The translations under genes were made by a program, and so were the position numbers. From NCBI GenBank assembly GCA_965237565.1, contig OZ250145.1:182860-246859 (forward strand): a DNA stretch of 64,000 bases, given 5' to 3'. Within the stretch, counting starts at the first letter, position 1. Every line of letters begins with the position of its first letter. Positions 1 to 64,000 of the stretch are shown here, one piece after another. Under the pieces are notes generated by a model, which made no database searches, had not been told where the DNA came from, and saw only the letters and a list, made by a program, of their open reading frames with translations. The stretch comes from Bdellovibrionales bacterium. GTDB taxonomy: Bacteria > Bdellovibrionota > Bdellovibrionia > Bdellovibrionales > UBA1609.

Positions 1-779
1 GATTAACCTTGATAGAATTGGTAATCGCTCTAGTTTTGTTTGCTGTCATTGCCACATCTCTTATGCGCATGACGGAACACACGATCCAGTACAGAAAAAA
101 ACTGAGCAAAACAGTTTCAAGCACTAAAATGAATCGAACCATTTCACAAATCATGAAACGAGACTTGCGAAACATATTTTTCACACAAGATATCAATGCC
201 CTTTTGCACACTCTGTACAGCTCAAAAACCCATGCAAGAAAGAAAATTTCCATCCCCGATACGCAAGACCCAGAAGAAGACCCAATTAGGCAAGCTCCCG
301 CTTTGAATCCTTACTTACATAAACAATTGCTTTATTTTGGAGGCTTAAAGGGGAAGAAGGATCAACTCTCCTTTGCTTCCTTCTCAAATATCCAAGCTTG
401 GCTGAATGAAAAGTCTAGCGACCAAAACGAAGTTTCCTATTACCTAGCTGGTTGCAAAAGCAAAACAGATGAGAGGAAACAACAAACTTGTTTGTGGAGA
501 AAATCCTCCACCCAATTGGATCAAGATTTGGAAGCATCCGACAGATACGAAGAATCAATTATTCTGGAAAAAGTGAAAAGTTTTCATGTTTCCTACTTTA
601 ACATCTTTCAAAATAAATGGTTTGATGAGTGGACGACAAAAGCCAATGAACAAGGTTCTTTGCCTGCAATAATTCGGGTCGCACTGGATTTTGAAAACAA
701 TAAGAACCAATTGAATCACCAAGAATTCATTCTGCCAATTTACCAAATGCAACTTTCACTAGAACTAACGGACCAATAA
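1..779 (+). CDS. Minor pseudopilin, GspJ-like (T2SS / type IV pilin-like); 5' end cut by window edge
   Basis: The frame is open to nt 3, giving LTLIELVIALVLFAVIATSL, a prepilin-type N-terminal methylation/hydrophobic helix. The gene lies directly upstream of GspK/L-like genes. Stop at 777-779. Confidence 0.6.
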   Translation, partial: LTLIELVIALVLFAVIATSLMRMTEHTIQYRKKLSKTVSSTKMNRTISQIMKRDLRNIFFTQDINALLHTLYSSKTHARKKISIPDTQDPEEDPIRQAPALNPYLHKQLLYFGGLKGKKDQLSFASFSNIQAWLNEKSSDQNEVSYYLAGCKSKTDERKQQTCLWRKSSTQLDQDLEASDRYEESIILEKVKSFHVSYFNIFQNKWFDEWTTKANEQGSLPAIIRVALDFENNKNQLNHQEFILPIYQMQLSLELTDQ

Positions 780-780
780 A

Positions 781-2052
781 ATGATTCTTCGTTTCCATTT
801 ATTTGCTCGAATGTGTCGACTCCTTGGCAAAAATCAAAAAGGAATGGCCATTATTATGGTGCTATCTAGTCTTGTTTTTGTTGTTTTGCTTATCCAAGAA
901 ACTATTTTTGAAACACAAGTGGAACATCGTTCGGCCACTGCAGAATTGAATTCTCTCAAAGCCTATTATGCAGCCAAATCGGGAATGGAAATCAATTTGC
1001 TACGAGTGAAAACTTATATGAAAATTATGAAAGCCTATAGTTCTCAAGTACAGGATTACCAAGCCTATATAGACCTGATTTGGAAGTTTCCCATCCACTG
1101 GCCCCCTGCCTTTATCGAGGATGGAAATTCCATCTATGATGAGGAGGTCGCTGAAATTAGAACCGACACTCTTATGAAGGCGAGCTACATGAATCTTATT
1201 ACACCCACAAATGGTCTGATTGACATCAACGATCTAGCCTCTCCAGTGACTTCCTTGAGGGATTGGACATTTCAAGTGCTTTACCGCTTGATTATTATTT
1301 TGCAATCACAAAATAAGACGCTAGCTAAGGAGATGGGCGATGTAGAAATCAGGGAGCTTTTAGCCAATATAAAAGATTGGGTGGATCCGGATAACACAAG
1401 CGGGAAACAAAACTCTCTTTTGGAATCAAGATTGTATGAGGAAAACGGACTTCCTCCCAATCATTCTTTCATCAACCTAGAAGAACTTCGCCAAGTAGCT
1501 GGTATGACAGATACCTTGCATGAAGCTATCACACCCTTTCTCACAGTCTATGGGGAAAAAGGCTTAAATATTAACAATGCTCCCATCGAACTGATACAAG
1601 CTCTTCATGATAATTTTCCCCTTCCAGTGGCTGAAGAAATCGTGAATCAAAGCTCTAATCCCATTCAGCTAAATTTGTTCACCAAAGCATCTTTTTCGGA
1701 TTTTTTGGTACAAGGGGGGTTCGAACAAATAAAAAGAGATTTGTTTGATAATTTGGAAAATATCTCCTATCTGAATTTTGATGCTCCACATAATTTTCAG
1801 TTGCAAAGCACCGGCCTTTTTGGACAGATGCGAAAAAATCTTACGGCGGTTTATGTCAGCATTCACTCTCTTTTGGAGCGATTCGATACACTGATGACAG
1901 AAGAAAAGAAACGAGAAGAGCAACGAAGAGGGCAGGTTCAAATATCAACACCAAAATCAGAAATTCAACCAGAGGAGAAAAAGTCAGACGCTACGGAGCA
2001 AGAGCCCCTTCCTCTTGAACCATTCATAATTTACTGGAAAGAAAGTTCCTAA
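781..2052 (+). CDS. GspK-like T2SS minor pseudopilin
   Basis: ATG lies 1 nt after the upstream stop. The N-terminal hydrophobic segment GMAIIMVLSSLVFVVLLI and the internal GLNINNAPIELIQAL motif are typical of the GspK family. Operon position is after the J-like gene. Confidence 0.6.
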   Translation: MILRFHLFARMCRLLGKNQKGMAIIMVLSSLVFVVLLIQETIFETQVEHRSATAELNSLKAYYAAKSGMEINLLRVKTYMKIMKAYSSQVQDYQAYIDLIWKFPIHWPPAFIEDGNSIYDEEVAEIRTDTLMKASYMNLITPTNGLIDINDLASPVTSLRDWTFQVLYRLIIILQSQNKTLAKEMGDVEIRELLANIKDWVDPDNTSGKQNSLLESRLYEENGLPPNHSFINLEELRQVAGMTDTLHEAITPFLTVYGEKGLNINNAPIELIQALHDNFPLPVAEEIVNQSSNPIQLNLFTKASFSDFLVQGGFEQIKRDLFDNLENISYLNFDAPHNFQLQSTGLFGQMRKNLTAVYVSIHSLLERFDTLMTEEKKREEQRRGQVQISTPKSEIQPEEKKSDATEQEPLPLEPFIIYWKESS

Positions 2053-2094
2053 GAGGATAACCTGAAGAAAAAGTTTTATTAAGGGGGCTTTGCT

Positions 2095-3816
2095 TTGATT
2101 TTTATTGGTGTTGATCTGGGGTCCTGTGCCGTAAAAGCAACAGCCATTAAAGGCACCAGACAAAAATTTGAAATTTTACAAACCCATTTTTTCCCCATCA
2201 AAATTGGTGAGAGTCGAGAAAAAAGAGAGAGCCAAAAACTGGCACATCTAAAGACTCTGTCCAATTTGTATGCCGGCCAAGAAGTGAAATACATTTTTTG
2301 CCTTCCTCAAAATAAGATCAGTGCTCACACAATGGGATTTCCATTCAAAGAGCGATACAAAATAATGAAAAGTCTCCCCTTTGAAATGGAAGATAAATTT
2401 CTGTTTGAATACGAGAAGCTCGTTACAGACATTAAGATTATTCCATCTCCCAAAGAACAAGCAAATGTGCTGGTTTTTTCAAGTTTTAAAGAAGATATTC
2501 ACCAATTGCTTGAGCAACTGAAATTGATTGGAATCGAACCATTTATTGTAACTTGTGAAGCTTCCGCTGTATCAAATATTATAGAGGATAAAAAAATCTC
2601 CCATTCGAAAAACTATCATAACGAAAATACGAAACCAGAAAACTATCTGTATCTAAAGGTTGGACACACTCATACCACAATCATGATCCTTACTAATGGA
2701 AAAATGCAAAACGTATACAATCTCGAATGGGGGGTGACCTCTTGTATTCGCAAAATAGCTCGCAAATATGAATTGACAGATGAGAAAGCTTTTAAACAAT
2801 TTTATGAAAAGGCATTCGTTCTCACAAACACAAAAGGATATACGGGGAGCCAAATAGAATTTTCCAAAATCATCAGCGAATCTTTTGGAGCATTGATACA
2901 TAAACTACGACTTTTGCTCTTAGAATTGGAAGGAGGAAAAAAATACAAAATCAAAAAAATATTTATTCTCGGTGGAGGTGCACAAATCAGGAATTTGCAA
3001 ACTCTATTGTCATCAGAGTTGGATGTATCCGTGTCCCGTCTCGCCAATCCAGCTGGCTTTTCTGTATGGAATTTACGAAACAACAATCAAAAACAAAATA
3101 ATTTGATAACCTCCCTAGGAGCAGCAATGGAGGGGTTGAAACGTCTAGATCAACCGCCTATTAATTTCCTAAAAGATGAGTTTGCAGTTCGAACTCACTC
3201 TCTGTTTGCACTATCCAAACAATGGAGACACGCTCTTTCACTCAGTCTTATCGGATTCATTTGCCTCACTGCTTATGCAGTCCTAAGAGAAGAACAAACC
3301 AAAAAATTGGAAAGCATTATCAATACCCAATTTAAGAAGCAATCCTTACAGGTAACAAAACTCAGTCCCAAAAAAATCAGCATTCAGAATGTTAAGAAGT
3401 TCATCAATAGAGGAAAAAAATTGGTGAGACAAAACGAACTCACAGAGGAACTCTCTAATTTGCCCTCTGCATTGGATCGTTTAAAGGCACTCAGTATAAA
3501 ACTCAACAATGATAAAGCATGGGTTTTGGAAATCAACAATTTGAATATTCACGGAGAAAAAATTGAAATTCAGGGCTATGTCTCCAATTTGTATATTAGG
3601 AATCTGGAAAAAAACCTTCTGAGCATGGCAAAAAAAGGAAGCTTTAAAAAGTTACCTTTGCCGCAAAAAGTAACATTACAAAATATGAATCAGATGGATA
3701 AGGCGACACAAAAAGCAGAGGAACTAAGACTGTCTTCAGATACCAAATCAGCAATAGTACCTGATGATGAAGAAATCGTTCCCTTTACTTACTCGTTCAT
3801 ACAAATTACAGGTTGA
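2095..3816 (+). CDS. GspL / PilM-PilN-like assembly platform protein (actin-like ATPase fold, one TM, periplasmic domain)
   Basis: TTG start is preceded by AAGGGGG. N-terminus IFIGVDLGSCAVKA (PilM/FtsA-like phosphate-1 motif) and later ILGGGAQI. A single TM (LSLSLIGFICLTAYAVL) is followed by a coiled periplasmic part. Confidence 0.6.
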   Translation: MIFIGVDLGSCAVKATAIKGTRQKFEILQTHFFPIKIGESREKRESQKLAHLKTLSNLYAGQEVKYIFCLPQNKISAHTMGFPFKERYKIMKSLPFEMEDKFLFEYEKLVTDIKIIPSPKEQANVLVFSSFKEDIHQLLEQLKLIGIEPFIVTCEASAVSNIIEDKKISHSKNYHNENTKPENYLYLKVGHTHTTIMILTNGKMQNVYNLEWGVTSCIRKIARKYELTDEKAFKQFYEKAFVLTNTKGYTGSQIEFSKIISESFGALIHKLRLLLLELEGGKKYKIKKIFILGGGAQIRNLQTLLSSELDVSVSRLANPAGFSVWNLRNNNQKQNNLITSLGAAMEGLKRLDQPPINFLKDEFAVRTHSLFALSKQWRHALSLSLIGFICLTAYAVLREEQTKKLESIINTQFKKQSLQVTKLSPKKISIQNVKKFINRGKKLVRQNELTEELSNLPSALDRLKALSIKLNNDKAWVLEINNLNIHGEKIEIQGYVSNLYIRNLEKNLLSMAKKGSFKKLPLPQKVTLQNMNQMDKATQKAEELRLSSDTKSAIVPDDEEIVPFTYSFIQITG

Positions 3817-3821
3817 ACAAA

Positions 3822-4619
3822 ATGAATATAAACACCATAAAAGATATTGTAACTTCTTTGTACAAAGACATTGTAGATAGAGTCTCGGATAGCGAATGGT
3901 ACCACTCTCTAAGGAAAAAATATGAAATTCTTAGTTCCAAACAACGAAAAACACTCCACGCTTTTTTGTGGTTCACCCTGCTGACTACTGTGCTTTACTA
4001 CCCTATTTCCCATTTATACGCTTCATGGACGAGCATGCATACTTTTACAACGAAAGAAAATCTGATTCGAGAGCTAGACCTCCTATCTTCTGCCAATCGC
4101 TCCATTGGAGTATCGAATTTGTCTAGCCAAAATTTACAAAAATCCATCAAGAAAAGTCTCCTCGCCCTTAATTTTCCTGAAAAACAAATTGTCCGGATAG
4201 AAAAAACAGAGTCCGTAAATTTGACTAGGCCTTTGCCTTTTCCTGTGACCATTCACACCGTAGCTATAGAAATGAAAGATTTGAACCTGCAAGAAGTTAC
4301 TCAGTACGGATACCAGTTGGAAAGGCTTTCTGATAATCTCAAAATACTGGATATTTATATTAAAGAGAATCCAAAAAAAACGAATTATTTCAACACAACT
4401 TATAAATTGAGTCTGTTTTCCTTGTCGAAAAAGTCGAAACCAACTCAGTTGGAATCTGTCAGAAAACCAGAACCGCCTATCATAAGTAAAGAATCTATAT
4501 CGCCTTTCTCTCCCCCAAATGCATCAGAGAAAATGCAAGACATTGACCCAGTAGATTTGGTCCCAATTCCCCATTTAACACTCCCATCCAAAATACAAAC
4601 AGATAAAAAAGAACAATGA
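3822..4619 (+). CDS. GspM-like bitopic membrane protein (hypothetical)
   Basis: Position after the L-like gene. One TM (LHAFLWFTLLTTVLYYPI) after a short cytoplasmic N-terminus, and a Pro-rich tail. The start could also be TTG 3813, overlapping the upstream stop. Confidence 0.35.
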   Translation: MNINTIKDIVTSLYKDIVDRVSDSEWYHSLRKKYEILSSKQRKTLHAFLWFTLLTTVLYYPISHLYASWTSMHTFTTKENLIRELDLLSSANRSIGVSNLSSQNLQKSIKKSLLALNFPEKQIVRIEKTESVNLTRPLPFPVTIHTVAIEMKDLNLQEVTQYGYQLERLSDNLKILDIYIKENPKKTNYFNTTYKLSLFSLSKKSKPTQLESVRKPEPPIISKESISPFSPPNASEKMQDIDPVDLVPIPHLTLPSKIQTDKKEQ

Positions 4620-5647
4620 CTCAAATAAAAAAATATCTTCTATATATCTGGGAACAACAAAAAAAATACAAAAAAAGATGGTTTGGTTTTTTTCTTCTGT
4701 TGTTTGGTTTTTTTCTTGTGCGCTTTCCTGTTGAAGAAGCTATCTCTCGCTTGGTTAATCAGTTCAATCAAGAGTCTCCAGTGAGTTTTCAATTGAATTA
4801 TGAAAATCTTCGGTTGAGTTTTTTTAACCCCGCCTTGGTATTCAACGAAGCTCAGATTTTGATCAGTCATACGCAAAAAAAATTAAAATTGAAGCAACTC
4901 AGAGTGTATCCTTCCTATCCAGCCCTCTTGATGCTAAAGCCCGGAATTCGAATCCTATTCAAGTGGCCAGACTCCACGATGTGGCTAACATTCAGAAAAA
5001 AGACTTTAAAAAAAGATCAAGTTGGATGGTTTATTTCAATGGAGGCTAGCCATTTTTCTTTAGCTCACCTACAAGCTTTCTCTCCGCTTCTATCTAAAAT
5101 ATCTGGATACTTCGACATAAACATAGAGCTTGTATTGGATCCCAGTTTCAAGCAACAGCCAGACGGCTCTTGGCAAATACATGGAGTAAACATTGAAAGT
5201 CAGGCACTTTCTTACACGTTTCCCGGAACTACTGGAACGATCAGCCTTCCCTCCTTTGGTTGGGGAAAAGTCCATTCTGAGGGAAAAGTGAAAGAGGGTG
5301 AATTTCTCATTTCAGACATATCCATTGGAGAGAAAGAAGACCCTTTTCAAATAATGGCCAGAGGTGTCTTATCCCTTTTTTTCGTAAAACAAACTTTTAA
5401 CAAAAGTTCTGTAGCCCAAAGAAAAAGCTACGATATCAGTCTAGACATTCTGACAAGCGAGGAATTGAAACCGAAACTTTACTTTTTGGATTTATTTTTT
5501 TCTTCTGTTGAAAGCGAAACAGCCTTCGGTTCACGTCATTTAGGACGTATAAGGGGAAACCGAGCGAATCCCTTTGATCTCTCTAGCATTGCAAAGCTCC
5601 CCTCCTTAGAAGAAATTCAAAATCCAGAAGATAGTGAAGAGCTATAA
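4616..5647 (+). CDS. GspN-like membrane-anchored protein (hypothetical)
   Basis: ATGA start/stop overlap with the upstream gene (translational coupling). N-terminal TM WFGFFLLLFGFFLV. Last gene of the gsp-like run. No diagnostic motif recognised. Confidence 0.3.
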   Translation: MTQIKKYLLYIWEQQKKYKKRWFGFFLLLFGFFLVRFPVEEAISRLVNQFNQESPVSFQLNYENLRLSFFNPALVFNEAQILISHTQKKLKLKQLRVYPSYPALLMLKPGIRILFKWPDSTMWLTFRKKTLKKDQVGWFISMEASHFSLAHLQAFSPLLSKISGYFDINIELVLDPSFKQQPDGSWQIHGVNIESQALSYTFPGTTGTISLPSFGWGKVHSEGKVKEGEFLISDISIGEKEDPFQIMARGVLSLFFVKQTFNKSSVAQRKSYDISLDILTSEELKPKLYFLDLFFSSVESETAFGSRHLGRIRGNRANPFDLSSIAKLPSLEEIQNPEDSEEL

Positions 5648-5867
5648 CTGTATTTAAAAAACTAGAAGGCAGTAGCAAGCTGTAGTTTTGTTCAAAAAAC
5701 AAGGGCCGGTGGCAAACTATGGTTTTGTTTGAAAAAACAGAAGATAGTGAAGGCTGATATGAAAATTTCCATTTTAACACGAAGCAGTAATTTCCCTCTT
5801 TTTGGCAAGTAAGTTTTCACAATTTGTGTTATAGAAAAGCCCGCAAATGTAAGAAAGAGAGGACGCT

Positions 5868-6323
5868 ATGTATGGAATAAATAAGGTTATACTAGTAGGC
5901 AACTTGGGATCAGACCCCGAAATAAGAAAAACAGCCAATCAACAGACCGTGACGCAGTTCAGTCTTGCGACCAGTGAGAGCTGGATCAATAGAGAGGGAG
6001 AACGTCAGGAAAAAACAGAATGGCACCGTGTAGTTATATGGGGAAAACTTGCAGAAACTTGTGCAAAACATCTAAATAAGGGTCGACAGGTCTTCATTGA
6101 AGGTCGCTTGCAAACCCGTTCATGGGAAACCGAACAAGGACAGAAGCGTTTCACGACGGAAGTGGTGGCTTCACAAGTAGTCTTTCTAGGGAAAGCCTCT
6201 CAGCAAAGTACGCAAAAAGAAGTAGATCACTCCAGCAGTACAAAAACAGATACGCAATCCTCTTCCTATCAGATGAAAACGGAGCCAGAATTTAAAGAAA
6301 AAGAAGATGAACTACCCTTCTAG
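5868..6323 (+). CDS. ssb: Single-stranded DNA-binding protein
   Basis: INKVILVGNLGSDPEIRKT...TEWHRVVIWGKLAE OB-fold signature. Gln/Ser-rich linker and acidic C-terminal tip EDELPF. Confidence 0.95.
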   Translation: MYGINKVILVGNLGSDPEIRKTANQQTVTQFSLATSESWINREGERQEKTEWHRVVIWGKLAETCAKHLNKGRQVFIEGRLQTRSWETEQGQKRFTTEVVASQVVFLGKASQQSTQKEVDHSSSTKTDTQSSSYQMKTEPEFKEKEDELPF

Positions 6324-7226
6324 CTAGAAGGGGAAGCCCACTCCTGCTTTTAGAGTGATATAGATGGGTTTGAATTCCTTTGATCCCTGCTTCAAGCTGT
6401 AAAGGGAGACCAAAATTGGGTTGACTATAGCGAACTCCATTTGGATTGGAATATAGATTTGCCGAAGTCGAATGTCTGTTCCATAAGACAGCTTCAAAGA
6501 GCCGTGAAAGCTTTTGAAGCTTTTTTCATCTAGACCCAAGTCGTATTTTTTGTCTGCAATGGGCCACATCATAGCTCCCCCCCCTCCAATCCACAGGTTA
6601 AGAGTTTTGTTCTGAAGAAGCACCCACCGCAAGCTCAAATCCAAACTGGGATAATGAATACGTAGGTGACAATTCGTAATTCCTTGTCCGCAACTCGTTC
6701 CATTAGCTATCAGAATCTGGTATCCCAGATCCAAACGAACAGCTAGGTAATTAGTGAAGAAGAAATCCAGAAATCCAGAAATTTTCCCACCCCAGCCGGA
6801 AATGCTCTTACTCTCCGAAAGCCTAAGCAAATTAAAGTGTGGCCCCCCTAGAAAACCAATTCCATTATAATAAGGGTTGGTGGTGACAGATCGAGTTGTG
6901 GATGCATTTTCAGAAATATATTCTTCTGTAACCGAAGATTCTTGCTGTGTTTCAGAAGAGCCAGAAGGTTCTAAGATCCAATTCAAGCCCATCCTGCCTT
7001 TAAGCAAAATACCAATGGCCCTTCCTCCTTTGACTTTCTGGATTCTCAGAATACCAAGGACTTTCCCATACAAATTAATCGCATCAAATTTATCTTCCAC
7101 TTCTGCTTCTGCACCTTCTAAGTCAATGAGTGCTTTTTTCCCTTTGAGCTTTAGGATCACAGCCGAGTGAGAGAAAGATGAGAATAAGAAACTGGAAGCA
7201 AGGATAACAAGCATCGCTTTTTTCAT
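6324..7226 (-). CDS. Outer-membrane beta-barrel protein (hypothetical), signal peptide
   Basis: Signal peptide MKKAMLVILASSFLFSSFSHSA. Alternating hydrophobic pattern in the C-terminal half and terminal ...GVGFPF (C-terminal Phe, OMP signature). Confidence 0.5.
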   Translation of the reverse strand: MKKAMLVILASSFLFSSFSHSAVILKLKGKKALIDLEGAEAEVEDKFDAINLYGKVLGILRIQKVKGGRAIGILLKGRMGLNWILEPSGSSETQQESSVTEEYISENASTTRSVTTNPYYNGIGFLGGPHFNLLRLSESKSISGWGGKISGFLDFFFTNYLAVRLDLGYQILIANGTSCGQGITNCHLRIHYPSLDLSLRWVLLQNKTLNLWIGGGGAMMWPIADKKYDLGLDEKSFKSFHGSLKLSYGTDIRLRQIYIPIQMEFAIVNPILVSLYSLKQGSKEFKPIYITLKAGVGFPF

Positions 7227-7352
7227 AAGTAAGCCTCATCCAAATTCTAAGATATATTCTCCATTTCACTATATTTTATCGAACAAGGGCAAGATTTTTC
7301 ATATATAGCTTTTATTTTGCAGACCTTTTACTGTATTCTCGGTCACACAAAA

Positions 7353-8735
7353 ATGAAAATGTCGAAAGTGAAAACAAGATTTGTTTGCAAGGAATGCGGA
7401 GCCCCTAGCCTCAAGTGGCAAGGGCAATGCCCCCAATGCACAAAATGGAATACTATGATCGAAGAACTGATCACCCCCAGATCTAGATCTCCTTTGCCTG
7501 CTTTCCAAAAAACACAGAGGAAAAATCAACAACCTACTTTGTTGGACTATCATCAAGTTGAAAAAAATTCTGGAATCCGAATTTCCACTGGCATAGAAGA
7601 ATTTAATCGCGTGCTGGGAGGAGGTTTGGTCTCAGGTTCTTACATTTTGTTGGGAGGTGCCCCAGGCATCGGAAAAAGCACTCTCCTCCTGCAAATAGCT
7701 GAAGGTCTATCCCTTCAGAAGCTAAAAATCTTTTATATCTCTGCTGAAGAAAGTGTACAACAAACTTGCTTAAGAGCTGAACGACTTTCAATCAAAAACA
7801 ACAAACAAATTTTTTTACTCAATGAAACTTCTCTTGAAAAAATTTTTCATCATGTAGAAAATATCAAACCCGACATTCTTATTATTGATTCGATACAAAC
7901 TGTTCAAATGACCGACCTACCCTCCCCTCCTGGGACAGTTTCTCAAGTGTGTGAGTGTTCCAGACAGCTAATGAATTTTGCCAAGAGTACGCAGACTGCC
8001 GTGTTCATCATTGGCCATATAACCAAGGAAGGACAGTTGGCTGGACCTCGTCTTTTGGAACATATGGTTGATACGGTTTTGTCATTCGATGGAGATCCTC
8101 ATCACCAATTTCGTCTGCTAAGAGCTTTGAAAAATCGCTTTGGTGCAACAAATGAAATTGGAGTCTTTCAAATGCTATCAACGGGTCTGAAGGAAGTATC
8201 CAACCCATCCGAATTCTTATTAGAGGATAGAGGAAATGAATTGATTGGATCCGTTATATTCACGACCATGGAAGGATCGCGCCCTCTCCTGTGTGAAATA
8301 CAAGCTTTGGTTCTACCTAGTTATTTACCTATGCCCAGACGAACAAGTATCGGACTGGACATTAACCGTTTGCATATGATTGTCGCCGTGCTGGATCGTT
8401 ATTTGGATACCAAACTTTCACAATGCGATATTTTTCTCAATCTTGTTGGCGGGTTGAAAATTTCAGAACCTGGGGCGGATGTAGCCATTGCGAAAGCTTT
8501 GATATCGGCAAAAAAACACCAAACCATTCACCAGCTCAGTTGTTTTTTCGGAGAGATTGGCCTAACTGGTGAAGTGAGAGCTTGTACTTTCTCCGAAGAA
8601 AGAATTAGAGAGGCAAAAAAATTAGGCTTCAAAAATATCCAGCTCCCTGAAGGTAACAAAAAACACATAAACAAAAACTTATTACAAGGCGATGTAAAAT
8701 TAAAATGGATTCGCTCCATAAAAGACCTAGCCTAA
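7353..8735 (+). CDS. radA: DNA repair protein RadA/Sms
   Basis: CKECGAPSLKWQGQCPQC zinc finger, Walker A GGAPGIGKST, KNRFG motif and a Lon-like C-terminal domain. ATG 7353 is preferred over the upstream ATG 7317 (the track's start). Confidence 0.95.
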   Translation: MKMSKVKTRFVCKECGAPSLKWQGQCPQCTKWNTMIEELITPRSRSPLPAFQKTQRKNQQPTLLDYHQVEKNSGIRISTGIEEFNRVLGGGLVSGSYILLGGAPGIGKSTLLLQIAEGLSLQKLKIFYISAEESVQQTCLRAERLSIKNNKQIFLLNETSLEKIFHHVENIKPDILIIDSIQTVQMTDLPSPPGTVSQVCECSRQLMNFAKSTQTAVFIIGHITKEGQLAGPRLLEHMVDTVLSFDGDPHHQFRLLRALKNRFGATNEIGVFQMLSTGLKEVSNPSEFLLEDRGNELIGSVIFTTMEGSRPLLCEIQALVLPSYLPMPRRTSIGLDINRLHMIVAVLDRYLDTKLSQCDIFLNLVGGLKISEPGADVAIAKALISAKKHQTIHQLSCFFGEIGLTGEVRACTFSEERIREAKKLGFKNIQLPEGNKKHINKNLLQGDVKLKWIRSIKDLA

Positions 8736-8953
8736 ATATCCTCTCCAATTACTTTTAAAATATCCATCCACTTTCGAACAAGCCAACCAGACTCTTCTGG
8801 AGAAGAACCTATCTGAACGATTTCCTTAATGAGAAAAGCCAATGCAACACAAGCAACTAGGAGAAGGGCGTACTCAAGGATAACGACTCCTTTCTGAGTT
8901 TTGAAAACACTCTTTTTTGGAACCAACTTTTGAATGAAAAAAAGTAATTTCAT
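8732..8953 (-). CDS. Flp/Fap-type (type IVb) prepilin candidate
   Basis: 73 aa. A basic leader ends in KG followed by VVILEY, which fits the G/XXXXEY Flp processing motif. Next comes a hydrophobic helix ALLLVACVALAFLI. The predicted mature part is ~51 aa. Confidence 0.4.
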   Translation of the reverse strand: MKLLFFIQKLVPKKSVFKTQKGVVILEYALLLVACVALAFLIKEIVQIGSSPEESGWLVRKWMDILKVIGEDI

Positions 8954-8978
8954 TTCCCATTAGCCTCTTTCATCTGCC

Positions 8979-9632
8979 TTAGCCTTCTTGGAGAATCTGA
9001 ATAGCTCTTCGGTAGTTTGGATGCCGAAATATAAAATTTCCTGATACCAAAATATCTGCTTCTTTTAAATGAGACAATGTTTGTTCATTCACTCCTCCGT
9101 CTATCTCAATGAGTACATCCAATTTCCTTTTCAGCAATTCTAAGCGAAGAGGAGAAATTTTAGAAGCAGATTCCTTTAAAAAAGACTGGCCACTAAATCC
9201 AGGCTCCACAGTCATAATCAAAACCAGATCTACCCATTCTAAAAAAGGAAATAGAGATTGCACACTTGTTGAGGGCTTTAGCGTGATACCTGTTCGCACA
9301 TTCATCTTATGAATTTGTTTCAAAACATCCTCTATATTCTTGGTAGACTCAATATGAATGGTCAGAGTGTCAGCTCCCGCCAGAGCAAAAGCGTCAATCA
9401 TCTTTTCTGGTTGTTCCACCATCAGATGAACATCCAAGGGAAGAACACTAATCTTTTTTAGACTATGCATGATGGGAATCCCCATTGTTAAATTGGGAAC
9501 GAAATGACCATCCATAACATCCACGTGGATCCAATCGGCCCCTGCTGCTTCTACGGCTCGTACTTCGTCCCCCAACCGAGAAAAATCAGCTGACAAAATA
9601 CTTGCCGAAACTTTATGTTTTTTATTCGCCAA
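8979..9632 (-). CDS. rpe: Ribulose-phosphate 3-epimerase
   Basis: SILSADFSRLGDEV...HVDVMDGHFVPNLTMG motifs. TTG start overlaps the fmt stop. Confidence 0.95.
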   Translation of the reverse strand: MANKKHKVSASILSADFSRLGDEVRAVEAAGADWIHVDVMDGHFVPNLTMGIPIMHSLKKISVLPLDVHLMVEQPEKMIDAFALAGADTLTIHIESTKNIEDVLKQIHKMNVRTGITLKPSTSVQSLFPFLEWVDLVLIMTVEPGFSGQSFLKESASKISPLRLELLKRKLDVLIEIDGGVNEQTLSHLKEADILVSGNFIFRHPNYRRAIQILQEG

Positions 9633-10572
9633 AATAAGATCCTTTTTTCAAACCATAACCTCTCACATACTCTCCTGCTGAAAGAATACCTTTTGATTCC
9701 GGTTGCACTTGAACAATTTTAATCAACGAGTCCTGACAAGCTACTTGAAAAAAATCAGGTCCTATCTCCACTATCTCCGCAGGTGAATGAAAAGATGAAG
9801 ATTGATGAGGTGAATATTCTGCCTTGTGAATTCTCAACCTTTTCTTCTTAAAAAAAGTGTAAGATTGGGGACCAAGAGCGAAGGCTCGGATCTGGTTAAA
9901 TATTTGCAAGCCCGATTGGGACCATACAATGAGATTTTCTTTTTTATCAATCTTTCGAGCGTAGCTTGTCTGACTTTCATCTTGAGGAGTTGGAGACAAT
10001 TCATTTTGCATATAGAGAATCAAATCATCCATCATCTCTGGAATGAGAGAAATCATTTTGTGTAACAAGAAAATAGCATCCATTTCATCTTCTATCTGAA
10101 AACGGCGGGAACCGATAATCGACCCAGCATCCAATTTTTCTTTCACCACTTGCAAACTCATTCCTGTTTCTTTGTCACCAGCCAGAAGAACTCTTTGAAT
10201 CGGTGCCGCTCCTCTCCAACGAGGGAGTAGACTAGCATGAAAATTTAAGACTCTGTTGGGAAACAATTGCAAAAAATCAATGGGAAGTATTTTTCCATAA
10301 GAAAGCATGACGACCCAACGGGCTCCCAAACACCTAATGGTCTGAAGAAATTCTTTTGCTTTTAGAGAGAGAGGAGTAAAAACTGGCAAACCCAGTTCCT
10401 TCGCTCTCAGAGCTACGGGAGAGTCACATTTCGATAAACCTCTTCCTGGAGATCGAATCGCCTGTGTTACCACTCCTTTTATCTCAAAGGCTGAATGGGC
10501 AAGTAATGCATGGAAACATTCTAGTGAAATCAACTCCGTCCCCAAAAACAAAATAGGGAATACAGAACTCAC
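9622..10572 (-). CDS. fmt: Methionyl-tRNA formyltransferase
   Basis: LNFHASLLPRWRGAAPIQR signature. Operon with def (4-nt overlap). Confidence 0.95.
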   Translation of the reverse strand: MSSVFPILFLGTELISLECFHALLAHSAFEIKGVVTQAIRSPGRGLSKCDSPVALRAKELGLPVFTPLSLKAKEFLQTIRCLGARWVVMLSYGKILPIDFLQLFPNRVLNFHASLLPRWRGAAPIQRVLLAGDKETGMSLQVVKEKLDAGSIIGSRRFQIEDEMDAIFLLHKMISLIPEMMDDLILYMQNELSPTPQDESQTSYARKIDKKENLIVWSQSGLQIFNQIRAFALGPQSYTFFKKKRLRIHKAEYSPHQSSSFHSPAEIVEIGPDFFQVACQDSLIKIVQVQPESKGILSAGEYVRGYGLKKGSYFGE

Positions 10573-11156
10573 GAAGGAGAGGGCCTATTGGCTGAATCCG
10601 GATAACCATATTTTTTGATCTGTGCCCTCAACATCTCTGCCTTCATAGGGCTTAGATGATCAATAAACAACCTTCCATTTAGGTGATCTATCTCGTGTTG
10701 AATACAGATAGACAAAAGGCCATCCGTTTTTATTTTACACATTTGACCAGAGTGATCCAAGCCTTGCACTTCTATGATAGCAGACCTTTTCACATCCGCA
10801 TAATAGGAAGGCAAACTTAAACAACCTTCCTTAAAAGTAACGCTTCCCTCTCTTTTGAGTATCTCAGGGTTAAATAACACAACTGGCTGAACAACGGCCT
10901 TTTCTAATTCTCCTGTTTCGATTTCTCTTTTGTCATATCGCTCATTCCCATTTTTTTCACGAAAAGTGGTATCAGCCACAAACAGTTGAACAAAGCGATT
11001 GATTTGAATGGCCGATAAACCCAAGCCAAAATGGGCATGCATGGTCTCGAACATATCATCAATCAAACGAGTTAAATCAGGAGTAATATCTTGGACTGGC
11101 TTACATTTATAACGCAAACGAGGGTCAGGAAACTTTAATATATCCAACACTGCCAT
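10569..11156 (-). CDS. def: Peptide deformylase
   Basis: GLSAIQI, EGCLSLP and QHEIDHLNG metal-binding motifs. Confidence 0.95.
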   Translation of the reverse strand: MAVLDILKFPDPRLRYKCKPVQDITPDLTRLIDDMFETMHAHFGLGLSAIQINRFVQLFVADTTFREKNGNERYDKREIETGELEKAVVQPVVLFNPEILKREGSVTFKEGCLSLPSYYADVKRSAIIEVQGLDHSGQMCKIKTDGLLSICIQHEIDHLNGRLFIDHLSPMKAEMLRAQIKKYGYPDSANRPSPS

Positions 11157-11159
11157 CTA

Positions 11160-11169
11160 CCCCCCCCCC
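11160..11169. repeat. C10 (G10 on the def strand) homopolymer, 3 nt upstream of the def ATG
   Basis: Read directly: ...catctac cccccccccc ttgcc... On the minus strand this is GGGGGGGGGGTAGATG. Confidence 0.9.
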
Positions 11170-11272
11170 TTGCCTCCAGCATTGTAACAAATGGGGAAGA
11201 GTGAAATCAAGAAGAAGAATCAGAAATTTTAGAGAATTTTTATAAGATCATAACTGTGAACCCCTTTTCTCA

Positions 11273-12619
11273 TTGACTACGCATAATAAAAACAGTTTAT
11301 CTTATGTTATGGGTCTTGAAATTGTTCTATACAGTTCTTCTCCGGTTGTTCAAAAAATTTTTTCTCATGTGCTTTATCATTATGGCCCAAAAGTTCATCG
11401 AGTGGATGAAGCTACGAAGCTAATCAAAAAAATAGAGCATAAACGACCAGATATCATATTTATAGAACGCTCAAATGAAGCTTCCAAGGACAAAGCCTTG
11501 AACGCTCAAATAAAGAAAAAAGAAGGATTTGATAAAATTCCTATTGTTTTGCTATCTCGGGACAAGTTGGAAACAAAAGAATGGCCAGCTGGATTGGCAC
11601 AGGGGTTTTTAAAAAAACCAATTGAAGCTAGCCAATTACGAGAAATCATAAATCGTTTTGTCCCAAAAACAAAAGTCAACATTTTGGGAAGATATCTTAT
11701 TTTTCCAACAAAATTTGGAGAGGATCAAAATGTAGAAGAAGCAGAACAAAGCTCCGCTCAAGAGACTGAAATGGCTGCCGACGTCATGCAAGATGAGGTG
11801 GCTGCCGACGTCATGCAAGATGAGGTGGCTGTCGACGTCATGAGTGAAACAGAAGAAGCAGAACAAAGCTCCGCTCAAGAAACTGAAATGGCTGCCGACG
11901 TCATACAAGATGAGATGGCTATCGACATTATGGGTGAAACAGAAAAATGGAAACAGACTTCCGCTAAAGATGCAAAGGATCAAGAGGAACCAAAACCACA
12001 AGACGAAGTGACGATTAACGTAATGGTTGAAGCAAAAGAAGAAAGCTCTGTTCAAGAAACAAAGAGTCAAGTGCTTGCTAACACTGAGGTAAAAACAAAA
12101 GAATCACCATCCCCTCAAGAAGTAAAACTCACCACCTTAGGCTCTGAACCGGAATCCACTGTTGATTCCGATATGGAGAACGAAGAGAAAACCAGTGTAA
12201 AGAATGAAAAGAAGAAACTCCAAGAAAAACTAAAATCGCTGGATTTACAGTCATCAGAAAATGTAAAAAAACAAGAAGAAATGGGTGCCAAAAATTTTTA
12301 CGAAGAAAGTTTTGTTGAAGCAAATACAAAAAAAAGTTCTCGCTTTCTAGCAGATAAACATACGAATGTAAAATTTTTAGATTCAATGGGAAAAGACAAA
12401 GACACTCCAAAACAAATTGATACCCAAGAACTCAATGCGCAAATTACAAAGAAAACTGAAGAACAATTGGCTCAATTTTTTGCAAAGAAAGGTGAAAAAT
12501 TGATTCAAAGAGCTATTGAAAAAACTGTGTGGCAAGTGGTTCCAGAACTAGCAAAACAGATAATAAAAAAAGAAATTGATACCCTTGTAAAAGAAGAAGA
12601 AGATATCAACAACGAATGA
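11273..12619 (+). CDS. Pseudo-receiver (CheY-like) domain protein with acidic tandem repeats and a conserved-looking C-terminal helix
   Basis: The N-terminal ~125 aa follow the receiver pattern, but the DD pair is SS (IVLYSSSP) and the phospho-acceptor is Glu (DIIFIERS). Ser (LLSRD) and Lys (LKKPI) are retained. The middle is Glu/Asp/Gln-rich with repeats. The start is uncertain (TTG 11273 or ATG 11309). Confidence 0.55.
   Translation: MTTHNKNSLSYVMGLEIVLYSSSPVVQKIFSHVLYHYGPKVHRVDEATKLIKKIEHKRPDIIFIERSNEASKDKALNAQIKKKEGFDKIPIVLLSRDKLETKEWPAGLAQGFLKKPIEASQLREIINRFVPKTKVNILGRYLIFPTKFGEDQNVEEAEQSSAQETEMAADVMQDEVAADVMQDEVAVDVMSETEEAEQSSAQETEMAADVIQDEMAIDIMGETEKWKQTSAKDAKDQEEPKPQDEVTINVMVEAKEESSVQETKSQVLANTEVKTKESPSPQEVKLTTLGSEPESTVDSDMENEEKTSVKNEKKKLQEKLKSLDLQSSENVKKQEEMGAKNFYEESFVEANTKKSSRFLADKHTNVKFLDSMGKDKDTPKQIDTQELNAQITKKTEEQLAQFFAKKGEKLIQRAIEKTVWQVVPELAKQIIKKEIDTLVKEEEDINNE
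11735..11945 (+). repeat. Nested in-frame coding repeats (117-bp unit x ~1.8; internal perfect 27-bp x 2 at 11774-11827)
   Basis: EEAEQSSAQETEMAADV(M/I)QDE... occurs twice, 117 bp apart. gctgccgacgtcatgcaagatgaggtg is duplicated perfectly in tandem. Confidence 0.9.
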
Positions 12620-13236
12620 TTTATAGAATGTCGGTGATTGCTAACTGGACAAAAAATTGGGCGAAAAGAGAGAAAAAGGCTTTCCTCTATTACAAACAGA
12701 CGAGTAGCACCAACGATAAAGCAAAGGAATTATCTGATTCGATAAACGGACGAAAAGAGTTATTGATCGCTGAACTTCAAACAAAAGGACGTGGAAGAAG
12801 AAACAAAGAATGGCTCAACAGTGATATGATGTTGAGTTGGAACTACTATTTGAGTCAAGCTCCGCAACTCAAAACTACTGTCGTCATGGGGCTAGCGCTT
12901 CATTCTGCACTAAAAAAAATTTGGCCTGCCAACAATTATAAAATAAAAATACCGAATGATATATATATCAAAAATAAAAAAATGGCTGGAATCCTTGTAG
13001 AGGTCATCAACAAAGGTCCCAAACATCACCAACTTATCATTGGCGTAGGAATGAACGTTTTTTGCCATCCAAAAACTTTGGATTCAAGAAACTCCTTTAC
13101 CCACCTGCAAGAAGAATTACGAAAAAGAATTACTGAAAAAAATTGGGCTGATTTTTTAAATGAGTGGTCTCATCAGACAAAAAAAAGGCTGCCACTTTGT
13201 CTCAAAAGACGGACTTCGCCGATCGTGAATTTATGA
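12616..13236 (+). CDS. birA: Biotin--[acetyl-CoA-carboxylase] ligase (class I, no HTH)
   Basis: SSTND...ELQTKGRGRRNKEW (GRGRRxxxW biotin-binding loop). ATGA overlap with the upstream gene. Confidence 0.8.
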   Translation: MIYRMSVIANWTKNWAKREKKAFLYYKQTSSTNDKAKELSDSINGRKELLIAELQTKGRGRRNKEWLNSDMMLSWNYYLSQAPQLKTTVVMGLALHSALKKIWPANNYKIKIPNDIYIKNKKMAGILVEVINKGPKHHQLIIGVGMNVFCHPKTLDSRNSFTHLQEELRKRITEKNWADFLNEWSHQTKKRLPLCLKRRTSPIVNL

Positions 13237-16200
13237 ACCCAAAGGAATTTCAGGTTTCGTTCTTTCAAAAATCATTTGAAAAATAAGATCATTTTGTGCC
13301 TTTTTTTCCTCCTTGTCTGAGCACGGAACTCTTGCTTCTTCTTCTGCTTCGAAGCATTTGTTGTTTTCGTTGTATTTCATGATGCGTATTGCAATCAATG
13401 AATCCTTTGAAGCTGGAATGGCAATTCTATTTCTCACTTCATCATATAAAACAATAGGATTGGAAATGAAAAATTTTAAAAAAGCATCAGCAATTTTTGC
13501 TTCTTCGTCACGTCTTTTTTCTTCTGGGCTGAGTTCTCCTTCAACAACTGTCTCAAAATTCTTTTCAGAATACTGGTTCATAAATTCCTCATACAAAGTT
13601 TGAACGATCGGCAATCGATATTCATATGATCTATGTCTTTTCACGATTGTATCAATGATTTCTCCAAGACTTACAATGTTAACCACATGAAAGAACAGAG
13701 TGTTTGTGTTGTCATTTTTCAATTTTTGAACAAATTGTGGACTTGCCCCTAGAATACGACGGAAATTTATTGCAAGCAAATATGAAAAGCCCATACGTCT
13801 TTGGGGACGATTATTTTGAAAGGATAGAGTTCTGGGCATTGTAACTCCTAAATCCTCATCCAAATATGGGTTCAAATCCATTCCAAGCAATATATATTCT
13901 TCCATTCTGTTATGAATTTCGCTGTAAAAATCTGGCTCCGCCAATAATAGAGGAGCAAAAATACGTAAACCAAAAGGAAAATAAGCATACTTAAAGCTAT
14001 CAGAAATGGGAGAGAGTTCATCGATGGAATCTTCTTCTGTCTGTGGTAAAAAGTAAGACCTTTCTCTATTGAGGTAACCCACCTCTGTAAACAATTCTCC
14101 CATGTTGTTTTCTTCGGCCCATTTTTTGGCTAAGCTTGATTCACAATCGACCAGAATTTTTCTATTCTGATAAAGTGAGATGTGTTCAGAAAAATCCCTA
14201 TCAATGAGCAACTCTTCTACATCACTAGCAGGCCAAATGACTTGATCAACTATTTTTTCAAAATCCACAGATTGATAAAAACCATCTGCTTTTCTATATA
14301 TGCAATATTTAATAGGAAGAAAAAATATCTCTTTAAAAAAATCAAATATTGGCTCTCTTATTTCATAGTATTGTTTAAAGTCAGAATTATTACGAGCCTC
14401 CTCTAGTAACAAATCTTTAAAAGACGTCACAGATTCTTCATCAAATGGCGAATAATCATGTACTTTTCTTCCTTCCGATCTTAAAAGAGGATTCAGATAA
14501 TCTTCTTGCCACAATTTATATAGGTACTGTATGGCATACAAGCCAAAAAAATTAGTAACCTGTGCTGTGCGACTTCTATCATAGCGTCTTCTGGTTATCT
14601 CTATTGCATTTTTATCTGAGAGAATTGCCATTTGAGCAATCTCTAGCGGAGTTGCTCCATAGTCACCCTTGATACAAATGTTTCCATTTTTGGTAACATC
14701 ACTACCATCTCGGTAGTACGTGCCTCCACATACCTTATAATGTCTCACTGTAACGTTCTTATCCGCTATTGTTTCCTCAATACTTTTTTGTGGTTGCTGA
14801 GGATCCGCATCAGCTCCATCAGATACTTCTAAAAACCTTCCATCAACCAATTCTATCTTATTAAAGTAGAGAAAACGAATCGCAGCGATATCATATTTAC
14901 CTGGGACTGTAAGAATTGGATAACCTTCATGAACATAATCCATTAAAGAAGAAAATTTGGGAGGTTCAGAGAAAAACTTATTTATCATCATTTTATCGGC
15001 ATTTTTTCCAAAAATTTTTGTGATCTCATCGTAGCTTTTGTAATAGTTGTCACTATCCACAGAAGCTGAAAAAACGTGCCTCAAACCGGCACTATGAAAC
15101 ATTTCATGTATTATTGTGCGAATAATACCAGCCTCAGCCAATTTGTAGCCACACTCTTTCACAACTACCTTATCATTTAGAGGAGCCATGTTGGGATGCA
15201 GTGGTTCCAAATCAAATGCATGAGAATGTTGTCCTTTTGTTTCATCAATAAACGAAATAACTTCTGGACACTTCACTTCTATACTCTTCTCAAAAAAATC
15301 ACTCACTCCAGAAGAACCGGGCCAAAGCCAAGCAGTTGGATAAACACGAAATCGTATGTATTGTCGAACCAAATTAATGTAGTTATTAGTCAGATTGCTA
15401 ATCCAAACATTAGCTGTTCCTGAAATGACCTCTCCTGTTTGCGGATTATTAATATTGGGACCGTATCCAAGCCTCGAAATTTGGCCTTTTTGATAATTGG
15501 CAACCATCATGTTAATAATGTTGTAGCGAATATCACCTAGTTCTTGATCTTGGCTCTCATTTAACTTGATAGTTATTTTTTTGTTTCCTTCAGAAGCAAG
15601 TAATTCAAACACTGAATTGAAATAGTGAACTGCCGTACGAGCAAAACCACGTATCCGCTCATCCTTGGGAGTTTGCTTAGAAAAATACCACTCAATCACT
15701 TCAACATTTGGATTGAATCGAACAGAACGATAGAACTTTGTTTTGTCCAACTCTGTATGATCCATAGAATCTAGATAAACAGTTCTGGAAGTATGAAAAA
15801 TGGGAAAAAACGTAGTGCTATCTATTTCGAACCATTTTTTCTCGACATAATTACTATGACTTGGAACTTTTCTGAAAGCCAATTTGATTCGATTAACTCC
15901 CTCATCCACTCTATTCTCAAAGGTTAGACTCAGGTAATCGTTATCTATCACGAGATTCTCAAACTCAAGACGCCGATCTTCAAAAGAATGTCTTAGTTCT
16001 GACAATTGATCAAAATTGATTCTAAAATAGGACCTTTCAATAACCTCTTTTGTGCTCGTTTTCCTGTCACTGAAAGCACTCCACTGATCCCTTGAATCAC
16101 GACTTTCTTCATAATCTTCCCAACTGCCAGGAATAAATATCGCAGCCTTTTTATCTTCCTTCCTAATATCACTACTCGCATCTAAAGCTTCTAGGCCTCC

Positions 16201-17073
16201 AGCCACTTTTCTAAAATTCACCAGAGAAGCTCTCACTGGCAACTGTTCACCAGCATATCCTTTAGCTGAAGTAATAAGGGTCTTCGCAAAAAACCAATTC
16301 CCTGAAAAAAAATTAGCTGGAAACACATTCTTTTTATCCAAGTAAGAAAACACTACTTTATTCGTGAACAAGCGCACATATCGAGCAGTCTTGTTTGATA
16401 TTGCCGTACATTTTGGACGAAATTGCCCAGTTTTCTCATCATGAATATTTTTTTGTTGCTCTTTAGTACAATATTCGACCCTATAGCCAACAAGTGGAGT
16501 CGCCATCATTTGATCATCCAATTTGATTCCTACAGGTCTTTCATCGTAAGGAATTTTGGCTGTTTCAGCGACTTTATAAAAAATTAGATAATTTCCCTTT
16601 AATTGCGGAACAATGTAGTAGACTTGATTAGGAGATCCTTTGAATTTCACTTTACCAAGCAAATTCTTCAACAACTTTTGATCTTTCTTTTCTGTCTCTT
16701 CACTGAAAATTTCATAATTTAAAATGTATTGCTGGTCGGCAAATGAAAGCTCAGAACCTAGTTGGGCTCTTTGCCGACTTGTAGAAAAAGGGACTAATTC
16801 ACCTTGCGAAGTTGTTTTAATCTTGAGGATTTTCCCATCTAAGAAAGCTTTGTCCAAAGATTGTTTTAAATCGCTCGGTCCGGAGGAAAGAATAGAATCA
16901 AAATTTTTGAATCGCTCAATCTTCTCTATGTTATCAGCTGTTCCTTGAACAAAAGTCTCTACTCCAAGATTGTTATCACTCGGTCTCACACAAGAAATGA
17001 ATAAAAATAAGCAACAAAATTTCGTTATGAAAATACGAAATAGCAAAGGAAAGCTCATAGCAAATATATCCAA
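13231..17073 (-). CDS. Giant lipoprotein zinc metalloprotease, metzincin type (paralog 1; DUF4953/DUF5117-like)
   Basis: Signal with lipobox-like LFISC. HEMFHSAGLRH fits HExxHxxGxxH, and SSLMDY (Met-turn) follows ~50 aa downstream. Collinear with the neighbouring paralog. Confidence 0.75.
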   Translation of the reverse strand: MDIFAMSFPLLFRIFITKFCCLFLFISCVRPSDNNLGVETFVQGTADNIEKIERFKNFDSILSSGPSDLKQSLDKAFLDGKILKIKTTSQGELVPFSTSRQRAQLGSELSFADQQYILNYEIFSEETEKKDQKLLKNLLGKVKFKGSPNQVYYIVPQLKGNYLIFYKVAETAKIPYDERPVGIKLDDQMMATPLVGYRVEYCTKEQQKNIHDEKTGQFRPKCTAISNKTARYVRLFTNKVVFSYLDKKNVFPANFFSGNWFFAKTLITSAKGYAGEQLPVRASLVNFRKVAGGLEALDASSDIRKEDKKAAIFIPGSWEDYEESRDSRDQWSAFSDRKTSTKEVIERSYFRINFDQLSELRHSFEDRRLEFENLVIDNDYLSLTFENRVDEGVNRIKLAFRKVPSHSNYVEKKWFEIDSTTFFPIFHTSRTVYLDSMDHTELDKTKFYRSVRFNPNVEVIEWYFSKQTPKDERIRGFARTAVHYFNSVFELLASEGNKKITIKLNESQDQELGDIRYNIINMMVANYQKGQISRLGYGPNINNPQTGEVISGTANVWISNLTNNYINLVRQYIRFRVYPTAWLWPGSSGVSDFFEKSIEVKCPEVISFIDETKGQHSHAFDLEPLHPNMAPLNDKVVVKECGYKLAEAGIIRTIIHEMFHSAGLRHVFSASVDSDNYYKSYDEITKIFGKNADKMMINKFFSEPPKFSSLMDYVHEGYPILTVPGKYDIAAIRFLYFNKIELVDGRFLEVSDGADADPQQPQKSIEETIADKNVTVRHYKVCGGTYYRDGSDVTKNGNICIKGDYGATPLEIAQMAILSDKNAIEITRRRYDRSRTAQVTNFFGLYAIQYLYKLWQEDYLNPLLRSEGRKVHDYSPFDEESVTSFKDLLLEEARNNSDFKQYYEIREPIFDFFKEIFFLPIKYCIYRKADGFYQSVDFEKIVDQVIWPASDVEELLIDRDFSEHISLYQNRKILVDCESSLAKKWAEENNMGELFTEVGYLNRERSYFLPQTEEDSIDELSPISDSFKYAYFPFGLRIFAPLLLAEPDFYSEIHNRMEEYILLGMDLNPYLDEDLGVTMPRTLSFQNNRPQRRMGFSYLLAINFRRILGASPQFVQKLKNDNTNTLFFHVVNIVSLGEIIDTIVKRHRSYEYRLPIVQTLYEEFMNQYSEKNFETVVEGELSPEEKRRDEEAKIADAFLKFFISNPIVLYDEVRNRIAIPASKDSLIAIRIMKYNENNKCFEAEEEARVPCSDKEEKKAQNDLIFQMIFERTKPEIPLGS

Positions 17074-17276
17074 TGATTCATGGCAAACGCACCTGTCAGT
17101 GATCGTGTACCATGGTAATATTAGGAGAACAAATATTCAGTGAGAAAAAAATCTAAATAAAAGGTGGAGGCAATAGTCTAGGTGCAGCTGGAAGTGGTCA
17201 AACAATGTAGATTTCTAATCATTTTTTGCAACCAAAATATCTTAGTAAATCTTAAATTTCGTTCCAGATGGGATGC

Positions 17277-20200
17277 TCAATTTTTTAAAGGAACTGTTCG
17301 TCGCTTGATCACTTGATATAAAAATTCATTATGACCAATTTTATCCAGCCTATCTGGGCAAGGAATGTGCTCATCCTCTTCTTTTTTCAAACAAGTTTTG
17401 TTTTCATTATATTTTTTAATCACCTCAGCAGTGTATCCATTGATTGCATATGGAACCAAAATCGACTCCATCCTTTGCGTAGTTACACTTGAAGGAACTT
17501 GAAAAATCTCTGGTTGAAAAAGAAAAAAATCAGCAAATTCTTTCTGCTGGTCTTGATCAAGAAATCTTTGATACAAATCATATAAAGAGGGTAACTTTTC
17601 TTTATATAAGACCGAATATTCTTCAACTCGCTCAATATAATCGGACAAAAAATCAATAGAAATACCAACAATTTTACTGTCTGCATTGAGATCTTTATAT
17701 TCTTTCGATTGAAAGTCCTTTAGATTTTGCACTCGACTAATCTCTTCGTGGAACAATAACTTACTTCTCGCATTTGCCAATCTAAGGTGCGTCCGAGTGA
17801 CTGCATAAGAAAACGCTCTTGGGATTTCCATATCTAAATCAAGATAGAGATTTAAATCTTCACCCTCTAATACATATTCCCTTATACTGTGGCTTGTTTC
17901 CTTATAAAATTGAGGCTCCTTCATTAATATCAAATTAAATCCATTTCTCACAACACTACTAAGAAGTATATAATTGAAAGGAGTGCCTTCATCAAGGGTA
18001 TCAGTATTCCTCTCTTTTAAAAAATATCTCCTACTTTGCCCAAAATAACCAACTTCTGTAAACAGTTCCCCCATATTCATCCGATTCGCCCAATCCTCCA
18101 CAGCGTCGGATTGGCAATCAATCAATACCTTTCTGCTATTTTCACTTAAATCCGGAATGATTTGATCAATAATCCTGTCAATACTCACAGCCTTATAAGA
18201 ACCATCGACTCTCTTGTATATACAATGCTTAGTGGGAAGAAAAAGTAATTCCTTATAGAAATTAAATAAGGGTTCTCTAATTGCATAATATTGTGCGAAT
18301 AGAGAGTCAGGATCCTGTTCTACTTTTCTCAATAATAGATTACGAAATTCATCTATATCCTGTTCGTCGTAAGGAGAATAATCATAGATGTTCTTGCTTT
18401 GGCCCCTCAACAAGGGACCCAGATATCCTGGCTGCCACTTTAGATGAAGATATTCAAGAATACTCAAAAAGGTAAGGAAGATGTTTTCATTTTTAAGAGC
18501 CAGATCATCATAGCGTCTAGTAAAAAGTAGCATCCCATTCTTTGCAGAGCGAATAAGATTTTGCACCACCTCTAAAGGGGTACTACCATAATCAAATGCA
18601 ATACAAATATGTTGACCTTCCCTTATACCATCTGATCCGGAAAAACCACCGCATATCTTGTATTTTTTTAGAGAAACATTTTTCTTTTTTATAATCTCCT
18701 CAATACTTTTTTGTGGATTCTGAGGATCCGCATCGGCTCCATCGGGAATTTTCAAAAATGTACCATCGCTCAATTCCACCTTGTTAAAGTAGAGAAAGCG
18801 TAAAAAAGCAATATCGTACTTACCCGGAACCGTGAGCGAGGGGTATTGAGTATAACCATAATCCATCAGTGAGGAAAATTTGGGAGGCTGATCTGGATTG
18901 GCATATATCATTGGTTCAACGGAAGATTTTCCAAAAATTTTCACTATCTCACCATAGTTTTTATAATAATTCTTATCATCCTCAGAACTGGAAAAAACAT
19001 GCCGGTCCCCGAAAGCATGCATCATTTCATGCATCGTAATACTGAGTATCTGAGACATGGACAAACGAACGGCACAATCATTTACAATCTCCCTATCCTC
19101 TAATGGATCCATGGAAGGATGCAAACGATTGCCCTTTCCCCTCTGGCTCACAATAAACTCCATCACTTCTGGGCACTTTACTTTTATACTTTTCTCAAAA
19201 AAATCACTCACTCCAGAAGAACCAGGCCAGACCCAAGCTGGGGGATAGATTCGAAGCCGTACATAATTACGAGTGAGAGCAACGAGATTGTCGATGATCT
19301 CACTGACCCACACGTTAGCTGTTCCTGAAATCACTTCTCCTGTCCTAGGATTTGCTACATTGGGGCCATATCCAATTAAAAAACCAGATCCTTTTTTGTA
19401 CTCAGTCTCCAACATGTTAATAATATTATAACGAATATCACCCAGTTCTTTCTCTTCGCTTTCGTCTAGCTTAATGAGGATCTTCTGATCCCCTTCTCCT
19501 CTAGCCTCTTGAAAGGCCAAATTGATATAGTGAACAGCTTTACGAGCAAGCTCACGAACCCACTCCTTCTTAGAAGTCTGAGTGGAAAAATACCACTTGA
19601 TCACATTCGCTTTCGGATCAAAACGAACCGCACGCAAAAACTTTTCGTGATCCTCCTTCGTGTGTTCTCCAAATCCCACGAAAGCAATTCTCTTGATGCC
19701 GAACATGGGAAAATACAAAGTACTATCTTCTTCAAACCATTTCTTTTCGACATAGTTGCTCTGACTAGACACTCTCTTAAAAGCTAGTTTGATCCATTCA
19801 AAACCATTTGCTCCACTAGATTGATAAGTGAAACTAAAGTAACCATCTGAAACAGTAGAACGTACAAATTCACCAAGTCCTCCCTCTTTATCAGCAAATT
19901 CATGCAAATTCAGCTTAATATAGGGTCGACTGAGAGTCTCTCCCTTCTCGACTTTCCTCTCCCCCAGATGATTCCAATGATCTATTGAATCTCGATTCTG
20001 CTCGTAGGCTTCCCACTCGCCATAAAAAGTTCCCCCAACTTGTCGATCCTCCTCCATTAGATCACTACTCGCATCCACCATGACCAAACCATCTATTGTC
20101 TTCCTAAATTTTACAAAATCCACCCTTGTGGGAGGTTGATAACCTATGAGATTCGAAGGACTCTTGATCAAAGTCCTTGTATAAAGCCACTCTCCCTTAA

Positions 20201-20975
20201 AAAAAACAGCCGAAAACAAATCCTTCTTATCCAAGTAAGAAAAAATAAGACGTTTGTCGTCTAGGTACAAATACTCAGCCGACTCTTTCGATATTCCAGC
20301 ACATTTTGGACGTATCCTCCCTGTCACTTCATCATGAACATTCCTCTCTGATTCTTTCACACAATATTTTACCTCATAACCAAGCAAGGGAGTCGCCATC
20401 ATATTTCCCAACTTGATTCCCATAGGTTTCTCATCATAGGGGATTTTATTTAACTCACCAACTCTGTATAGCACTAAATAATCCCCCTCTAAACGAGGAG
20501 CAATATAGTATTCTTCATTCGAAAATCCTTTGAAATTCTCTACCTTCCCAAGTAAACTCGCCAATTTTTTTTGAGTGTTTGTTTTAACGTCCAAAATCTC
20601 GTAATTCAAAATGACAGGCTGATTTGCAAAAGATAAATCTGGATCCAATTTCGATTTCTCTACGCTGTTAGAAAAACGAAAAGATTCTCCCCCCTCAGAA
20701 GAGGTTTTGATCTTGATGATCTTTCCTTCTGATACAGCTTTGTCCAATAATTGCTTAGCATTGAGAGATTGTTTTCCCAACTCGGGAGGAAAAATCAAAT
20801 CAAAACTTTTAAATTGATCAATATCTTCTATACCGTCATTACTGCCCGGAATCCAATGCTCACCAGCTTTTCCACTGCTAGTAGTCGGCTCCCTTACACA
20901 GGACACAAATAAAAGCAGAGTACAAAAACATGTCGCTGAAACTCGATAGAAATATTTAAAAAGCATAACTGGCAC
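17277..20975 (-). CDS. Giant lipoprotein zinc metalloprotease, metzincin type (paralog 2)
   Basis: Lipobox-like LLFVSC. HEMMHAFGDRH plus SSLMDY. Blocks shared with paralog 1: GDIRYNIINM, TGEVISGTANVW, WPGSSGVSDFFEKSI, LTVPGKYDIA, DGADADPQxPQKSIEE, MGELFTEVGY. Confidence 0.75.
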   Translation of the reverse strand: MPVMLFKYFYRVSATCFCTLLLFVSCVREPTTSSGKAGEHWIPGSNDGIEDIDQFKSFDLIFPPELGKQSLNAKQLLDKAVSEGKIIKIKTSSEGGESFRFSNSVEKSKLDPDLSFANQPVILNYEILDVKTNTQKKLASLLGKVENFKGFSNEEYYIAPRLEGDYLVLYRVGELNKIPYDEKPMGIKLGNMMATPLLGYEVKYCVKESERNVHDEVTGRIRPKCAGISKESAEYLYLDDKRLIFSYLDKKDLFSAVFFKGEWLYTRTLIKSPSNLIGYQPPTRVDFVKFRKTIDGLVMVDASSDLMEEDRQVGGTFYGEWEAYEQNRDSIDHWNHLGERKVEKGETLSRPYIKLNLHEFADKEGGLGEFVRSTVSDGYFSFTYQSSGANGFEWIKLAFKRVSSQSNYVEKKWFEEDSTLYFPMFGIKRIAFVGFGEHTKEDHEKFLRAVRFDPKANVIKWYFSTQTSKKEWVRELARKAVHYINLAFQEARGEGDQKILIKLDESEEKELGDIRYNIINMLETEYKKGSGFLIGYGPNVANPRTGEVISGTANVWVSEIIDNLVALTRNYVRLRIYPPAWVWPGSSGVSDFFEKSIKVKCPEVMEFIVSQRGKGNRLHPSMDPLEDREIVNDCAVRLSMSQILSITMHEMMHAFGDRHVFSSSEDDKNYYKNYGEIVKIFGKSSVEPMIYANPDQPPKFSSLMDYGYTQYPSLTVPGKYDIAFLRFLYFNKVELSDGTFLKIPDGADADPQNPQKSIEEIIKKKNVSLKKYKICGGFSGSDGIREGQHICIAFDYGSTPLEVVQNLIRSAKNGMLLFTRRYDDLALKNENIFLTFLSILEYLHLKWQPGYLGPLLRGQSKNIYDYSPYDEQDIDEFRNLLLRKVEQDPDSLFAQYYAIREPLFNFYKELLFLPTKHCIYKRVDGSYKAVSIDRIIDQIIPDLSENSRKVLIDCQSDAVEDWANRMNMGELFTEVGYFGQSRRYFLKERNTDTLDEGTPFNYILLSSVVRNGFNLILMKEPQFYKETSHSIREYVLEGEDLNLYLDLDMEIPRAFSYAVTRTHLRLANARSKLLFHEEISRVQNLKDFQSKEYKDLNADSKIVGISIDFLSDYIERVEEYSVLYKEKLPSLYDLYQRFLDQDQQKEFADFFLFQPEIFQVPSSVTTQRMESILVPYAINGYTAEVIKKYNENKTCLKKEEDEHIPCPDRLDKIGHNEFLYQVIKRRTVPLKN

Positions 20976-21900
20976 CTAGACCCAAAAAAGTCCGATCTGG
21001 GCTAAACACACCAATTTTTTGTGCCATGCTATGAGATCTCAACAGATGATCTCCCCAGTTTAGACTGAACGTCAATCTCATTTTCTGGCTCAGTTTCCAA
21101 CCTGTTGAAGCTCCCAAGTAAGCAACGTGAAAAAGAGTCCCTATCCGATTCACCAAAAATCGATAACTCCCATAAAAAAACACATCAGGGACAAGAGGCC
21201 ATTCGAAATAAGAGAGACGAACACCCAATTGATTAAAGATATTTAAAAAATTATTATAATCGGTTCCCAACTTATTAGCTGTCTTGTAACGATGCCAATC
21301 CAGCTGCAAGGAATGGTTGGATATGAGAGATAAGCGAAGGCCCAAACGAGAAAAAAAACCATAAAAATTTACCAAAGAAGATCCAATGCCCGTCATGAGA
21401 GAACTTTTGTAAGAGGAACTAGAAATAGGAATCACAAAATAGAGGGAAGCTTCACTGGAGAAAATACCCGTCTTTTTTATAGGTTTAGAAAACCCTAGAT
21501 GAAGATCACCAAAACATAAAACTGGGTTCCAACAAGATTCTTTGATGGATTGCTTGCTACTATAAACTGGCCTCGTATAAGAAAAGCTCGCAAACACTTG
21601 GACTGGGTTGAAACGAAAAGAGGGTGAAACTCGGTCCAAAGAATAATAAAGGCTGATGTCACTATCAAAATACAGAGTATCTGCCCAACCATTTGAGTAA
21701 TAAGAATTAAGAAAATTGTCTCCACTTACACGCAAATTACGGGTGAATCTTGTTTTAATTGTCCCATGAATCCAAGAATCACCTGAGTCATTTGTCAGTT
21801 TGTGCGACAGGGCAGGATTCAATATAGTGCCCAACTGAGCCCAAGAGAAGAAAGGTAATACAAGCAAGCAGAACAAGAAAGTCCAGATTCTTTGTAACAT
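20956..21900 (-). CDS. Outer-membrane beta-barrel protein (hypothetical), overlapping the start of metzincin paralog 2
   Basis: ATG 21900 gives the signal peptide MLQRIWTFLFCLLVLPFFSWAQ. Amphipathic beta pattern throughout and a C-terminal ...GASYAF. The stop overlaps the downstream start by 11-20 nt. Confidence 0.5.
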   Translation of the reverse strand: MLQRIWTFLFCLLVLPFFSWAQLGTILNPALSHKLTNDSGDSWIHGTIKTRFTRNLRVSGDNFLNSYYSNGWADTLYFDSDISLYYSLDRVSPSFRFNPVQVFASFSYTRPVYSSKQSIKESCWNPVLCFGDLHLGFSKPIKKTGIFSSEASLYFVIPISSSSYKSSLMTGIGSSLVNFYGFFSRLGLRLSLISNHSLQLDWHRYKTANKLGTDYNNFLNIFNQLGVRLSYFEWPLVPDVFFYGSYRFLVNRIGTLFHVAYLGASTGWKLSQKMRLTFSLNWGDHLLRSHSMAQKIGVFSPDRTFLGLGASYAF

Positions 21901-22269
21901 GATACTATCCCTGCTGTTAAACCACCCTTTTATATTAAGAACCGAAAAGCGTACGAAGAAACGGAGTAACACGCAATAACATACTAGTCTATTCTAGTAT
22001 GAAAAAAGGGGGTTGACCATTCTGAATTCACCTCACCCTTGGTCGAGTTTGTGTAAAAATTTCACAGAAAATAAAGAAATAAGGAAATTGTAACCTTCTT
22101 TGAATATCCTTCCAGAATCATTACATGTCTTTTCTCATCTAATGGAAAATACAAGGAATAAGGAGAGAGAAATCTATAATGTAAGATTGTTACATAAAGT
22201 GATATTAAAGTTACTATGCAAAAAAAAGTGACTTATCTAAGGGTAAGAATTTCCATTATATATCTTGCA

Positions 22270-24912
22270 TTATCCAATGAAATTGTCAGCAGACGAGACC
22301 CTCTTTTCGAGAGCTCTTTTTAAAAATGTAGCCGTTTGACTTCGTTTGGATCGTGCAACTTTTTCGGGCGAACCAATCGCTACCACTTCTCCTCCGCTAA
22401 AGCCTCCTCCAGGTCCCAGATCAATCAAATAGTCACAAGACTTAATGACATCCATCTGGTGTTCAATGACAATCACTGTGCTTCCCTTTTTTGTTAACTT
22501 TCTTAAAACAAAAATTAGCTGTTTTACGTCTTCAAAATGCAAACCTGTCGTGGGTTCATCCAGAATATAAAGAGTGCGATTCGTATTTTTTTTCGATAGC
22601 TCGCGAGTGAGTTTTATTCTTTGTGCCTCTCCCCCAGATAAAGTCATTGAATTTTGCCCCAAGTTTAAGTAGCCAAGCCCTACCTCTTTCAATAAATCCA
22701 ACTGTCGCTTCATTCTCGAATGATGAGCAAAAAACTGGCTAGCTTCTGAAATATTCATACCTAGGATTTCATATATATTTTTTCTTTTGTACTGCACATG
22801 TAAAATCTCATTGGAATAACGGCGCCCTTGGCAAACATCACATAGCAAAGTAGCTGAAGCGAGAAAAAACATCTCTTGTTTAATTTGGCCAGTCCCTGAA
22901 CAGGTTTCGCAACGGCCTCCTTTCACATTGAAACTAAAGTGCCCCGGGGCGTATCCGCGAACTCTTGCTAATGGGATCTGAGACATGAGACTGCGAATCA
23001 TGGACATAATTCCTACATAAGTAGCGGGTATAGATCGAGGAGTTCTGCCAATTGGTTTTTGATTCACAGACACCACTTTGTCCAAAAACTCTAGACCCTT
23101 CACTGCTCCAAATTTAGCTGGTTGAACGAAGGAATACTGATGCAAATGAAGCATCAAAGCCTTGTAAATCGTCTCAATCACTAGTGTGCTTTTCCCGCTT
23201 CCAGACACGCCCGTTACGCCTACCAGACAACCCAATGGAATCTGCACATTGATATTTTTTAAATTATTTCCAGCAGCTCCTTTGATCTCTAAAAAATTCC
23301 CCGTGCCTTTACTTCTGGAAGCAGGTAAAGGGATGATTTTTTTCCCAGACAGATACTGTCCCGTTAGAGACTTTTTTGTCCGCATAACTTTTTTTACACT
23401 GCCTTCTACGATAACAGATCCCCCGCATTTACCAGCTAAGGGCCCTATATCAATGATATGATCTGCTGAAACAATCGTCTTCTCATCATGTTCAACTACC
23501 AAAACTGTATTTCCACGATCTCGTATTTCAAATAAAATTTTCAACAAACGATGATGATCAAACGGATGCAGACCTACACTCGGCTCATCCAATGTGTACA
23601 ACACACCAATAAGGGGAGAAGAAATTTGAGACATCAAACGAGTTCTTTGGGCTTCCCCTCCAGAGAGAGTATAGGTGGGACGATCCAAACTTAAGTAAGA
23701 CAGGCCAATTTTTTTTAACACACTCAAATCAAAACAAACTTTCTCTAAAATTTTGTCAGCCACCAACTTGTATCTTTCTGGAAAGAAAAGCCCAGAACAA
23801 AACTGACTGAGTTCTTCTATGCTCATATGAGACAATTCGGCGATATTTTTTTTTGCTATTTTTACACTTAGAGAAAAAGGTTTGAGTCTTGCTCCTTTGC
23901 AGACAGAGCATTGTATATAATTTGCTCCATAGTATTCTCCCTCTCGTTCGACAAAATATTCTTCACCACCTTCCTGTACAAAATAACCAAGGCCATTGCA
24001 CTCCGTACAAGCCCCCTTTGGATTGTTGAAGCTAAACATTTTTGGCTCCAATTTTGGAAATCCTTTTGAACAAACAGGACAAGTGGCATGAAGAGAGTAA
24101 TAATCTATCCCTTGGCTTTTGATCCACTCAATTTTTACTTCTCCTCCTGTAAAATTACTTGCCTTTTCCAGACTTTCTTTTAATCGAACTTTCGAATTGG
24201 ATTCAACAACCAAACGATCCACTAAGACATCTATAAAATGATCTTTTCTCTTAGAAAGTTTTTCCCTGTAAGGCAGTTCCACCCATTTTCCATTGATTCT
24301 CACACGATCGTAGCCGGCAGATAAAAGCAGGTCGAATTCCTTCAAAAACTCCCCCTTTTTTCCTTTGGCAATAGGAGCCAATACAGAAAATTGCACTCCT
24401 TTTTTCTTTCTCATTATCCCTTCTACCATCCGATCAATGGAAAAAGACTCCAAAGCTTCACCATGTTCTGTGCAATAAGGAGTACCCAAGCGAGCAAATA
24501 GGAGTCTCAAATAATCGTAAACTTCTGTTACCGTTCCAACCGTAGAACGCAAACTAGAAGTCAGAGATCTTTGATCAATAGCTATGCAAGCAGAAAGCCC
24601 GGAAATGGAATCCAATTCCGGTTTTTTTATTTTATCCATAAAAAATCGCGCGTAGGATGAAAGACTTTCCACATATCTTCTCTGTCCTTCAGCATAGATC
24701 GTATCGAAAACGAGGGAAGATTTCCCACTGCCACTGAGACCTGTCACGACGGTGATCTGATGACGAGGAATGAAAGTATCAATGGATTTTAGATTGTTTT
24801 CTCTAGCTCCAATGACAACAATCCCTTTAGAAGTAAAATCTGGTTTCGCATTGCGAGATTTTGAAGGCTTCAGACCTGCCACCCTCCATCCACCTGTTTG
24901 GTTAAGTGACAA
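22270..24912 (-). CDS. uvrA: Excinuclease ABC subunit A
   Basis: GLSGSGKSSLVFDTIYAEGQRRYVESLS, two ABC modules (LSGGEAQR twice, second Walker A GVSGSGKST) and Cys-pair zinc modules. The TTG start is uncertain and overlaps the folE2 stop. Confidence 0.93.
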   Translation of the reverse strand: MSLNQTGGWRVAGLKPSKSRNAKPDFTSKGIVVIGARENNLKSIDTFIPRHQITVVTGLSGSGKSSLVFDTIYAEGQRRYVESLSSYARFFMDKIKKPELDSISGLSACIAIDQRSLTSSLRSTVGTVTEVYDYLRLLFARLGTPYCTEHGEALESFSIDRMVEGIMRKKKGVQFSVLAPIAKGKKGEFLKEFDLLLSAGYDRVRINGKWVELPYREKLSKRKDHFIDVLVDRLVVESNSKVRLKESLEKASNFTGGEVKIEWIKSQGIDYYSLHATCPVCSKGFPKLEPKMFSFNNPKGACTECNGLGYFVQEGGEEYFVEREGEYYGANYIQCSVCKGARLKPFSLSVKIAKKNIAELSHMSIEELSQFCSGLFFPERYKLVADKILEKVCFDLSVLKKIGLSYLSLDRPTYTLSGGEAQRTRLMSQISSPLIGVLYTLDEPSVGLHPFDHHRLLKILFEIRDRGNTVLVVEHDEKTIVSADHIIDIGPLAGKCGGSVIVEGSVKKVMRTKKSLTGQYLSGKKIIPLPASRSKGTGNFLEIKGAAGNNLKNINVQIPLGCLVGVTGVSGSGKSTLVIETIYKALMLHLHQYSFVQPAKFGAVKGLEFLDKVVSVNQKPIGRTPRSIPATYVGIMSMIRSLMSQIPLARVRGYAPGHFSFNVKGGRCETCSGTGQIKQEMFFLASATLLCDVCQGRRYSNEILHVQYKRKNIYEILGMNISEASQFFAHHSRMKRQLDLLKEVGLGYLNLGQNSMTLSGGEAQRIKLTRELSKKNTNRTLYILDEPTTGLHFEDVKQLIFVLRKLTKKGSTVIVIEHQMDVIKSCDYLIDLGPGGGFSGGEVVAIGSPEKVARSKRSQTATFLKRALEKRVSSADNFIG

Positions 24913-25802
24913 CTTACGTCAAAGGGATGCAAACTTTCCAGATGCTTAACTTGAATGTGAAAATCCTCAATCCAACTTTTTTGATTCAAAAACTGCTTGA
25001 TTCGACGAGCAGCATCTTCTGAAAACATCAAATTTTGGCTGTTGAGCTTAGCAAACTCCTTTTCATCCTCTTTTTTCACAGCTGTTTGCACGGGAGTGCC
25101 CAATATTTCTTCTACCCCATTAACCAAGCTCAAAAAATCTTCCTTTTCCTCTTTCACTTTCAATTTCAAGAAGGCACAACTTTTTTGAGCATGGGGAGTG
25201 GCAGCGATGGAGTTTTCTTTTCCTAGCCAATCCACAATCTTTTGACGATCTAACTGATTGGAATCAAAATCCGTTTGGAATTTTTCTTGAAGCACTATTC
25301 TCGTTAAACTCGCAGAGCATGGGCAGGTGGAACTGTATATAACCGTCAATCCCATGATCAAATCCATAGATTGACCCTTATTGAGTTTGCCTTCATAAAA
25401 AACAGGATAAAAACGCCAGCCTTCTAAAGAATCGGTCTTGAGAGCTCGTCTTTTTACCGGCTCCTTCCAAGCGATTTTCATATATGCACAATCAGAAATG
25501 CCTTCTTGAGATTTGATCAGTTGTTTGAGTAATTCTTTCAATACACCCAAATTGAGAACATTTGAGCCCAGAAGGTTATGAAGAGATAGATAGATACGAG
25601 ACATGTGAATTCCTCTTAGATTCTCTTCACTTAGAGAAACCATCGCTGTAATCTGAGAGTGCAAGTCTAGAATTTTGGATCCTTGTTGCACCCGGATCGG
25701 CATCTCTAACTTTTCTATTCCCACCAAATCAATAGCCCCACATACGGAGGGTTCTTGTTTGGCAACATCTTCTTCAATTGCTTTTATGCTGGACTGATCC
25801 AC
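24870..25802 (-). CDS. folE2: GTP cyclohydrolase FolE2 (type IB)
   Basis: ~310 aa with IHMSRIY and YSSTCPCSA motifs, characteristic of the COG1469/FolE2 family (recalled from memory). GTG start. Confidence 0.75.
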   Translation of the reverse strand: MDQSSIKAIEEDVAKQEPSVCGAIDLVGIEKLEMPIRVQQGSKILDLHSQITAMVSLSEENLRGIHMSRIYLSLHNLLGSNVLNLGVLKELLKQLIKSQEGISDCAYMKIAWKEPVKRRALKTDSLEGWRFYPVFYEGKLNKGQSMDLIMGLTVIYSSTCPCSASLTRIVLQEKFQTDFDSNQLDRQKIVDWLGKENSIAATPHAQKSCAFLKLKVKEEKEDFLSLVNGVEEILGTPVQTAVKKEDEKEFAKLNSQNLMFSEDAARRIKQFLNQKSWIEDFHIQVKHLESLHPFDVSCHLTKQVDGGWQV

Positions 25803-25868
25803 TGCAAATCTACACCCATATTTTGGATTTTTTCAAAAACAATAGCTTCTAGCGAGGCGGTCTTTTTG

Positions 25869-26807
25869 TCAATGATCTTTTGTCTGAGAATCGGACCGAG
25901 ATGATAACATTCGCACTTGAACTGGCGTACGAAAATGAAGGTCTTGTTGAGGGAAGGCAATCACAATGCCATTTTCTCTGAATAATTCATCAACACGATA
26001 ACGAATCATACTTGGTACTTTTTTTAGATCAATAATATCCTCCACACGAATCCAAAAAGAAACTGAAAAATTCAAAGAATGGTCTCCAAATTCTTTCAGA
26101 AACACGATTGGTTTTGGTTCTTTAAGAGTCATCTCATGAGATCGAACTGCCCGCAAAAGAAGCTCTTCCACCTTCCGAGTAGGAGAACCGTAAATCACCC
26201 CCACGTTCACTCTCCTTCTGACAATGGAATCAGAAAGAGTCCAGTTCAGAATATTTTTCTCTAAAAAAGAACTATTGGGGACCACAATATGAGTATTATC
26301 GATAGACTTGATTCGTGTTGCTCTAGCTCCGATGCGTTCTACCCTTCCGGTCAATCCATCTACTTCTACAATGTCGCCGGAACGAATGGGCTGTTCCAAA
26401 ATAACGATCAACCCACTGATAAAATTGTTAACAATATTTTGAGACCCTAGGCCGATACCTACGGCCAAAGCTCCTCCAATCACCGTGAAAATGGTAATGG
26501 GAATGTTTAAAAGTCTCAATGTGAACAAGCACAAAATGATCATAAAAAAGTAGAGTACAAAAGTGGAAATCGTATGCCCTAGGGATGCCTGAACATTGAG
26601 GCGATGTAAAATAAATGTTTCTAGGTGACGTGATAATTTACGACCGACAATGTAACCAACAATGATAAGAGAAAAACCAAGCATCATTTGCCCAAAAGTA
26701 ACTGGATTCTTATCTACTGCAAACAATTGCCAGTCCCACAAACCAGGAGCCCTAGTCCATACCTCTGTGATGAATGAATCAATCTGGTACCAAAGTGCTT
26801 TCCACAT
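25869..26807 (-). CDS. Mechanosensitive ion channel, MscS family
   Basis: Three to four TM helices, then GDIVEVDGLTGRVERIGARATRIKSIDNTHIVVPNS, the MscS beta-domain signature. Confidence 0.85.
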   Translation of the reverse strand: MWKALWYQIDSFITEVWTRAPGLWDWQLFAVDKNPVTFGQMMLGFSLIIVGYIVGRKLSRHLETFILHRLNVQASLGHTISTFVLYFFMIILCLFTLRLLNIPITIFTVIGGALAVGIGLGSQNIVNNFISGLIVILEQPIRSGDIVEVDGLTGRVERIGARATRIKSIDNTHIVVPNSSFLEKNILNWTLSDSIVRRRVNVGVIYGSPTRKVEELLLRAVRSHEMTLKEPKPIVFLKEFGDHSLNFSVSFWIRVEDIIDLKKVPSMIRYRVDELFRENGIVIAFPQQDLHFRTPVQVRMLSSRSDSQTKDH

Positions 26808-26948
26808 AACTTTATGTTGAGAGCAAATTTCTGTTCGGTCAAATAATTGTTTGAGAAAAACCTTGCAGTGTGTTGATCCTTTCCTCCCTTCCTGTTATAA
26901 AAGAATGTCTTTATTTTTGAAACTTCTGACAAGCAGGATAGAATTTCA

Positions 26949-29711
26949 TTGGCAAATTTGGACTATTTGAATCAAGGAAATCTGGACTATATCGAAAATT
27001 TGTTTCAGCAGTACCTGAAAGCCCCTGAAAGTATACAAACGGATTGGAAGTTCTTTTTTCAAGGTGTTGAATTGGCTCGACACCTCTCCCCGGCCCTTTT
27101 TTCCGAAAAAGAATTGGCTGTTTTTCGGCTCATTTCCACCTATCGCAACGATGGCCACTTAAAGGCCCGATTGGACCCTCTTCATCAAAAAAACTCATTC
27201 ACAAATCACGCTTCTAAACTGTTTGAACTGAAAAATTTTGGCCTCTCCAAAGCTGATCTTGAAAAAACCTTTCAAGTCAATTCCGTTTTGGGATTGAAAC
27301 CAGAAAGCAAGTTGAAAGATATTTTACTCTTCATGGAGAGGACCTATTGCGGCCCTATCAGCATACAAATGGAGACCTGCCTCCCTCACATTAGAAAATG
27401 GTTTTTCAATGAGATGGAAGGACTAGGACAAAATTTTCACTTATCTTCTGAGAAAAAAAAAGAAATTTTTCAATCTTTGGCTAAGACAGAAGCTTTAGAA
27501 AAATTTCTTCACTCACGTTTTGTAGGATCCAAAAGATTTTCCATCGAGGGGGGAGATGTCTTGATCCCTATGTTGGAATACCTTGTCACACAGGGTATAA
27601 AAAAGGACCTGAAAGAAATTGTCATTGGGATGGCGCACCGAGGAAGATTAAACGTACTCAATAACTTTATGGATCAAGCTACAGAAATTGTTTTCATGGA
27701 GTTTGATGGAGGAAAAGCTCTTCAAAATTTTGATTTCTACGGGGATGTGAAATACCACATGGGTTACTCTTCGGTGAAAACATTACCAGAGGGCTCTTGC
27801 AATGTTTTGCTTGCCTATAATCCCAGTCACTTGGAAGCTGTGAATCCCGTCGTTTCCGGAATTACAAGGGCTAGACAGAGAAAATGGGCAGATCAAAAGG
27901 AAAGAAAAAAGGTCTTGGCCCTCATGATCCACGGAGATGCAGCTTTTTGTGGACAAGGATCTGTCAGTGAGACTCTGCAAATGTCTAACCTAGAAGGTTT
28001 TACAACGGGAGGGGCCATCCACATCATTCTCAACAATCAGATTGGTTTTACGACTGAACCAAGAGATGCTCGCTCCTCTGTACACGCCTCTGATTTGGCC
28101 AAATCCATCCAAGCTCCCGTCATTTTAGTCAATGGCGACGATATTTCATCAAGCATCAAAGCGATGGATATGGCTTTCAGGTTTCGTCAAGAATTTGGAA
28201 CAGATATTTTTATTGATCTCATTTGCTACAGACGCTACGGACACAATGAAGGAGATGAACCCTCTTTCACTCAACCCGTGATGTACCAGAATATCAAAAA
28301 GCATCTGTCCACCATGCGAATCTATGCTAACAAATTAATAGAGGAAGGACTCCTCTCTCAGGAGAGTTCTCAATCCTTCTATGAAGAACAAATGCAAAAA
28401 TTGCAAAAAATTTTAGATAAAACTAGAGAAAAATCTATCTCTTTATCAAATAAAAAATTGAAGGGAGATCTTTGGTCGCAATACAAAAAAGTCCCAGAAA
28501 GTGATTTTTTTAAAAATGTAGATACCTGTCCGCTCGATAAACACTTGGAGAAAGTTTTGAGTGTTTTGTTTCTAGAACCACCGAATTTTCACTTGCATCC
28601 CAAGATAAAAAAGCTCATTCAAAACCGTCGGAAAATGGTTAAAGAGAATCGTCTGGATTGGGCACTTTGTGAATTGCTCGCTTATGGAACCCTTTGCTTG
28701 GAAAATCATCCGGTTCGCATCTCAGGACAAGATTCTGTGAGAGGCACTTTCTCACATCGCCATGCCATGTATTTTGACACACAAAATAATTCGGCTTATT
28801 CCCCTCTAGCTTCTTTGAATCCTCAAAACGGTGAATTTTGTATTTACAATTCTCCTCTATCTGAAATGGCAGTTTTGGGATTTGAATACGGAAATGTTTG
28901 TGCAGACCACTCCTTTCTTACTGTTTGGGAAGCCCAATTTGGTGATTTTTCTAACGGAGCACAAATCATTATTGATCAATTTATCAGTAGTGGCGAAGAA
29001 AAATGGATGCAGGCCTGCGGACTCACGCTTTTATTGCCACACGGCTATGAAGGGCAGGGACCAGAGCATTCCAGTGCTAGGTTGGAGCGCTTTTTGCAAC
29101 TTTGTGCCCAAGGGAATATGCAGGTCTGCTATCCGAGCACGCCAGCTAACTTTTTTCACCTTCTGAGAAGACAGATGAAAAGAGATTTTAGAAAACCTCT
29201 CATTGTAATGACTCCCAAATCCTTACTCAGACACCCGGAAGTCGTTTCATCTAAAAGAGAACTCACTCGATCCGACGGATTTCAAGAAGTCATTGCGGAT
29301 CCGACAGTGAAAAAAACAAAAAATGTGAAAACACTCATTTTGTGCAGTGGAAAAGTATTTTTTGATCTGCATTCAGAAAGACAAAAAAATAACGAAAGTT
29401 CCTCACACATTGCCTTGGTTCGTATAGAGCAACTTTATCCTTTCCCTGCTCTAGCCTTGACTCCTTATCTTAATGGTTATCATGCACTCAAAAAAGTGAT
29501 ATGGGTGCAGGAGGAGCCAGCGAATATGGGAGCTACCTCTTACATGATCCCTCAACTGGAAAAACTAAAAAATGATTTGGGTTTGGAAGATCTTTCTCTT
29601 CTCAGTCTGAGTCGAGAGGAAAAAGCCTCCCCCGCTACCGGATCAATACAAATACACCAGAAAGAATATGAACATTTGATGAGGAGTGTTTTTTTTCACG
29701 CTCGAATGTGA
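26949..29711 (+). CDS. sucA: 2-oxoglutarate dehydrogenase E1 component
   Basis: YRNDGHLKARLDPL, GMAHRGRLNVL and HGDAAFCGQG motifs, 920 aa. TTG start. Confidence 0.95.
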   Translation: MANLDYLNQGNLDYIENLFQQYLKAPESIQTDWKFFFQGVELARHLSPALFSEKELAVFRLISTYRNDGHLKARLDPLHQKNSFTNHASKLFELKNFGLSKADLEKTFQVNSVLGLKPESKLKDILLFMERTYCGPISIQMETCLPHIRKWFFNEMEGLGQNFHLSSEKKKEIFQSLAKTEALEKFLHSRFVGSKRFSIEGGDVLIPMLEYLVTQGIKKDLKEIVIGMAHRGRLNVLNNFMDQATEIVFMEFDGGKALQNFDFYGDVKYHMGYSSVKTLPEGSCNVLLAYNPSHLEAVNPVVSGITRARQRKWADQKERKKVLALMIHGDAAFCGQGSVSETLQMSNLEGFTTGGAIHIILNNQIGFTTEPRDARSSVHASDLAKSIQAPVILVNGDDISSSIKAMDMAFRFRQEFGTDIFIDLICYRRYGHNEGDEPSFTQPVMYQNIKKHLSTMRIYANKLIEEGLLSQESSQSFYEEQMQKLQKILDKTREKSISLSNKKLKGDLWSQYKKVPESDFFKNVDTCPLDKHLEKVLSVLFLEPPNFHLHPKIKKLIQNRRKMVKENRLDWALCELLAYGTLCLENHPVRISGQDSVRGTFSHRHAMYFDTQNNSAYSPLASLNPQNGEFCIYNSPLSEMAVLGFEYGNVCADHSFLTVWEAQFGDFSNGAQIIIDQFISSGEEKWMQACGLTLLLPHGYEGQGPEHSSARLERFLQLCAQGNMQVCYPSTPANFFHLLRRQMKRDFRKPLIVMTPKSLLRHPEVVSSKRELTRSDGFQEVIADPTVKKTKNVKTLILCSGKVFFDLHSERQKNNESSSHIALVRIEQLYPFPALALTPYLNGYHALKKVIWVQEEPANMGATSYMIPQLEKLKNDLGLEDLSLLSLSREEKASPATGSIQIHQKEYEHLMRSVFFHARM

Positions 29712-29781
29712 TAACCCTTTTATTTACAAAGAAAGCAAGGGAAGATTTGCTGAGACATAGTTAGAATTTGGAAACGAAAAT

Positions 29782-31059
29782 ATGAAAGAACAAATCAAAG
29801 TCCCCTCTGTAGGAGAGTCTGTTATGGAAGCCACCATTGGTAAGTGGCAAAAAAAATCAGGAGATTACGTTGAGCAAAATGAAACTTTGGTCATTATGGA
29901 AACAGACAAAGCCTCTATGGATTTGGTGGCAGAACACAGTGGACAGCTAAACATTTTCAAACAAGAAGGGGAAGAGGTGAAAATCGGTGAAGTCATTGCC
30001 GAATTAGATACTTCTGTGAAAAATACAAATAAAACAGTCCAAGCAAAACAAAGCCAAGACAAAATTAGGCAGAAAAAAACCATAGACCAACCAGCTACAA
30101 ACCAACAAACTGCGAGCCAACAAACCATGGACCAACAAAACCAAGCGGTAAGCCAACAGGCACAAGCTCCTGAACCTCAAACTTCTGAAAAAGTTTTGTC
30201 TCCAGCGGTTAGAAAGTGGGTAATGCAAAAAAACCTAGACCCTTCTCAAATAAAGGGAAGCGGGCCAGCAGGACGTTTGACCAAGGCTGATGTTTTGTCT
30301 GCCCAGCCACCGCAACAAGGATACTCTGAAATTCCTGCCTCGGGCTTAGCTAAGGAAAACCAACAAAGCCGTGAACGCATGAGTACGATTCGCAAACGGA
30401 TTGCTGAGAGAATGGTGGAATCACAACATCGTTCCGCCACCCTCACCACTTTTAATGAAATTGATATGTCTCAAGTCATGGCCTTAAGAGCAAAGTACAA
30501 AGACTCCTTTCAAAAAAAGAACCAAATCAAATTGGGCTTTATGGGTATTTTCATCAAGGCAACTATCAAAGCCCTGCAAGCCTTTCCAAGGGTGAACGCC
30601 TTTATTGAAGGAGATGATGAGGTGGTTTACAATCATGCTTGTCACATAGGCATTGCTGTCAGCACGGAAAGAGGCTTAGTTGTCCCCGTCATTCGCAATG
30701 CCGACCAAATGACCCTGGCTGATTTAGAAAAGTCCGTAGCCTACCAAGCCGAAAAAGCCAGAGAGGGAAAAATCATTCCCGATGACCTCACAGGTGGCAC
30801 TTTCACTTTGAGCAACGGAGGGGTATTTGGTTCTTTGATGTCTACCCCTATTTTGAATCCTCCACAAAGCGGTATTTTGGGTATGCACAAAATTGAACAA
30901 CGACCTATTGCCATCAATGGAGAAGTGAAAATTAGGCCCATGATGTATGTAGCCTTATCCTACGATCATCGCATGGTAGATGGAAGAGAGTCTGTTGGTT
31001 TTCTTCTCATGATAAAAGAAAGTGTAGAAAATCCCATTCGTATCTTGATAGACGTGTAA
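29782..31059 (+). CDS. sucB: Dihydrolipoyllysine-residue succinyltransferase (E2o)
   Basis: Lipoyl domain METDKA, E3-binding segment LSPAVRK and catalytic SYDHRMVDG. Confidence 0.95.
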
Positions 31060-31080
31060 AGAGAGGAAGAGAAGAAATTG

Positions 31081-32481
31081 ATGTCCTATGATCTAATCGT
31101 GATCGGTTCCGGCCCAGGAGGTTACACCGGGGCAATTCGTGCATCTCAACTGGGCTTGAAAACAGCCGTTGTGGAAAAGTATGATTCCCTAGGGGGTACC
31201 TGTTTAAATGTGGGTTGCATCCCTTCCAAAGCTCTTTTGGATTCTTCCGAACATTTTTATTTTGCCCAAAATGAAATGTCTGGACATGGGGTAAAAGCCA
31301 AATCAATTTCTTTAGACTTAAAGGTTTTATTGAATAGAAAAAATAAAATTGTCAAAGAGCTGACGGGAGGCATTCAATATCTTTTTAAAAAAAATAAGAT
31401 TGAACGTTTGAGAGGCGTGGGGTCTTTAATTTCTCCACATCAAGTGCAAATCAAAACTCCTGACTCAAAAACACAAGTGATTGAAGGCCGGCACATCATG
31501 TTGGCCACGGGAAGCAAACCCAGTGAATTACCTAATATCAAGACAGACGGAGATCGAGTGGTTTCCTCTACTGAGGCGCTGAATTTCAATCAAGTACCAA
31601 AAAAATTGCTCGTTATTGGAGGTGGATACATTGGTTTGGAGATGGGTTCTGTTTGGTCTCGTTTGGGTTCAGAAGTTACCATCGTAGAATATGCCGATCG
31701 TCTTTGCCCGACCATGGATCAAGAACTTTCTAAAAAATTACTCCCTATTTTAAAAAAACAGGGAATCAAATTTCTTTTAGAAAGTTCTGTAGAGGAAATA
31801 AAAAAAACAAAATCATCAATGGAATTAATTTACAAAGACAAGTCAGATACATCTCATTCCATTAAAGGAGATTTTATTCTTTTAGCCGTAGGAAGAAGAC
31901 CCTATTCAGAGGCTTTGGGTCTGGAAGCTTTGGGGATTCAAAAAGATGAAAAAGGTTTTGTGAAAGTAAATGAGAAGTGGCAAACGAGTGCTCACCCTCA
32001 TATTTTTGCTATTGGCGATTTGATTGGAGGAATGATGCTTGCCCACAAGGCCGAAGAAGAAGGTGTAGCGGTGGCAGAGGTCATTGCTAGTGGGGTGGGT
32101 CATGTGAATTATCCAAGCGTCCCGGCTGTTATCTACACTTGGCCCGAAGTCGCTTATGTAGGAAAAACGGAAGAACAATTGAAAGCAGAAAATCGAATGT
32201 ATAAAGTCGGTCGATTTCCTTTTATGGCGAATGGACGAGCCAAGGCTTTGGCTTGCACGGAAGGTTTTGTCAAAATACTAGCTGATTCAAAAACAGATCT
32301 GGTTTTGGGCGTACACATCATAGGTCCTAGAGCCTCTGATATGCTAGCTGAAGCAGTTGTGGGGATGGAATTTGGAACCAGCAGTGAAGATTTGGCTCGC
32401 AGTTTTCATGCCCACCCCACTTTGTCGGAAGTAATGAGAGAGGCGGCTTTAGATGTTGAAAAAAGAGCCCGTCAAATCTAA
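31081..32481 (+). CDS. lpdA: Dihydrolipoyl dehydrogenase (E3)
   Basis: GSGPGGY FAD motif, redox-active GGTCLNVGCIPSK and C-terminal HAHPTLSE. Confidence 0.95.
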   Translation: MSYDLIVIGSGPGGYTGAIRASQLGLKTAVVEKYDSLGGTCLNVGCIPSKALLDSSEHFYFAQNEMSGHGVKAKSISLDLKVLLNRKNKIVKELTGGIQYLFKKNKIERLRGVGSLISPHQVQIKTPDSKTQVIEGRHIMLATGSKPSELPNIKTDGDRVVSSTEALNFNQVPKKLLVIGGGYIGLEMGSVWSRLGSEVTIVEYADRLCPTMDQELSKKLLPILKKQGIKFLLESSVEEIKKTKSSMELIYKDKSDTSHSIKGDFILLAVGRRPYSEALGLEALGIQKDEKGFVKVNEKWQTSAHPHIFAIGDLIGGMMLAHKAEEEGVAVAEVIASGVGHVNYPSVPAVIYTWPEVAYVGKTEEQLKAENRMYKVGRFPFMANGRAKALACTEGFVKILADSKTDLVLGVHIIGPRASDMLAEAVVGMEFGTSSEDLARSFHAHPTLSEVMREAALDVEKRARQI

Positions 32482-33397
32482 ATTTTTTTCTTCTTTTTGC
32501 TTGGGAGTTTTGATTTTTTGCCTCCTCATTATTCTCTGGGGAGCTTGGGTTCGTATTTCTCATTCGGGCGACGCCTGCGGGTCCAGTTGGCCTTCTTGCA
32601 ATGGCCAATATCTGATTGATTCTGGTGCTGATATAAAATTGCAGACTGAATGGTTCCATAGAGCCACATCCGGCCTTTTTGGCATTCTTGTTTTGATTCT
32701 TTGTGGTTTCGCTTTTTCCCTTTTTCCAAAATCCCATCCAGTTCGCAAAATTTCTTTGTTCATCTTATTTTTTAGCATCACAGAAGCCCTCATCGGTGCA
32801 GGCCTTGTACTTTTTTCTCTGACCGGAGCTGATGATTCATTCAATCGAGTTCTGGTAATGAATCTTCATTTAACAAATTCCATTTTATTGATGGGAAGCT
32901 TGATTTTGTGTTGGAGAACTTCTCTTGGAAAACACTTTTCCTTCTCTCATAGAAAATATTTATTGAGTTTTATTTTTGTTTTTTTTCTTATTGCTTTTTT
33001 TGGTTCCTTATCAGCTTTATCTTCTTCTTTGTTTCCCTCTTCTTCGCTGTGGCAGGGTTTGGCACTGGATTTGGATCCCCATTCACATTGGATGATAAAA
33101 TTAAGAATTCTCCATCCCTTTTTTGCTCTTCTTTTTGGAGGAGCCTTTCTTTTTTACTACTTAAGACTCTTATTCAAGCAAGCACAAACAAAAAAAATGG
33201 ATGCGCAACTTATTTTTTTTACCTCCTGTTTGGCTTTGGTTTTACTCTCTGGTTTTATCACTTTTCTTTTTTTATCTCCCACTTTTTTGAAATTGTTCCA
33301 TTTGTTGATGCTCTATTTAATGGAGCTAAGTTTTCTTTTGGCTTTGGAAAAAGAACCCTTTATAATTTATAAGATCGATGAAAAAATATCTCAATAA
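32453..33397 (+). CDS. ctaA: Heme A synthase (COX15/CtaA family)
   Basis: Polytopic membrane protein with WGAWVRISHSGDACGSSWPSCNG near the N-terminus. Overlaps the lpdA end. Confidence 0.75.
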   Translation: MLKKEPVKSKFFSSFCLGVLIFCLLIILWGAWVRISHSGDACGSSWPSCNGQYLIDSGADIKLQTEWFHRATSGLFGILVLILCGFAFSLFPKSHPVRKISLFILFFSITEALIGAGLVLFSLTGADDSFNRVLVMNLHLTNSILLMGSLILCWRTSLGKHFSFSHRKYLLSFIFVFFLIAFFGSLSALSSSLFPSSSLWQGLALDLDPHSHWMIKLRILHPFFALLFGGAFLFYYLRLLFKQAQTKKMDAQLIFFTSCLALVLLSGFITFLFLSPTFLKLFHLLMLYLMELSFLLALEKEPFIIYKIDEKISQ

Positions 33398-34358
33398 AAT
33401 TATCCATAGTGACACTCTTGAGTTTTTACCAAAACTAAAGAGCCATTCTGTGGATGTTGTTTTAACAGATCCTCCTTATTTCTTAGACAAAATGGATCAC
33501 AATTGGAAGGCCAAAAAAGTAAGCTGTCCTAAAAAAGCTTATGCCATAAAACACCTCCCAGCCGGTATGAAATTTAGTAAGGACCAAGGCAAAAAATTTT
33601 ATTCTTGGTATTTTAAAATATCAGAAGAAATTTTTAGGATTTTAAAACCGGGAGGATTTTTCTTTTCTTTTTCCAGTCCTAGGCTTTACCACAGAATGGC
33701 TTGTGCGATGGATGACGCAGGATTTGAAATTAGAGATTTATTTATATGGCTCTACACACAAAACCAAGCAAAAGCTATGAGTCTTCATCATTTTGTTAAC
33801 AAAATGAAGACTTCCAAAAAAGAAAAAGAAAGATTAAATCAATTATTTGAAGGATGGAAAACACCTCAGGTGAAATCCTGCCATGAACCTATTGCCATGG
33901 CTCAAAAGCCAATAGAGAAAACGTATCTCAAAAATTCAATGAAGTACAATGTCTCCTTGATCAATACAAAGATCAAGCAGGGATTGTATGAAGATAAGTT
34001 CGTATCAAATATCATGACGGATCAATACATCCATCATAGAATAGATAAAGTTTTTTTGGTCGATAAACCAAAGAGAAATGAAAAAGGACATTTTAATGAT
34101 CACAAAACAGTGAAACCTTTGTCACTATGTAAATATCTTATCAACTTGACGAGCCAAGAAGGAAGTCTTGTGTTGGATCCTTTTATGGGAAGCGGAACAA
34201 CGGCAGTGGCATGCAAGGAGTTGGGGAGAAAATTTATAGGTGTGGAAATTAATGAACCCTACATTCAAATTGCCCTTGAAAGATTAAAAAATTCAAAAAG
34301 AAAAAAGAAAAATCAAGAGTTCAAGCCAAAGTTTGAACTGCCACAGCCTCTCTCATGA
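33378..34358 (+). CDS. Site-specific DNA methyltransferase, beta-class N6A/N4C (orphan)
   Basis: Motif IV VVLTDPPYF is near the N-terminus. The AdoMet motif I DPFMGSGTTAVAC is near the C-terminus (IV before I = beta permutation). HEPIAMAQKP motif present. The 20-nt 5' overlap is with ctaA. Confidence 0.85.
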   Translation: MKKYLNKIIHSDTLEFLPKLKSHSVDVVLTDPPYFLDKMDHNWKAKKVSCPKKAYAIKHLPAGMKFSKDQGKKFYSWYFKISEEIFRILKPGGFFFSFSSPRLYHRMACAMDDAGFEIRDLFIWLYTQNQAKAMSLHHFVNKMKTSKKEKERLNQLFEGWKTPQVKSCHEPIAMAQKPIEKTYLKNSMKYNVSLINTKIKQGLYEDKFVSNIMTDQYIHHRIDKVFLVDKPKRNEKGHFNDHKTVKPLSLCKYLINLTSQEGSLVLDPFMGSGTTAVACKELGRKFIGVEINEPYIQIALERLKNSKRKKKNQEFKPKFELPQPLS

Positions 34359-34391
34359 AAACGAGAGTTTGAACTGCCACAGCCACATTTT

Positions 34392-35174
34392 TCAACGTCC
34401 TTTAAATTTGGCTTTTCTTTTTTCGATAAAAGCTTGGATTCCTTCTTTTGCATCTTCTGATTCGAATAAGATGCCAAACTCTTTTGCTTCCTTTTTCAAA
34501 CCATCTTCCAACTGAAAATGAACACTTTGATTCAATAAACTCTTTGCCTTAGCCATTGCCAAGAGCCCATTTTTCTTAAAATGCTCTGCCCATTTTACAG
34601 TTCTTTCCATCAATTCACCAGAGGGGAAAACAAAATTAGCCAAACCCATAACCAAAGCTTCTTGTGCCGAATATGTCGCACCAGAGAGGATCATCTCCTT
34701 GGCCTTGTGAAAGCCAACTGTTCTGCATAGTTTCTGTGTCCCACCAAAACTCGGGAATAGGGAAAGTTTTACTTCCGGAAATCCCACTTGTGCTTTCTCT
34801 TCCATCACAATCATATCGCAGGATAGAGCCAATTCCAAACCTCCTCCTAGAGCAAAACCTTGAATGAGAGCGATCACAGGGAAAGGAAGATTCTCAATCA
34901 ATGAAAAAACTGCTTGTCCTTTTCTCGCAAAAGCTTCTGCCTGCTGAGAGTCAAAATGAGCCATTTCTTTTAGATCCGCCCCAACCACAAAGGCTTTCTC
35001 TCCTCCTCTAATAATTAAGACTTTTATTTTCTCAGATAGATTTTCTTGAGTAAAACTTTCTAACTCATCAAAGACTTCCGAATTCAAAGCATTCAAAGCT
35101 TGGGAACGATGAATGCTCAACATCCCAATTTCACTCGACTCTTCAAATTGCAGAGTTTTAAATTTCATTTCCAT
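34392..35174 (-). CDS. Enoyl-CoA hydratase (crotonase family)
   Basis: 260 aa. AFVVGADLKEM and GFALGGGLELALSCD oxyanion-hole motifs. Confidence 0.85.
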   Translation of the reverse strand: MEMKFKTLQFEESSEIGMLSIHRSQALNALNSEVFDELESFTQENLSEKIKVLIIRGGEKAFVVGADLKEMAHFDSQQAEAFARKGQAVFSLIENLPFPVIALIQGFALGGGLELALSCDMIVMEEKAQVGFPEVKLSLFPSFGGTQKLCRTVGFHKAKEMILSGATYSAQEALVMGLANFVFPSGELMERTVKWAEHFKKNGLLAMAKAKSLLNQSVHFQLEDGLKKEAKEFGILFESEDAKEGIQAFIEKRKAKFKGR

Positions 35175-35186
35175 AGCCCAATTGAG

Positions 35187-36290
35187 TTAAAGCCCTTTTA
35201 AGGGATTTGTCCATCCAAAATCTGGTGTAAAATATTCTTGGATTGCAGAATCTTTTATCTGATCAAAAGAAGAGGGATTCCACTTTGGAGAATTGTCTTT
35301 TTCAACCAACAAAGCTCTTACTCCTTCAAGAAAATCAGACTTGTAGACACAGTGCAAAGCCATTACCAAATCCATTTGAAGCACCTCTTTTAAATTTTTA
35401 TTCTCCGCTCTTTTCAACTGTTCACAAATAAGCCCCGCTGAAAGAGGAGAAGATTGTAAAAACACTTTTTGATTTTCTTTATGTTTTTTCTCTTCCCACT
35501 GGCTCTTCTGAAATTGTTCAAAGATTGTGGGTAAATTTTTAGATTGAACAAATGAAGTGATTTTTAATTGATTGTCCTCTAACCAATCCTCACGTTTAAG
35601 AAATTGAGATTCCTTCTCCATTTCTCTCAAGTGGGAAGTTAGTTCATTTTTGTACTTAAAAGAAAAATCTAAAAGAGATTGAAACAATTTTTGTTTTTCG
35701 GAGTTTTCAAAACAAAAATCCAAAAGTCCAATTGTTTTAGCTTCCGAGCTATTCAACTGGTAAGCTGTCAGGGCTATATACCAACCCAATTGATTGGGCA
35801 GATGACTCAAAAAAAAACTTGTTCCCACGTCGGGAAACAAGCCAATACGGATTTCTGGCATAGATAAATTTGTGCTTTCTGTTCCAATTCGATGAGAGCC
35901 CGCCCAAAAAAGTCCAAATCCTCCGCCCATGATCAAACCTTCTCCCCAAACCAAAATGGGCTTAGAATACGTATGCAAGAGATAATTGAGACGATACTCA
36001 TTTTCAACGAAAGGCTGAACAACTTCTTTTGGATTTTGTTGATTCTTACGAGCCTGCAAAACATGAAAATAAATTTGCTTCACATCGCCTCCCACGCAAA
36101 AAGCTTTTTCTCCTTCTGCGTGTAGAAAAATCATTTCTATTCGAGGATCTTTCTCCCAACGTTCTAATTGATTCCTTAGAGATAAAACCATTTTTAAATC
36201 AATAGAATGAAGAGCTTCACTACGAGTGAGTTTTATCTCTCCTAAAAAAAAGCCATTTGATTTTTTGTGCTCTTTAAAAAAAACTTTCAT
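35187..36290 (-). CDS. 3-hydroxyisobutyryl-CoA hydrolase-like (enoyl-CoA hydratase/isomerase family)
   Basis: AFCVGGDVKQ, GLIMGGGFGL and PEIRIGLFPDVG motifs plus the long C-terminal extension typical of HIBCH. ATG 36290 is preferred over TTG 36320. Confidence 0.7.
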   Translation of the reverse strand: MKVFFKEHKKSNGFFLGEIKLTRSEALHSIDLKMVLSLRNQLERWEKDPRIEMIFLHAEGEKAFCVGGDVKQIYFHVLQARKNQQNPKEVVQPFVENEYRLNYLLHTYSKPILVWGEGLIMGGGFGLFWAGSHRIGTESTNLSMPEIRIGLFPDVGTSFFLSHLPNQLGWYIALTAYQLNSSEAKTIGLLDFCFENSEKQKLFQSLLDFSFKYKNELTSHLREMEKESQFLKREDWLEDNQLKITSFVQSKNLPTIFEQFQKSQWEEKKHKENQKVFLQSSPLSAGLICEQLKRAENKNLKEVLQMDLVMALHCVYKSDFLEGVRALLVEKDNSPKWNPSSFDQIKDSAIQEYFTPDFGWTNPLKGL

Positions 36291-36312
36291 AGAGTCATTG
36301 TCTTTTATCGGA

Positions 36313-37308
36313 TTAAGCAATTCCCACCGCTTGACGAATTTTTTTCATCAACTCCTTAGCTCTCTTGGAAGCTTGGATGGCGCCTTTTTTAAGAATATCA
36401 TCTATTTTTCGAGTATCGTCCATCAAAGAATTGTAGATTTTCCTTTTTTTAGATAAGTAGTTTTCCAACTCGTGGTATAGCAGTTTTTTTACTTCACCCC
36501 AACCCACTCCTTCTTGGTATTTCCTAATCAATTGTTCTGTATTTTTCTCGGAAGCAAAAGCTTTATAAATGGAAAACAAATTGGATTTTTCAGGATCCTT
36601 TGGAACCGAGGGGGAAGTGGAATCCGTTTGAATTCTCATAATGAGTTTTTCTAATTCTTGAGAGGAACAAAAAAGAGGAATGTGATTGCCATAGCTTTTG
36701 CTCATTTTTTTTCCATCCAAACCGAGCAATAAGTCAGTCTTTATTTTTATCTCTGGAATTTTCAACAGATCTACTTTAAATATGCGATTGAATTTAAGAG
36801 CAATGTCCCTAGCGATCTCCAAATGTTGGGCTTGATCTTGGCTTACAGGCACTTCATCAGCTGAAAATAACAAAATGTCAGATGCCATGAGAATGGGATA
36901 ATTATATATACCCATATTCACGCCCTTATCTAGATTTTTTTCCCCTGAGGAATAATTGGCTTGCATCAAGGCCTTATAAGAATGAGCTCTATTCATCAAA
37001 CCTTTTGGGGTTATACAGGACAAAATCCAATTGAGTTCATATAGCTCCGGAATATCTGACTGACGGTACATGGTTGTTTTTTTAGAATCTAGACCGCAGG
37101 CCAACCAAGCGGCTGAAGTTTGGTAAATCATTTTTTGCAACTTTTCTGCATTTTGCACAGTGGTTAGTGAGTGACCATCTGCCACAAAGAGATAACTGGA
37201 GACGGATGATTTTTTCGCTAGTTCCAAAGCTGGACGAATCGCTCCAACATAATTGCCCAAATGGGGCATTCCTGTGGGCTTCACTCCTGTAAGAATCGTC
37301 TTGGGCAT
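36313..37308 (-). CDS. trpS: Tryptophan--tRNA ligase
   Basis: TGVKPTGMPHLGNYVGA (HIGH-like) and KMSKS. AAGGAA ribosome-binding site upstream. Confidence 0.95.
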   Translation of the reverse strand: MPKTILTGVKPTGMPHLGNYVGAIRPALELAKKSSVSSYLFVADGHSLTTVQNAEKLQKMIYQTSAAWLACGLDSKKTTMYRQSDIPELYELNWILSCITPKGLMNRAHSYKALMQANYSSGEKNLDKGVNMGIYNYPILMASDILLFSADEVPVSQDQAQHLEIARDIALKFNRIFKVDLLKIPEIKIKTDLLLGLDGKKMSKSYGNHIPLFCSSQELEKLIMRIQTDSTSPSVPKDPEKSNLFSIYKAFASEKNTEQLIRKYQEGVGWGEVKKLLYHELENYLSKKRKIYNSLMDDTRKIDDILKKGAIQASKRAKELMKKIRQAVGIA

Positions 37309-37393
37309 GAGTTTCCTTTTTATCCAAAGAAAGAATGTATGAAATATCTTAGTAATATCAAGAGATTTTTTTTTACTCTACCCCTACAAATGG

Positions 37394-37641
37394 GCCTAGA
37401 AATCCTGCCTTTTCAGACTTCACACTACTCTATAGAAATCGGCAAGCCTTATCAGCCAATCTTGCCTAGAAATCCTGCCTTTTCAAACTTCACACTACTC
37501 TATAGAAATCGGCAAGCCTTATCAGCCAATCTTGCCTAGAAATCCTGCCTTTTCAAACTTCACACTACTCTATAGAAATCGGCAAGCCTTATCAGCCAAT
37601 CTTGCCTAGAAATCCTGCCTTTTCAAACTTCACACTACTCT
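37394..37641. repeat. Tandem direct repeat, 70-bp unit x ~3.5 copies, essentially perfect
   Basis: Unit: gcctagaaatcctgccttttcaaacttcacactactctatagaaatcggcaagccttatcagccaatctt. Copies begin at 37394, 37464, 37534 and 37604 (the last is 38 bp). The only mismatch seen is g at 37416. Confidence 0.95.
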
Positions 37642-37652
37642 GGAAACAATAT

Positions 37653-38768
37653 TTATTCGTCTGTAAAGACAGTCTGGTCAGAAACCAAGTGAACAAGGGT
37701 ATCCGCAACAATAGAATAATCTTCCAAGCAAATACTAAAATTCCCACCACCTGTTTTTGTTGGAAGTTCGGACAAGAGCGTACCGTATGTTACATTCGAA
37801 AAGAAAGATGCTTCATCCTCATTTGTTTTTTTGCAAATTTCATCATTCGGTAAGATAATCAAATTGAATACCAACAACTTTTTATTCTGCTGTTCTTCGT
37901 ACACTCGATCAAATTCCTTCACTACTGCATCTGCTCTCACCACAGGTAAATCCTGTTCCTCTTCTGTGGCCTCATCCCCATTGCTAACAATCACAACCGC
38001 TAAATAATTAGCTTCCTCTCTGATTAAATTTTTATTCACTAAAAAGGAGCTCTTTAAAGCACTTAGAGGTCGTCGGTTCCCTGTATTCTGACAGTAAGGT
38101 GGATAGGAACAAGTTAAATCCTCCTGTGCTTGGCCGAATGGATTTCTTTTGTAGCGATCGGGAGCTGTCGTGATCGTGTACAGAAAAAGTTCCGGATAAT
38201 AAAGGACAATATCATCTAAATAGTGAGAATCAGTAACACCGTATTGGTCCTCTATAGGCATAACTTTTCCATTTCTAGCTTTAGATGTGAAAGCAGAAAA
38301 CAAACTATCTTCTTCCACATCGTAAGAGGTATCGGTAACCATCAATCGCCAATTCAGGGGTTCGATGATGGAAATGAATCTATTGAATCTCTCATGAAAA
38401 GCTTTCTTTCTGTAAAAATATGTAGAAAAACTGGTATCCAAAATGAACAAAATATCTACAGTAGCTAAAAAATTTTGTTGGTTCGTCAAAGTCTGAGTTT
38501 CTACAACTTCTATATCTGCTTTCAGTTCCTCACAATCTTTGTCTGTGAAAACTACATAATCTCCAAATTCACATTTATTTTTGGTTGAAGATTCATCAAA
38601 CCTTTTCTCTTTTTTTTCATAGCCCCCGAAATCCTCACCATCTGCGTAGTCTGAAATACCTGTACAGTTGAAAAGAACAAATAAAACATAAAAAAATAAA
38701 ATAACAATTTTTGTATTCAATGAACTTTCCCAAACTCTAGTTAAACGCCTCTTATGACTTTTCGGCAT
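37653..38768 (-). CDS. Secreted/membrane-anchored vWA-like (MIDAS DxSxS) protein, paralog 1
   Basis: N-terminal hydrophobic anchor, VDILFILDTSFS (DxSxS), later AVVIVSNGDE and C-terminal FSICLEDYS. Collinear with the ORFs at 56903-58033 and 60977-62161. Confidence 0.5.
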   Translation of the reverse strand: MPKSHKRRLTRVWESSLNTKIVILFFYVLFVLFNCTGISDYADGEDFGGYEKKEKRFDESSTKNKCEFGDYVVFTDKDCEELKADIEVVETQTLTNQQNFLATVDILFILDTSFSTYFYRKKAFHERFNRFISIIEPLNWRLMVTDTSYDVEEDSLFSAFTSKARNGKVMPIEDQYGVTDSHYLDDIVLYYPELFLYTITTAPDRYKRNPFGQAQEDLTCSYPPYCQNTGNRRPLSALKSSFLVNKNLIREEANYLAVVIVSNGDEATEEEQDLPVVRADAVVKEFDRVYEEQQNKKLLVFNLIILPNDEICKKTNEDEASFFSNVTYGTLLSELPTKTGGGNFSICLEDYSIVADTLVHLVSDQTVFTDE

Positions 38769-38856
38769 GAATATGAAGTGTCTTAATTTTAAGAAGGAAT
38801 ATTCATACGAGATTTAGGTCCTGTTTCTAGACAAAAGTGCTATCCTGCTTTGTGAC

Positions 38857-40137
38857 TTAAGTAGTGGAAAAAGGGAACAATGCATCCGATCCGTTGAGAT
38901 ATTTCCTTATGGGCAAAGGGATATGAATGGAACTATCACTTCTTTGATGGACTTCCAAGAAGCTAGCTAGTAAGCGAGGCAAAGCAATAGCTGTATTATT
39001 TAGCGTGTGACAATAATGTACTTTCCTATTTTGATCCCTGTATCTGAGACGAGTCCTGCGTGCTTGCCAATCCAGTAGAGAAGAGCAACTATGTGTTTCA
39101 ACGTACTTATTCAAGGAAGGAAACCAAGATTCAATATCATGCATTCGGTATTTCCCAGCTCCCATATCGCCTGTTGAAACAATGACCACCCGGTAAGGGA
39201 TTTCTAGGACTTGCAAAATCTCTTCTGATGTTTGAAGCAAAAATTCGTGCCACTTATCTGTTTCTTCTTTGCTGTTCTCACAAATGATATATTGTTCCAA
39301 TTTTACAAATTGATGAACACGCAACAAGCCCCTCACATCTCTCCCAGCACTACCCGCCTCCCTTCTGAAACAAGGGCTGAGTCCGGCCAATCGTAAAGGC
39401 AGTTGATCAAGCATCAGTATTTCCTCTCGATACAAACTATTGAGAATGACTTCAGAAGTGCCGGTTAAATAAATCTTATCTTTTTCAATATAGTAAACTT
39501 GTTCTTCTCCTTCTGGAAAATGCCCAGTCCCTATAAAGGAGGAACGATCTCCAAAATTCGGTAAGCTGAAAATTTCAAAACCTTTCCTCACAAGATAGTC
39601 TGTGCTCCAATGTATGAGAGCCTGCTCAAGCAAAACAGCTTCGTTCTTTAAGCAGTAACTACGAGAGCCACACACACTAGCCACTCTTTTAAAATCAGCC
39701 CAATTATTTTGAGTCAGAATCTCCACATGATTTTTCACCTCACCATTTTTTTTTATTTTCCCCACTTCTCTAATCAACTTATTGAACTGATCATCCTTTC
39801 CCACGGGAGAATCTGTAGAAGGAATATTGGGAACTTGTAACATCAAAGATTGGAATTGATTTTTTTTCTGTTCCAAAGTGCTTTGAATTTGTGCAATTTT
39901 GTGAGAGATTTTCCGTCCCAATTCAGTGAATTTCGCTTTTTTTTCACTCGAATCAGCTTGTTGAAATTGTTGTGCGTTCTCATTCTTTAACTTTTGCGAT
40001 TCTTGCAACTCTTGCTGGAGGCAACTGAGTTTTTTATCCAATGACAAAAGGGCATCCAAATCCAAAGAAATATTTTTTTCAGCAATCGCTTGTTTGACAA
40101 TTTGTGAATGAGAACGAATATACTTGATATCTAACAT
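38857..40137 (-). CDS. serS: Serine--tRNA ligase
   Basis: MLDIKYIRS start, N-terminal coiled coil and class II motifs (GTSEV, FRREAGSAGRD, ...NNTAIA). Confidence 0.95.
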   Translation of the reverse strand: MLDIKYIRSHSQIVKQAIAEKNISLDLDALLSLDKKLSCLQQELQESQKLKNENAQQFQQADSSEKKAKFTELGRKISHKIAQIQSTLEQKKNQFQSLMLQVPNIPSTDSPVGKDDQFNKLIREVGKIKKNGEVKNHVEILTQNNWADFKRVASVCGSRSYCLKNEAVLLEQALIHWSTDYLVRKGFEIFSLPNFGDRSSFIGTGHFPEGEEQVYYIEKDKIYLTGTSEVILNSLYREEILMLDQLPLRLAGLSPCFRREAGSAGRDVRGLLRVHQFVKLEQYIICENSKEETDKWHEFLLQTSEEILQVLEIPYRVVIVSTGDMGAGKYRMHDIESWFPSLNKYVETHSCSSLLDWQARRTRLRYRDQNRKVHYCHTLNNTAIALPRLLASFLEVHQRSDSSIHIPLPIRKYLNGSDALFPFSTT

Positions 40138-40214
40138 ATCCGAGTAGTTAAAAGGTGAGTGCAAAGAGGTCAAGGAAAATAAATACCTCCAGCCGTTAAA
40201 GTGTTAGGAAGAAA

Positions 40215-40805
40215 ATGAATGAAATAAAAATCATTTTGGCGAGCGGATCAGCTTCTAGAAAACAACAGTTGATAGACTTGGGCTTCCCATTCGCAGTGCA
40301 AGCCTCTCATCTGAATGAAAATCTGCTAAAACAAACAAATCTTTCCCCGTTTGAGAAATGCCAAAAAATTGCACAAGCCAAAGTAGAAAAAGTGGCAAAA
40401 AAGTACCCCGAAGCTCTTATCTTGGGAGGAGATCAAATGGCTGTGTTGGGGGACCAAATTTTTGATAAACCCTTCACAGTTGAAAAGGCTGTTCAATCTC
40501 TGATGAAATTACAAGGCAAAACTCACAAACTTTTTACAGCTCTGCACATGTGCTACAAAGAAAAATCCTTCAATCATTTGGAAGTGAATGGTATGCACAT
40601 GAGGAAATTAACAAAAGAACAAATTAGAAAATATGTAGACATAGCCCAGCCCTTACAATGTGCAGGCTCTTATGCCCTAGAGAGATATGGGCTGACTCTA
40701 TTTGAAAAAATCGAAACAAACGACCAGAGTGCTATCATTGGTTTTCCTCTCATAACCCTCATCAACCAACTCATAAAATGGAACATTCCCCTACCGTTTT
40801 TATAA
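40215..40805 (+). CDS. maf: Maf-like nucleoside triphosphate pyrophosphatase
   Basis: IILASGSASRKQQL N-terminus, ~196 aa, GSYALE motif. Confidence 0.85.
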   Translation: MNEIKIILASGSASRKQQLIDLGFPFAVQASHLNENLLKQTNLSPFEKCQKIAQAKVEKVAKKYPEALILGGDQMAVLGDQIFDKPFTVEKAVQSLMKLQGKTHKLFTALHMCYKEKSFNHLEVNGMHMRKLTKEQIRKYVDIAQPLQCAGSYALERYGLTLFEKIETNDQSAIIGFPLITLINQLIKWNIPLPFL

Positions 40806-40889
40806 AACAGGCAACTGAGAAAGACGCCACCAAAGATTTCAAAAAGTACTTGTCTTTTACCCCTTCAAACATTAGCGTAGCCCGTTGAT

Positions 40890-41966
40890 ATGCCTCGTTG
40901 GACATACTTTCACGATCTAGATCCCTTCATCATTCAATTCACTGAAAATATAGGAATACGCTGGTATTCCATGGCCTATATAGTGGGATTTTTTATTAGC
41001 TACCTATTGGTGAAGCACTTTTTGACCAGAACAAAAACCACTCCTTTATCTAAAGAAAATTTGGCTGATATAGTTGTATGGGCAGCTTTTGGTCTGATCA
41101 TTGGCGGGCGAGTGGGCTATGCTCTTTTTTACGACAGCAGTCTTTTTTCCACCTTTGATTCCCGTTTTCCTTATTGGGAGCTACTAAAAATCTATCATGG
41201 AGGATTGGCTAGTCATGGAGCAATCATCGGTCTTATTTTGGGGGTGATTTTTTTCGCAAGAAAAAGAAATTTTCCCGTATACCATTGTCTCGACATAATT
41301 GGATTTGGAGCTGGTATTGGCATTTTTTTGGGGAGACTCGCCAATTTTGTCAATGGAGAACTCTACGGGCGAGTGATTACAGGAAATCCATTCATCGCTG
41401 TCCAGTTTCCACAAGAGATGATGTTGTGGGTTGCAGAAAAAAAAACAGAGTACTTAAAAGACATCACTGAAGCTGTTGTTGCTTTGAAAGACAAAATAGA
41501 TCTCACGGGTGATCAATGGCAAAATCTTATTTACCAATTTGAATCCACGGGCCAAGGGAGGGGGCAGATTTATTTTGTGATTCAATCTCTTCTAAAAGCT
41601 TGTGAAGAAGGAAACAAAGCAGTCATACAATCTTTAAAAGAAGTGATTTCCTATAGGTATCCTTCACAAATTTACCAAGCCGTTTTGGAAGGTCTTTTGC
41701 CTTTTTTGATTGTATGGTTTTTTTGGAGAAAAAAGGCCAGAAAACCAGGTGTGATTGCCGGATTGTGGGCCATTAGTTATGCCGTGATGCGAATCGTGGG
41801 AGAACAATTTCGACTACCAGATGCTCAACTAGGTTTTCGAGCCTTGGGTTTAACGCGAGGACAGTGGTTGAGTGTGACCATGCTGGTGTTGGTATGTATT
41901 TACTTTGTTTTGGTATTCAGAAACAAGAGTAGCCAAAAATTTGGTGGCTGGAATTCTCGTTCATAA
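40890..41966 (+). CDS. lgt: Prolipoprotein diacylglyceryl transferase
   Basis: HGGLASHGAIIG, GRLANFVNGELYGR and RYPSQIYQ...EG motifs. Longer than E. coli Lgt because of an enlarged periplasmic insert. Confidence 0.9.
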   Translation: MPRWTYFHDLDPFIIQFTENIGIRWYSMAYIVGFFISYLLVKHFLTRTKTTPLSKENLADIVVWAAFGLIIGGRVGYALFYDSSLFSTFDSRFPYWELLKIYHGGLASHGAIIGLILGVIFFARKRNFPVYHCLDIIGFGAGIGIFLGRLANFVNGELYGRVITGNPFIAVQFPQEMMLWVAEKKTEYLKDITEAVVALKDKIDLTGDQWQNLIYQFESTGQGRGQIYFVIQSLLKACEEGNKAVIQSLKEVISYRYPSQIYQAVLEGLLPFLIVWFFWRKKARKPGVIAGLWAISYAVMRIVGEQFRLPDAQLGFRALGLTRGQWLSVTMLVLVCIYFVLVFRNKSSQKFGGWNSRS

Positions 41967-41988
41967 AATCACATTGAATACAAAAAAT

Positions 41989-42081
41989 TGGCGGAGGGAG
42001 AGGGATTCGAACCCTCGGTACGAGTGATCCCCGTACGGTTATTTAGCAAACAACTGGTTTCAGCCACTCACCCATCCCTCC
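41989..42081 (-). tRNA. tRNA-Ser (anticodon GCT), CCA encoded
   Basis: The minus strand reads GGAGGGA-TG-GGTGAGTGGCTGAAACC-A-GTTGT-TTGCTAA-ATAAC-long variable arm (GTACG/CGTAC stem)-GAGGGTTCGAATCCCTC-TCCCTCC-G-CCA. Confidence 0.9.
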
Positions 42082-42150
42082 ATCTCGATTCCGAGAATGC
42101 CACAGCACCGACAGGGAATCAAGCGAGACTACTTTAGCTTTATTTTCGAT

Positions 42151-42179
42151 TTCAAGGAATTCACAAAAGATGTTATAGT
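42151..42179 (+). promoter_or_regulatory. Sigma70-like promoter candidate for tRNA-Arg
   Basis: TTCAAG (42151-42156), 17-nt spacer, TATAGT (42174-42179). The tRNA 5' end is 15 nt downstream. Confidence 0.35.
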
Positions 42180-42193
42180 GATTCTACTATTTT

Positions 42194-42267
42194 GCGCCCG
42201 TAGCTTAGCTGGATAGAGTACCTGACTACGGATCAGGAGGTCGGAGGTTCGAATCCTTCCGGGCGCG
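42194..42267 (+). tRNA. tRNA-Arg (anticodon ACG), CCA not encoded
   Basis: GCGCCCG-TA-GCTTAGCTGGATAGAGT-A-CCTGA-CTACGGA-TCAGG-AGGTC-GGAGGTTCGAATCCTTC-CGGGCGC-G cloverleaf. Confidence 0.9.
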
Positions 42268-42317
42268 TTGATTCCAAAGTGATTTTTGCTCCCAAACTAA
42301 AAAATTCTAACAACAAT

Positions 42318-42974
42318 TTATTTCCAATTGATTTTCATATTTTCAAATTTTGGTTTCTCATCAGGATCAATGGGTTCCAAAATCACTTTTAGATCTTCTG
42401 TAAAATGAACTTTAAATCCTTGCTCTTTCGCCGCTGCGATAAAGTATTCAACAAATTGTCTTTTCTGCTCATCATTTTTATCTTTTAAATATTTTTCCAA
42501 CCACTCTCTATTTTCTATTTGCCTGCCGATTATATCTTCCGGATCCTCATAAAGATCATTTACAAATGGCTTTTCATCTAGATCTTTGGCTATTGATTGA
42601 ATCTTTCGGTTCTCTGGAAAGATAGCTCCCATATCCAGCGAGGGAACGGTGGGTCCCAAAGGATCAATCTCACCTATTGGCTCAGCATTTATTTGCTCCA
42701 ATTTTTTTTCTTGAATTCGAATGTCGGTCTTGATCTTGAGTTCCGCTTGACGCTGACTGATTCTCTCTTCAAGAGTGTATGGTTCATCAACAGGTTCACT
42801 CAGAGATCGCACATTCAGAGTATTTTTCTCATCATAAAATTCATGAACGAAAAAACCAGCCACAAAAAGGAAGCAAAGAAGGAAAAAAAGTCGCAAAAAG
42901 TTTACATTCTTTTTGGTAGATCTAAGCTCACTTTGCCTAATATTTTTTTTCATCTTTTTTTTATAAAAAGACAT
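42318..42974 (-). CDS. Hypothetical membrane-anchored protein
   Basis: Basic N-terminus, a single TM (FLRLFFLLCFLFVAGFFV), then a charged soluble domain. No recognised motif. Confidence 0.4.
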   Translation of the reverse strand: MSFYKKKMKKNIRQSELRSTKKNVNFLRLFFLLCFLFVAGFFVHEFYDEKNTLNVRSLSEPVDEPYTLEERISQRQAELKIKTDIRIQEKKLEQINAEPIGEIDPLGPTVPSLDMGAIFPENRKIQSIAKDLDEKPFVNDLYEDPEDIIGRQIENREWLEKYLKDKNDEQKRQFVEYFIAAAKEQGFKVHFTEDLKVILEPIDPDEKPKFENMKINWK

Positions 42975-43088
42975 GTTTGCCTCTTTATTTTATCATAATA
43001 AAACACTGCCCTTCCTTGTCGGTTGATCCCTTATCAATCTAAAATAACTATTGACCCTGATGGATAAAAATTTATACGATCCCTCACA

Positions 43089-43748
43089 ATGATGAATCTA
43101 TATATTTATGATCACTGTCCTTATTGTGTGAAAGCACGTATGATTTTTGGAATTAAAAACCAAAAAAAACATTTGGTCACCTTGGCAAACGATGATGAGA
43201 AAACCCCGTCTAAAATGATTGGAAAAAAAATGGTCCCCATTTTGGAAAAAGCTCCCAAGGAATACATGCCAGAAAGCTTGGATATTATTCGATACGTTGA
43301 TGAACTCTCTCCGCCCACTCAAGTGAAATGGGAGGAGGATCCTTCTTTGCTACAAATATTTGGCAACTGTCATATGAGTTATCGTTCTCTCGTCATGCCC
43401 CGATGGGTGAATACAGAGATGGAAGAGTTTCAAACTCCAGAGGCAAGAAAATACTTCCAAAACAGAGTCGAAAAACTCCTAGGACAGTCTTTTGATGAGG
43501 CTCATAAAAATACTTCCTCTTTTAAAGAGGAGATTGAAAATCATTTGGTGAAAATATCTGAATTGTTTCCAGCAAAAAATCACTGGTACAAAGGAACTGA
43601 TTTGAGTCTAAATGATTTTCACCTATTTGCTTTTTTGAGAGCCTTATCTATTGTCAAGGGTCTTTGTTTTCCAAGCTCCTTGAGAAGTTATATGGAAAGA
43701 TGCGAAAAGGAATGCAAAATTCCTTTACATTTTTCCATGGCTAGCTAA
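43089..43748 (+). CDS. grxB: Glutaredoxin 2
   Basis: MNLYIYDHCPYCVKARMIFGIKN (CPYC active site) with a GST-like C-terminal domain, ~219 aa. Confidence 0.85.
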   Translation: MMNLYIYDHCPYCVKARMIFGIKNQKKHLVTLANDDEKTPSKMIGKKMVPILEKAPKEYMPESLDIIRYVDELSPPTQVKWEEDPSLLQIFGNCHMSYRSLVMPRWVNTEMEEFQTPEARKYFQNRVEKLLGQSFDEAHKNTSSFKEEIENHLVKISELFPAKNHWYKGTDLSLNDFHLFAFLRALSIVKGLCFPSSLRSYMERCEKECKIPLHFSMAS

Positions 43749-43764
43749 TTTGATGATTCAATCT

Positions 43765-45426
43765 CTAATGACCACCGGCCATGCCCTCACCACGATGATC
43801 AAAAGCTCCTTCTAAAAAATTTCCTTCCTGATCTGTAGCCACAGCATAAATTTTAGCTATAGAATCTCGTTTTTTCAATTGGTATCCTAGCCTTTTCAAA
43901 GCTTCTAAAACAGAGGGAAAAAATCTATTTTTTTCATAATAAAGAATACGAGGCAAAAACTGGTGATGAATGCGAGGAGCTTGTATCGCTTCGTCCAAAT
44001 CAAAATTATTTATCAAGTGGCGATACAATACTTGGAAAACAGAACTGATGATCATTGGTCCTCCGGACCCTCCCAAAACCATTCTCACTTTTCCTTCCTT
44101 TTTCACAAGGGTTGGACTCATTGAACTCAAAGGTCTGTGCCCGCCACGCACCTCATTGTTTTTGCCTTGAATCAAACCAAATTGATTGGGCTGACCCGGT
44201 CGTGTATTGAAATCATCCATCTGATTGTTCAAAACGATGCCATATTTACTTGTCACAATTGAAGAGCCGTAAATTCCGTTTAAAGTTAAGGTCATTGAAA
44301 CAGCCTGATTCTTATCATTCATCAAGGAAAAGTGAGTGGTCTCAGTGGATTCAGTGGATTCACTCGGCAGTGCATTTGGATTTAAAGGTGGAAGATTAAC
44401 CACTTTTTTGAAAGAAAATCGAGAGACTAATTTTTTTAAATTATCATGAGATAGCCAACTGGGATCACCCATTGAATTAGACAGATCTCCCATTTGAATT
44501 CTGGGTCGGAAGGCAAAGGATAAAATCCCTCCCATAGAATGCCACTCTCTTATACTGTAAAGATCAGGCGTTTGCTTATTCATTAAACGGGTCAATTGGA
44601 TAGCCCTTGCTACAATCAAACCTCCTGAGCTAGGAAGAGGCATGCCATAGAACTCAAAACCAAATATTTGCGAGAAAATGGGACGCAACCAATCTACTTG
44701 ATAATTTTCTAAATCATCTGCTGTCATTATTCCTTTATTGGCTTTCACAGCTTCGATAACATCTGTTCCAATGGGACCCCCATAAAAAGCTGACCGACCG
44801 GATGTAGCCAAAATACGTAAGGCTTTAGCCAACCGCTTTTGCCTTAACACCTCATTAGGGGGGTAAGGGTTTCCGTCTCTACGAAGAAAAATAGTTTTCC
44901 CATTTGGACCAAATTTTTTTGCACTTTTCCTTGTACGATCAAACCAATCTCCTGAAACAGGAAAACCTTTTTCAGCCAATTGAATAGCTGGTCTCAATAA
45001 TACCTTCCAAGGAAGAGATCCATATTTTTTATGAATCGCCCAAAGTCCATCCACAAAACCCGGCACCCCAACAGCCGCTCCTCCGGTGAGAGAAGAGAGA
45101 CCACTTTTCACATAAAAATCAGGAGTCATTTTAGACGGAGCCACTTCACGAAAATCCAAAGCCTCAACCTCATCTTTGTTTGCAATGAGAGCGAAACCAC
45201 CACAAGCTAAAGAGACAAAATAGGGATGTGTCACACTTAAAGTGAAGGCTCCAGCAATAGTGGAATCAAAGATATTACCTTTTTTATTATGAATCTCTTG
45301 AACCGTTTTCACCAAATAGGGAGAAGGCCCAGATACAATAATTTTTTGAGCCTTTGTTACTTGAGCGAAAACAGGAAACAGAAAGAAACTCAGCCACAAA
45401 CAGAAAATGTATTGAATCATATCCAT
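43765..45426 (-). CDS. ggt: Gamma-glutamyltransferase
   Basis: Signal peptide, autoprocessing site region ...ETTHFSLMD (catalytic Thr) and GGSGGPMIIS near the C-terminus. Confidence 0.9.
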   Translation of the reverse strand: MDMIQYIFCLWLSFFLFPVFAQVTKAQKIIVSGPSPYLVKTVQEIHNKKGNIFDSTIAGAFTLSVTHPYFVSLACGGFALIANKDEVEALDFREVAPSKMTPDFYVKSGLSSLTGGAAVGVPGFVDGLWAIHKKYGSLPWKVLLRPAIQLAEKGFPVSGDWFDRTRKSAKKFGPNGKTIFLRRDGNPYPPNEVLRQKRLAKALRILATSGRSAFYGGPIGTDVIEAVKANKGIMTADDLENYQVDWLRPIFSQIFGFEFYGMPLPSSGGLIVARAIQLTRLMNKQTPDLYSIREWHSMGGILSFAFRPRIQMGDLSNSMGDPSWLSHDNLKKLVSRFSFKKVVNLPPLNPNALPSESTESTETTHFSLMNDKNQAVSMTLTLNGIYGSSIVTSKYGIVLNNQMDDFNTRPGQPNQFGLIQGKNNEVRGGHRPLSSMSPTLVKKEGKVRMVLGGSGGPMIISSVFQVLYRHLINNFDLDEAIQAPRIHHQFLPRILYYEKNRFFPSVLEALKRLGYQLKKRDSIAKIYAVATDQEGNFLEGAFDHRGEGMAGGH

Positions 45427-45488
45427 ACCTCCTTGACGCTTCTTAGATTATTCTTAATTCTTTGTTTTTTGTTCCCTTGGTATTTTTA

Positions 45489-46871
45489 TTAATTAAATCG
45501 ATTTATCAAATTTTCGAAGACCTGTCCTCTCTCTTCATAAGAGTTAAAAATATCAAAACTTGGACAGCCGGGAGAGAGCAAAACAATATCTCCAATGCGA
45601 GATTTTTGGTACGCAATCAAAACAGCTTCTTCAAAAGTGCCAACCACAAAAGTTTCTGAATAATCTCCAATTTGCCGATTGATTTTTTCTTTTGCTTCAC
45701 CAACCAAAATGAGATTTTTAACCTTTCGCTGAATTCTTTCTATAAGAGGCCTATAGTTCAAGCCCATGTCCTTGCCTCCCATAATGAGAATAATATTTTC
45801 ATCAAATACATCTATAGCCTTCATCACGGCATGAACATTTGTGGCCTTGGAATCATTATAAAAACTCACCCCTCCTACTTTTCTCACATAACTCAAACGA
45901 TGAGGCCTGCCTTTATAAGAAGAAATGACTTTTTGAACATTCTCCCAATTGGCACCATTTGGACGAGCAGCCAAAATCGCAGCCATTATATTTTCATGCG
46001 AATGCTGGCCCAGCATCTGATTGTTTTCAATGCTGTAGTACTCAATCCCAGGACCAATTCGCACTTGTATTTGGTTGTCAATCAATACAGCTCCTCCAAT
46101 CTTCATAATTTGAGAAGTCAGTGCTTTCTTTCTAGAAAAATAGAACAAACGTCCTTTTTGAACAACTGGATCACGAGCCAGTTCCAAAATCGCTTTGTCA
46201 TCTGCATTTAAAATGCTGGTGGTTTGCACCTTTGTGTTTTTAAATATCCGCCTTTTTGCATTCACATATTCTTCCATACTACGATAACGATCCAAATGAT
46301 CCTCGGCCAAATTGGTAAAAACAATATTATGAGGCGACATTTCTTTTACATGCTCCAACATAAAACTGGAAGCCTCCACGACCAAAATATCTGCTTTCCT
46401 GCCACTATATAGGTATTCACTTAGTGGCTCACCAAAATTACCACCAGCCCAAGGATTCAAGCCAGAAGCTTTGAGCGACTGATAGATGAGATCAGAGGTT
46501 GTAGTTTTTCCATTAGTGCCTGTTACAACCAACAAAGGTTCTTTCACAAAGCGAGAACAAAATTCAAATTCACCGGTTACTTCGACACCTTGAGAATTCA
46601 CATACTCAAATAACTTAAGATGCGAAGGAATGCCTGGACTCAAAATAACATAATCTTTGTTCAAAAAAGTTTTTGGTGTATGGCCTTCTAATTCCAAATG
46701 GATCGTTAAATCTTCTACTTGTTCCAAGTATCGAGTGAGTTCAGCTTCTGATTTATGATCACTGATTGTTACTTCTGCTCCATATTTCACAAGAAAATGG
46801 GCAAGAGACACTCCTGTTTTTGCCAAACCCACAATGAGAATTTTTTTTCCTTTTAATTCAGATAATTCCAA
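45489..46871 (-). CDS. murD: UDP-N-acetylmuramoylalanine--D-glutamate ligase
   Basis: GLAKTGVS Rossmann motif, VTGTNGKTTT P-loop, dcw context. Confidence 0.93.
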   Translation of the reverse strand: MELSELKGKKILIVGLAKTGVSLAHFLVKYGAEVTISDHKSEAELTRYLEQVEDLTIHLELEGHTPKTFLNKDYVILSPGIPSHLKLFEYVNSQGVEVTGEFEFCSRFVKEPLLVVTGTNGKTTTSDLIYQSLKASGLNPWAGGNFGEPLSEYLYSGRKADILVVEASSFMLEHVKEMSPHNIVFTNLAEDHLDRYRSMEEYVNAKRRIFKNTKVQTTSILNADDKAILELARDPVVQKGRLFYFSRKKALTSQIMKIGGAVLIDNQIQVRIGPGIEYYSIENNQMLGQHSHENIMAAILAARPNGANWENVQKVISSYKGRPHRLSYVRKVGGVSFYNDSKATNVHAVMKAIDVFDENIILIMGGKDMGLNYRPLIERIQRKVKNLILVGEAKEKINRQIGDYSETFVVGTFEEAVLIAYQKSRIGDIVLLSPGCPSFDIFNSYEERGQVFENLINRFN

Positions 46872-46969
46872 AATGCACTCCTAATTTTTTCCAATCTGAC
46901 AATAAAAATTCCCCCTTTTTCGTTTAAACAATTTCAAAACAAACCCACCCTTTTTACAAGCAAAATGAT

Positions 46970-48046
46970 TTACCGTAATTTCAAAGTAGCTAAGCTGATA
47001 ACAGCTAGCAAACAAGCAACGATCCAAAAACGAACAATGATTTTTGCTTCGTCCATACCCTTTAATTCAAAATGATGATGAAGTGGAGCCATAAAAAAAA
47101 TTCTTCTACGAGTCAATTTAAAAGTCAGAACTTGTAAAATAACAGACAAAGCTTCTGCCACAAAAACACCTCCCAAAATCAAGAGAAGAAGTTCATTTTT
47201 ACTGAACACAGCTACCGTTCCTAAGAAGGCTCCTAAGCTCAAACTACCCACATCACCCATGAATATTTGTGCCGGATAAGAGTTATACCACAAAAAACCC
47301 AAGCCTCCGGCAACAACTGCTACAGCCAAGGGAACAATCTCGCCTGCCCCAGCTACAAAAGGAATCCCTAGGTAAAGAGCCACATTGAAATGACCTGCCA
47401 CATAGGCAAAAACAGCTAAAGCCCCTGCACAAACCATAACAGGAACAATTGCAAGACCATCCAAACCATCTGTGAGATTCACGGCATTGGCACAACCAGT
47501 AATCACAAGACTGCCAAAAATGATATAGAACCAAGAAAGATCAAAAAACAAATCCTTAAAAAAGGGAACATACAAGGTGGATTCTATTTGGGCAGTGTGA
47601 AGCAAAACTGCAAGCATAGTGGATGAAATAGCAAACTCATAGAGCAAACGATAGCGTGGAGGAATCCCTTTAAAATTTTTCCATCGGCTTTTTAGCAGAT
47701 CATCCCAAAATCCCACGGCACCAAAGCCAACTAGCATAGCTAAGGATCCCCATACTAATGGCTGTGATAAATCCACCCACAAAAAGGAAGTAAATAAAAG
47801 AGCAAATAAAACCAGACCTCCTCCCATGGTTGGCGTCCCACTTTTTTTCTGATGAGAGTCAGGGCCATCTGTATTGATCTTCTCGCCAAAAGCTTTTTTG
47901 TTTAACTTTCTGATAAAGTAGGGTGCAAAAAGCCAACAGATAAGAAAAGAAGTTAAGAATGATAAAAATGAACGGAAAGTAATGTAACGAAAAACATTAA
48001 ACCCTGAAATAAAATCAGATAAGTCAAACAGCCATTTATAAACCAT
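46970..48046 (-). CDS. mraY: Phospho-N-acetylmuramoyl-pentapeptide transferase
   Basis: KKSGTPTMGG, NAVNLTDGLDGLA and HHHFEL motifs. Polytopic membrane protein. Confidence 0.95.
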   Translation of the reverse strand: MVYKWLFDLSDFISGFNVFRYITFRSFLSFLTSFLICWLFAPYFIRKLNKKAFGEKINTDGPDSHQKKSGTPTMGGGLVLFALLFTSFLWVDLSQPLVWGSLAMLVGFGAVGFWDDLLKSRWKNFKGIPPRYRLLYEFAISSTMLAVLLHTAQIESTLYVPFFKDLFFDLSWFYIIFGSLVITGCANAVNLTDGLDGLAIVPVMVCAGALAVFAYVAGHFNVALYLGIPFVAGAGEIVPLAVAVVAGGLGFLWYNSYPAQIFMGDVGSLSLGAFLGTVAVFSKNELLLLILGGVFVAEALSVILQVLTFKLTRRRIFFMAPLHHHFELKGMDEAKIIVRFWIVACLLAVISLATLKLR

Positions 48047-48057
48047 AGAATCAAGCC

Positions 48058-49494
48058 TTAATAGACAAGAAAGTTTTCAGAGTCTAGAGGTTCAAGATGT
48101 TGTAAAATTTTTTCCATTCGCATTTTTCTTGAGGCTTTCAACGCTAACACGAAGGAAGGATTTAACATATTTATAATTTTTTTTGCAAGCTTCTCTTCAT
48201 AACTTGAAGATAAATAAATTTTGGCTGAACAAGAAGCCTCTCTCAAGGCCTTTCCTAACGAATCAGCCTGAGTTCCTATGAACCAAATGAGAAACACTTC
48301 ACTTTGGGATAAACGAGAAGCTAGTTTTTTTTGAAAAGCCTCCAACTTAGATCCTAACTCCAAAAAATCACCTAAAATCAAAATTTTTTTTCCTTTCACA
48401 ACAGGAGAGAAAAAATAATCTAACAAAGCCATAACACTTTCTGGACTGGCATTGTAAGCGTCGAAAAGAGCTTTGGCTCCGGAGGAAAGACGAAACCATT
48501 GATTTCGTCCGGATGGTAGATCGCAAAAAGGCAAGCTCTCCCAAACCTGAGCCGGCTTCAAGCCAGCCAGAAGAGCCAAACATCCCCCTGCCATCAAATT
48601 GTGTATATGAGCTTCACCGACTATGGGAACCTGTGTGGAAGCACTGACTCCTTGAAAATGACCAGAAACAACGAGATGAGAGACCGCAATTGTTTTCACT
48701 TCCAAAAACACATCAGCTTTTTTATTCTTTGTTGAAAAAGTAAGACATTCTTTTTTGGATTTTTGTGATTGAAAGCTTTTGTACATCGCATACGTGTGAG
48801 GATTATCCAAATTAAAAACGGCTTTAGCTTTGGGAGAAGAATGCAAATAAATTTGTTCTTTTTCTCTCGCAATCTCATCTTCACTACCCAAATTGCCAAT
48901 GTGGGCCTGTCCCACTTGAACAACAGTCACAATGTCAGGTCTAGCAATCTGACACAGAGATTGAATTTCTCCTTTGGCACTTGTTCCAATCTCTTGAATC
49001 AGAAAATCCGTACCCTCTCTGACATGCAAAAGGCTCAAAGGCACGCCATACTCATTGTTGAAACTCTTTGGATTCATTTGAACAGAAGTGAATTTTTCCA
49101 TTAATCGAAAACAAAAATGTTTTGTAGTAGTTTTTCCAACAGAGCCAGTAATGCCAATGACTGAAAAACCAATTTTTTCTCTCCAATGAATGCTTAGATT
49201 CTGCAAAGCTTTTAAAGTATCCTTCACTTGAATCACTGAGACAGAAAAAAAACGCCTAAGCATTTCATTTGAAACATTTGAGTGCACAACTAGGACAGCA
49301 ACTCCTTTTTTTAAAGCCTCCTCTATAAAATCATGTCCGTTCAAACGTTTCCCTTGGATGGCAAAAAATATCTTACCAGAAAGTTTTGCTTCTCTGGAAT
49401 CAATGGAAACACCTATTATTGGAAGCTCTTTTTTTGCCCTCTGGACCAACTGTCCATCCATCACTAAGCAAAGCTCTTGAACTTTTAATTTCAT
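48058..49494 (-). CDS. murF: UDP-N-acetylmuramoyl-tripeptide--D-alanyl-D-alanine ligase
   Basis: ITGSVGKTTTK P-loop, Mur ligase architecture. ATG 49494 (MKLKVQEL) is preferred over GTG 49506. Confidence 0.9.
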   Translation of the reverse strand: MKLKVQELCLVMDGQLVQRAKKELPIIGVSIDSREAKLSGKIFFAIQGKRLNGHDFIEEALKKGVAVLVVHSNVSNEMLRRFFSVSVIQVKDTLKALQNLSIHWREKIGFSVIGITGSVGKTTTKHFCFRLMEKFTSVQMNPKSFNNEYGVPLSLLHVREGTDFLIQEIGTSAKGEIQSLCQIARPDIVTVVQVGQAHIGNLGSEDEIAREKEQIYLHSSPKAKAVFNLDNPHTYAMYKSFQSQKSKKECLTFSTKNKKADVFLEVKTIAVSHLVVSGHFQGVSASTQVPIVGEAHIHNLMAGGCLALLAGLKPAQVWESLPFCDLPSGRNQWFRLSSGAKALFDAYNASPESVMALLDYFFSPVVKGKKILILGDFLELGSKLEAFQKKLASRLSQSEVFLIWFIGTQADSLGKALREASCSAKIYLSSSYEEKLAKKIINMLNPSFVLALKASRKMRMEKILQHLEPLDSENFLVY

Positions 49495-49524
49495 AAATAT
49501 TTGCACTTCTTTATTTGATCTTTT

Positions 49525-51009
49525 TTACTTGCTCTTCTTCATTAAATATTCTTTCGCTACTTCTACATCACTGAAAACTTTTCTTTCATTATTTACAATT
49601 TGCTCGGTTTCATGTCCTTTGCCTGCAATTAAAATAACATCTTCTGGGGTAGCCAAATCCAGAGCTTGCTCGATAGCCGACCTCCTATCTATTTCCAAAA
49701 TAAATTTTTTCTTATCCCCCACTCCCTTCATCGCATCTTGCATGATCTCCATAGGGTCTTCACTTCTTGGATTGTCGGAGGTCAAAATTACGAGGTCTGA
49801 AAAACGCCCCGCCACCTGTGCCATAAGGGGGCGCTTTTGTTGGTCACGCTCTCCTCCGCAGCCAAAGACGGTAATGAGACGACAGGATTTCAACAAATGT
49901 TGCTTTAAAAAAGACAACACTGCCTCCAAAGCATTTGGAGTGTGTGCATAATCCACAAATACTTGAGGCTTCAAATCGAAGGACACTCTTTCCATTCTCC
50001 CTCTGACACCTTTAAATTGGGAGAGAAGCTTCACTGCTCGTTCCAAAGAGAATCCGAGTGTGTGAACGGAGGCCAAAGCCGCTACTGCGTTAGAGACATT
50101 ATAGAGTCCTGGAATTCCAAGAGATATCTCCATTTTTTTCTTGTCAAACAATAACTGAAAGACTGTACCAAGCAAATTGCCCGACAAAATTTTCCAAGAA
50201 AATGTAGCTCCCTTTTCTCCGAAGGAAAGAAAAGGTGTTGTGATCTCACGAGACAATCTTACACCCATAGGGTCATCGAAATTCAAAATAGCAATAAAAT
50301 GACCACGATCAGAGGAATGGGATGACTGAAACAATTTTTTTTTTGCAAAATAATAACTTTCCATATTTTTGTGATAGTCCAAATGGTCTGTCGTGAGATT
50401 TGTAAAGACTCCGAGATTAAAATCTACACCTCTCACTCTTTCTTGATGCAAACCAATACTAGAAGCTTCCATCACAGTAGCTTGCACACCTGCCTCATAA
50501 AATTCATTCAACAAAGAGTAAAGTTCTACGGCAATTGGCGTGGTCAAAAAACTTTTTCTCATTTTATTGCCTATTATACCTGTTCTCACTGTGCCGATTT
50601 CGCCTGTCAACCAACCACATTGAGAAAGTATGAAAGAAATCATTTGAGCTACAGTGGTTTTCCCATTCGTGCCAGTGATCCCTATGCAAAACATTTTTTC
50701 AGAAGGAAAATCGTAAAATTCATTTAGCAAAACAGGTAAAATTTTACGAGTACTGGAAACCTTGCAAACCAAGCCTTTAAAATCCAAATCCTTCATACAT
50801 TCATCGTTTTCCACTACCAAAACAGAAGCTCCGTTTCGAATTGCTGAAGCTACATATTTGTGGCCATCGGTTTGATAACCTCTCAGGGCAACAAAGACAG
50901 AATTGGGTACGACTTTTTTAGGATCCGTATATATGGCAGAAATTTTATCCAATTGTTCCAAGCCAACAGAAGTCTTTAATGAAAGCAAACGATCTTCTAT
51001 GTTCATCAT
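49525..51009 (-). CDS. murE: UDP-N-acetylmuramoyl-L-alanyl-D-glutamate--2,6-diaminopimelate ligase
   Basis: ITGTNGKTT P-loop, DYAHTPNALE and TSDNPRSEDP (DNPR motif). Confidence 0.93.
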   Translation of the reverse strand: MMNIEDRLLSLKTSVGLEQLDKISAIYTDPKKVVPNSVFVALRGYQTDGHKYVASAIRNGASVLVVENDECMKDLDFKGLVCKVSSTRKILPVLLNEFYDFPSEKMFCIGITGTNGKTTVAQMISFILSQCGWLTGEIGTVRTGIIGNKMRKSFLTTPIAVELYSLLNEFYEAGVQATVMEASSIGLHQERVRGVDFNLGVFTNLTTDHLDYHKNMESYYFAKKKLFQSSHSSDRGHFIAILNFDDPMGVRLSREITTPFLSFGEKGATFSWKILSGNLLGTVFQLLFDKKKMEISLGIPGLYNVSNAVAALASVHTLGFSLERAVKLLSQFKGVRGRMERVSFDLKPQVFVDYAHTPNALEAVLSFLKQHLLKSCRLITVFGCGGERDQQKRPLMAQVAGRFSDLVILTSDNPRSEDPMEIMQDAMKGVGDKKKFILEIDRRSAIEQALDLATPEDVILIAGKGHETEQIVNNERKVFSDVEVAKEYLMKKSK

Positions 51010-51022
51010 ATATTTATCCTTA

Positions 51023-52957
51023 TCATTTGAGAATCAATCGCACAGTTCGATTCTTGGGAAGAGATTTTCCTGAAGATGGAATCATTCGTACCACTCGACC
51101 AGAACCCTTCACAACCAATTGAATTCTTGATTCACGAGCCAACTGGTAAGCCTTTCTCAAAGCTAAGCCAACAAAATTCGGAGCATCACCTATATTAAAA
51201 GCCAACCCCCTGTCCGTTATCTTTTTTTTGTCCTTCTTCTTCTTTTTTGTTTTTAAAATATTTTCCTCAGTAATTATAATAGGGGAGGCACCTGAACGCC
51301 TCACAGCGTACTCAGCGACATTTGCAAAAACTGGAGCAGCGACTCTAGAGCCATAAAACTTTTTTTGTGGTCGATCAACAACAACATAAATTGTGAAACG
51401 AGGATCATGAGCTGGAATGAAACCGGCAAAACTGGCTATGTACTGTCCTTTTATATATCCTCCTTTTTTTGAATCAACCACTTGAGCCGTCCCTGTCTTG
51501 CCAGCAACTAAAAAACCTTTCACTTTTGCTCTCCATCCTGTTCCTTTGTCAGAAACAGCCGAGATCAACATAACAGTTATCGCTTTTGCTTCCCTAGGGG
51601 TGAGTACAGTCCTTATATTTCTTGGTTCAAAATTTTCCTTCTCACCAGTTTTCGGATCAGAAATACTTTTCACCAAATAAGGCTGTTTTAAGATGCCTCC
51701 ATTGGCAATAGCCGAATAAGCCGTCACCATTTGCAAAGGCGTGGTTGTAATGGAATGGCCGAAACCAATAGTAGCTAACTGCAATTTTGTCCAAGGAGTT
51801 TGATTTAAAATACCAGAACTTTCTCCGGCAAGTTGAAAACCTAGCTTGGAACCAAAACCAAATTCTTTCAAACTTTGATACAAAAAATCAGTCCCCACAT
51901 CCAAAGCTACTTGGGCAGATCCAATATTCGAGGAGTGAGACAAAATTTCTCTTAGTGTGAGATTTTCAAATTGATAAGTAGATTCTGCTTCTTTTATGGT
52001 ATGGCCTCCCACGACCAAACGACCACCCATGCCATCGTAACTTTTGGAAGGAGGGATATTTTTTTTCAAAGCTGTTGCTATGACAAAAGGTTTGAACGTA
52101 CTTCCGGGTTCAAAGGCATCTGTGATGGAACGATTGCGAAAAAGTTGGGGCTGAGATTGAAAAGGATTATTCAAATTAAATGAAGGCACATGGGCCATAG
52201 CCAAAATTTCACCAGTTTGGGGTTTCATTATCAGACCCAAAGCTGAATGGGCAGAATAAGTTTTTTTTACCTTTCTTAATTCCTTTTCAAAAAAAAATTG
52301 TAAATCACTATCAATAGTTAAATAAATATCAGCTCCATTGCCTTTAAAATTTATCAGATCTTTGATTGTATCAACGAACAGAGGTCGACCCATGGCATCT
52401 TTTTGAACCAATACTTTCTTTTCTTCGCCACTCAAAACCTTATCGTAACTGAGTTCAACACCTTCCAGACCATACCCATCATGACCAACGAAACCAAGAG
52501 TTTGAGCTATCAAAGATCCATTGGGATAAACTCTTTTTGGTTCTTCCAAAACAGCTAAGCCAGACAATTTCCACGAACGAATTTTATCCCAATCTTTATC
52601 CTTGATGTGCCTTTTTAACCATACGAATCGGCGCCTTTTGTTCCGAATTTTCTTATAGATCAAATGAGAGGGAATTTTTAAAATCCGTGCCAATTTTTTG
52701 GCAACCACTTTAGGAAATTTTATCAATGAGGGGTCGGCAAAAAGTGAATGAGAAGAAACAGTTATCGCCAGTTCCCTGCCATGACGATCATAAATAGTGC
52801 CTCTACGAGGTTTGAGTTGAATGCTTGTTTCAAAATTTCTTTTCTGAGCAGAAATCAAACGATCATCTGGAAAAAACTGAAGCAAAGCTCCTCGCACGAT
52901 AAAAAAAGCGTAGAAAAAAACAAGAGCAAAATAGACAAAAATAATTCTGGATTTCAT
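51023..52957 (-). CDS. ftsI: Peptidoglycan D,D-transpeptidase FtsI (class B PBP) with C-terminal PASTA-like domain
   Basis: N-terminal TM, STFKP (SxxK), SSN and KTGTA motifs. Lys-rich linker KTKKKKKDKKK, then APNFVGLALRKAYQLARESRIQLVVKGSGRVVRMIPSSG (PASTA pattern). Confidence 0.9.
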   Translation of the reverse strand: MKSRIIFVYFALVFFYAFFIVRGALLQFFPDDRLISAQKRNFETSIQLKPRRGTIYDRHGRELAITVSSHSLFADPSLIKFPKVVAKKLARILKIPSHLIYKKIRNKRRRFVWLKRHIKDKDWDKIRSWKLSGLAVLEEPKRVYPNGSLIAQTLGFVGHDGYGLEGVELSYDKVLSGEEKKVLVQKDAMGRPLFVDTIKDLINFKGNGADIYLTIDSDLQFFFEKELRKVKKTYSAHSALGLIMKPQTGEILAMAHVPSFNLNNPFQSQPQLFRNRSITDAFEPGSTFKPFVIATALKKNIPPSKSYDGMGGRLVVGGHTIKEAESTYQFENLTLREILSHSSNIGSAQVALDVGTDFLYQSLKEFGFGSKLGFQLAGESSGILNQTPWTKLQLATIGFGHSITTTPLQMVTAYSAIANGGILKQPYLVKSISDPKTGEKENFEPRNIRTVLTPREAKAITVMLISAVSDKGTGWRAKVKGFLVAGKTGTAQVVDSKKGGYIKGQYIASFAGFIPAHDPRFTIYVVVDRPQKKFYGSRVAAPVFANVAEYAVRRSGASPIIITEENILKTKKKKKDKKKITDRGLAFNIGDAPNFVGLALRKAYQLARESRIQLVVKGSGRVVRMIPSSGKSLPKNRTVRLILK

Positions 52958-52967
52958 TCTTTTATTC

Positions 52968-53267
52968 TCATTGAGGTACCGCTACCTTTTCACCGATAAT
53001 TAAAATTACCTGCCCGTCCTTAGCCCATTTTAACGTCATACGAGAGTGGGCCAGCTTTTCTAATCTCTCCGAACGAGTCAAACGAGCTTGAGCCAGAAGG
53101 TTCTTATAGTACCGATCCTGAAGAGTGCCATAAGATCTAGTCTTCACCAAGAAGGCGTAGCTCATTCTTCTCAACTCCATTTTACAAAACACAATCACGA
53201 ATAAAAAACTAATTACAATCAAAACATTAAAAAAAGGTTTTAAATTTTTTTCAGATAAATTAAGCAT
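52968..53267 (-). CDS. ftsL: Cell division protein FtsL-like
   Basis: ~100-aa bitopic protein (FFNVLIVISFLFVIVF) between rsmH and ftsI. ATG 53267 overlaps the rsmH stop. Called by position and topology only. Confidence 0.5.
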   Translation of the reverse strand: MLNLSEKNLKPFFNVLIVISFLFVIVFCKMELRRMSYAFLVKTRSYGTLQDRYYKNLLAQARLTRSERLEKLAHSRMTLKWAKDGQVILIIGEKVAVPQ

Positions 53268-54171
53268 GGCAGACACTTCGTTTTTCAAACACCCTTAGTT
53301 TGGCACTGCGAGCTCTTTGGTTTTTTTGTATTTCTTTTCTAGAAGTTTGAATCACTTTTTTAGTGAGATGAATCCCATGTTCTTTATGAGAAAGCTGAAA
53401 AACTTGTTTAACGATGCGATCCTCCAGAGAATGAAAGCTCAACACAAACAAGCGGCCTTTGGGATTCAAAGAGGCGATCATTTGAGGCAAGGTCTGCTTC
53501 AGACCGTCCAATTCGTCATTCACTCGTAAGCGAAGAGCCAAAAAATAAGGAGTAGCTGGATGTTGAGATTTTTTTTTCCAGCCCACTTTTTTTTCTATCA
53601 AAGCAGAGAGTTGCTTCGTGCTATGAAAAGGCGTTTGTTTTCTTGTTCGAATGATCTCTTTCACGACAGTGCCGGGATGGTAAATCTCTCCATAAGAGTA
53701 AAATAAATCTCTCAACTGTTTTTCATTCCAATCATTAATAATCTCCTTGGCAGAAAAATTTTGTGTTCTATCCATTCTCATGTCCAAGGGTCCATTTTTG
53801 TAAAAGCTAAAACCTCTTTCTGCCTGATCCAATTGCATGGAACTTACTCCCAAATCTAAAAGAATTATATCAAACCCTTTGCCTTTCAGAAAGGAAGAGA
53901 AATGCTTCTCCATTAAAAGTCCATACTCATGAAAATTACCATGTAATAAATGCACGGAACGGAAAAAATCAGGACTATCATTTTTTATGCTCCATTCCAC
54001 AGCTTCTTGGTCACGATCCAAGGCAATCACAAATAAGGAAGGCTTGTGAGCCAAAATAATCTTTGTATGCCCTCCTCTTCCGAAAGTGGCATCCAACATC
54101 CACATCTTTTTAGAAGAAGAAGGTAAAAGATTCACGATTTCATTAAGCAAAACCGGCTCATGCCCAAACAT
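53260..54171 (-). CDS. rsmH: 16S rRNA (cytosine1402-N4)-methyltransferase
   Basis: HEPVLLNE, DATFGRGGHT, DLGVSSMQLD and SFHSLEDRIVK motifs. Confidence 0.95.
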   Translation of the reverse strand: MFGHEPVLLNEIVNLLPSSSKKMWMLDATFGRGGHTKIILAHKPSLFVIALDRDQEAVEWSIKNDSPDFFRSVHLLHGNFHEYGLLMEKHFSSFLKGKGFDIILLDLGVSSMQLDQAERGFSFYKNGPLDMRMDRTQNFSAKEIINDWNEKQLRDLFYSYGEIYHPGTVVKEIIRTRKQTPFHSTKQLSALIEKKVGWKKKSQHPATPYFLALRLRVNDELDGLKQTLPQMIASLNPKGRLFVLSFHSLEDRIVKQVFQLSHKEHGIHLTKKVIQTSRKEIQKNQRARSAKLRVFEKRSVCHA

Positions 54172-54221
54172 GGCCTCACCTAGAAATTCTGAAAATTGTT
54201 AGGCAATCCAAAAGAGTCCTC

Positions 54222-54350
54222 CATTCACGAAACAATCTCCGCGTACCAATCCCTAGCTTACCAGTGCCATTTATCAAACAGTCTCTCAGTCTCTCATTTA
54301 CAAAACAGCCTCGCTCACCCCAGCCCCGCTTACAAAACAGTCTCTCATTC
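54222..54350. promoter_or_regulatory. Four imperfect direct repeats (plus-strand consensus ~CATTTAyAAAACAGTCTCTC) in the rsmH/hpt divergent region
   Basis: cattcacgaaacaatctcc (54223), catttatcaaacagtctctc (54268), catttacaaaacagcctcgctc (54295), gcttacaaaacagtctctc (54328). Confidence 0.3.
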
Positions 54351-54451
54351 GCGTCGATGCCCCTAAAGCCCATTGAAAAAGTACAAAAAAAGTGATAATA
54401 AAAACGGTAACTTTCGAAGCGACAGTCTAATCAGGAGGAAAAAAAGAGTCA

Positions 54452-54985
54452 ATGTTTGAAATGGAAACATCCGTTCTCATCAGCGAGGATAAGATAAAAA
54501 AAAGAGTCGGTGAGTTGGCCCAAGCCTTAAATCAAAAATTTAAGGAAGAAAAAGTGGTTGCCATCGGTATTCTCAAAGGTTCTTTCATGTTTTATTCAGA
54601 TTTGATTCGAGCTTTGACTTGCAAAGTTGTTTGTGATTTTTGCGCAACTTCTTGCTATGGAAATAAAAATAGACCTTCCACTGAAGTGAAATTTATCTTA
54701 GACACTTGTTTGGATATCCAACACCAAAACGTCTTGCTCATTGAAGATATTGTGGATCGAGGCTTAACTCTCTACGCTTTGCAATCCATTTTGAAAAATC
54801 GCAAACCCAAATCCTTGACAACTGTCACTTTAATTTCCAAACCAAAAAAAATCTCCTATGAATGCCAAATTGATTATGTAGGTTTTGAAATCAAAGAATC
54901 TTCCTTTTTGGTGGGATATGGCTTAGATTACCAAGAAAATTTTCGCCATTTACCTCACATTGCCGAGATCAGCAGTTTCAATTGA
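54452..54985 (+). CDS. hpt: Hypoxanthine phosphoribosyltransferase
   Basis: VLLIEDIVDRGLTL PRPP-binding motif, ~177 aa, LKGSFMF motif. Confidence 0.9.
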   Translation: MFEMETSVLISEDKIKKRVGELAQALNQKFKEEKVVAIGILKGSFMFYSDLIRALTCKVVCDFCATSCYGNKNRPSTEVKFILDTCLDIQHQNVLLIEDIVDRGLTLYALQSILKNRKPKSLTTVTLISKPKKISYECQIDYVGFEIKESSFLVGYGLDYQENFRHLPHIAEISSFN

Positions 54986-55024
54986 GTGAATGGGTTGATT
55001 TCAACCAGCCAAAACCTGCCACTT

Positions 55025-55702
55025 TCAATCAGCCAAATTTGAAAAATTCTTACGGCAAGAGTTTTCCATTTCATTATTAAGTTTCATCCAGTCACTTTCA
55101 TGATCCTGTTTCATCTGGATCAAATGATGAGAAATTTGTGAAAAAAGTTTGATTTGCTTGGCGGGCAGAATCGCTTCTCTGGAAGGAGGAGAAAAAGAAG
55201 CATAATTCATTTTAAAAAAACGATCCCAATCAAAACAGTGACCGGGATCAACTTTTCCCCTATAACCCGAAATGTGTTCGTGACCCAAAACACGCTCTGG
55301 ATCTTCTAAGGCAGGATAGCGGTTTTTTAATTCCTTGAGAAGCAAGCTTAAAGCTTCATACTGTGCAGAAGTATAAGGAAACAAATTCCCATTTTTATTA
55401 ACCAATTCCACTCCTATAGAAAAATCATTGAATTGTATCCAATTGCGTCCTTCCGATTGCCATCGACTAGCTCCAGCGTGGTACGCTCTGAGGAGAGGAC
55501 CTTTTAGACAAGAAACCGGTTCATAAACACTCCCATCTACGTCTACAACCAAATGACTAGAAACTTTTGTTTCGGGGTCCTGAAAAAGTTGAAGTGTTTT
55601 CGACAAGCTAGTTGCCGTGTAATGAAGAATTAAAAATTCCGCTTTGATTTCCTCAGGATCATGATTCGGTGAAGGAACCGATTGAGAGATGACAAATGGC
55701 AT
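55025..55702 (-). CDS. ampD: N-acetylmuramoyl-L-alanine amidase, AmpD-like (amidase_2)
   Basis: ILHYTA, SIGVELVN and LGHEHISGYRGKVDPG motifs. No signal peptide. Confidence 0.75.
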   Translation of the reverse strand: MPFVISQSVPSPNHDPEEIKAEFLILHYTATSLSKTLQLFQDPETKVSSHLVVDVDGSVYEPVSCLKGPLLRAYHAGASRWQSEGRNWIQFNDFSIGVELVNKNGNLFPYTSAQYEALSLLLKELKNRYPALEDPERVLGHEHISGYRGKVDPGHCFDWDRFFKMNYASFSPPSREAILPAKQIKLFSQISHHLIQMKQDHESDWMKLNNEMENSCRKNFSNLAD

Positions 55703-55800
55703 ATTTTTTATTATATTCAGTTTTTCTCACTTATGGCAAGATGACTTCATTTTTCCATAAGATGACTTCATTTTCTGCATAGATAGAGGAGAAAAACAAA

Positions 55801-56874
55801 ATGGATCAAGCTTTCACAGAGTCCTTTTGGCTTTGGGAGTTTTTGTTTCAAGTCGGAATCTTCGGAGCCAAAGTTTTAATTTTGGCCATTATTGTGCTTG
55901 CCACAGTTGGCATTTTGGTGAGCCTCGTGGGTTCAGCCCGTTCAGAATACAAAAAACTCCAAGTAAAAAAGAAATTAAAAGTAGAAAATATAGGTGAACA
56001 GTTGGAGTTGAATCGTTTAAAAATACAATCCATCTCTCTCTCTCCAAAAGAAATGAAAAAACAGTTGAAAGACCTCAAAAAACAAAAAAAACAGTTAGAA
56101 AAACAATCAAAATCTTGTGCTTATGTTCTGGATTTTCATGGGGACATAAAAGCTTCTCAAATAGAAAGTTTGCGTGAAGAAGTCTCTATTTTGATTCAGT
56201 CGGCTGATTCGAAAAAAGACGAAGTGATTTTGCGACTAGATAATGCCGGAGGAGCCGTTAACAAACACGGCTTTGCGGCTTCTCAATTGCAAAGATTAAG
56301 AGATCATGGATTTCATCTCACGGTTTGCGTGGATGAAATGGCTGCAAGCGGTGGATATCTAATGGCCTGCGTAGGTCACAAAATTTTATCAGCACCTTTT
56401 GCTTTTGTTGGTTCCATCGGTGTCATCGCACAATTGCCGAATTTTCATCGGTTTTTACAAAAACAAGATGTGGATTTTGAAGAACACTATGCCGGAAAAA
56501 ACAAAAGAACTCTTACTCTATTTGGAAAGAGTACAGAAGAGAAAAGAGAAAAACTGTGCCAACAACTGGATGAGATTCATGGGTTATTCAAATCCTATGT
56601 AGAAAAATACAGACCCAAAGCAGATTTTTCAAAAGTCACAACGGGGGAAGTGTGGTTAGGGATAAAAGCAAAGGAACTGGGTTTGGTGGATGAAATTTCA
56701 ACGAGTGATGATTTTATCCTATCATTATTGAATCAGAACAAAAAAGTTTACGCCATTAGCTTCAAAGAGGAGGAACAAAGCGGAATGGGGCGTTGGTTCA
56801 AACGAAAAGTCAGCCAAATGGAAAACCATTCTATTTTTTTGACGCTAAAAAAACTTCTACAAAAAATTATATAA
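55801..56874 (+). CDS. sohB: Protease SohB (peptidase S49)
   Basis: N-terminal TM, Lys-rich coiled linker, VDEMAASGGYLMAC (S49 catalytic Ser context). Confidence 0.8.
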   Translation: MDQAFTESFWLWEFLFQVGIFGAKVLILAIIVLATVGILVSLVGSARSEYKKLQVKKKLKVENIGEQLELNRLKIQSISLSPKEMKKQLKDLKKQKKQLEKQSKSCAYVLDFHGDIKASQIESLREEVSILIQSADSKKDEVILRLDNAGGAVNKHGFAASQLQRLRDHGFHLTVCVDEMAASGGYLMACVGHKILSAPFAFVGSIGVIAQLPNFHRFLQKQDVDFEEHYAGKNKRTLTLFGKSTEEKREKLCQQLDEIHGLFKSYVEKYRPKADFSKVTTGEVWLGIKAKELGLVDEISTSDDFILSLLNQNKKVYAISFKEEEQSGMGRWFKRKVSQMENHSIFLTLKKLLQKII

Positions 56875-56902
56875 GAAGATAGCCTTAGAAAAGCTCCTAA
56901 AA

Positions 56903-58033
56903 TCAATCTCTACAAACAAAGGAAACTTCAGCCTCTTCACCAAAGGGCGTGTTTGTTGTGAATTCAATTTTTCGACCCTTGACCTCGTAATCGCTTACTC
57001 TTAGTCTCTCACCATCTACCTTTACCCAAAAAATCTTCTCAGGAAAACAGGGGAGAGGGATGGGAGGAACTTTTCCTAAATAATCAGCAATCTTTCCGAG
57101 TTGACTGCTATAGTTCCTGGAACAAATAGAGATCACTTTACCTTCCTGAATGTTCCCAAAAGTGTTTAGGATTCTTGCGGTTGGCTCAGAAGCTTCAGTG
57201 TATATTCTGCCCACCTCTCCTTTAGACTCACGTAAACAAACACTATCATTTTCCTTCACAATAATGGAATGAACAACTACCACCGAAAATTTATTTTGAA
57301 TGGTTACCTTTCTAAAAAAAGTTTCTGGTCTATCCATTTCTGTCAAAGGTAAAACGTCTCCAATAGCACCTTCTGGTATTTTTCCTCCATGGCTTCTTTC
57401 ATCTTCATCTGAAACAATGATCACCATGAACAAAGAATGAGGCCTGAAAAACTCACTGTTTTGGCTATTATCTAAAGCCATGTTTAAAACGTAAATACCT
57501 CTTTCATCGTCTGTTTCACTCTCATCAAGGTGTCTCAATAAACTTCGAAACTGATCAACATTTCGTTCATGCACAGAACGTTTTTGCTCAGGATTACTTA
57601 AAAATATTTTGTCATTTGGAAATACTAAGAACTCTCCTCGATCATTCTTCCAATCTGTAGTGATTACTCCAATGTTGTAATCTACTTGTTCAATTGTATT
57701 TAAGAAGTCATCAAATTGATCAGAGATAGAACGTAATTCCTCTTTCATGGAATGAGAATTATCCAGAACAAATAAAATATCGACCTTACCCAAACGAGTC
57801 TTAATGTTCGTCTTAAAATTACCTGTAAAATCATCATTCGGGAGGTTATCTTCAGGCACTTCTTCGCATTCCACGCCATCCACATTTCCATCGTCACAAC
57901 GAAACTTAGGAATTGCATCAAAACTTAGGTCCTGACAACTGACGATATAAAAAATAAACACAAAGCCGACAAGAACCAAAGACAAAGCAAGATGTTTCAA
58001 TAGAACTTCTTTTAATTTTTTCCAAATTTCCAT
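56903..58033 (-). CDS. Lipoprotein-like vWA/MIDAS protein, paralog 2 (extra C-terminal beta-rich domain)
   Basis: ATG 58033 gives MEIWKKL...FIFYIVSC (lipobox). VDILFVLDNSHSM (DxSxS), MVIIVSDEDE and VISICSRNYSS. The track ORF extends to 58114. Confidence 0.5.
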   Translation of the reverse strand: MEIWKKLKEVLLKHLALSLVLVGFVFIFYIVSCQDLSFDAIPKFRCDDGNVDGVECEEVPEDNLPNDDFTGNFKTNIKTRLGKVDILFVLDNSHSMKEELRSISDQFDDFLNTIEQVDYNIGVITTDWKNDRGEFLVFPNDKIFLSNPEQKRSVHERNVDQFRSLLRHLDESETDDERGIYVLNMALDNSQNSEFFRPHSLFMVIIVSDEDERSHGGKIPEGAIGDVLPLTEMDRPETFFRKVTIQNKFSVVVVHSIIVKENDSVCLRESKGEVGRIYTEASEPTARILNTFGNIQEGKVISICSRNYSSQLGKIADYLGKVPPIPLPCFPEKIFWVKVDGERLRVSDYEVKGRKIEFTTNTPFGEEAEVSFVCRD

Positions 58034-58223
58034 ATCTGCCTTAACGGCAAAATATGAAGCGTAGTTAAAAAAATCAGGACCAAAAGTGGAAATGGCCTCT
58101 CCCATTCCAAACAAAGCAATAGTACAGGATCAAGCAATTTCAATCTATAAGTCTGTGAATGATTTTTGCATGAATAATAGTTTAGGTAATGAAGAAACCA
58201 TTTTGATTGGGAGGTTAAAAACA

Positions 58224-58439
58224 ATGAGTTCAACAAATGTATCAAAAACATCTTACCAAGTGAATGAACAAGGTGAGACCGAAAAAACTCAGTTTCTTAG
58301 AGAACAAACAGAGTGTCCTATTTGCCAAGGGGAGTTAGATATTTTTGTAGAAAGTGTTCACACTCATCGTATCAAGGAAGAAGCTCGTTGCACCCAATGC
58401 ATGGCTTTGTCGAGAGTACAAAACCATTTCATTCATTAA
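58224..58439 (+). CDS. Small zinc-ribbon protein (hypothetical, 71 aa)
   Basis: GGGAGG lies 8 nt upstream of ATG 58224. CPIC...(22 aa)...CTQC is a four-Cys pattern. Confidence 0.45.
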   Translation: MSSTNVSKTSYQVNEQGETEKTQFLREQTECPICQGELDIFVESVHTHRIKEEARCTQCMALSRVQNHFIH

Positions 58440-58725
58440 GTAGTTTTTTTGTTCAAGCATCTGACATTCTTTCGTCGGACGTTTTTTAGACAGATATTGT
58501 CAAAATTTTGTCTATTTCTTTCCTTACAACTCCATAAAATAATATTTTCTTATGCCAACCAAAAGTATAAGAGGCCCCACTCATTGTTGAGACCAAAACA
58601 CTTGACAAGAAATATAGGATGGCGTACCTAGGGGGACGGACTTTCTGATTCTGCTTCATTGTTGCTTTTTCAAGGGCTACAGGGAATGCAACTAAGAGGT
58701 CAATTGATGATGGAGGCATTTATTT

Positions 58726-59028
58726 ATGTTCATAAACAAAGATAATTTTGTTTTTAATGGGTTTGATCCTTCTGATGAGTTCAAGGTGTATTGCAAGGAT
58801 GTCTATACCCGTGTTGAGGATAAAGCACCTAGTGAGTCCACGAAAATAGCTTTTATTAGCAAAACCAATACAGGTTATGAGGGAACTTTCCACATCACTT
58901 CAGCTTCTAGAGTGTTTAGAGTAAAATCTAAAAAGCAAGAAGCCAAATCTTTGATTGATGAGCTTTACAAAAAAATGTCTCTTCAAATTCTTGACTGGAA
59001 TCAAAGTCGCGATTTCACCATTGAGTAA
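58726..59028 (+). CDS. Hypothetical 100-aa protein, possibly HPF/RaiA-like fold
   Basis: GGAGG ribosome-binding site. The predicted beta-alpha-beta-beta-beta-alpha spacing and length resemble ribosome hibernation factors. No strict motif; low confidence. Confidence 0.3.
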   Translation: MFINKDNFVFNGFDPSDEFKVYCKDVYTRVEDKAPSESTKIAFISKTNTGYEGTFHITSASRVFRVKSKKQEAKSLIDELYKKMSLQILDWNQSRDFTIE

Positions 59029-59129
59029 AACAAAGCGAGTTGTCGTCATGCTATACGACCATGAGAAATCAAAATTGCGATTTCATTATTGGCCAACGTC
59101 CTTCCTTTTTTCGTAAAAACTCTCCCCAC

Positions 59130-59834
59130 ATGAAAAAGAAAGAAAATCCGACTCTGAGTCTCTTATTCAACATTGTATTGCCAGTTTTGATTCTCAATAA
59201 GGCCCACACACTTTTTGGACACGACTCAGGAGTCCTTATTTTATTACTCGCACTCTCCCTGCCAACAATTTATGGAATTTTTGATTTCATCCGAAAGAGA
59301 AAAAAAAATATTCTTTCAGCATTCGGTATTTTAAATATCCTTATGACAGGCGGATTGGCAATTTTAAAAGTGGAAGGAATATGGTTTGCGATCAAGGAAG
59401 CCTCTTTCCCTGCGTTGATAGGAATTTTTATTTTTATTTCAGCTTATGCAAAAAAACCTGCATTTCAATATTTGTTGTCGCACTCGCATATTTTCAACTG
59501 GAGTTTGATTGAATCAAAAATAAAAACATCCTTAGAATTGACTCAGATTTTTCAAAGTTTGTTAAAGAGATCAACCATTTGGCTCTCTTACTCTTTTTTC
59601 ATCAGTGCCATGATGAATTTTGTGCTGGCACTCCACATATTTAGTGACTCCTCCCAGATTTCCCCAAATAAAGAAACTCTTTTAAATCAAAATATTGCTG
59701 ATATGACTTGGCTTGGTTTTCTTGTCATCGGCGTGCCAATGACTATTTTCTCTATCATTATTTTTTTGTGGTTTATGAAAAGGCTCTCTACTCTTGTCCA
59801 ACTCCCTATGGAATCCTTGTTGAAAAAACATTGA
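59130..59834 (+). CDS. Small polytopic inner-membrane protein (YciB/IspZ- or VC0807-like)
   Basis: MKKKENPTLSLLFNIVLPVLILNK N-terminus recalls VC0807-family proteins (from memory). About 6 TM segments. Confidence 0.4.
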   Translation: MKKKENPTLSLLFNIVLPVLILNKAHTLFGHDSGVLILLLALSLPTIYGIFDFIRKRKKNILSAFGILNILMTGGLAILKVEGIWFAIKEASFPALIGIFIFISAYAKKPAFQYLLSHSHIFNWSLIESKIKTSLELTQIFQSLLKRSTIWLSYSFFISAMMNFVLALHIFSDSSQISPNKETLLNQNIADMTWLGFLVIGVPMTIFSIIIFLWFMKRLSTLVQLPMESLLKKH

Positions 59835-60921
59835 TACAATTATGTTCTTTTATATTCCAGAGGAATAAAAATACAAAACAGCATACAAAAAGGACAGAAA
59901 AAAAATGAGAATGCCAATTGATCGTAAAATGGAATCTTCTTTTTGTGACCACTTTTTCAAAAATTGCTCTTCGTTTCGCTATTTCCTGATAGAGCCATTC
60001 TCCCATTTTGCTAACCACTCCCAGACGAAAAATTGGAACCATATAAAAAATTAAGGGAGAACAAGAAACAAGATGCAACCAAACTTGCCAGCCTCTTTGC
60101 CAACCCTTCTCTTCACTCAATAACAACCAAGATGGTTCTTTTCTCATTTCAACCAATGCCCTCTGATTTATTCCAACCTTTAAAAAAGAAACATGGGGAA
60201 GGATGAGAAAAGACTGAATCAGACGAACTGATGTCTCACAAAAAGAACATTGATCATCATAATAGATGATTAAATGTTCATCTTTTTTTGGCAATAAATA
60301 ATGATAGCATTGCCAAAATCTTTCCGGTAGGAAAGCTAGAAAACCTGCCATATAAATCCAAGACAACAAGCTGAAAGGCATAAACAGCAAGTGAAATAGA
60401 ACCATGAAAAATATGATAAAGATTCTTAGAGGCCATAGGAAACCAAGAAATAAAAATAAAATGGGCATCCAGCTTTCAAAACCCATAGATTCACTTCCCG
60501 AAAACCAAGGACAAAAATAAACAACTAAAATCTGACAGATAAAAAGTATTGGATAAACGAAAAAATTTGTTGAAGATTCTATTCGTTTTTTTTGAAAAAT
60601 ATTATCAACTGAAAAATAATCTTCTAATGGCAAGAATAAAGACCAAAAAAGTATTGAATAGAGAAAAACAGATTGTAAAGTGCTTGTTGAATAAAAATTA
60701 ATATCCAACAAAAGTGAGGCAAGCCAAATAACAAAAATAGCTATTTTTGTTTTGTAACCAATGAGGATAAGAAGAATCGGTATGAGAAGAAGTAGAGAAA
60801 TTTTTTTGTCAAAAAAAAAAGAGCCACTCAACAGCTCAGTAAGAAAGACTAGGGCTAAGACCACTCTAAACAAGGCCAAAGAAGCCTTGTTTAAAGAAAA
60901 ATGATTTTTTATTAGATCCAT
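59806..60921 (-). CDS. HTTM-like membrane domain fused to DCC-family (DUF393) thiol-disulfide oxidoreductase domain
   Basis: The N-terminal ~215 aa are polytopic with ASLALFRVVLALVFLTE (HTTM-like opening). The C-terminal half has IIYYDDQCSFCETSVRLI (YDGxCxxC-like DCC motif) and ...WLYQEIAKRR. Confidence 0.55.
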   Translation of the reverse strand: MDLIKNHFSLNKASLALFRVVLALVFLTELLSGSFFFDKKISLLLLIPILLILIGYKTKIAIFVIWLASLLLDINFYSTSTLQSVFLYSILFWSLFLPLEDYFSVDNIFQKKRIESSTNFFVYPILFICQILVVYFCPWFSGSESMGFESWMPILFLFLGFLWPLRIFIIFFMVLFHLLFMPFSLLSWIYMAGFLAFLPERFWQCYHYLLPKKDEHLIIYYDDQCSFCETSVRLIQSFLILPHVSFLKVGINQRALVEMRKEPSWLLLSEEKGWQRGWQVWLHLVSCSPLIFYMVPIFRLGVVSKMGEWLYQEIAKRRAIFEKVVTKRRFHFTINWHSHFFSVLFVCCFVFLFLWNIKEHNCINVFSTRIP

Positions 60922-60976
60922 ATTTTCAGAAATGCAGTCCGCCTGACATTAGGCCCAAGTCTGCAAAGGAAAACTA

Positions 60977-62161
60977 TCATTTATTTTCGACTTCCTCAAA
61001 GAAAAAGTCTGAGGTGATCTGCTCGGCCAAAGAAGTGTAGTTTTTGTCACAAATGCTAGCTGAAGTCCCTTTAGTAAGTTCGACAATTTTGGAAAGTCGA
61101 ACAGCATAAAGATTCTCATTCGATAGAAATCCACCTTGTTGCTTCTGGCACTTTTCGTCCCCTGGTTTTACCAAAATACCATAGACAATGAATTTTTTAT
61201 ACTCTCCACCAAACTCATCATTGAAAACATGCACAACGTCTTCAGCAGTAGTTCTATGAGCAGGGTCCGTGTGTTCACCTTCATCGCTGTCAGAAATAAT
61301 AACAGTAACTACATTCGCATCATCTCTTAGATACTTTACATTTTTCTTTAAAAAGGAACGCATAGCTTTTAAAGGTTGCTCATTGTAGGAACCGCAAAAC
61401 GGAGGCCTTTGACACTTGCCCGGTACAAGTGATGCTTCATTCCTTCCCATTGTTGATATTGATGCTATCCCAGTGTGTACGTCCAGTGTATCCAAAAAAA
61501 TGGAACGATGATTGGGTGTATCTTTTGTTAGATAATGCGTGTCTTTTAAAATTACACCACGGTGTTCAAATGGCATGACTGAACCTTGTAGATTGTACGA
61601 AAAAAACCTGTGCTTATTATCTGTAGCATTGGTAAATAAAATTCTCCAGTCCAATGGCTTCAAAGCATTTAAAAAACCTTTAAACTTTTCACGTGACTTA
61701 CGCAAAAAGGAATCCATTGAATGAGAAGTATCCACAATAAAGATGATATCCAACTTGTTATTATCTACAAATGCTGAAGGATCAACAACTGGTACTTCAT
61801 CAACAATAACTTCCTCCTCTACTACCACCACTTCTACTAAGTCCGTCGCTTCTGATTGCTGGTTCTGAGAGAAGGCCTTTTTGCCAACTCTTGTTACGTC
61901 TGTTGCTTGTTGCAATTGCGTGGCCCACTCAGGCGTGTCTGCTCCCACTGGAGGCTGAGGCGTAGGAGCCTGAACAACGGCAGTTCCATCTCCCTCTTGT
62001 TGTTGTGCAACTTGCCTTTTCCCCACTCTTTCCTGCTCCACAGTTGAACGCAAATCTTTACTCCAAATAGGAACTTCTTCATCTCCTTCGGAAGACGTGA
62101 AATTAGCCATTCCGCAACCAATCATAAAAGTGAGACTTAGAATAATACTTAAAATTTTCAT
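60977..62161 (-). CDS. Lipoprotein vWA/MIDAS protein, paralog 3 (acidic/Gln-rich N-terminal region)
   Basis: GGAGG ribosome-binding site before ATG 62161. MKILSIILSLTFMIGC lipobox. LDIIFIVDTSHSM (DxSxS), VTVIISDSDE and SASICDKNYTS. Internal duplicated RVGK(R/K)...Q.QQ motif. Confidence 0.5.
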   Translation of the reverse strand: MKILSIILSLTFMIGCGMANFTSSEGDEEVPIWSKDLRSTVEQERVGKRQVAQQQEGDGTAVVQAPTPQPPVGADTPEWATQLQQATDVTRVGKKAFSQNQQSEATDLVEVVVVEEEVIVDEVPVVDPSAFVDNNKLDIIFIVDTSHSMDSFLRKSREKFKGFLNALKPLDWRILFTNATDNKHRFFSYNLQGSVMPFEHRGVILKDTHYLTKDTPNHRSIFLDTLDVHTGIASISTMGRNEASLVPGKCQRPPFCGSYNEQPLKAMRSFLKKNVKYLRDDANVVTVIISDSDEGEHTDPAHRTTAEDVVHVFNDEFGGEYKKFIVYGILVKPGDEKCQKQQGGFLSNENLYAVRLSKIVELTKGTSASICDKNYTSLAEQITSDFFFEEVENK

Positions 62162-62404
62162 TATGCAATCCTCCAAAACACTTCGTACCTTGTAAAGGAT
62201 CGACACATAGATGTGATAAGTAAAGTAATATTTTAGATAACAAAAAAATACCGACTCAAGATTTAAACCAATGATCTAGTTACATGAAAGATCTGGTTAT
62301 GTATCGGACCTAATACTGTAAGACCAATGGAGTGAAAGTCTAGACTTCTGGTTACATGATAAGGATCTGAGAAAGGGAGAGGCTGAAAACTTCTGGTTGC
62401 ATGA

Positions 62405-63418
62405 TCAGGGTGCAAGAGAACTTTGTAGTTTGGAACTAATCTGAATCGTAGCCTTCTCACGCTCTGACTCTATCCATGAAACAAAAACTGTACGAGAGAG
62501 TATCCGACTCATAAAAACATCAATGTCTGCATCGAACCCTTCTGATAGAGTGGCTTCTTTGTAAAAATCATCCACTTTCAATACAAAATTTTCATCACCT
62601 AGCTGAATCACTTTTTTAACAAGACCTTTTTGCGGTAGTTGAAAAATCACCTCATCAAAAAGCCTTTTGTGAGACTCCAAGCCCGGCAAAGAAGAGGAGC
62701 TTAGATCAAACATTCTCGTTTTTTTCCAATTTAGTTGCTTGTTTTTTAAAATTTTATTTAGCTGATTTTGATTCCCTTCTCTAATCAATTGTTTAAAGGA
62801 TTCTTCTTCTTCTGATTTTGTGAAATACTTTAAAGGGAACCGCAAATAACTTACTTGCACTTTAAAAGATTTGAGTTGAGAATTATTTTCTGTTTCTAGT
62901 CGAGACATATGAATCACCTTTGAAAATAAATTTTGCAGTCGGGAAGTCTCTATTTCTTTTTTAATTAAATTTTCAAAGTGGGAAGCAGAAAATCTCCGAC
63001 TTTTCAAAAAAGAGCGATACCTAGATCGTACAAAACGTCCGTCTTCTTGAAAAATAGAGATGGTAAAAATATTATCTCGAATCGCTTGATTAGAGACGAG
63101 AATACCGTTTTTGTCAGTGGCTTGGATCATCAACTCTGCGTGAATTAAAAAGTCCATAGCTTGACGGCGTAGCTTGATTTGACGCGTAGCTTCTATTTCT
63201 CCTCCAGATTCACGAGCCTGCGACTCAAGCACCTCCAAATAATTTTGATAGTCAAACCATGAAACAAGCTTATTATTCACCAGCAAAGCCGCCCCTCCCA
63301 GAGAACCGATTTGATTGACAGGAACGCCAATAAAAATAAAAACCAAACAAATGGTACCAAAAATGACATAAGAAGCGATGTTCTTAGGTCGAATAGGTTT
63401 TCTAATTTTTTCAAACAT
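62405..63418 (-). CDS. PpiD/SurA-N-like membrane-anchored periplasmic chaperone (no obvious PPIase domain)
   Basis: N-terminal anchor SYVIFGTICLVFIFIGV, followed by LLVNNKLVSWFDYQNYLE, like the PpiD N-terminal region. Confidence 0.5.
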   Translation of the reverse strand: MFEKIRKPIRPKNIASYVIFGTICLVFIFIGVPVNQIGSLGGAALLVNNKLVSWFDYQNYLEVLESQARESGGEIEATRQIKLRRQAMDFLIHAELMIQATDKNGILVSNQAIRDNIFTISIFQEDGRFVRSRYRSFLKSRRFSASHFENLIKKEIETSRLQNLFSKVIHMSRLETENNSQLKSFKVQVSYLRFPLKYFTKSEEEESFKQLIREGNQNQLNKILKNKQLNWKKTRMFDLSSSSLPGLESHKRLFDEVIFQLPQKGLVKKVIQLGDENFVLKVDDFYKEATLSEGFDADIDVFMSRILSRTVFVSWIESEREKATIQISSKLQSSLAP

Positions 63419-63504
63419 GGTCTTTTTGTTCTATAATCTCATTAATAAGAATCAAGCTCAATCTGGGGATTATTTTGTATTTTTTTAATTTCAATGTCAA
63501 AAAT

Positions 63505-64000
63505 ATGATCCTAATTATTTTTCTCATAGTGATTCCCTTGATTTTAATCACACTGGAGCCGTCAAGAATTGAAAACAATTTCCTATTCAGGTCTGTTTTT
63601 TATGCCACAGGCAAAACCCAAGCCATTTACCACTCTGCCATATCCAGCATACGCAATACAGCGGACATTTATCTGAATTTACTTCAAGCCAAAAAAACAG
63701 CCCGCCAGCTAAAAAGAGAAAATACAAAATTAAATGCTCAATTATTTCTCCTGCAAGAAATACGACAAGAAAATAAACGACTCAATAAACTGGTGAAGTT
63801 TCGTGAAAAGAAAACTCTCCAGTTCATAGTTGCTAAAGTCACTGGCCATGATCCTATTTCTGAATATCACCTTGTCACCATCAATCGTGGAACCGATCAG
63901 GGCGTAAAGAAAAATATGATAGTTATTAATGAAATAGGATTTATTGGTTATGTGTTCCGGGTTCATTCTCATTTTTCACAAATTATTTTACTTACAGACC
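63505..64000 (+). CDS. mreC: Rod shape-determining protein MreC (3' end beyond window)
   Basis: Not in the ORF track because it is open-ended. TM MILIIFLIVIPLILI, coiled coil LKRENTKLNAQLFLLQEIRQENKRLNKL, then VAKVTGHDPISEYHLVTINRGTDQGVKKNMIVIN. An alternative TTG start at 63475 is possible. Confidence 0.8.
   Translation, partial: MILIIFLIVIPLILITLEPSRIENNFLFRSVFYATGKTQAIYHSAISSIRNTADIYLNLLQAKKTARQLKRENTKLNAQLFLLQEIRQENKRLNKLVKFREKKTLQFIVAKVTGHDPISEYHLVTINRGTDQGVKKNMIVINEIGFIGYVFRVHSHFSQIILLTD

Follow-up and report, generated by a model that had tools for sequence, protein, structure and literature searches.

The locus analyzed here raises the question of why a small gene for a predicted outer membrane barrel stands directly beside two very large, related genes whose products resemble lipid-anchored zinc peptidases, and whether the three proteins act together. 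We use "window" for the whole 64,000-nt stretch of Bdellovibrionales DNA that was analyzed and refer to the two large proteins as giants A and B.

Gene layout and protein features

The module comprises three genes, all on the minus strand (Table 1). Open reading frames and database gene calls agree with the first-pass annotation, which had described three same-strand genes with the stop codon of the first overlapping the next start. The barrel stop codon lies at 20956-20958 and therefore overlaps the start of giant A by 11 to 20 nt. All three open frames extend beyond the called genes: that of the barrel (20956..21972) would encode 338 aa from a GTG, with the 314-aa form (MLQRIW...) starting at the ATG at 21900; that of giant A (17277..20975) reaches a GTG at 20975, giving 1,232 aa; and that of giant B (13231..17073) reaches a TTG at 17073, giving 1,280 aa. 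The gap of 203 nt reported earlier between the giant frames was recovered at 17074-17276, and a search of 17059..17276 for minus-strand terminator-like or promoter-like sites found none. Upstream of the barrel gene, a single weak sigma-70-like match at 22019-21991 is only a lead, because promoter-like matches in this region were not above shuffled controls.

Table 1. Coordinates of the module and its features in the window.
Feature	Position	Strand	Details
uvrA-barrel noncoding stretch	21901..22269		369 nt; likely promoter region of the module
Barrel gene	20956..21900	-	314-aa protein; ORF and translation; database gene call P0014, 314 aa
Barrel signal peptide	21835..21900	-	MLQRIWTFLFCLLVLPFFSWA before Q; type I cleavage predicted after SWA from sequence
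Barrel motif IPISSSS (P-x-S-x-x-S)	21412..21432	-	Alignment A7
Barrel C terminus ASYAF (Y-x-F, terminal Phe)	20959..20973	-	Outer-membrane-protein-type ending
Giant A	17277..20966	-	1,229 aa from ATG at 20966 (database call); putative lipoprotein metzincin
Giant A lipobox-like FVSC	20898..20909	-	Cys26, predicted lipidated; +2 is Val
Giant A zinc-binding motif HEMMHAFGDRH	18999..19031	-	Residues 649-659
Giant A SSLMDY	18858..18875	-	Residues 701-706; probable Met-turn, then Tyr
Giant A C-terminal region	17280..18653	-	About residues 775-1232; three conserved Cys pairs; mostly helical (AF2)
A-B intergenic gap	17059..17276		218 nt to ATG; 203 nt between ORFs
Giant B	13231..17058	-	1,275 aa from ATG at 17058 (database call); paralog of A
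Giant B lipobox-like FISC	16990..17001	-	Cys28
Giant B zinc-binding motif HEMFHSAGLRH	15076..15108	-	Residues 656-666
Giant B SSLMDY	14935..14952	-	Residues 708-713; probable Met-turn

The first gene is predicted to encode an outer membrane beta-barrel protein. Hydrophobic N termini align in all members of its family, and the mature protein of about 290 aa has about 11 to 12 predicted strands of alternating, amphipathic character, the first starting about 20 residues past the signal peptide. The window protein ends in GASYAF, and most family members have an aromatic last residue, Phe being the commonest. In an alignment of barrels from Bdellovibrionota and Gammaproteobacteria (A7), P159 and S164 are invariant and S161 is at least 90% conserved. 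The AF2 model is all-beta with 11 long strands, at low confidence (pLDDT 44.7). Top Foldseek matches to this low-confidence model were nearly all outer membrane barrels (best E = 9.5e-3), with weak matches to maltoporin, a COG4313 channel, the KdgM-family porin VhGalP, and OmpG among them; none reached E ≤ 0.001, and no Pfam, NCBIfam, or PDB relative of the barrel was found.

Giants A and B align end to end with 577 of 1,291 positions identical (45%; E = 0), far beyond chance, which bears out the collinear blocks noticed before. Both have a hydrophobic N terminus followed by the F-[IV]-S-C lipobox-like sequence already described, the local sequence being LLFVSC for A and LFLFISC for B. Phe at position -3 is unusual; in nearly every full-length relative, a canonical L-[AST]-[GAS]-C aligns at this Cys. 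A regular expression detected a Cys immediately past the signal peptide core in 59 of 77 full-length members, and inspection by eye did so in 17 of the 18 others. Both giants are predicted to be lipoproteins and signal peptidase II substrates. Past the lipid Cys, both mature proteins contain exactly ten Cys in five conserved collinear pairs (205/225, 601/634, 775/791, 918/954, and 1195/1206 in giant A), three of which sit in the C-terminal region, where conserved Cys pairs had been pointed out. In giant A this region was modeled with block-mean pLDDT mostly of 55 to 90, with some dips, and it had no PDB or Pfam match and no known domain. Conservation extends across the giant family except over the last ~200 positions, which are conserved in the nearer clade only.

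Peptidase assignment of the giants

The first-pass annotation had called the giants metzincins from a HEMxHxxGxRH motif followed by SSLMDY. We found both motifs in both giants, with SSLMDY beginning 42 residues past the third His. At the level of sequence, A and B thus carry the two defining features of metzincins, HExxHxxGxxH and a probable Met-turn; in alignment A5, the zinc motif is invariant at H, E, H, G, and H, and the Met-turn motif at S, M, and Y. A catalytic-core profile from A5 found only metzincins among the PDB matches listed, all weakly scoring, the best being the astacin-family HCE-1 and serralysin (E = 1.5e-3); the alignment to these proteins spans the zinc motif, SxMxY, and then the DIAA helix. 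Based on the intact motifs and these profile matches, the assignment of A and B as putative metzincin-type zinc peptidases is supported. The AF2 model of the giant has a pLDDT of 75 to 93 over parts of the catalytic region. Foldseek with the whole model returned nothing at E ≤ 0.001 (profragilysin-3 at E = 0.19); the AlphaFold and Foldseek comparison that had been proposed for this locus yielded no significant match for either barrel or giant.

Neither giant had a Pfam match at E ≤ 0.1, so PF16313 was not reached, and neither had a significant match to any curated protease model in Pfam or NCBIfam. Homologs at 25 to 29% identity, from Bacteriovorax, Bdellovibrio, Photobacterium, and Aliivibrio, do pass PF16313 (25.1 to 66.5 bits against a cutoff of 24.2 bits; E of 1e-5 to 3e-18), covering about positions 3 to 169 of the 316-position model, and the window-clade profile reaches these homologs at E of 1e-28 to 1e-121. 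The homology of the giants to this family is therefore transitive, and direct membership is unsupported. PF17148 (DUF5117) and PF17162 (DUF5118) matched neither A nor B nor any of seven distant homologs. The likeness to DUF4953/DUF5117 suggested earlier survives in part: PF16313 is reached through distant homologs only, and the direct match of A and B and the PF17148 and PF17162 components fell away.

Barrel-giant pairs duplicate and diverge as units

Adjacent barrel and giant genes on the same strand were found in 68 of 80 related loci (70 pairs), in addition to the window's own pair. These pairs come from two phyla, being distributed over Bdellovibrionota, Vibrio, Photobacterium, Aliivibrio, and Ferrimonas; that of Aliivibrio fischeri is VF_A0689 (barrel) and VF_A0690 (giant). 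The earlier suggestion that the barrel is dedicated to, and syntenic with, a metzincin gene thus applies more widely than foreseen. Median spacing within pairs is about 1 nt, and the barrel lies upstream in 62 of 71 and downstream in 9 of 71. Barrels of the window clade and of Gammaproteobacteria align by hhalign with a probability of 98.7% (E = 2e-16). Barrel and giant similarity matrices are correlated (Spearman, 0.59), a value reached by none of 500 permutations, and in loci with two tandem pairs, three of four pairs have the nearest relatives of both genes in one and the same other locus. Tandem barrel-giant pairs duplicate and diverge as units, and a role for the barrel gene as the dedicated, syntenic partner of the giant is supported. 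We found no publication on this two-gene cassette, which is widespread and unstudied.

Six loci with full flanks (L010, L035, L044, L046, L048, and L049) have a giant without a detectable barrel, which shows that a barrel is not needed in every case. A Vibrio parahaemolyticus record has an intact giant next to a barrel frame of which only a 198-aa remnant is left. The barrel profile had no match inside any giant, including those of 1,600 to 1,900 aa. Several giants are present per genome, and in some of them the catalytic motifs are degenerate.

At the same syntenic site in the window and two related loci (L003 and L004), the flanking genes uvrA, folE2, and mscS share 61 to 74% identity, compared with 35 to 38% for the giants and 31 to 42% for the barrels. 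Barrel and giant genes diverge faster than the genes that flank them, which we read as exposure to selection.

Possible function and comparison with known systems

In 13 Photobacterium, Vibrio, and related loci, an Opp-type transporter (two permeases, two oligo_HPY-containing ATPases, and an SBP_bac_5 protein) is encoded directly beside the pair and on the same strand; in two Bdellovibrionales MAGs, a partial Opp set adjoins the giant. These adjacent importers are consistent with a nutritional or degradative role, in line with the degradation of prey or other substrates that the first-pass annotation had envisaged. Our working explanation, put forward with moderate confidence, is that the module is an envelope protein-degradation cassette pairing a cognate outer membrane barrel with a very large, lipid-anchored zinc endopeptidase of the metzincin type, the protease gene having been duplicated here. 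After lipidation, the protease would be delivered to the outer membrane by a Lol-type route and would associate there with its own barrel, which may carry it through the membrane or hold it at the outer face. At the surface, it would cut extracellular, prey, or host proteins into peptides for uptake by oligopeptide transporters. It is probable that A and B prefer different substrates and make use of a single barrel.

We suggest, more tentatively, that each barrel, a protein with no kinship to Slam or to BamA/TamA-type proteins, serves its own lipoprotein protease of ~1,300 aa. The barrel may exemplify a new type of partner dedicated to a cell surface enzyme and, if so, would represent a previously unrecognized route for placing very large enzymes on the surface in Bdellovibrionota and marine Gammaproteobacteria. 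Large lipoprotein or secreted metalloproteases of Gammaproteobacteria are known to exit the cell by type II secretion; were the giants to use that route, a dedicated translocon would be unnecessary.

The adjacent importer in Photobacterium and Vibrio would also suit a barrel that is not a translocon or anchor but a substrate-specific peptide diffusion channel, comparable to the specific porins of the KdgM or OmpG type whose genes adjoin those of degradative enzymes, passing peptides from the protease to a periplasmic binding protein and an ABC importer. A protein of about 290 residues and roughly 12 strands has the right size for a small channel, and maltoporin, the COG4313 channel, VhGalP, and OmpG are among the weak Foldseek matches. 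We nevertheless consider a channel rather unlikely, since paralogous proteases tend to carry their own barrel, diverging in step with it, which leaves less reason for a generic pore. Moreover, barrel evolution keeps pace with that of the proteases (31 to 42% identity against 61 to 74% for flanking genes), and two Bdellovibrionales loci have a giant and Opp genes without a barrel.

It is improbable that the giants are instead periplasm-facing outer membrane lipoproteins engaged in quality control, processing, or the digestion of imports, with the barrel as substrate, regulator, or docking site. Lol-sorted lipoproteins go by default to the inner leaflet of the outer membrane, and a periplasmic location would suit the Cys pairs equally well. 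However, housekeeping envelope proteases are normally conserved and single copy, whereas these genes diverge much faster than their neighbors and are multicopy, with some copies catalytically degenerate. A length of ~1,250 aa with large accessory domains is also atypical for envelope quality control proteases, and the Opp link points to nutrient supply.

The giant-only loci and the barrel remnant in V. parahaemolyticus are what one would expect if barrel and giant were neighbors by chance or shared regulation, without direct coupling, and the giants left the cell otherwise, for example by type II secretion. Such independence is very hard to reconcile with 71 adjacent same-strand pairs across two phyla at a median gap of about 1 nt, with an adjacency that outlasts changes in gene order (9 pairs with the barrel downstream), or with the inheritance of tandem pairs as units. 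Equally remote is the idea that the window giants serve chiefly to bind, as receptors or adhesins would: close relatives (the second copy in L002, LNSMLRSFGLKD; L006, LQALHQSLGFRH; and P0009, LHNMLKSFGQNP) keep the full-length frame but have lost the catalytic residues, whereas A and B both retain the His-Glu-x-x-His-x-x-Gly-x-x-His and Met-turn motifs intact.

The protein-degradation cassette that we favor can be compared with several known systems. Astacins (MEROPS M12A) and serralysins (MEROPS M10B) share with the giants the Tyr after the Met of the Met-turn, but the scores are marginal, no Pfam model of either family is matched, and the giants differ entirely in size, lipid anchor, accessory domains, and genomic context. 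PF16313 (DUF4953, "Met-zincin"; "EcxA zinc-binding domain" in UniProt) is a domain of the metalloprotease A subunit of the AB5 toxins EcxAB/CfxAB, and EcxA has been described as a putative metzincin (PMC11610972). EcxA-type PF16313 and the giants have in common an extended zinc motif with a Met-turn-like S-x-M-D-Y after it, and UniProt names VF_A0690 "EcxA zinc-binding domain-containing protein." Unlike EcxA, the giants are predicted lipoproteins of ~1,250 to 1,400 aa that have extensive N- and C-terminal regions and a barrel partner, and they have no A subunit/B pentamer organization.

The V. parahaemolyticus homolog is annotated by NCBI as "M66 family metalloprotease," and most giant family members have the form HE-x-GHN-x-GL-x-H, which we take to resemble the StcE motif. 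Against the M66 model PF10462, homologs score 16.9 to 18.2 bits, below the 20.6-bit threshold, over about 35 of 306 positions at the motif. We rejected M66 membership of A and B, which had no PF10462 match themselves and whose homologs stayed below the gathering score. The M66 peptidases StcE (Escherichia coli O157) and TagA (Vibrio cholerae) are large secreted or lipoprotein mucinases, and we know of no partner barrel for either. TIGR03952 (metzin_BF0631), a zinc-dependent metalloproteinase lipoprotein family of Bacteroides, is likewise composed of lipoprotein metzincins and is the only NCBIfam model that matched giant B at all (residues 642 to 675; 13.8 bits against a cutoff of 208). Its length is 351 positions, compared with ~1,250 aa for the giants, and to our knowledge it has no partner barrel.

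Autotransporter and two-partner secretion, which would call for a barrel fused to its passenger or a POTRA-containing transporter, were rejected: the barrel profile matched inside no giant, and the barrel has no room for an extra domain and had no Pfam match. Slam has a periplasmic TPR domain at its N terminus and a DUF560 barrel of 14 strands, and its substrates end in an 8-stranded barrel (PMC5449769). The window barrel and 16 relatives had no Pfam match, DUF560 included, at E ≤ 1-5. Identity with Slam was rejected on this ground, together with the lack of room for a TPR domain and the giants' C-terminal ends, which are helical in the AF2 model rather than an 8-stranded barrel. The Slam analogy drawn in the first-pass annotation stands in its functional sense, with a lipoprotein gene adjacent, and fails for DUF560, TPR, and the 8-stranded substrate end; we infer a barrel-protease relation functionally like that of Slam and its surface lipoproteins, mediated by an unrelated barrel family. 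Slam substrates were themselves identified by the adjacency of Slam and lipoprotein genes (PMC5449769). Both systems place an outer membrane barrel gene beside a lipoprotein gene, often with one barrel per lipoprotein gene, and the adjacency is tighter here, in 68 of 80 related loci compared with about 52% for Slams.

Gene organization and genomic site of the module

The module comprises three minus-strand genes, with the stop of the open frame for a small predicted outer-membrane beta-barrel protein (the barrel) overlapping the start of the first of two genes for large lipoprotein-type metzincins (giants A and B; see the table). The gap between A and B is 203 nt, or 218 nt up to the ATG of B used in the database, and no terminator-like site was found on the minus strand within it. 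Based on this gap and the barrel/A overlap, co-transcription of the module genes is plausible. A lipB-like gene converges on the 3' end of B, and their 6-nt overlap leaves no space for a terminator between them. An Rfam search of the window returned two tRNAs only.

The barrel begins with a hydrophobic signal peptide (...FFSWA/QLG) and ends in GASYAF. Giants A and B share 45% identity over their whole length (E = 0), and each has an F-[VI]-S-C pattern after a hydrophobic core (FVSC in A, FISC in B). Both carry HEMxHxxGxRH, with SSLMDY beginning 42 residues past the third His, and five collinear Cys pairs downstream of the lipid Cys. Every feature that the first-pass annotation had listed for the three genes (open frames, overlap, gap, motifs, and Cys pairs) is present.

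Directly upstream of the module lies uvrA, preceded by folE2 and an mscS-family gene. This block also precedes a giant-barrel pair in two metagenome-assembled genomes (MAGs) labelled Bdellovibrionales (loci L003 and L004), placing the module at the same site in three genomes with differing internal gene order. Flanking proteins of the window are 61 to 74% identical to those of L003 and L004, indicating that the lineages are related. At the same site the giants share 35 to 38% and the barrels 31 to 42% identity, so that the module is evolving far more rapidly than the genes around it. A and B resemble each other (47% identity) more than any other sequence found (at most 41%), which suggests that, as far as sampling shows, the duplication is lineage specific. 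The Bdellovibrionales MAGs in which the closest relatives (L001, L003, and L048; L002, L005, and L011) occur have small chromosomes of 1.55 to 2.0 Mb (L003, 1.55 Mb); the window contig is 1.33 Mb. Their bin names RHO2, APA, and CAR1 may denote host-associated (sponge) samples.

Locations of the module genes, their neighbours, and related features in other loci (plain coordinates refer to the window; L numbers denote related loci fetched from other genomes)
Feature	Location	Strand	Remarks
Barrel open frame	20956..21972	minus	314-aa form from ATG 21900 is the database gene call
Barrel residues 23-45	21766-21834		signal peptide to first strand
Giant A	17277..20975	minus	1232 aa; 1229 aa from ATG 20966 in database
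Giant A residues ~35-425	19700-20870
Giant B	13231..17073	minus	1280 aa; 1275 aa in database
lipB-like gene	12616-13236	plus	overlap with B at 13231-13236
mscS-folE2-uvrA block	22270-26807
Predicted Opp/Dpp-type importer next to pair	L050:7604-13597; also L051, L054-L056, L058, L060; L062, L063, L074-L076		upstream in L062, L063, L074-L076
Importer genes beside barrel-less giant	L044:12021-15673; L048
Giants of 1600-1900 aa	L044:6627-12020, L046:6972-12683, L048:6654-12389, L013:1-5616, L015:12887-17782, L049:2467-7407
Giants lacking catalytic residues	L002:4474-8313, L006:331-4779, L082:8001-11816 (protein P0009)
Tandem array of three giants	L082:3784-14230
Short barrel frame and giant, Vibrio parahaemolyticus NZ_CP141289.1	L083:5083-5679 and 6004-10122		barrel frame of 198 aa

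A family of giant predicted lipoprotein metzincins

No Pfam family matched A or B at E ≤ 0.1, and the only NCBIfam match, TIGR03952, was rejected at 13.8 bits against a cut-off of 208. Single-sequence and whole-alignment searches of the PDB with the giants or the barrel gave no significant match. Word-indexed searches recovered just 13 giants and 4 barrels, the remainder coming from a genome scan and profile iteration over fetched loci; the 13 giants, from 5.8 billion proteins, are all metagenomic, and one (27% identity) carries PF16313 (DUF4953), the EcxA-type metzincin domain. The scan of one genome per species yielded 105 relatives. Full-length relatives at 34 to 37% identity occurred only in Bdellovibrionales and Oligoflexia MAGs, those at 23 to 32% in numerous Bdellovibrionota (among them Bacteriovorax sp. 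BSW11_IV, which is cultured), and catalytic-region matches at 26 to 33% in Vibrio, Photobacterium, Aliivibrio, Ferrimonas, and Motilimonas. Every distant relative tested (1139 to 1363 aa, one ORF being end-truncated) exceeded the PF16313 gathering score, and none matched DUF5117 or DUF5118. Of the likeness to DUF4953/DUF5117 proposed at first pass, the DUF4953 part therefore holds through these distant relatives, A and B themselves matching no Pfam model, whereas DUF5117/DUF5118 membership was rejected.

A profile built from the nearer relatives of A and B only (the window clade) reached the distant relatives at E values of 1e-28 to 1e-121. Searching 1.84 billion cluster representatives by profile returned 1643 members of the family with E values of 1e-3 or lower, 405 of which had E ≤ 1e-30. 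Lengths of 1200 to 1450 aa predominate among them; the final ~200 profile positions were matched by the nearer clade only. Nearly all full-length members have a Cys right after the signal peptide. The giants, we conclude, belong as divergent members to a family of giant lipoprotein metzincins that is related to PF16313, of moderately large size, and unstudied. In public records its members appear as "zinc-dependent metalloprotease," "EcxA zinc-binding domain-containing protein," or, in one case, "M66 family metalloprotease"; M66 membership was rejected, as no protein tested reached the gathering score of the M66 model itself.

Across the family the catalytic motif reads HE-[LIM]-GHN-x-GL-x-HNF … SS-[IV]-MDY, and in the window clade HEM-x-H-x-x-G-x-RHVFSAS … FSSLMDY. 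The one PDB search to reach metzincins, and then marginally, used a catalytic-core profile that included distant relatives: only metzincins were among the matches listed, astacin- and serralysin-family chains scoring best (E = 1.5e-3), and the aligned stretch began at the zinc motif, covered S-x-M-x-Y, and extended into the helix that follows. Together with the intact zinc and Met-turn motifs of A and B, this bears out the metzincin signature reported earlier. PF16313 is the nearest family to the catalytic domain, and by motif astacins and serralysins are nearest. Judged by sequence, the giants are very probably exported lipoprotein zinc peptidases.

The AlphaFold2 (AF2) model of giant A (mean pLDDT, 62) tentatively divides the protein into an N-terminal part that is rich in beta structure but of low confidence, a catalytic part with block-mean pLDDT of 75 to 93 in places, and ~450 C-terminal residues that are mostly helical (block means mostly 55 to 90). 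Foldseek gave no match to the whole model at E ≤ 0.001. Residues ~35 to 425, a low-confidence region (pLDDT 30 to 60), weakly matched lipocalins (E = 0.056, probability 0.8), TbpB, and a factor H binding protein (fHbp) complex, all at E ≥ 0.056; the folds in question, lipoprotein barrels of 8 strands, are a lead only.

The catalytic residues are missing from three close relatives of full length, with LNSMLRSFGLKD (L002), LQALHQSLGFRH (L006), and LHNMLKSFGQNP (P0009, in L082) at the HExxHxxGxxH position. Two of the three have a further copy next to them in tandem, and all three resemble pseudo-enzymes retained for some noncatalytic role; A and B, by comparison, both keep an intact site. The L082 array suggests birth-and-death turnover: its first giant is split into at least five frames yet keeps HEMLHGFASRH, its second is P0009 with the degenerate site, and its third ends at the contig end. 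Six further giants reach 1600 to 1900 aa, four of them without an adjacent barrel. The barrel profile found no match in their extra ~500 residues, and an autotransporter-like barrel-giant fusion was rejected.

The barrel protein and its pairing with giants

Neither Pfam nor NCBIfam held a model matching the window barrel or 16 relatives, and PDB profile searches gave OmpX only (E = 0.16). The aromatic C-terminus, the amphipathic strand pattern, and an all-beta AF2 prediction fit an outer-membrane barrel of about 12 to 14 predicted strands. The AF2 model was built from four homologues only (pLDDT 44.7), and on this poor model the top Foldseek matches (best E = 9.5e-3), which are indicative at most, were nearly all outer-membrane barrels, including maltoporin, the EspP/Hbp/BrkA autotransporter beta-domains, FapF, a COG4313 channel, and OmpG. 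In most family members the last residue is aromatic, with Phe the commonest. Conserved across the family are P-x-S-x-x-S (Pro and last Ser invariant), N-F-H-x-Y-x-T, L-F-D near the C-terminus, and a terminal Y-x-F; window-clade barrels have an additional C-W-x4-C-F pair. A short segment that follows the signal peptide and precedes the first strand (residues 23 to 45) is conserved in the window clade, with the consensus G-S-I-x-D-P-x-L-S; it could be a periplasmic contact or plug element.

By tblastn, a barrel homologue lies next to the giant in eight loci, and a profile from these found homologues adjoining giants in further Bdellovibrionota, Photobacterium, and Ferrimonas. After iteration, 76 barrel ORFs were identified among 900 ORFs from 80 loci and the window. 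All but five of these (71/76) are paired with a giant on the same strand, namely, in the window's own pair and in 70 pairs from 68 of the 80 loci, confirming the syntenic partnership on which the first-pass reading depended. Spacing has a median of about 1 nt, and in 62 pairs the barrel comes first, the giant being the upstream gene in the other 9. Where a barrel is missing, the locus is mostly a contig end; six barrel-less loci have their flanks complete. Drift of the iterated profile is countered by the pairing rate and by a separate profile-profile comparison, in which hhalign aligned window-clade with gammaproteobacterial barrels over 274 columns (98.7% probability, E = 2e-16).

Gene order varies around the canonical barrel-giant arrangement: it is giant-barrel in L001 to L004, L007, L009, and L012, with giant-giant-barrel in L002, and barrel-giant-giant in the window. 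Adjacency thus survives order changes. Barrel and giant similarities are correlated (Spearman 0.59, reached by 0 of 500 permutations). L015 and L023 each have two pairs in tandem, and for three of these four pairs the nearest relatives of barrel and giant sit together in a single other locus. In Aliivibrio fischeri ES114 the pair is VF_A0689 ("hypothetical protein") and VF_A0690; full-text literature searches for both tags and for DUF4953 found no paper, and the barrel family and its conserved pairing appear to be undescribed. In V. parahaemolyticus (L083), a barrel frame of just 198 aa, absent from the incomplete gene table, lies upstream of the giant annotated as M66 and may be a decayed barrel gene next to an intact giant.

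Proposed function and comparison with known systems

Giant and barrel are, in all likelihood, functionally coupled. The lipoprotein protease would reach the outer membrane and act together with its barrel, which, as a dedicated translocon or anchor, would set the enzyme on the cell surface. We favour this role, at close to an even chance, because each pair is passed on and diverges as one unit and because both partners evolve quickly. The chief alternative is a barrel that serves as the channel for the peptide products of the protease. In 13 loci of Photobacterium, Vibrio, and relatives, five same-strand genes directly adjoin the pair (two BPD_transp_1 permeases, an SBP_bac_5 binding protein, and two ABC ATPases with oligo_HPY), together a predicted Opp/Dpp-type peptide importer. 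Two Bdellovibrionales MAGs (L044 and L048) have giant, SBP_bac_5, and permease genes in a row without a barrel, the giant being 1800 to 1900 aa. Importer adjacency ties the protease family to peptide supply, and it suits the channel reading equally well.

Whether the barrel is a translocon or a channel is directly testable, since A. fischeri ES114, which carries an orthologous pair, is genetically tractable. The tightly conserved two-gene cassette occurs in predatory or host-associated Bdellovibrionota and in such well-studied marine bacteria as A. fischeri, Vibrio harveyi, and Photobacterium. If surface exposed, the proteases would also be candidate enzymes with which small-genome Bdellovibrionales degrade proteins of prey or host.

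To our knowledge, few systems for surface transport of lipoproteins in Gram-negative bacteria have been described, among them the surface lipoprotein assembly modulator (Slam, a DUF560 barrel), Bacteroidota export signals, LptDE-linked sorting, and type II secretion. The first-pass annotation had likened the module to Slam-substrate pairs. That analogy survives in genetic logic, a barrel with its surface lipoprotein, and in adjacency; by sequence, the module lacks every other defining Slam feature, and membership of the barrel in Slam was rejected.
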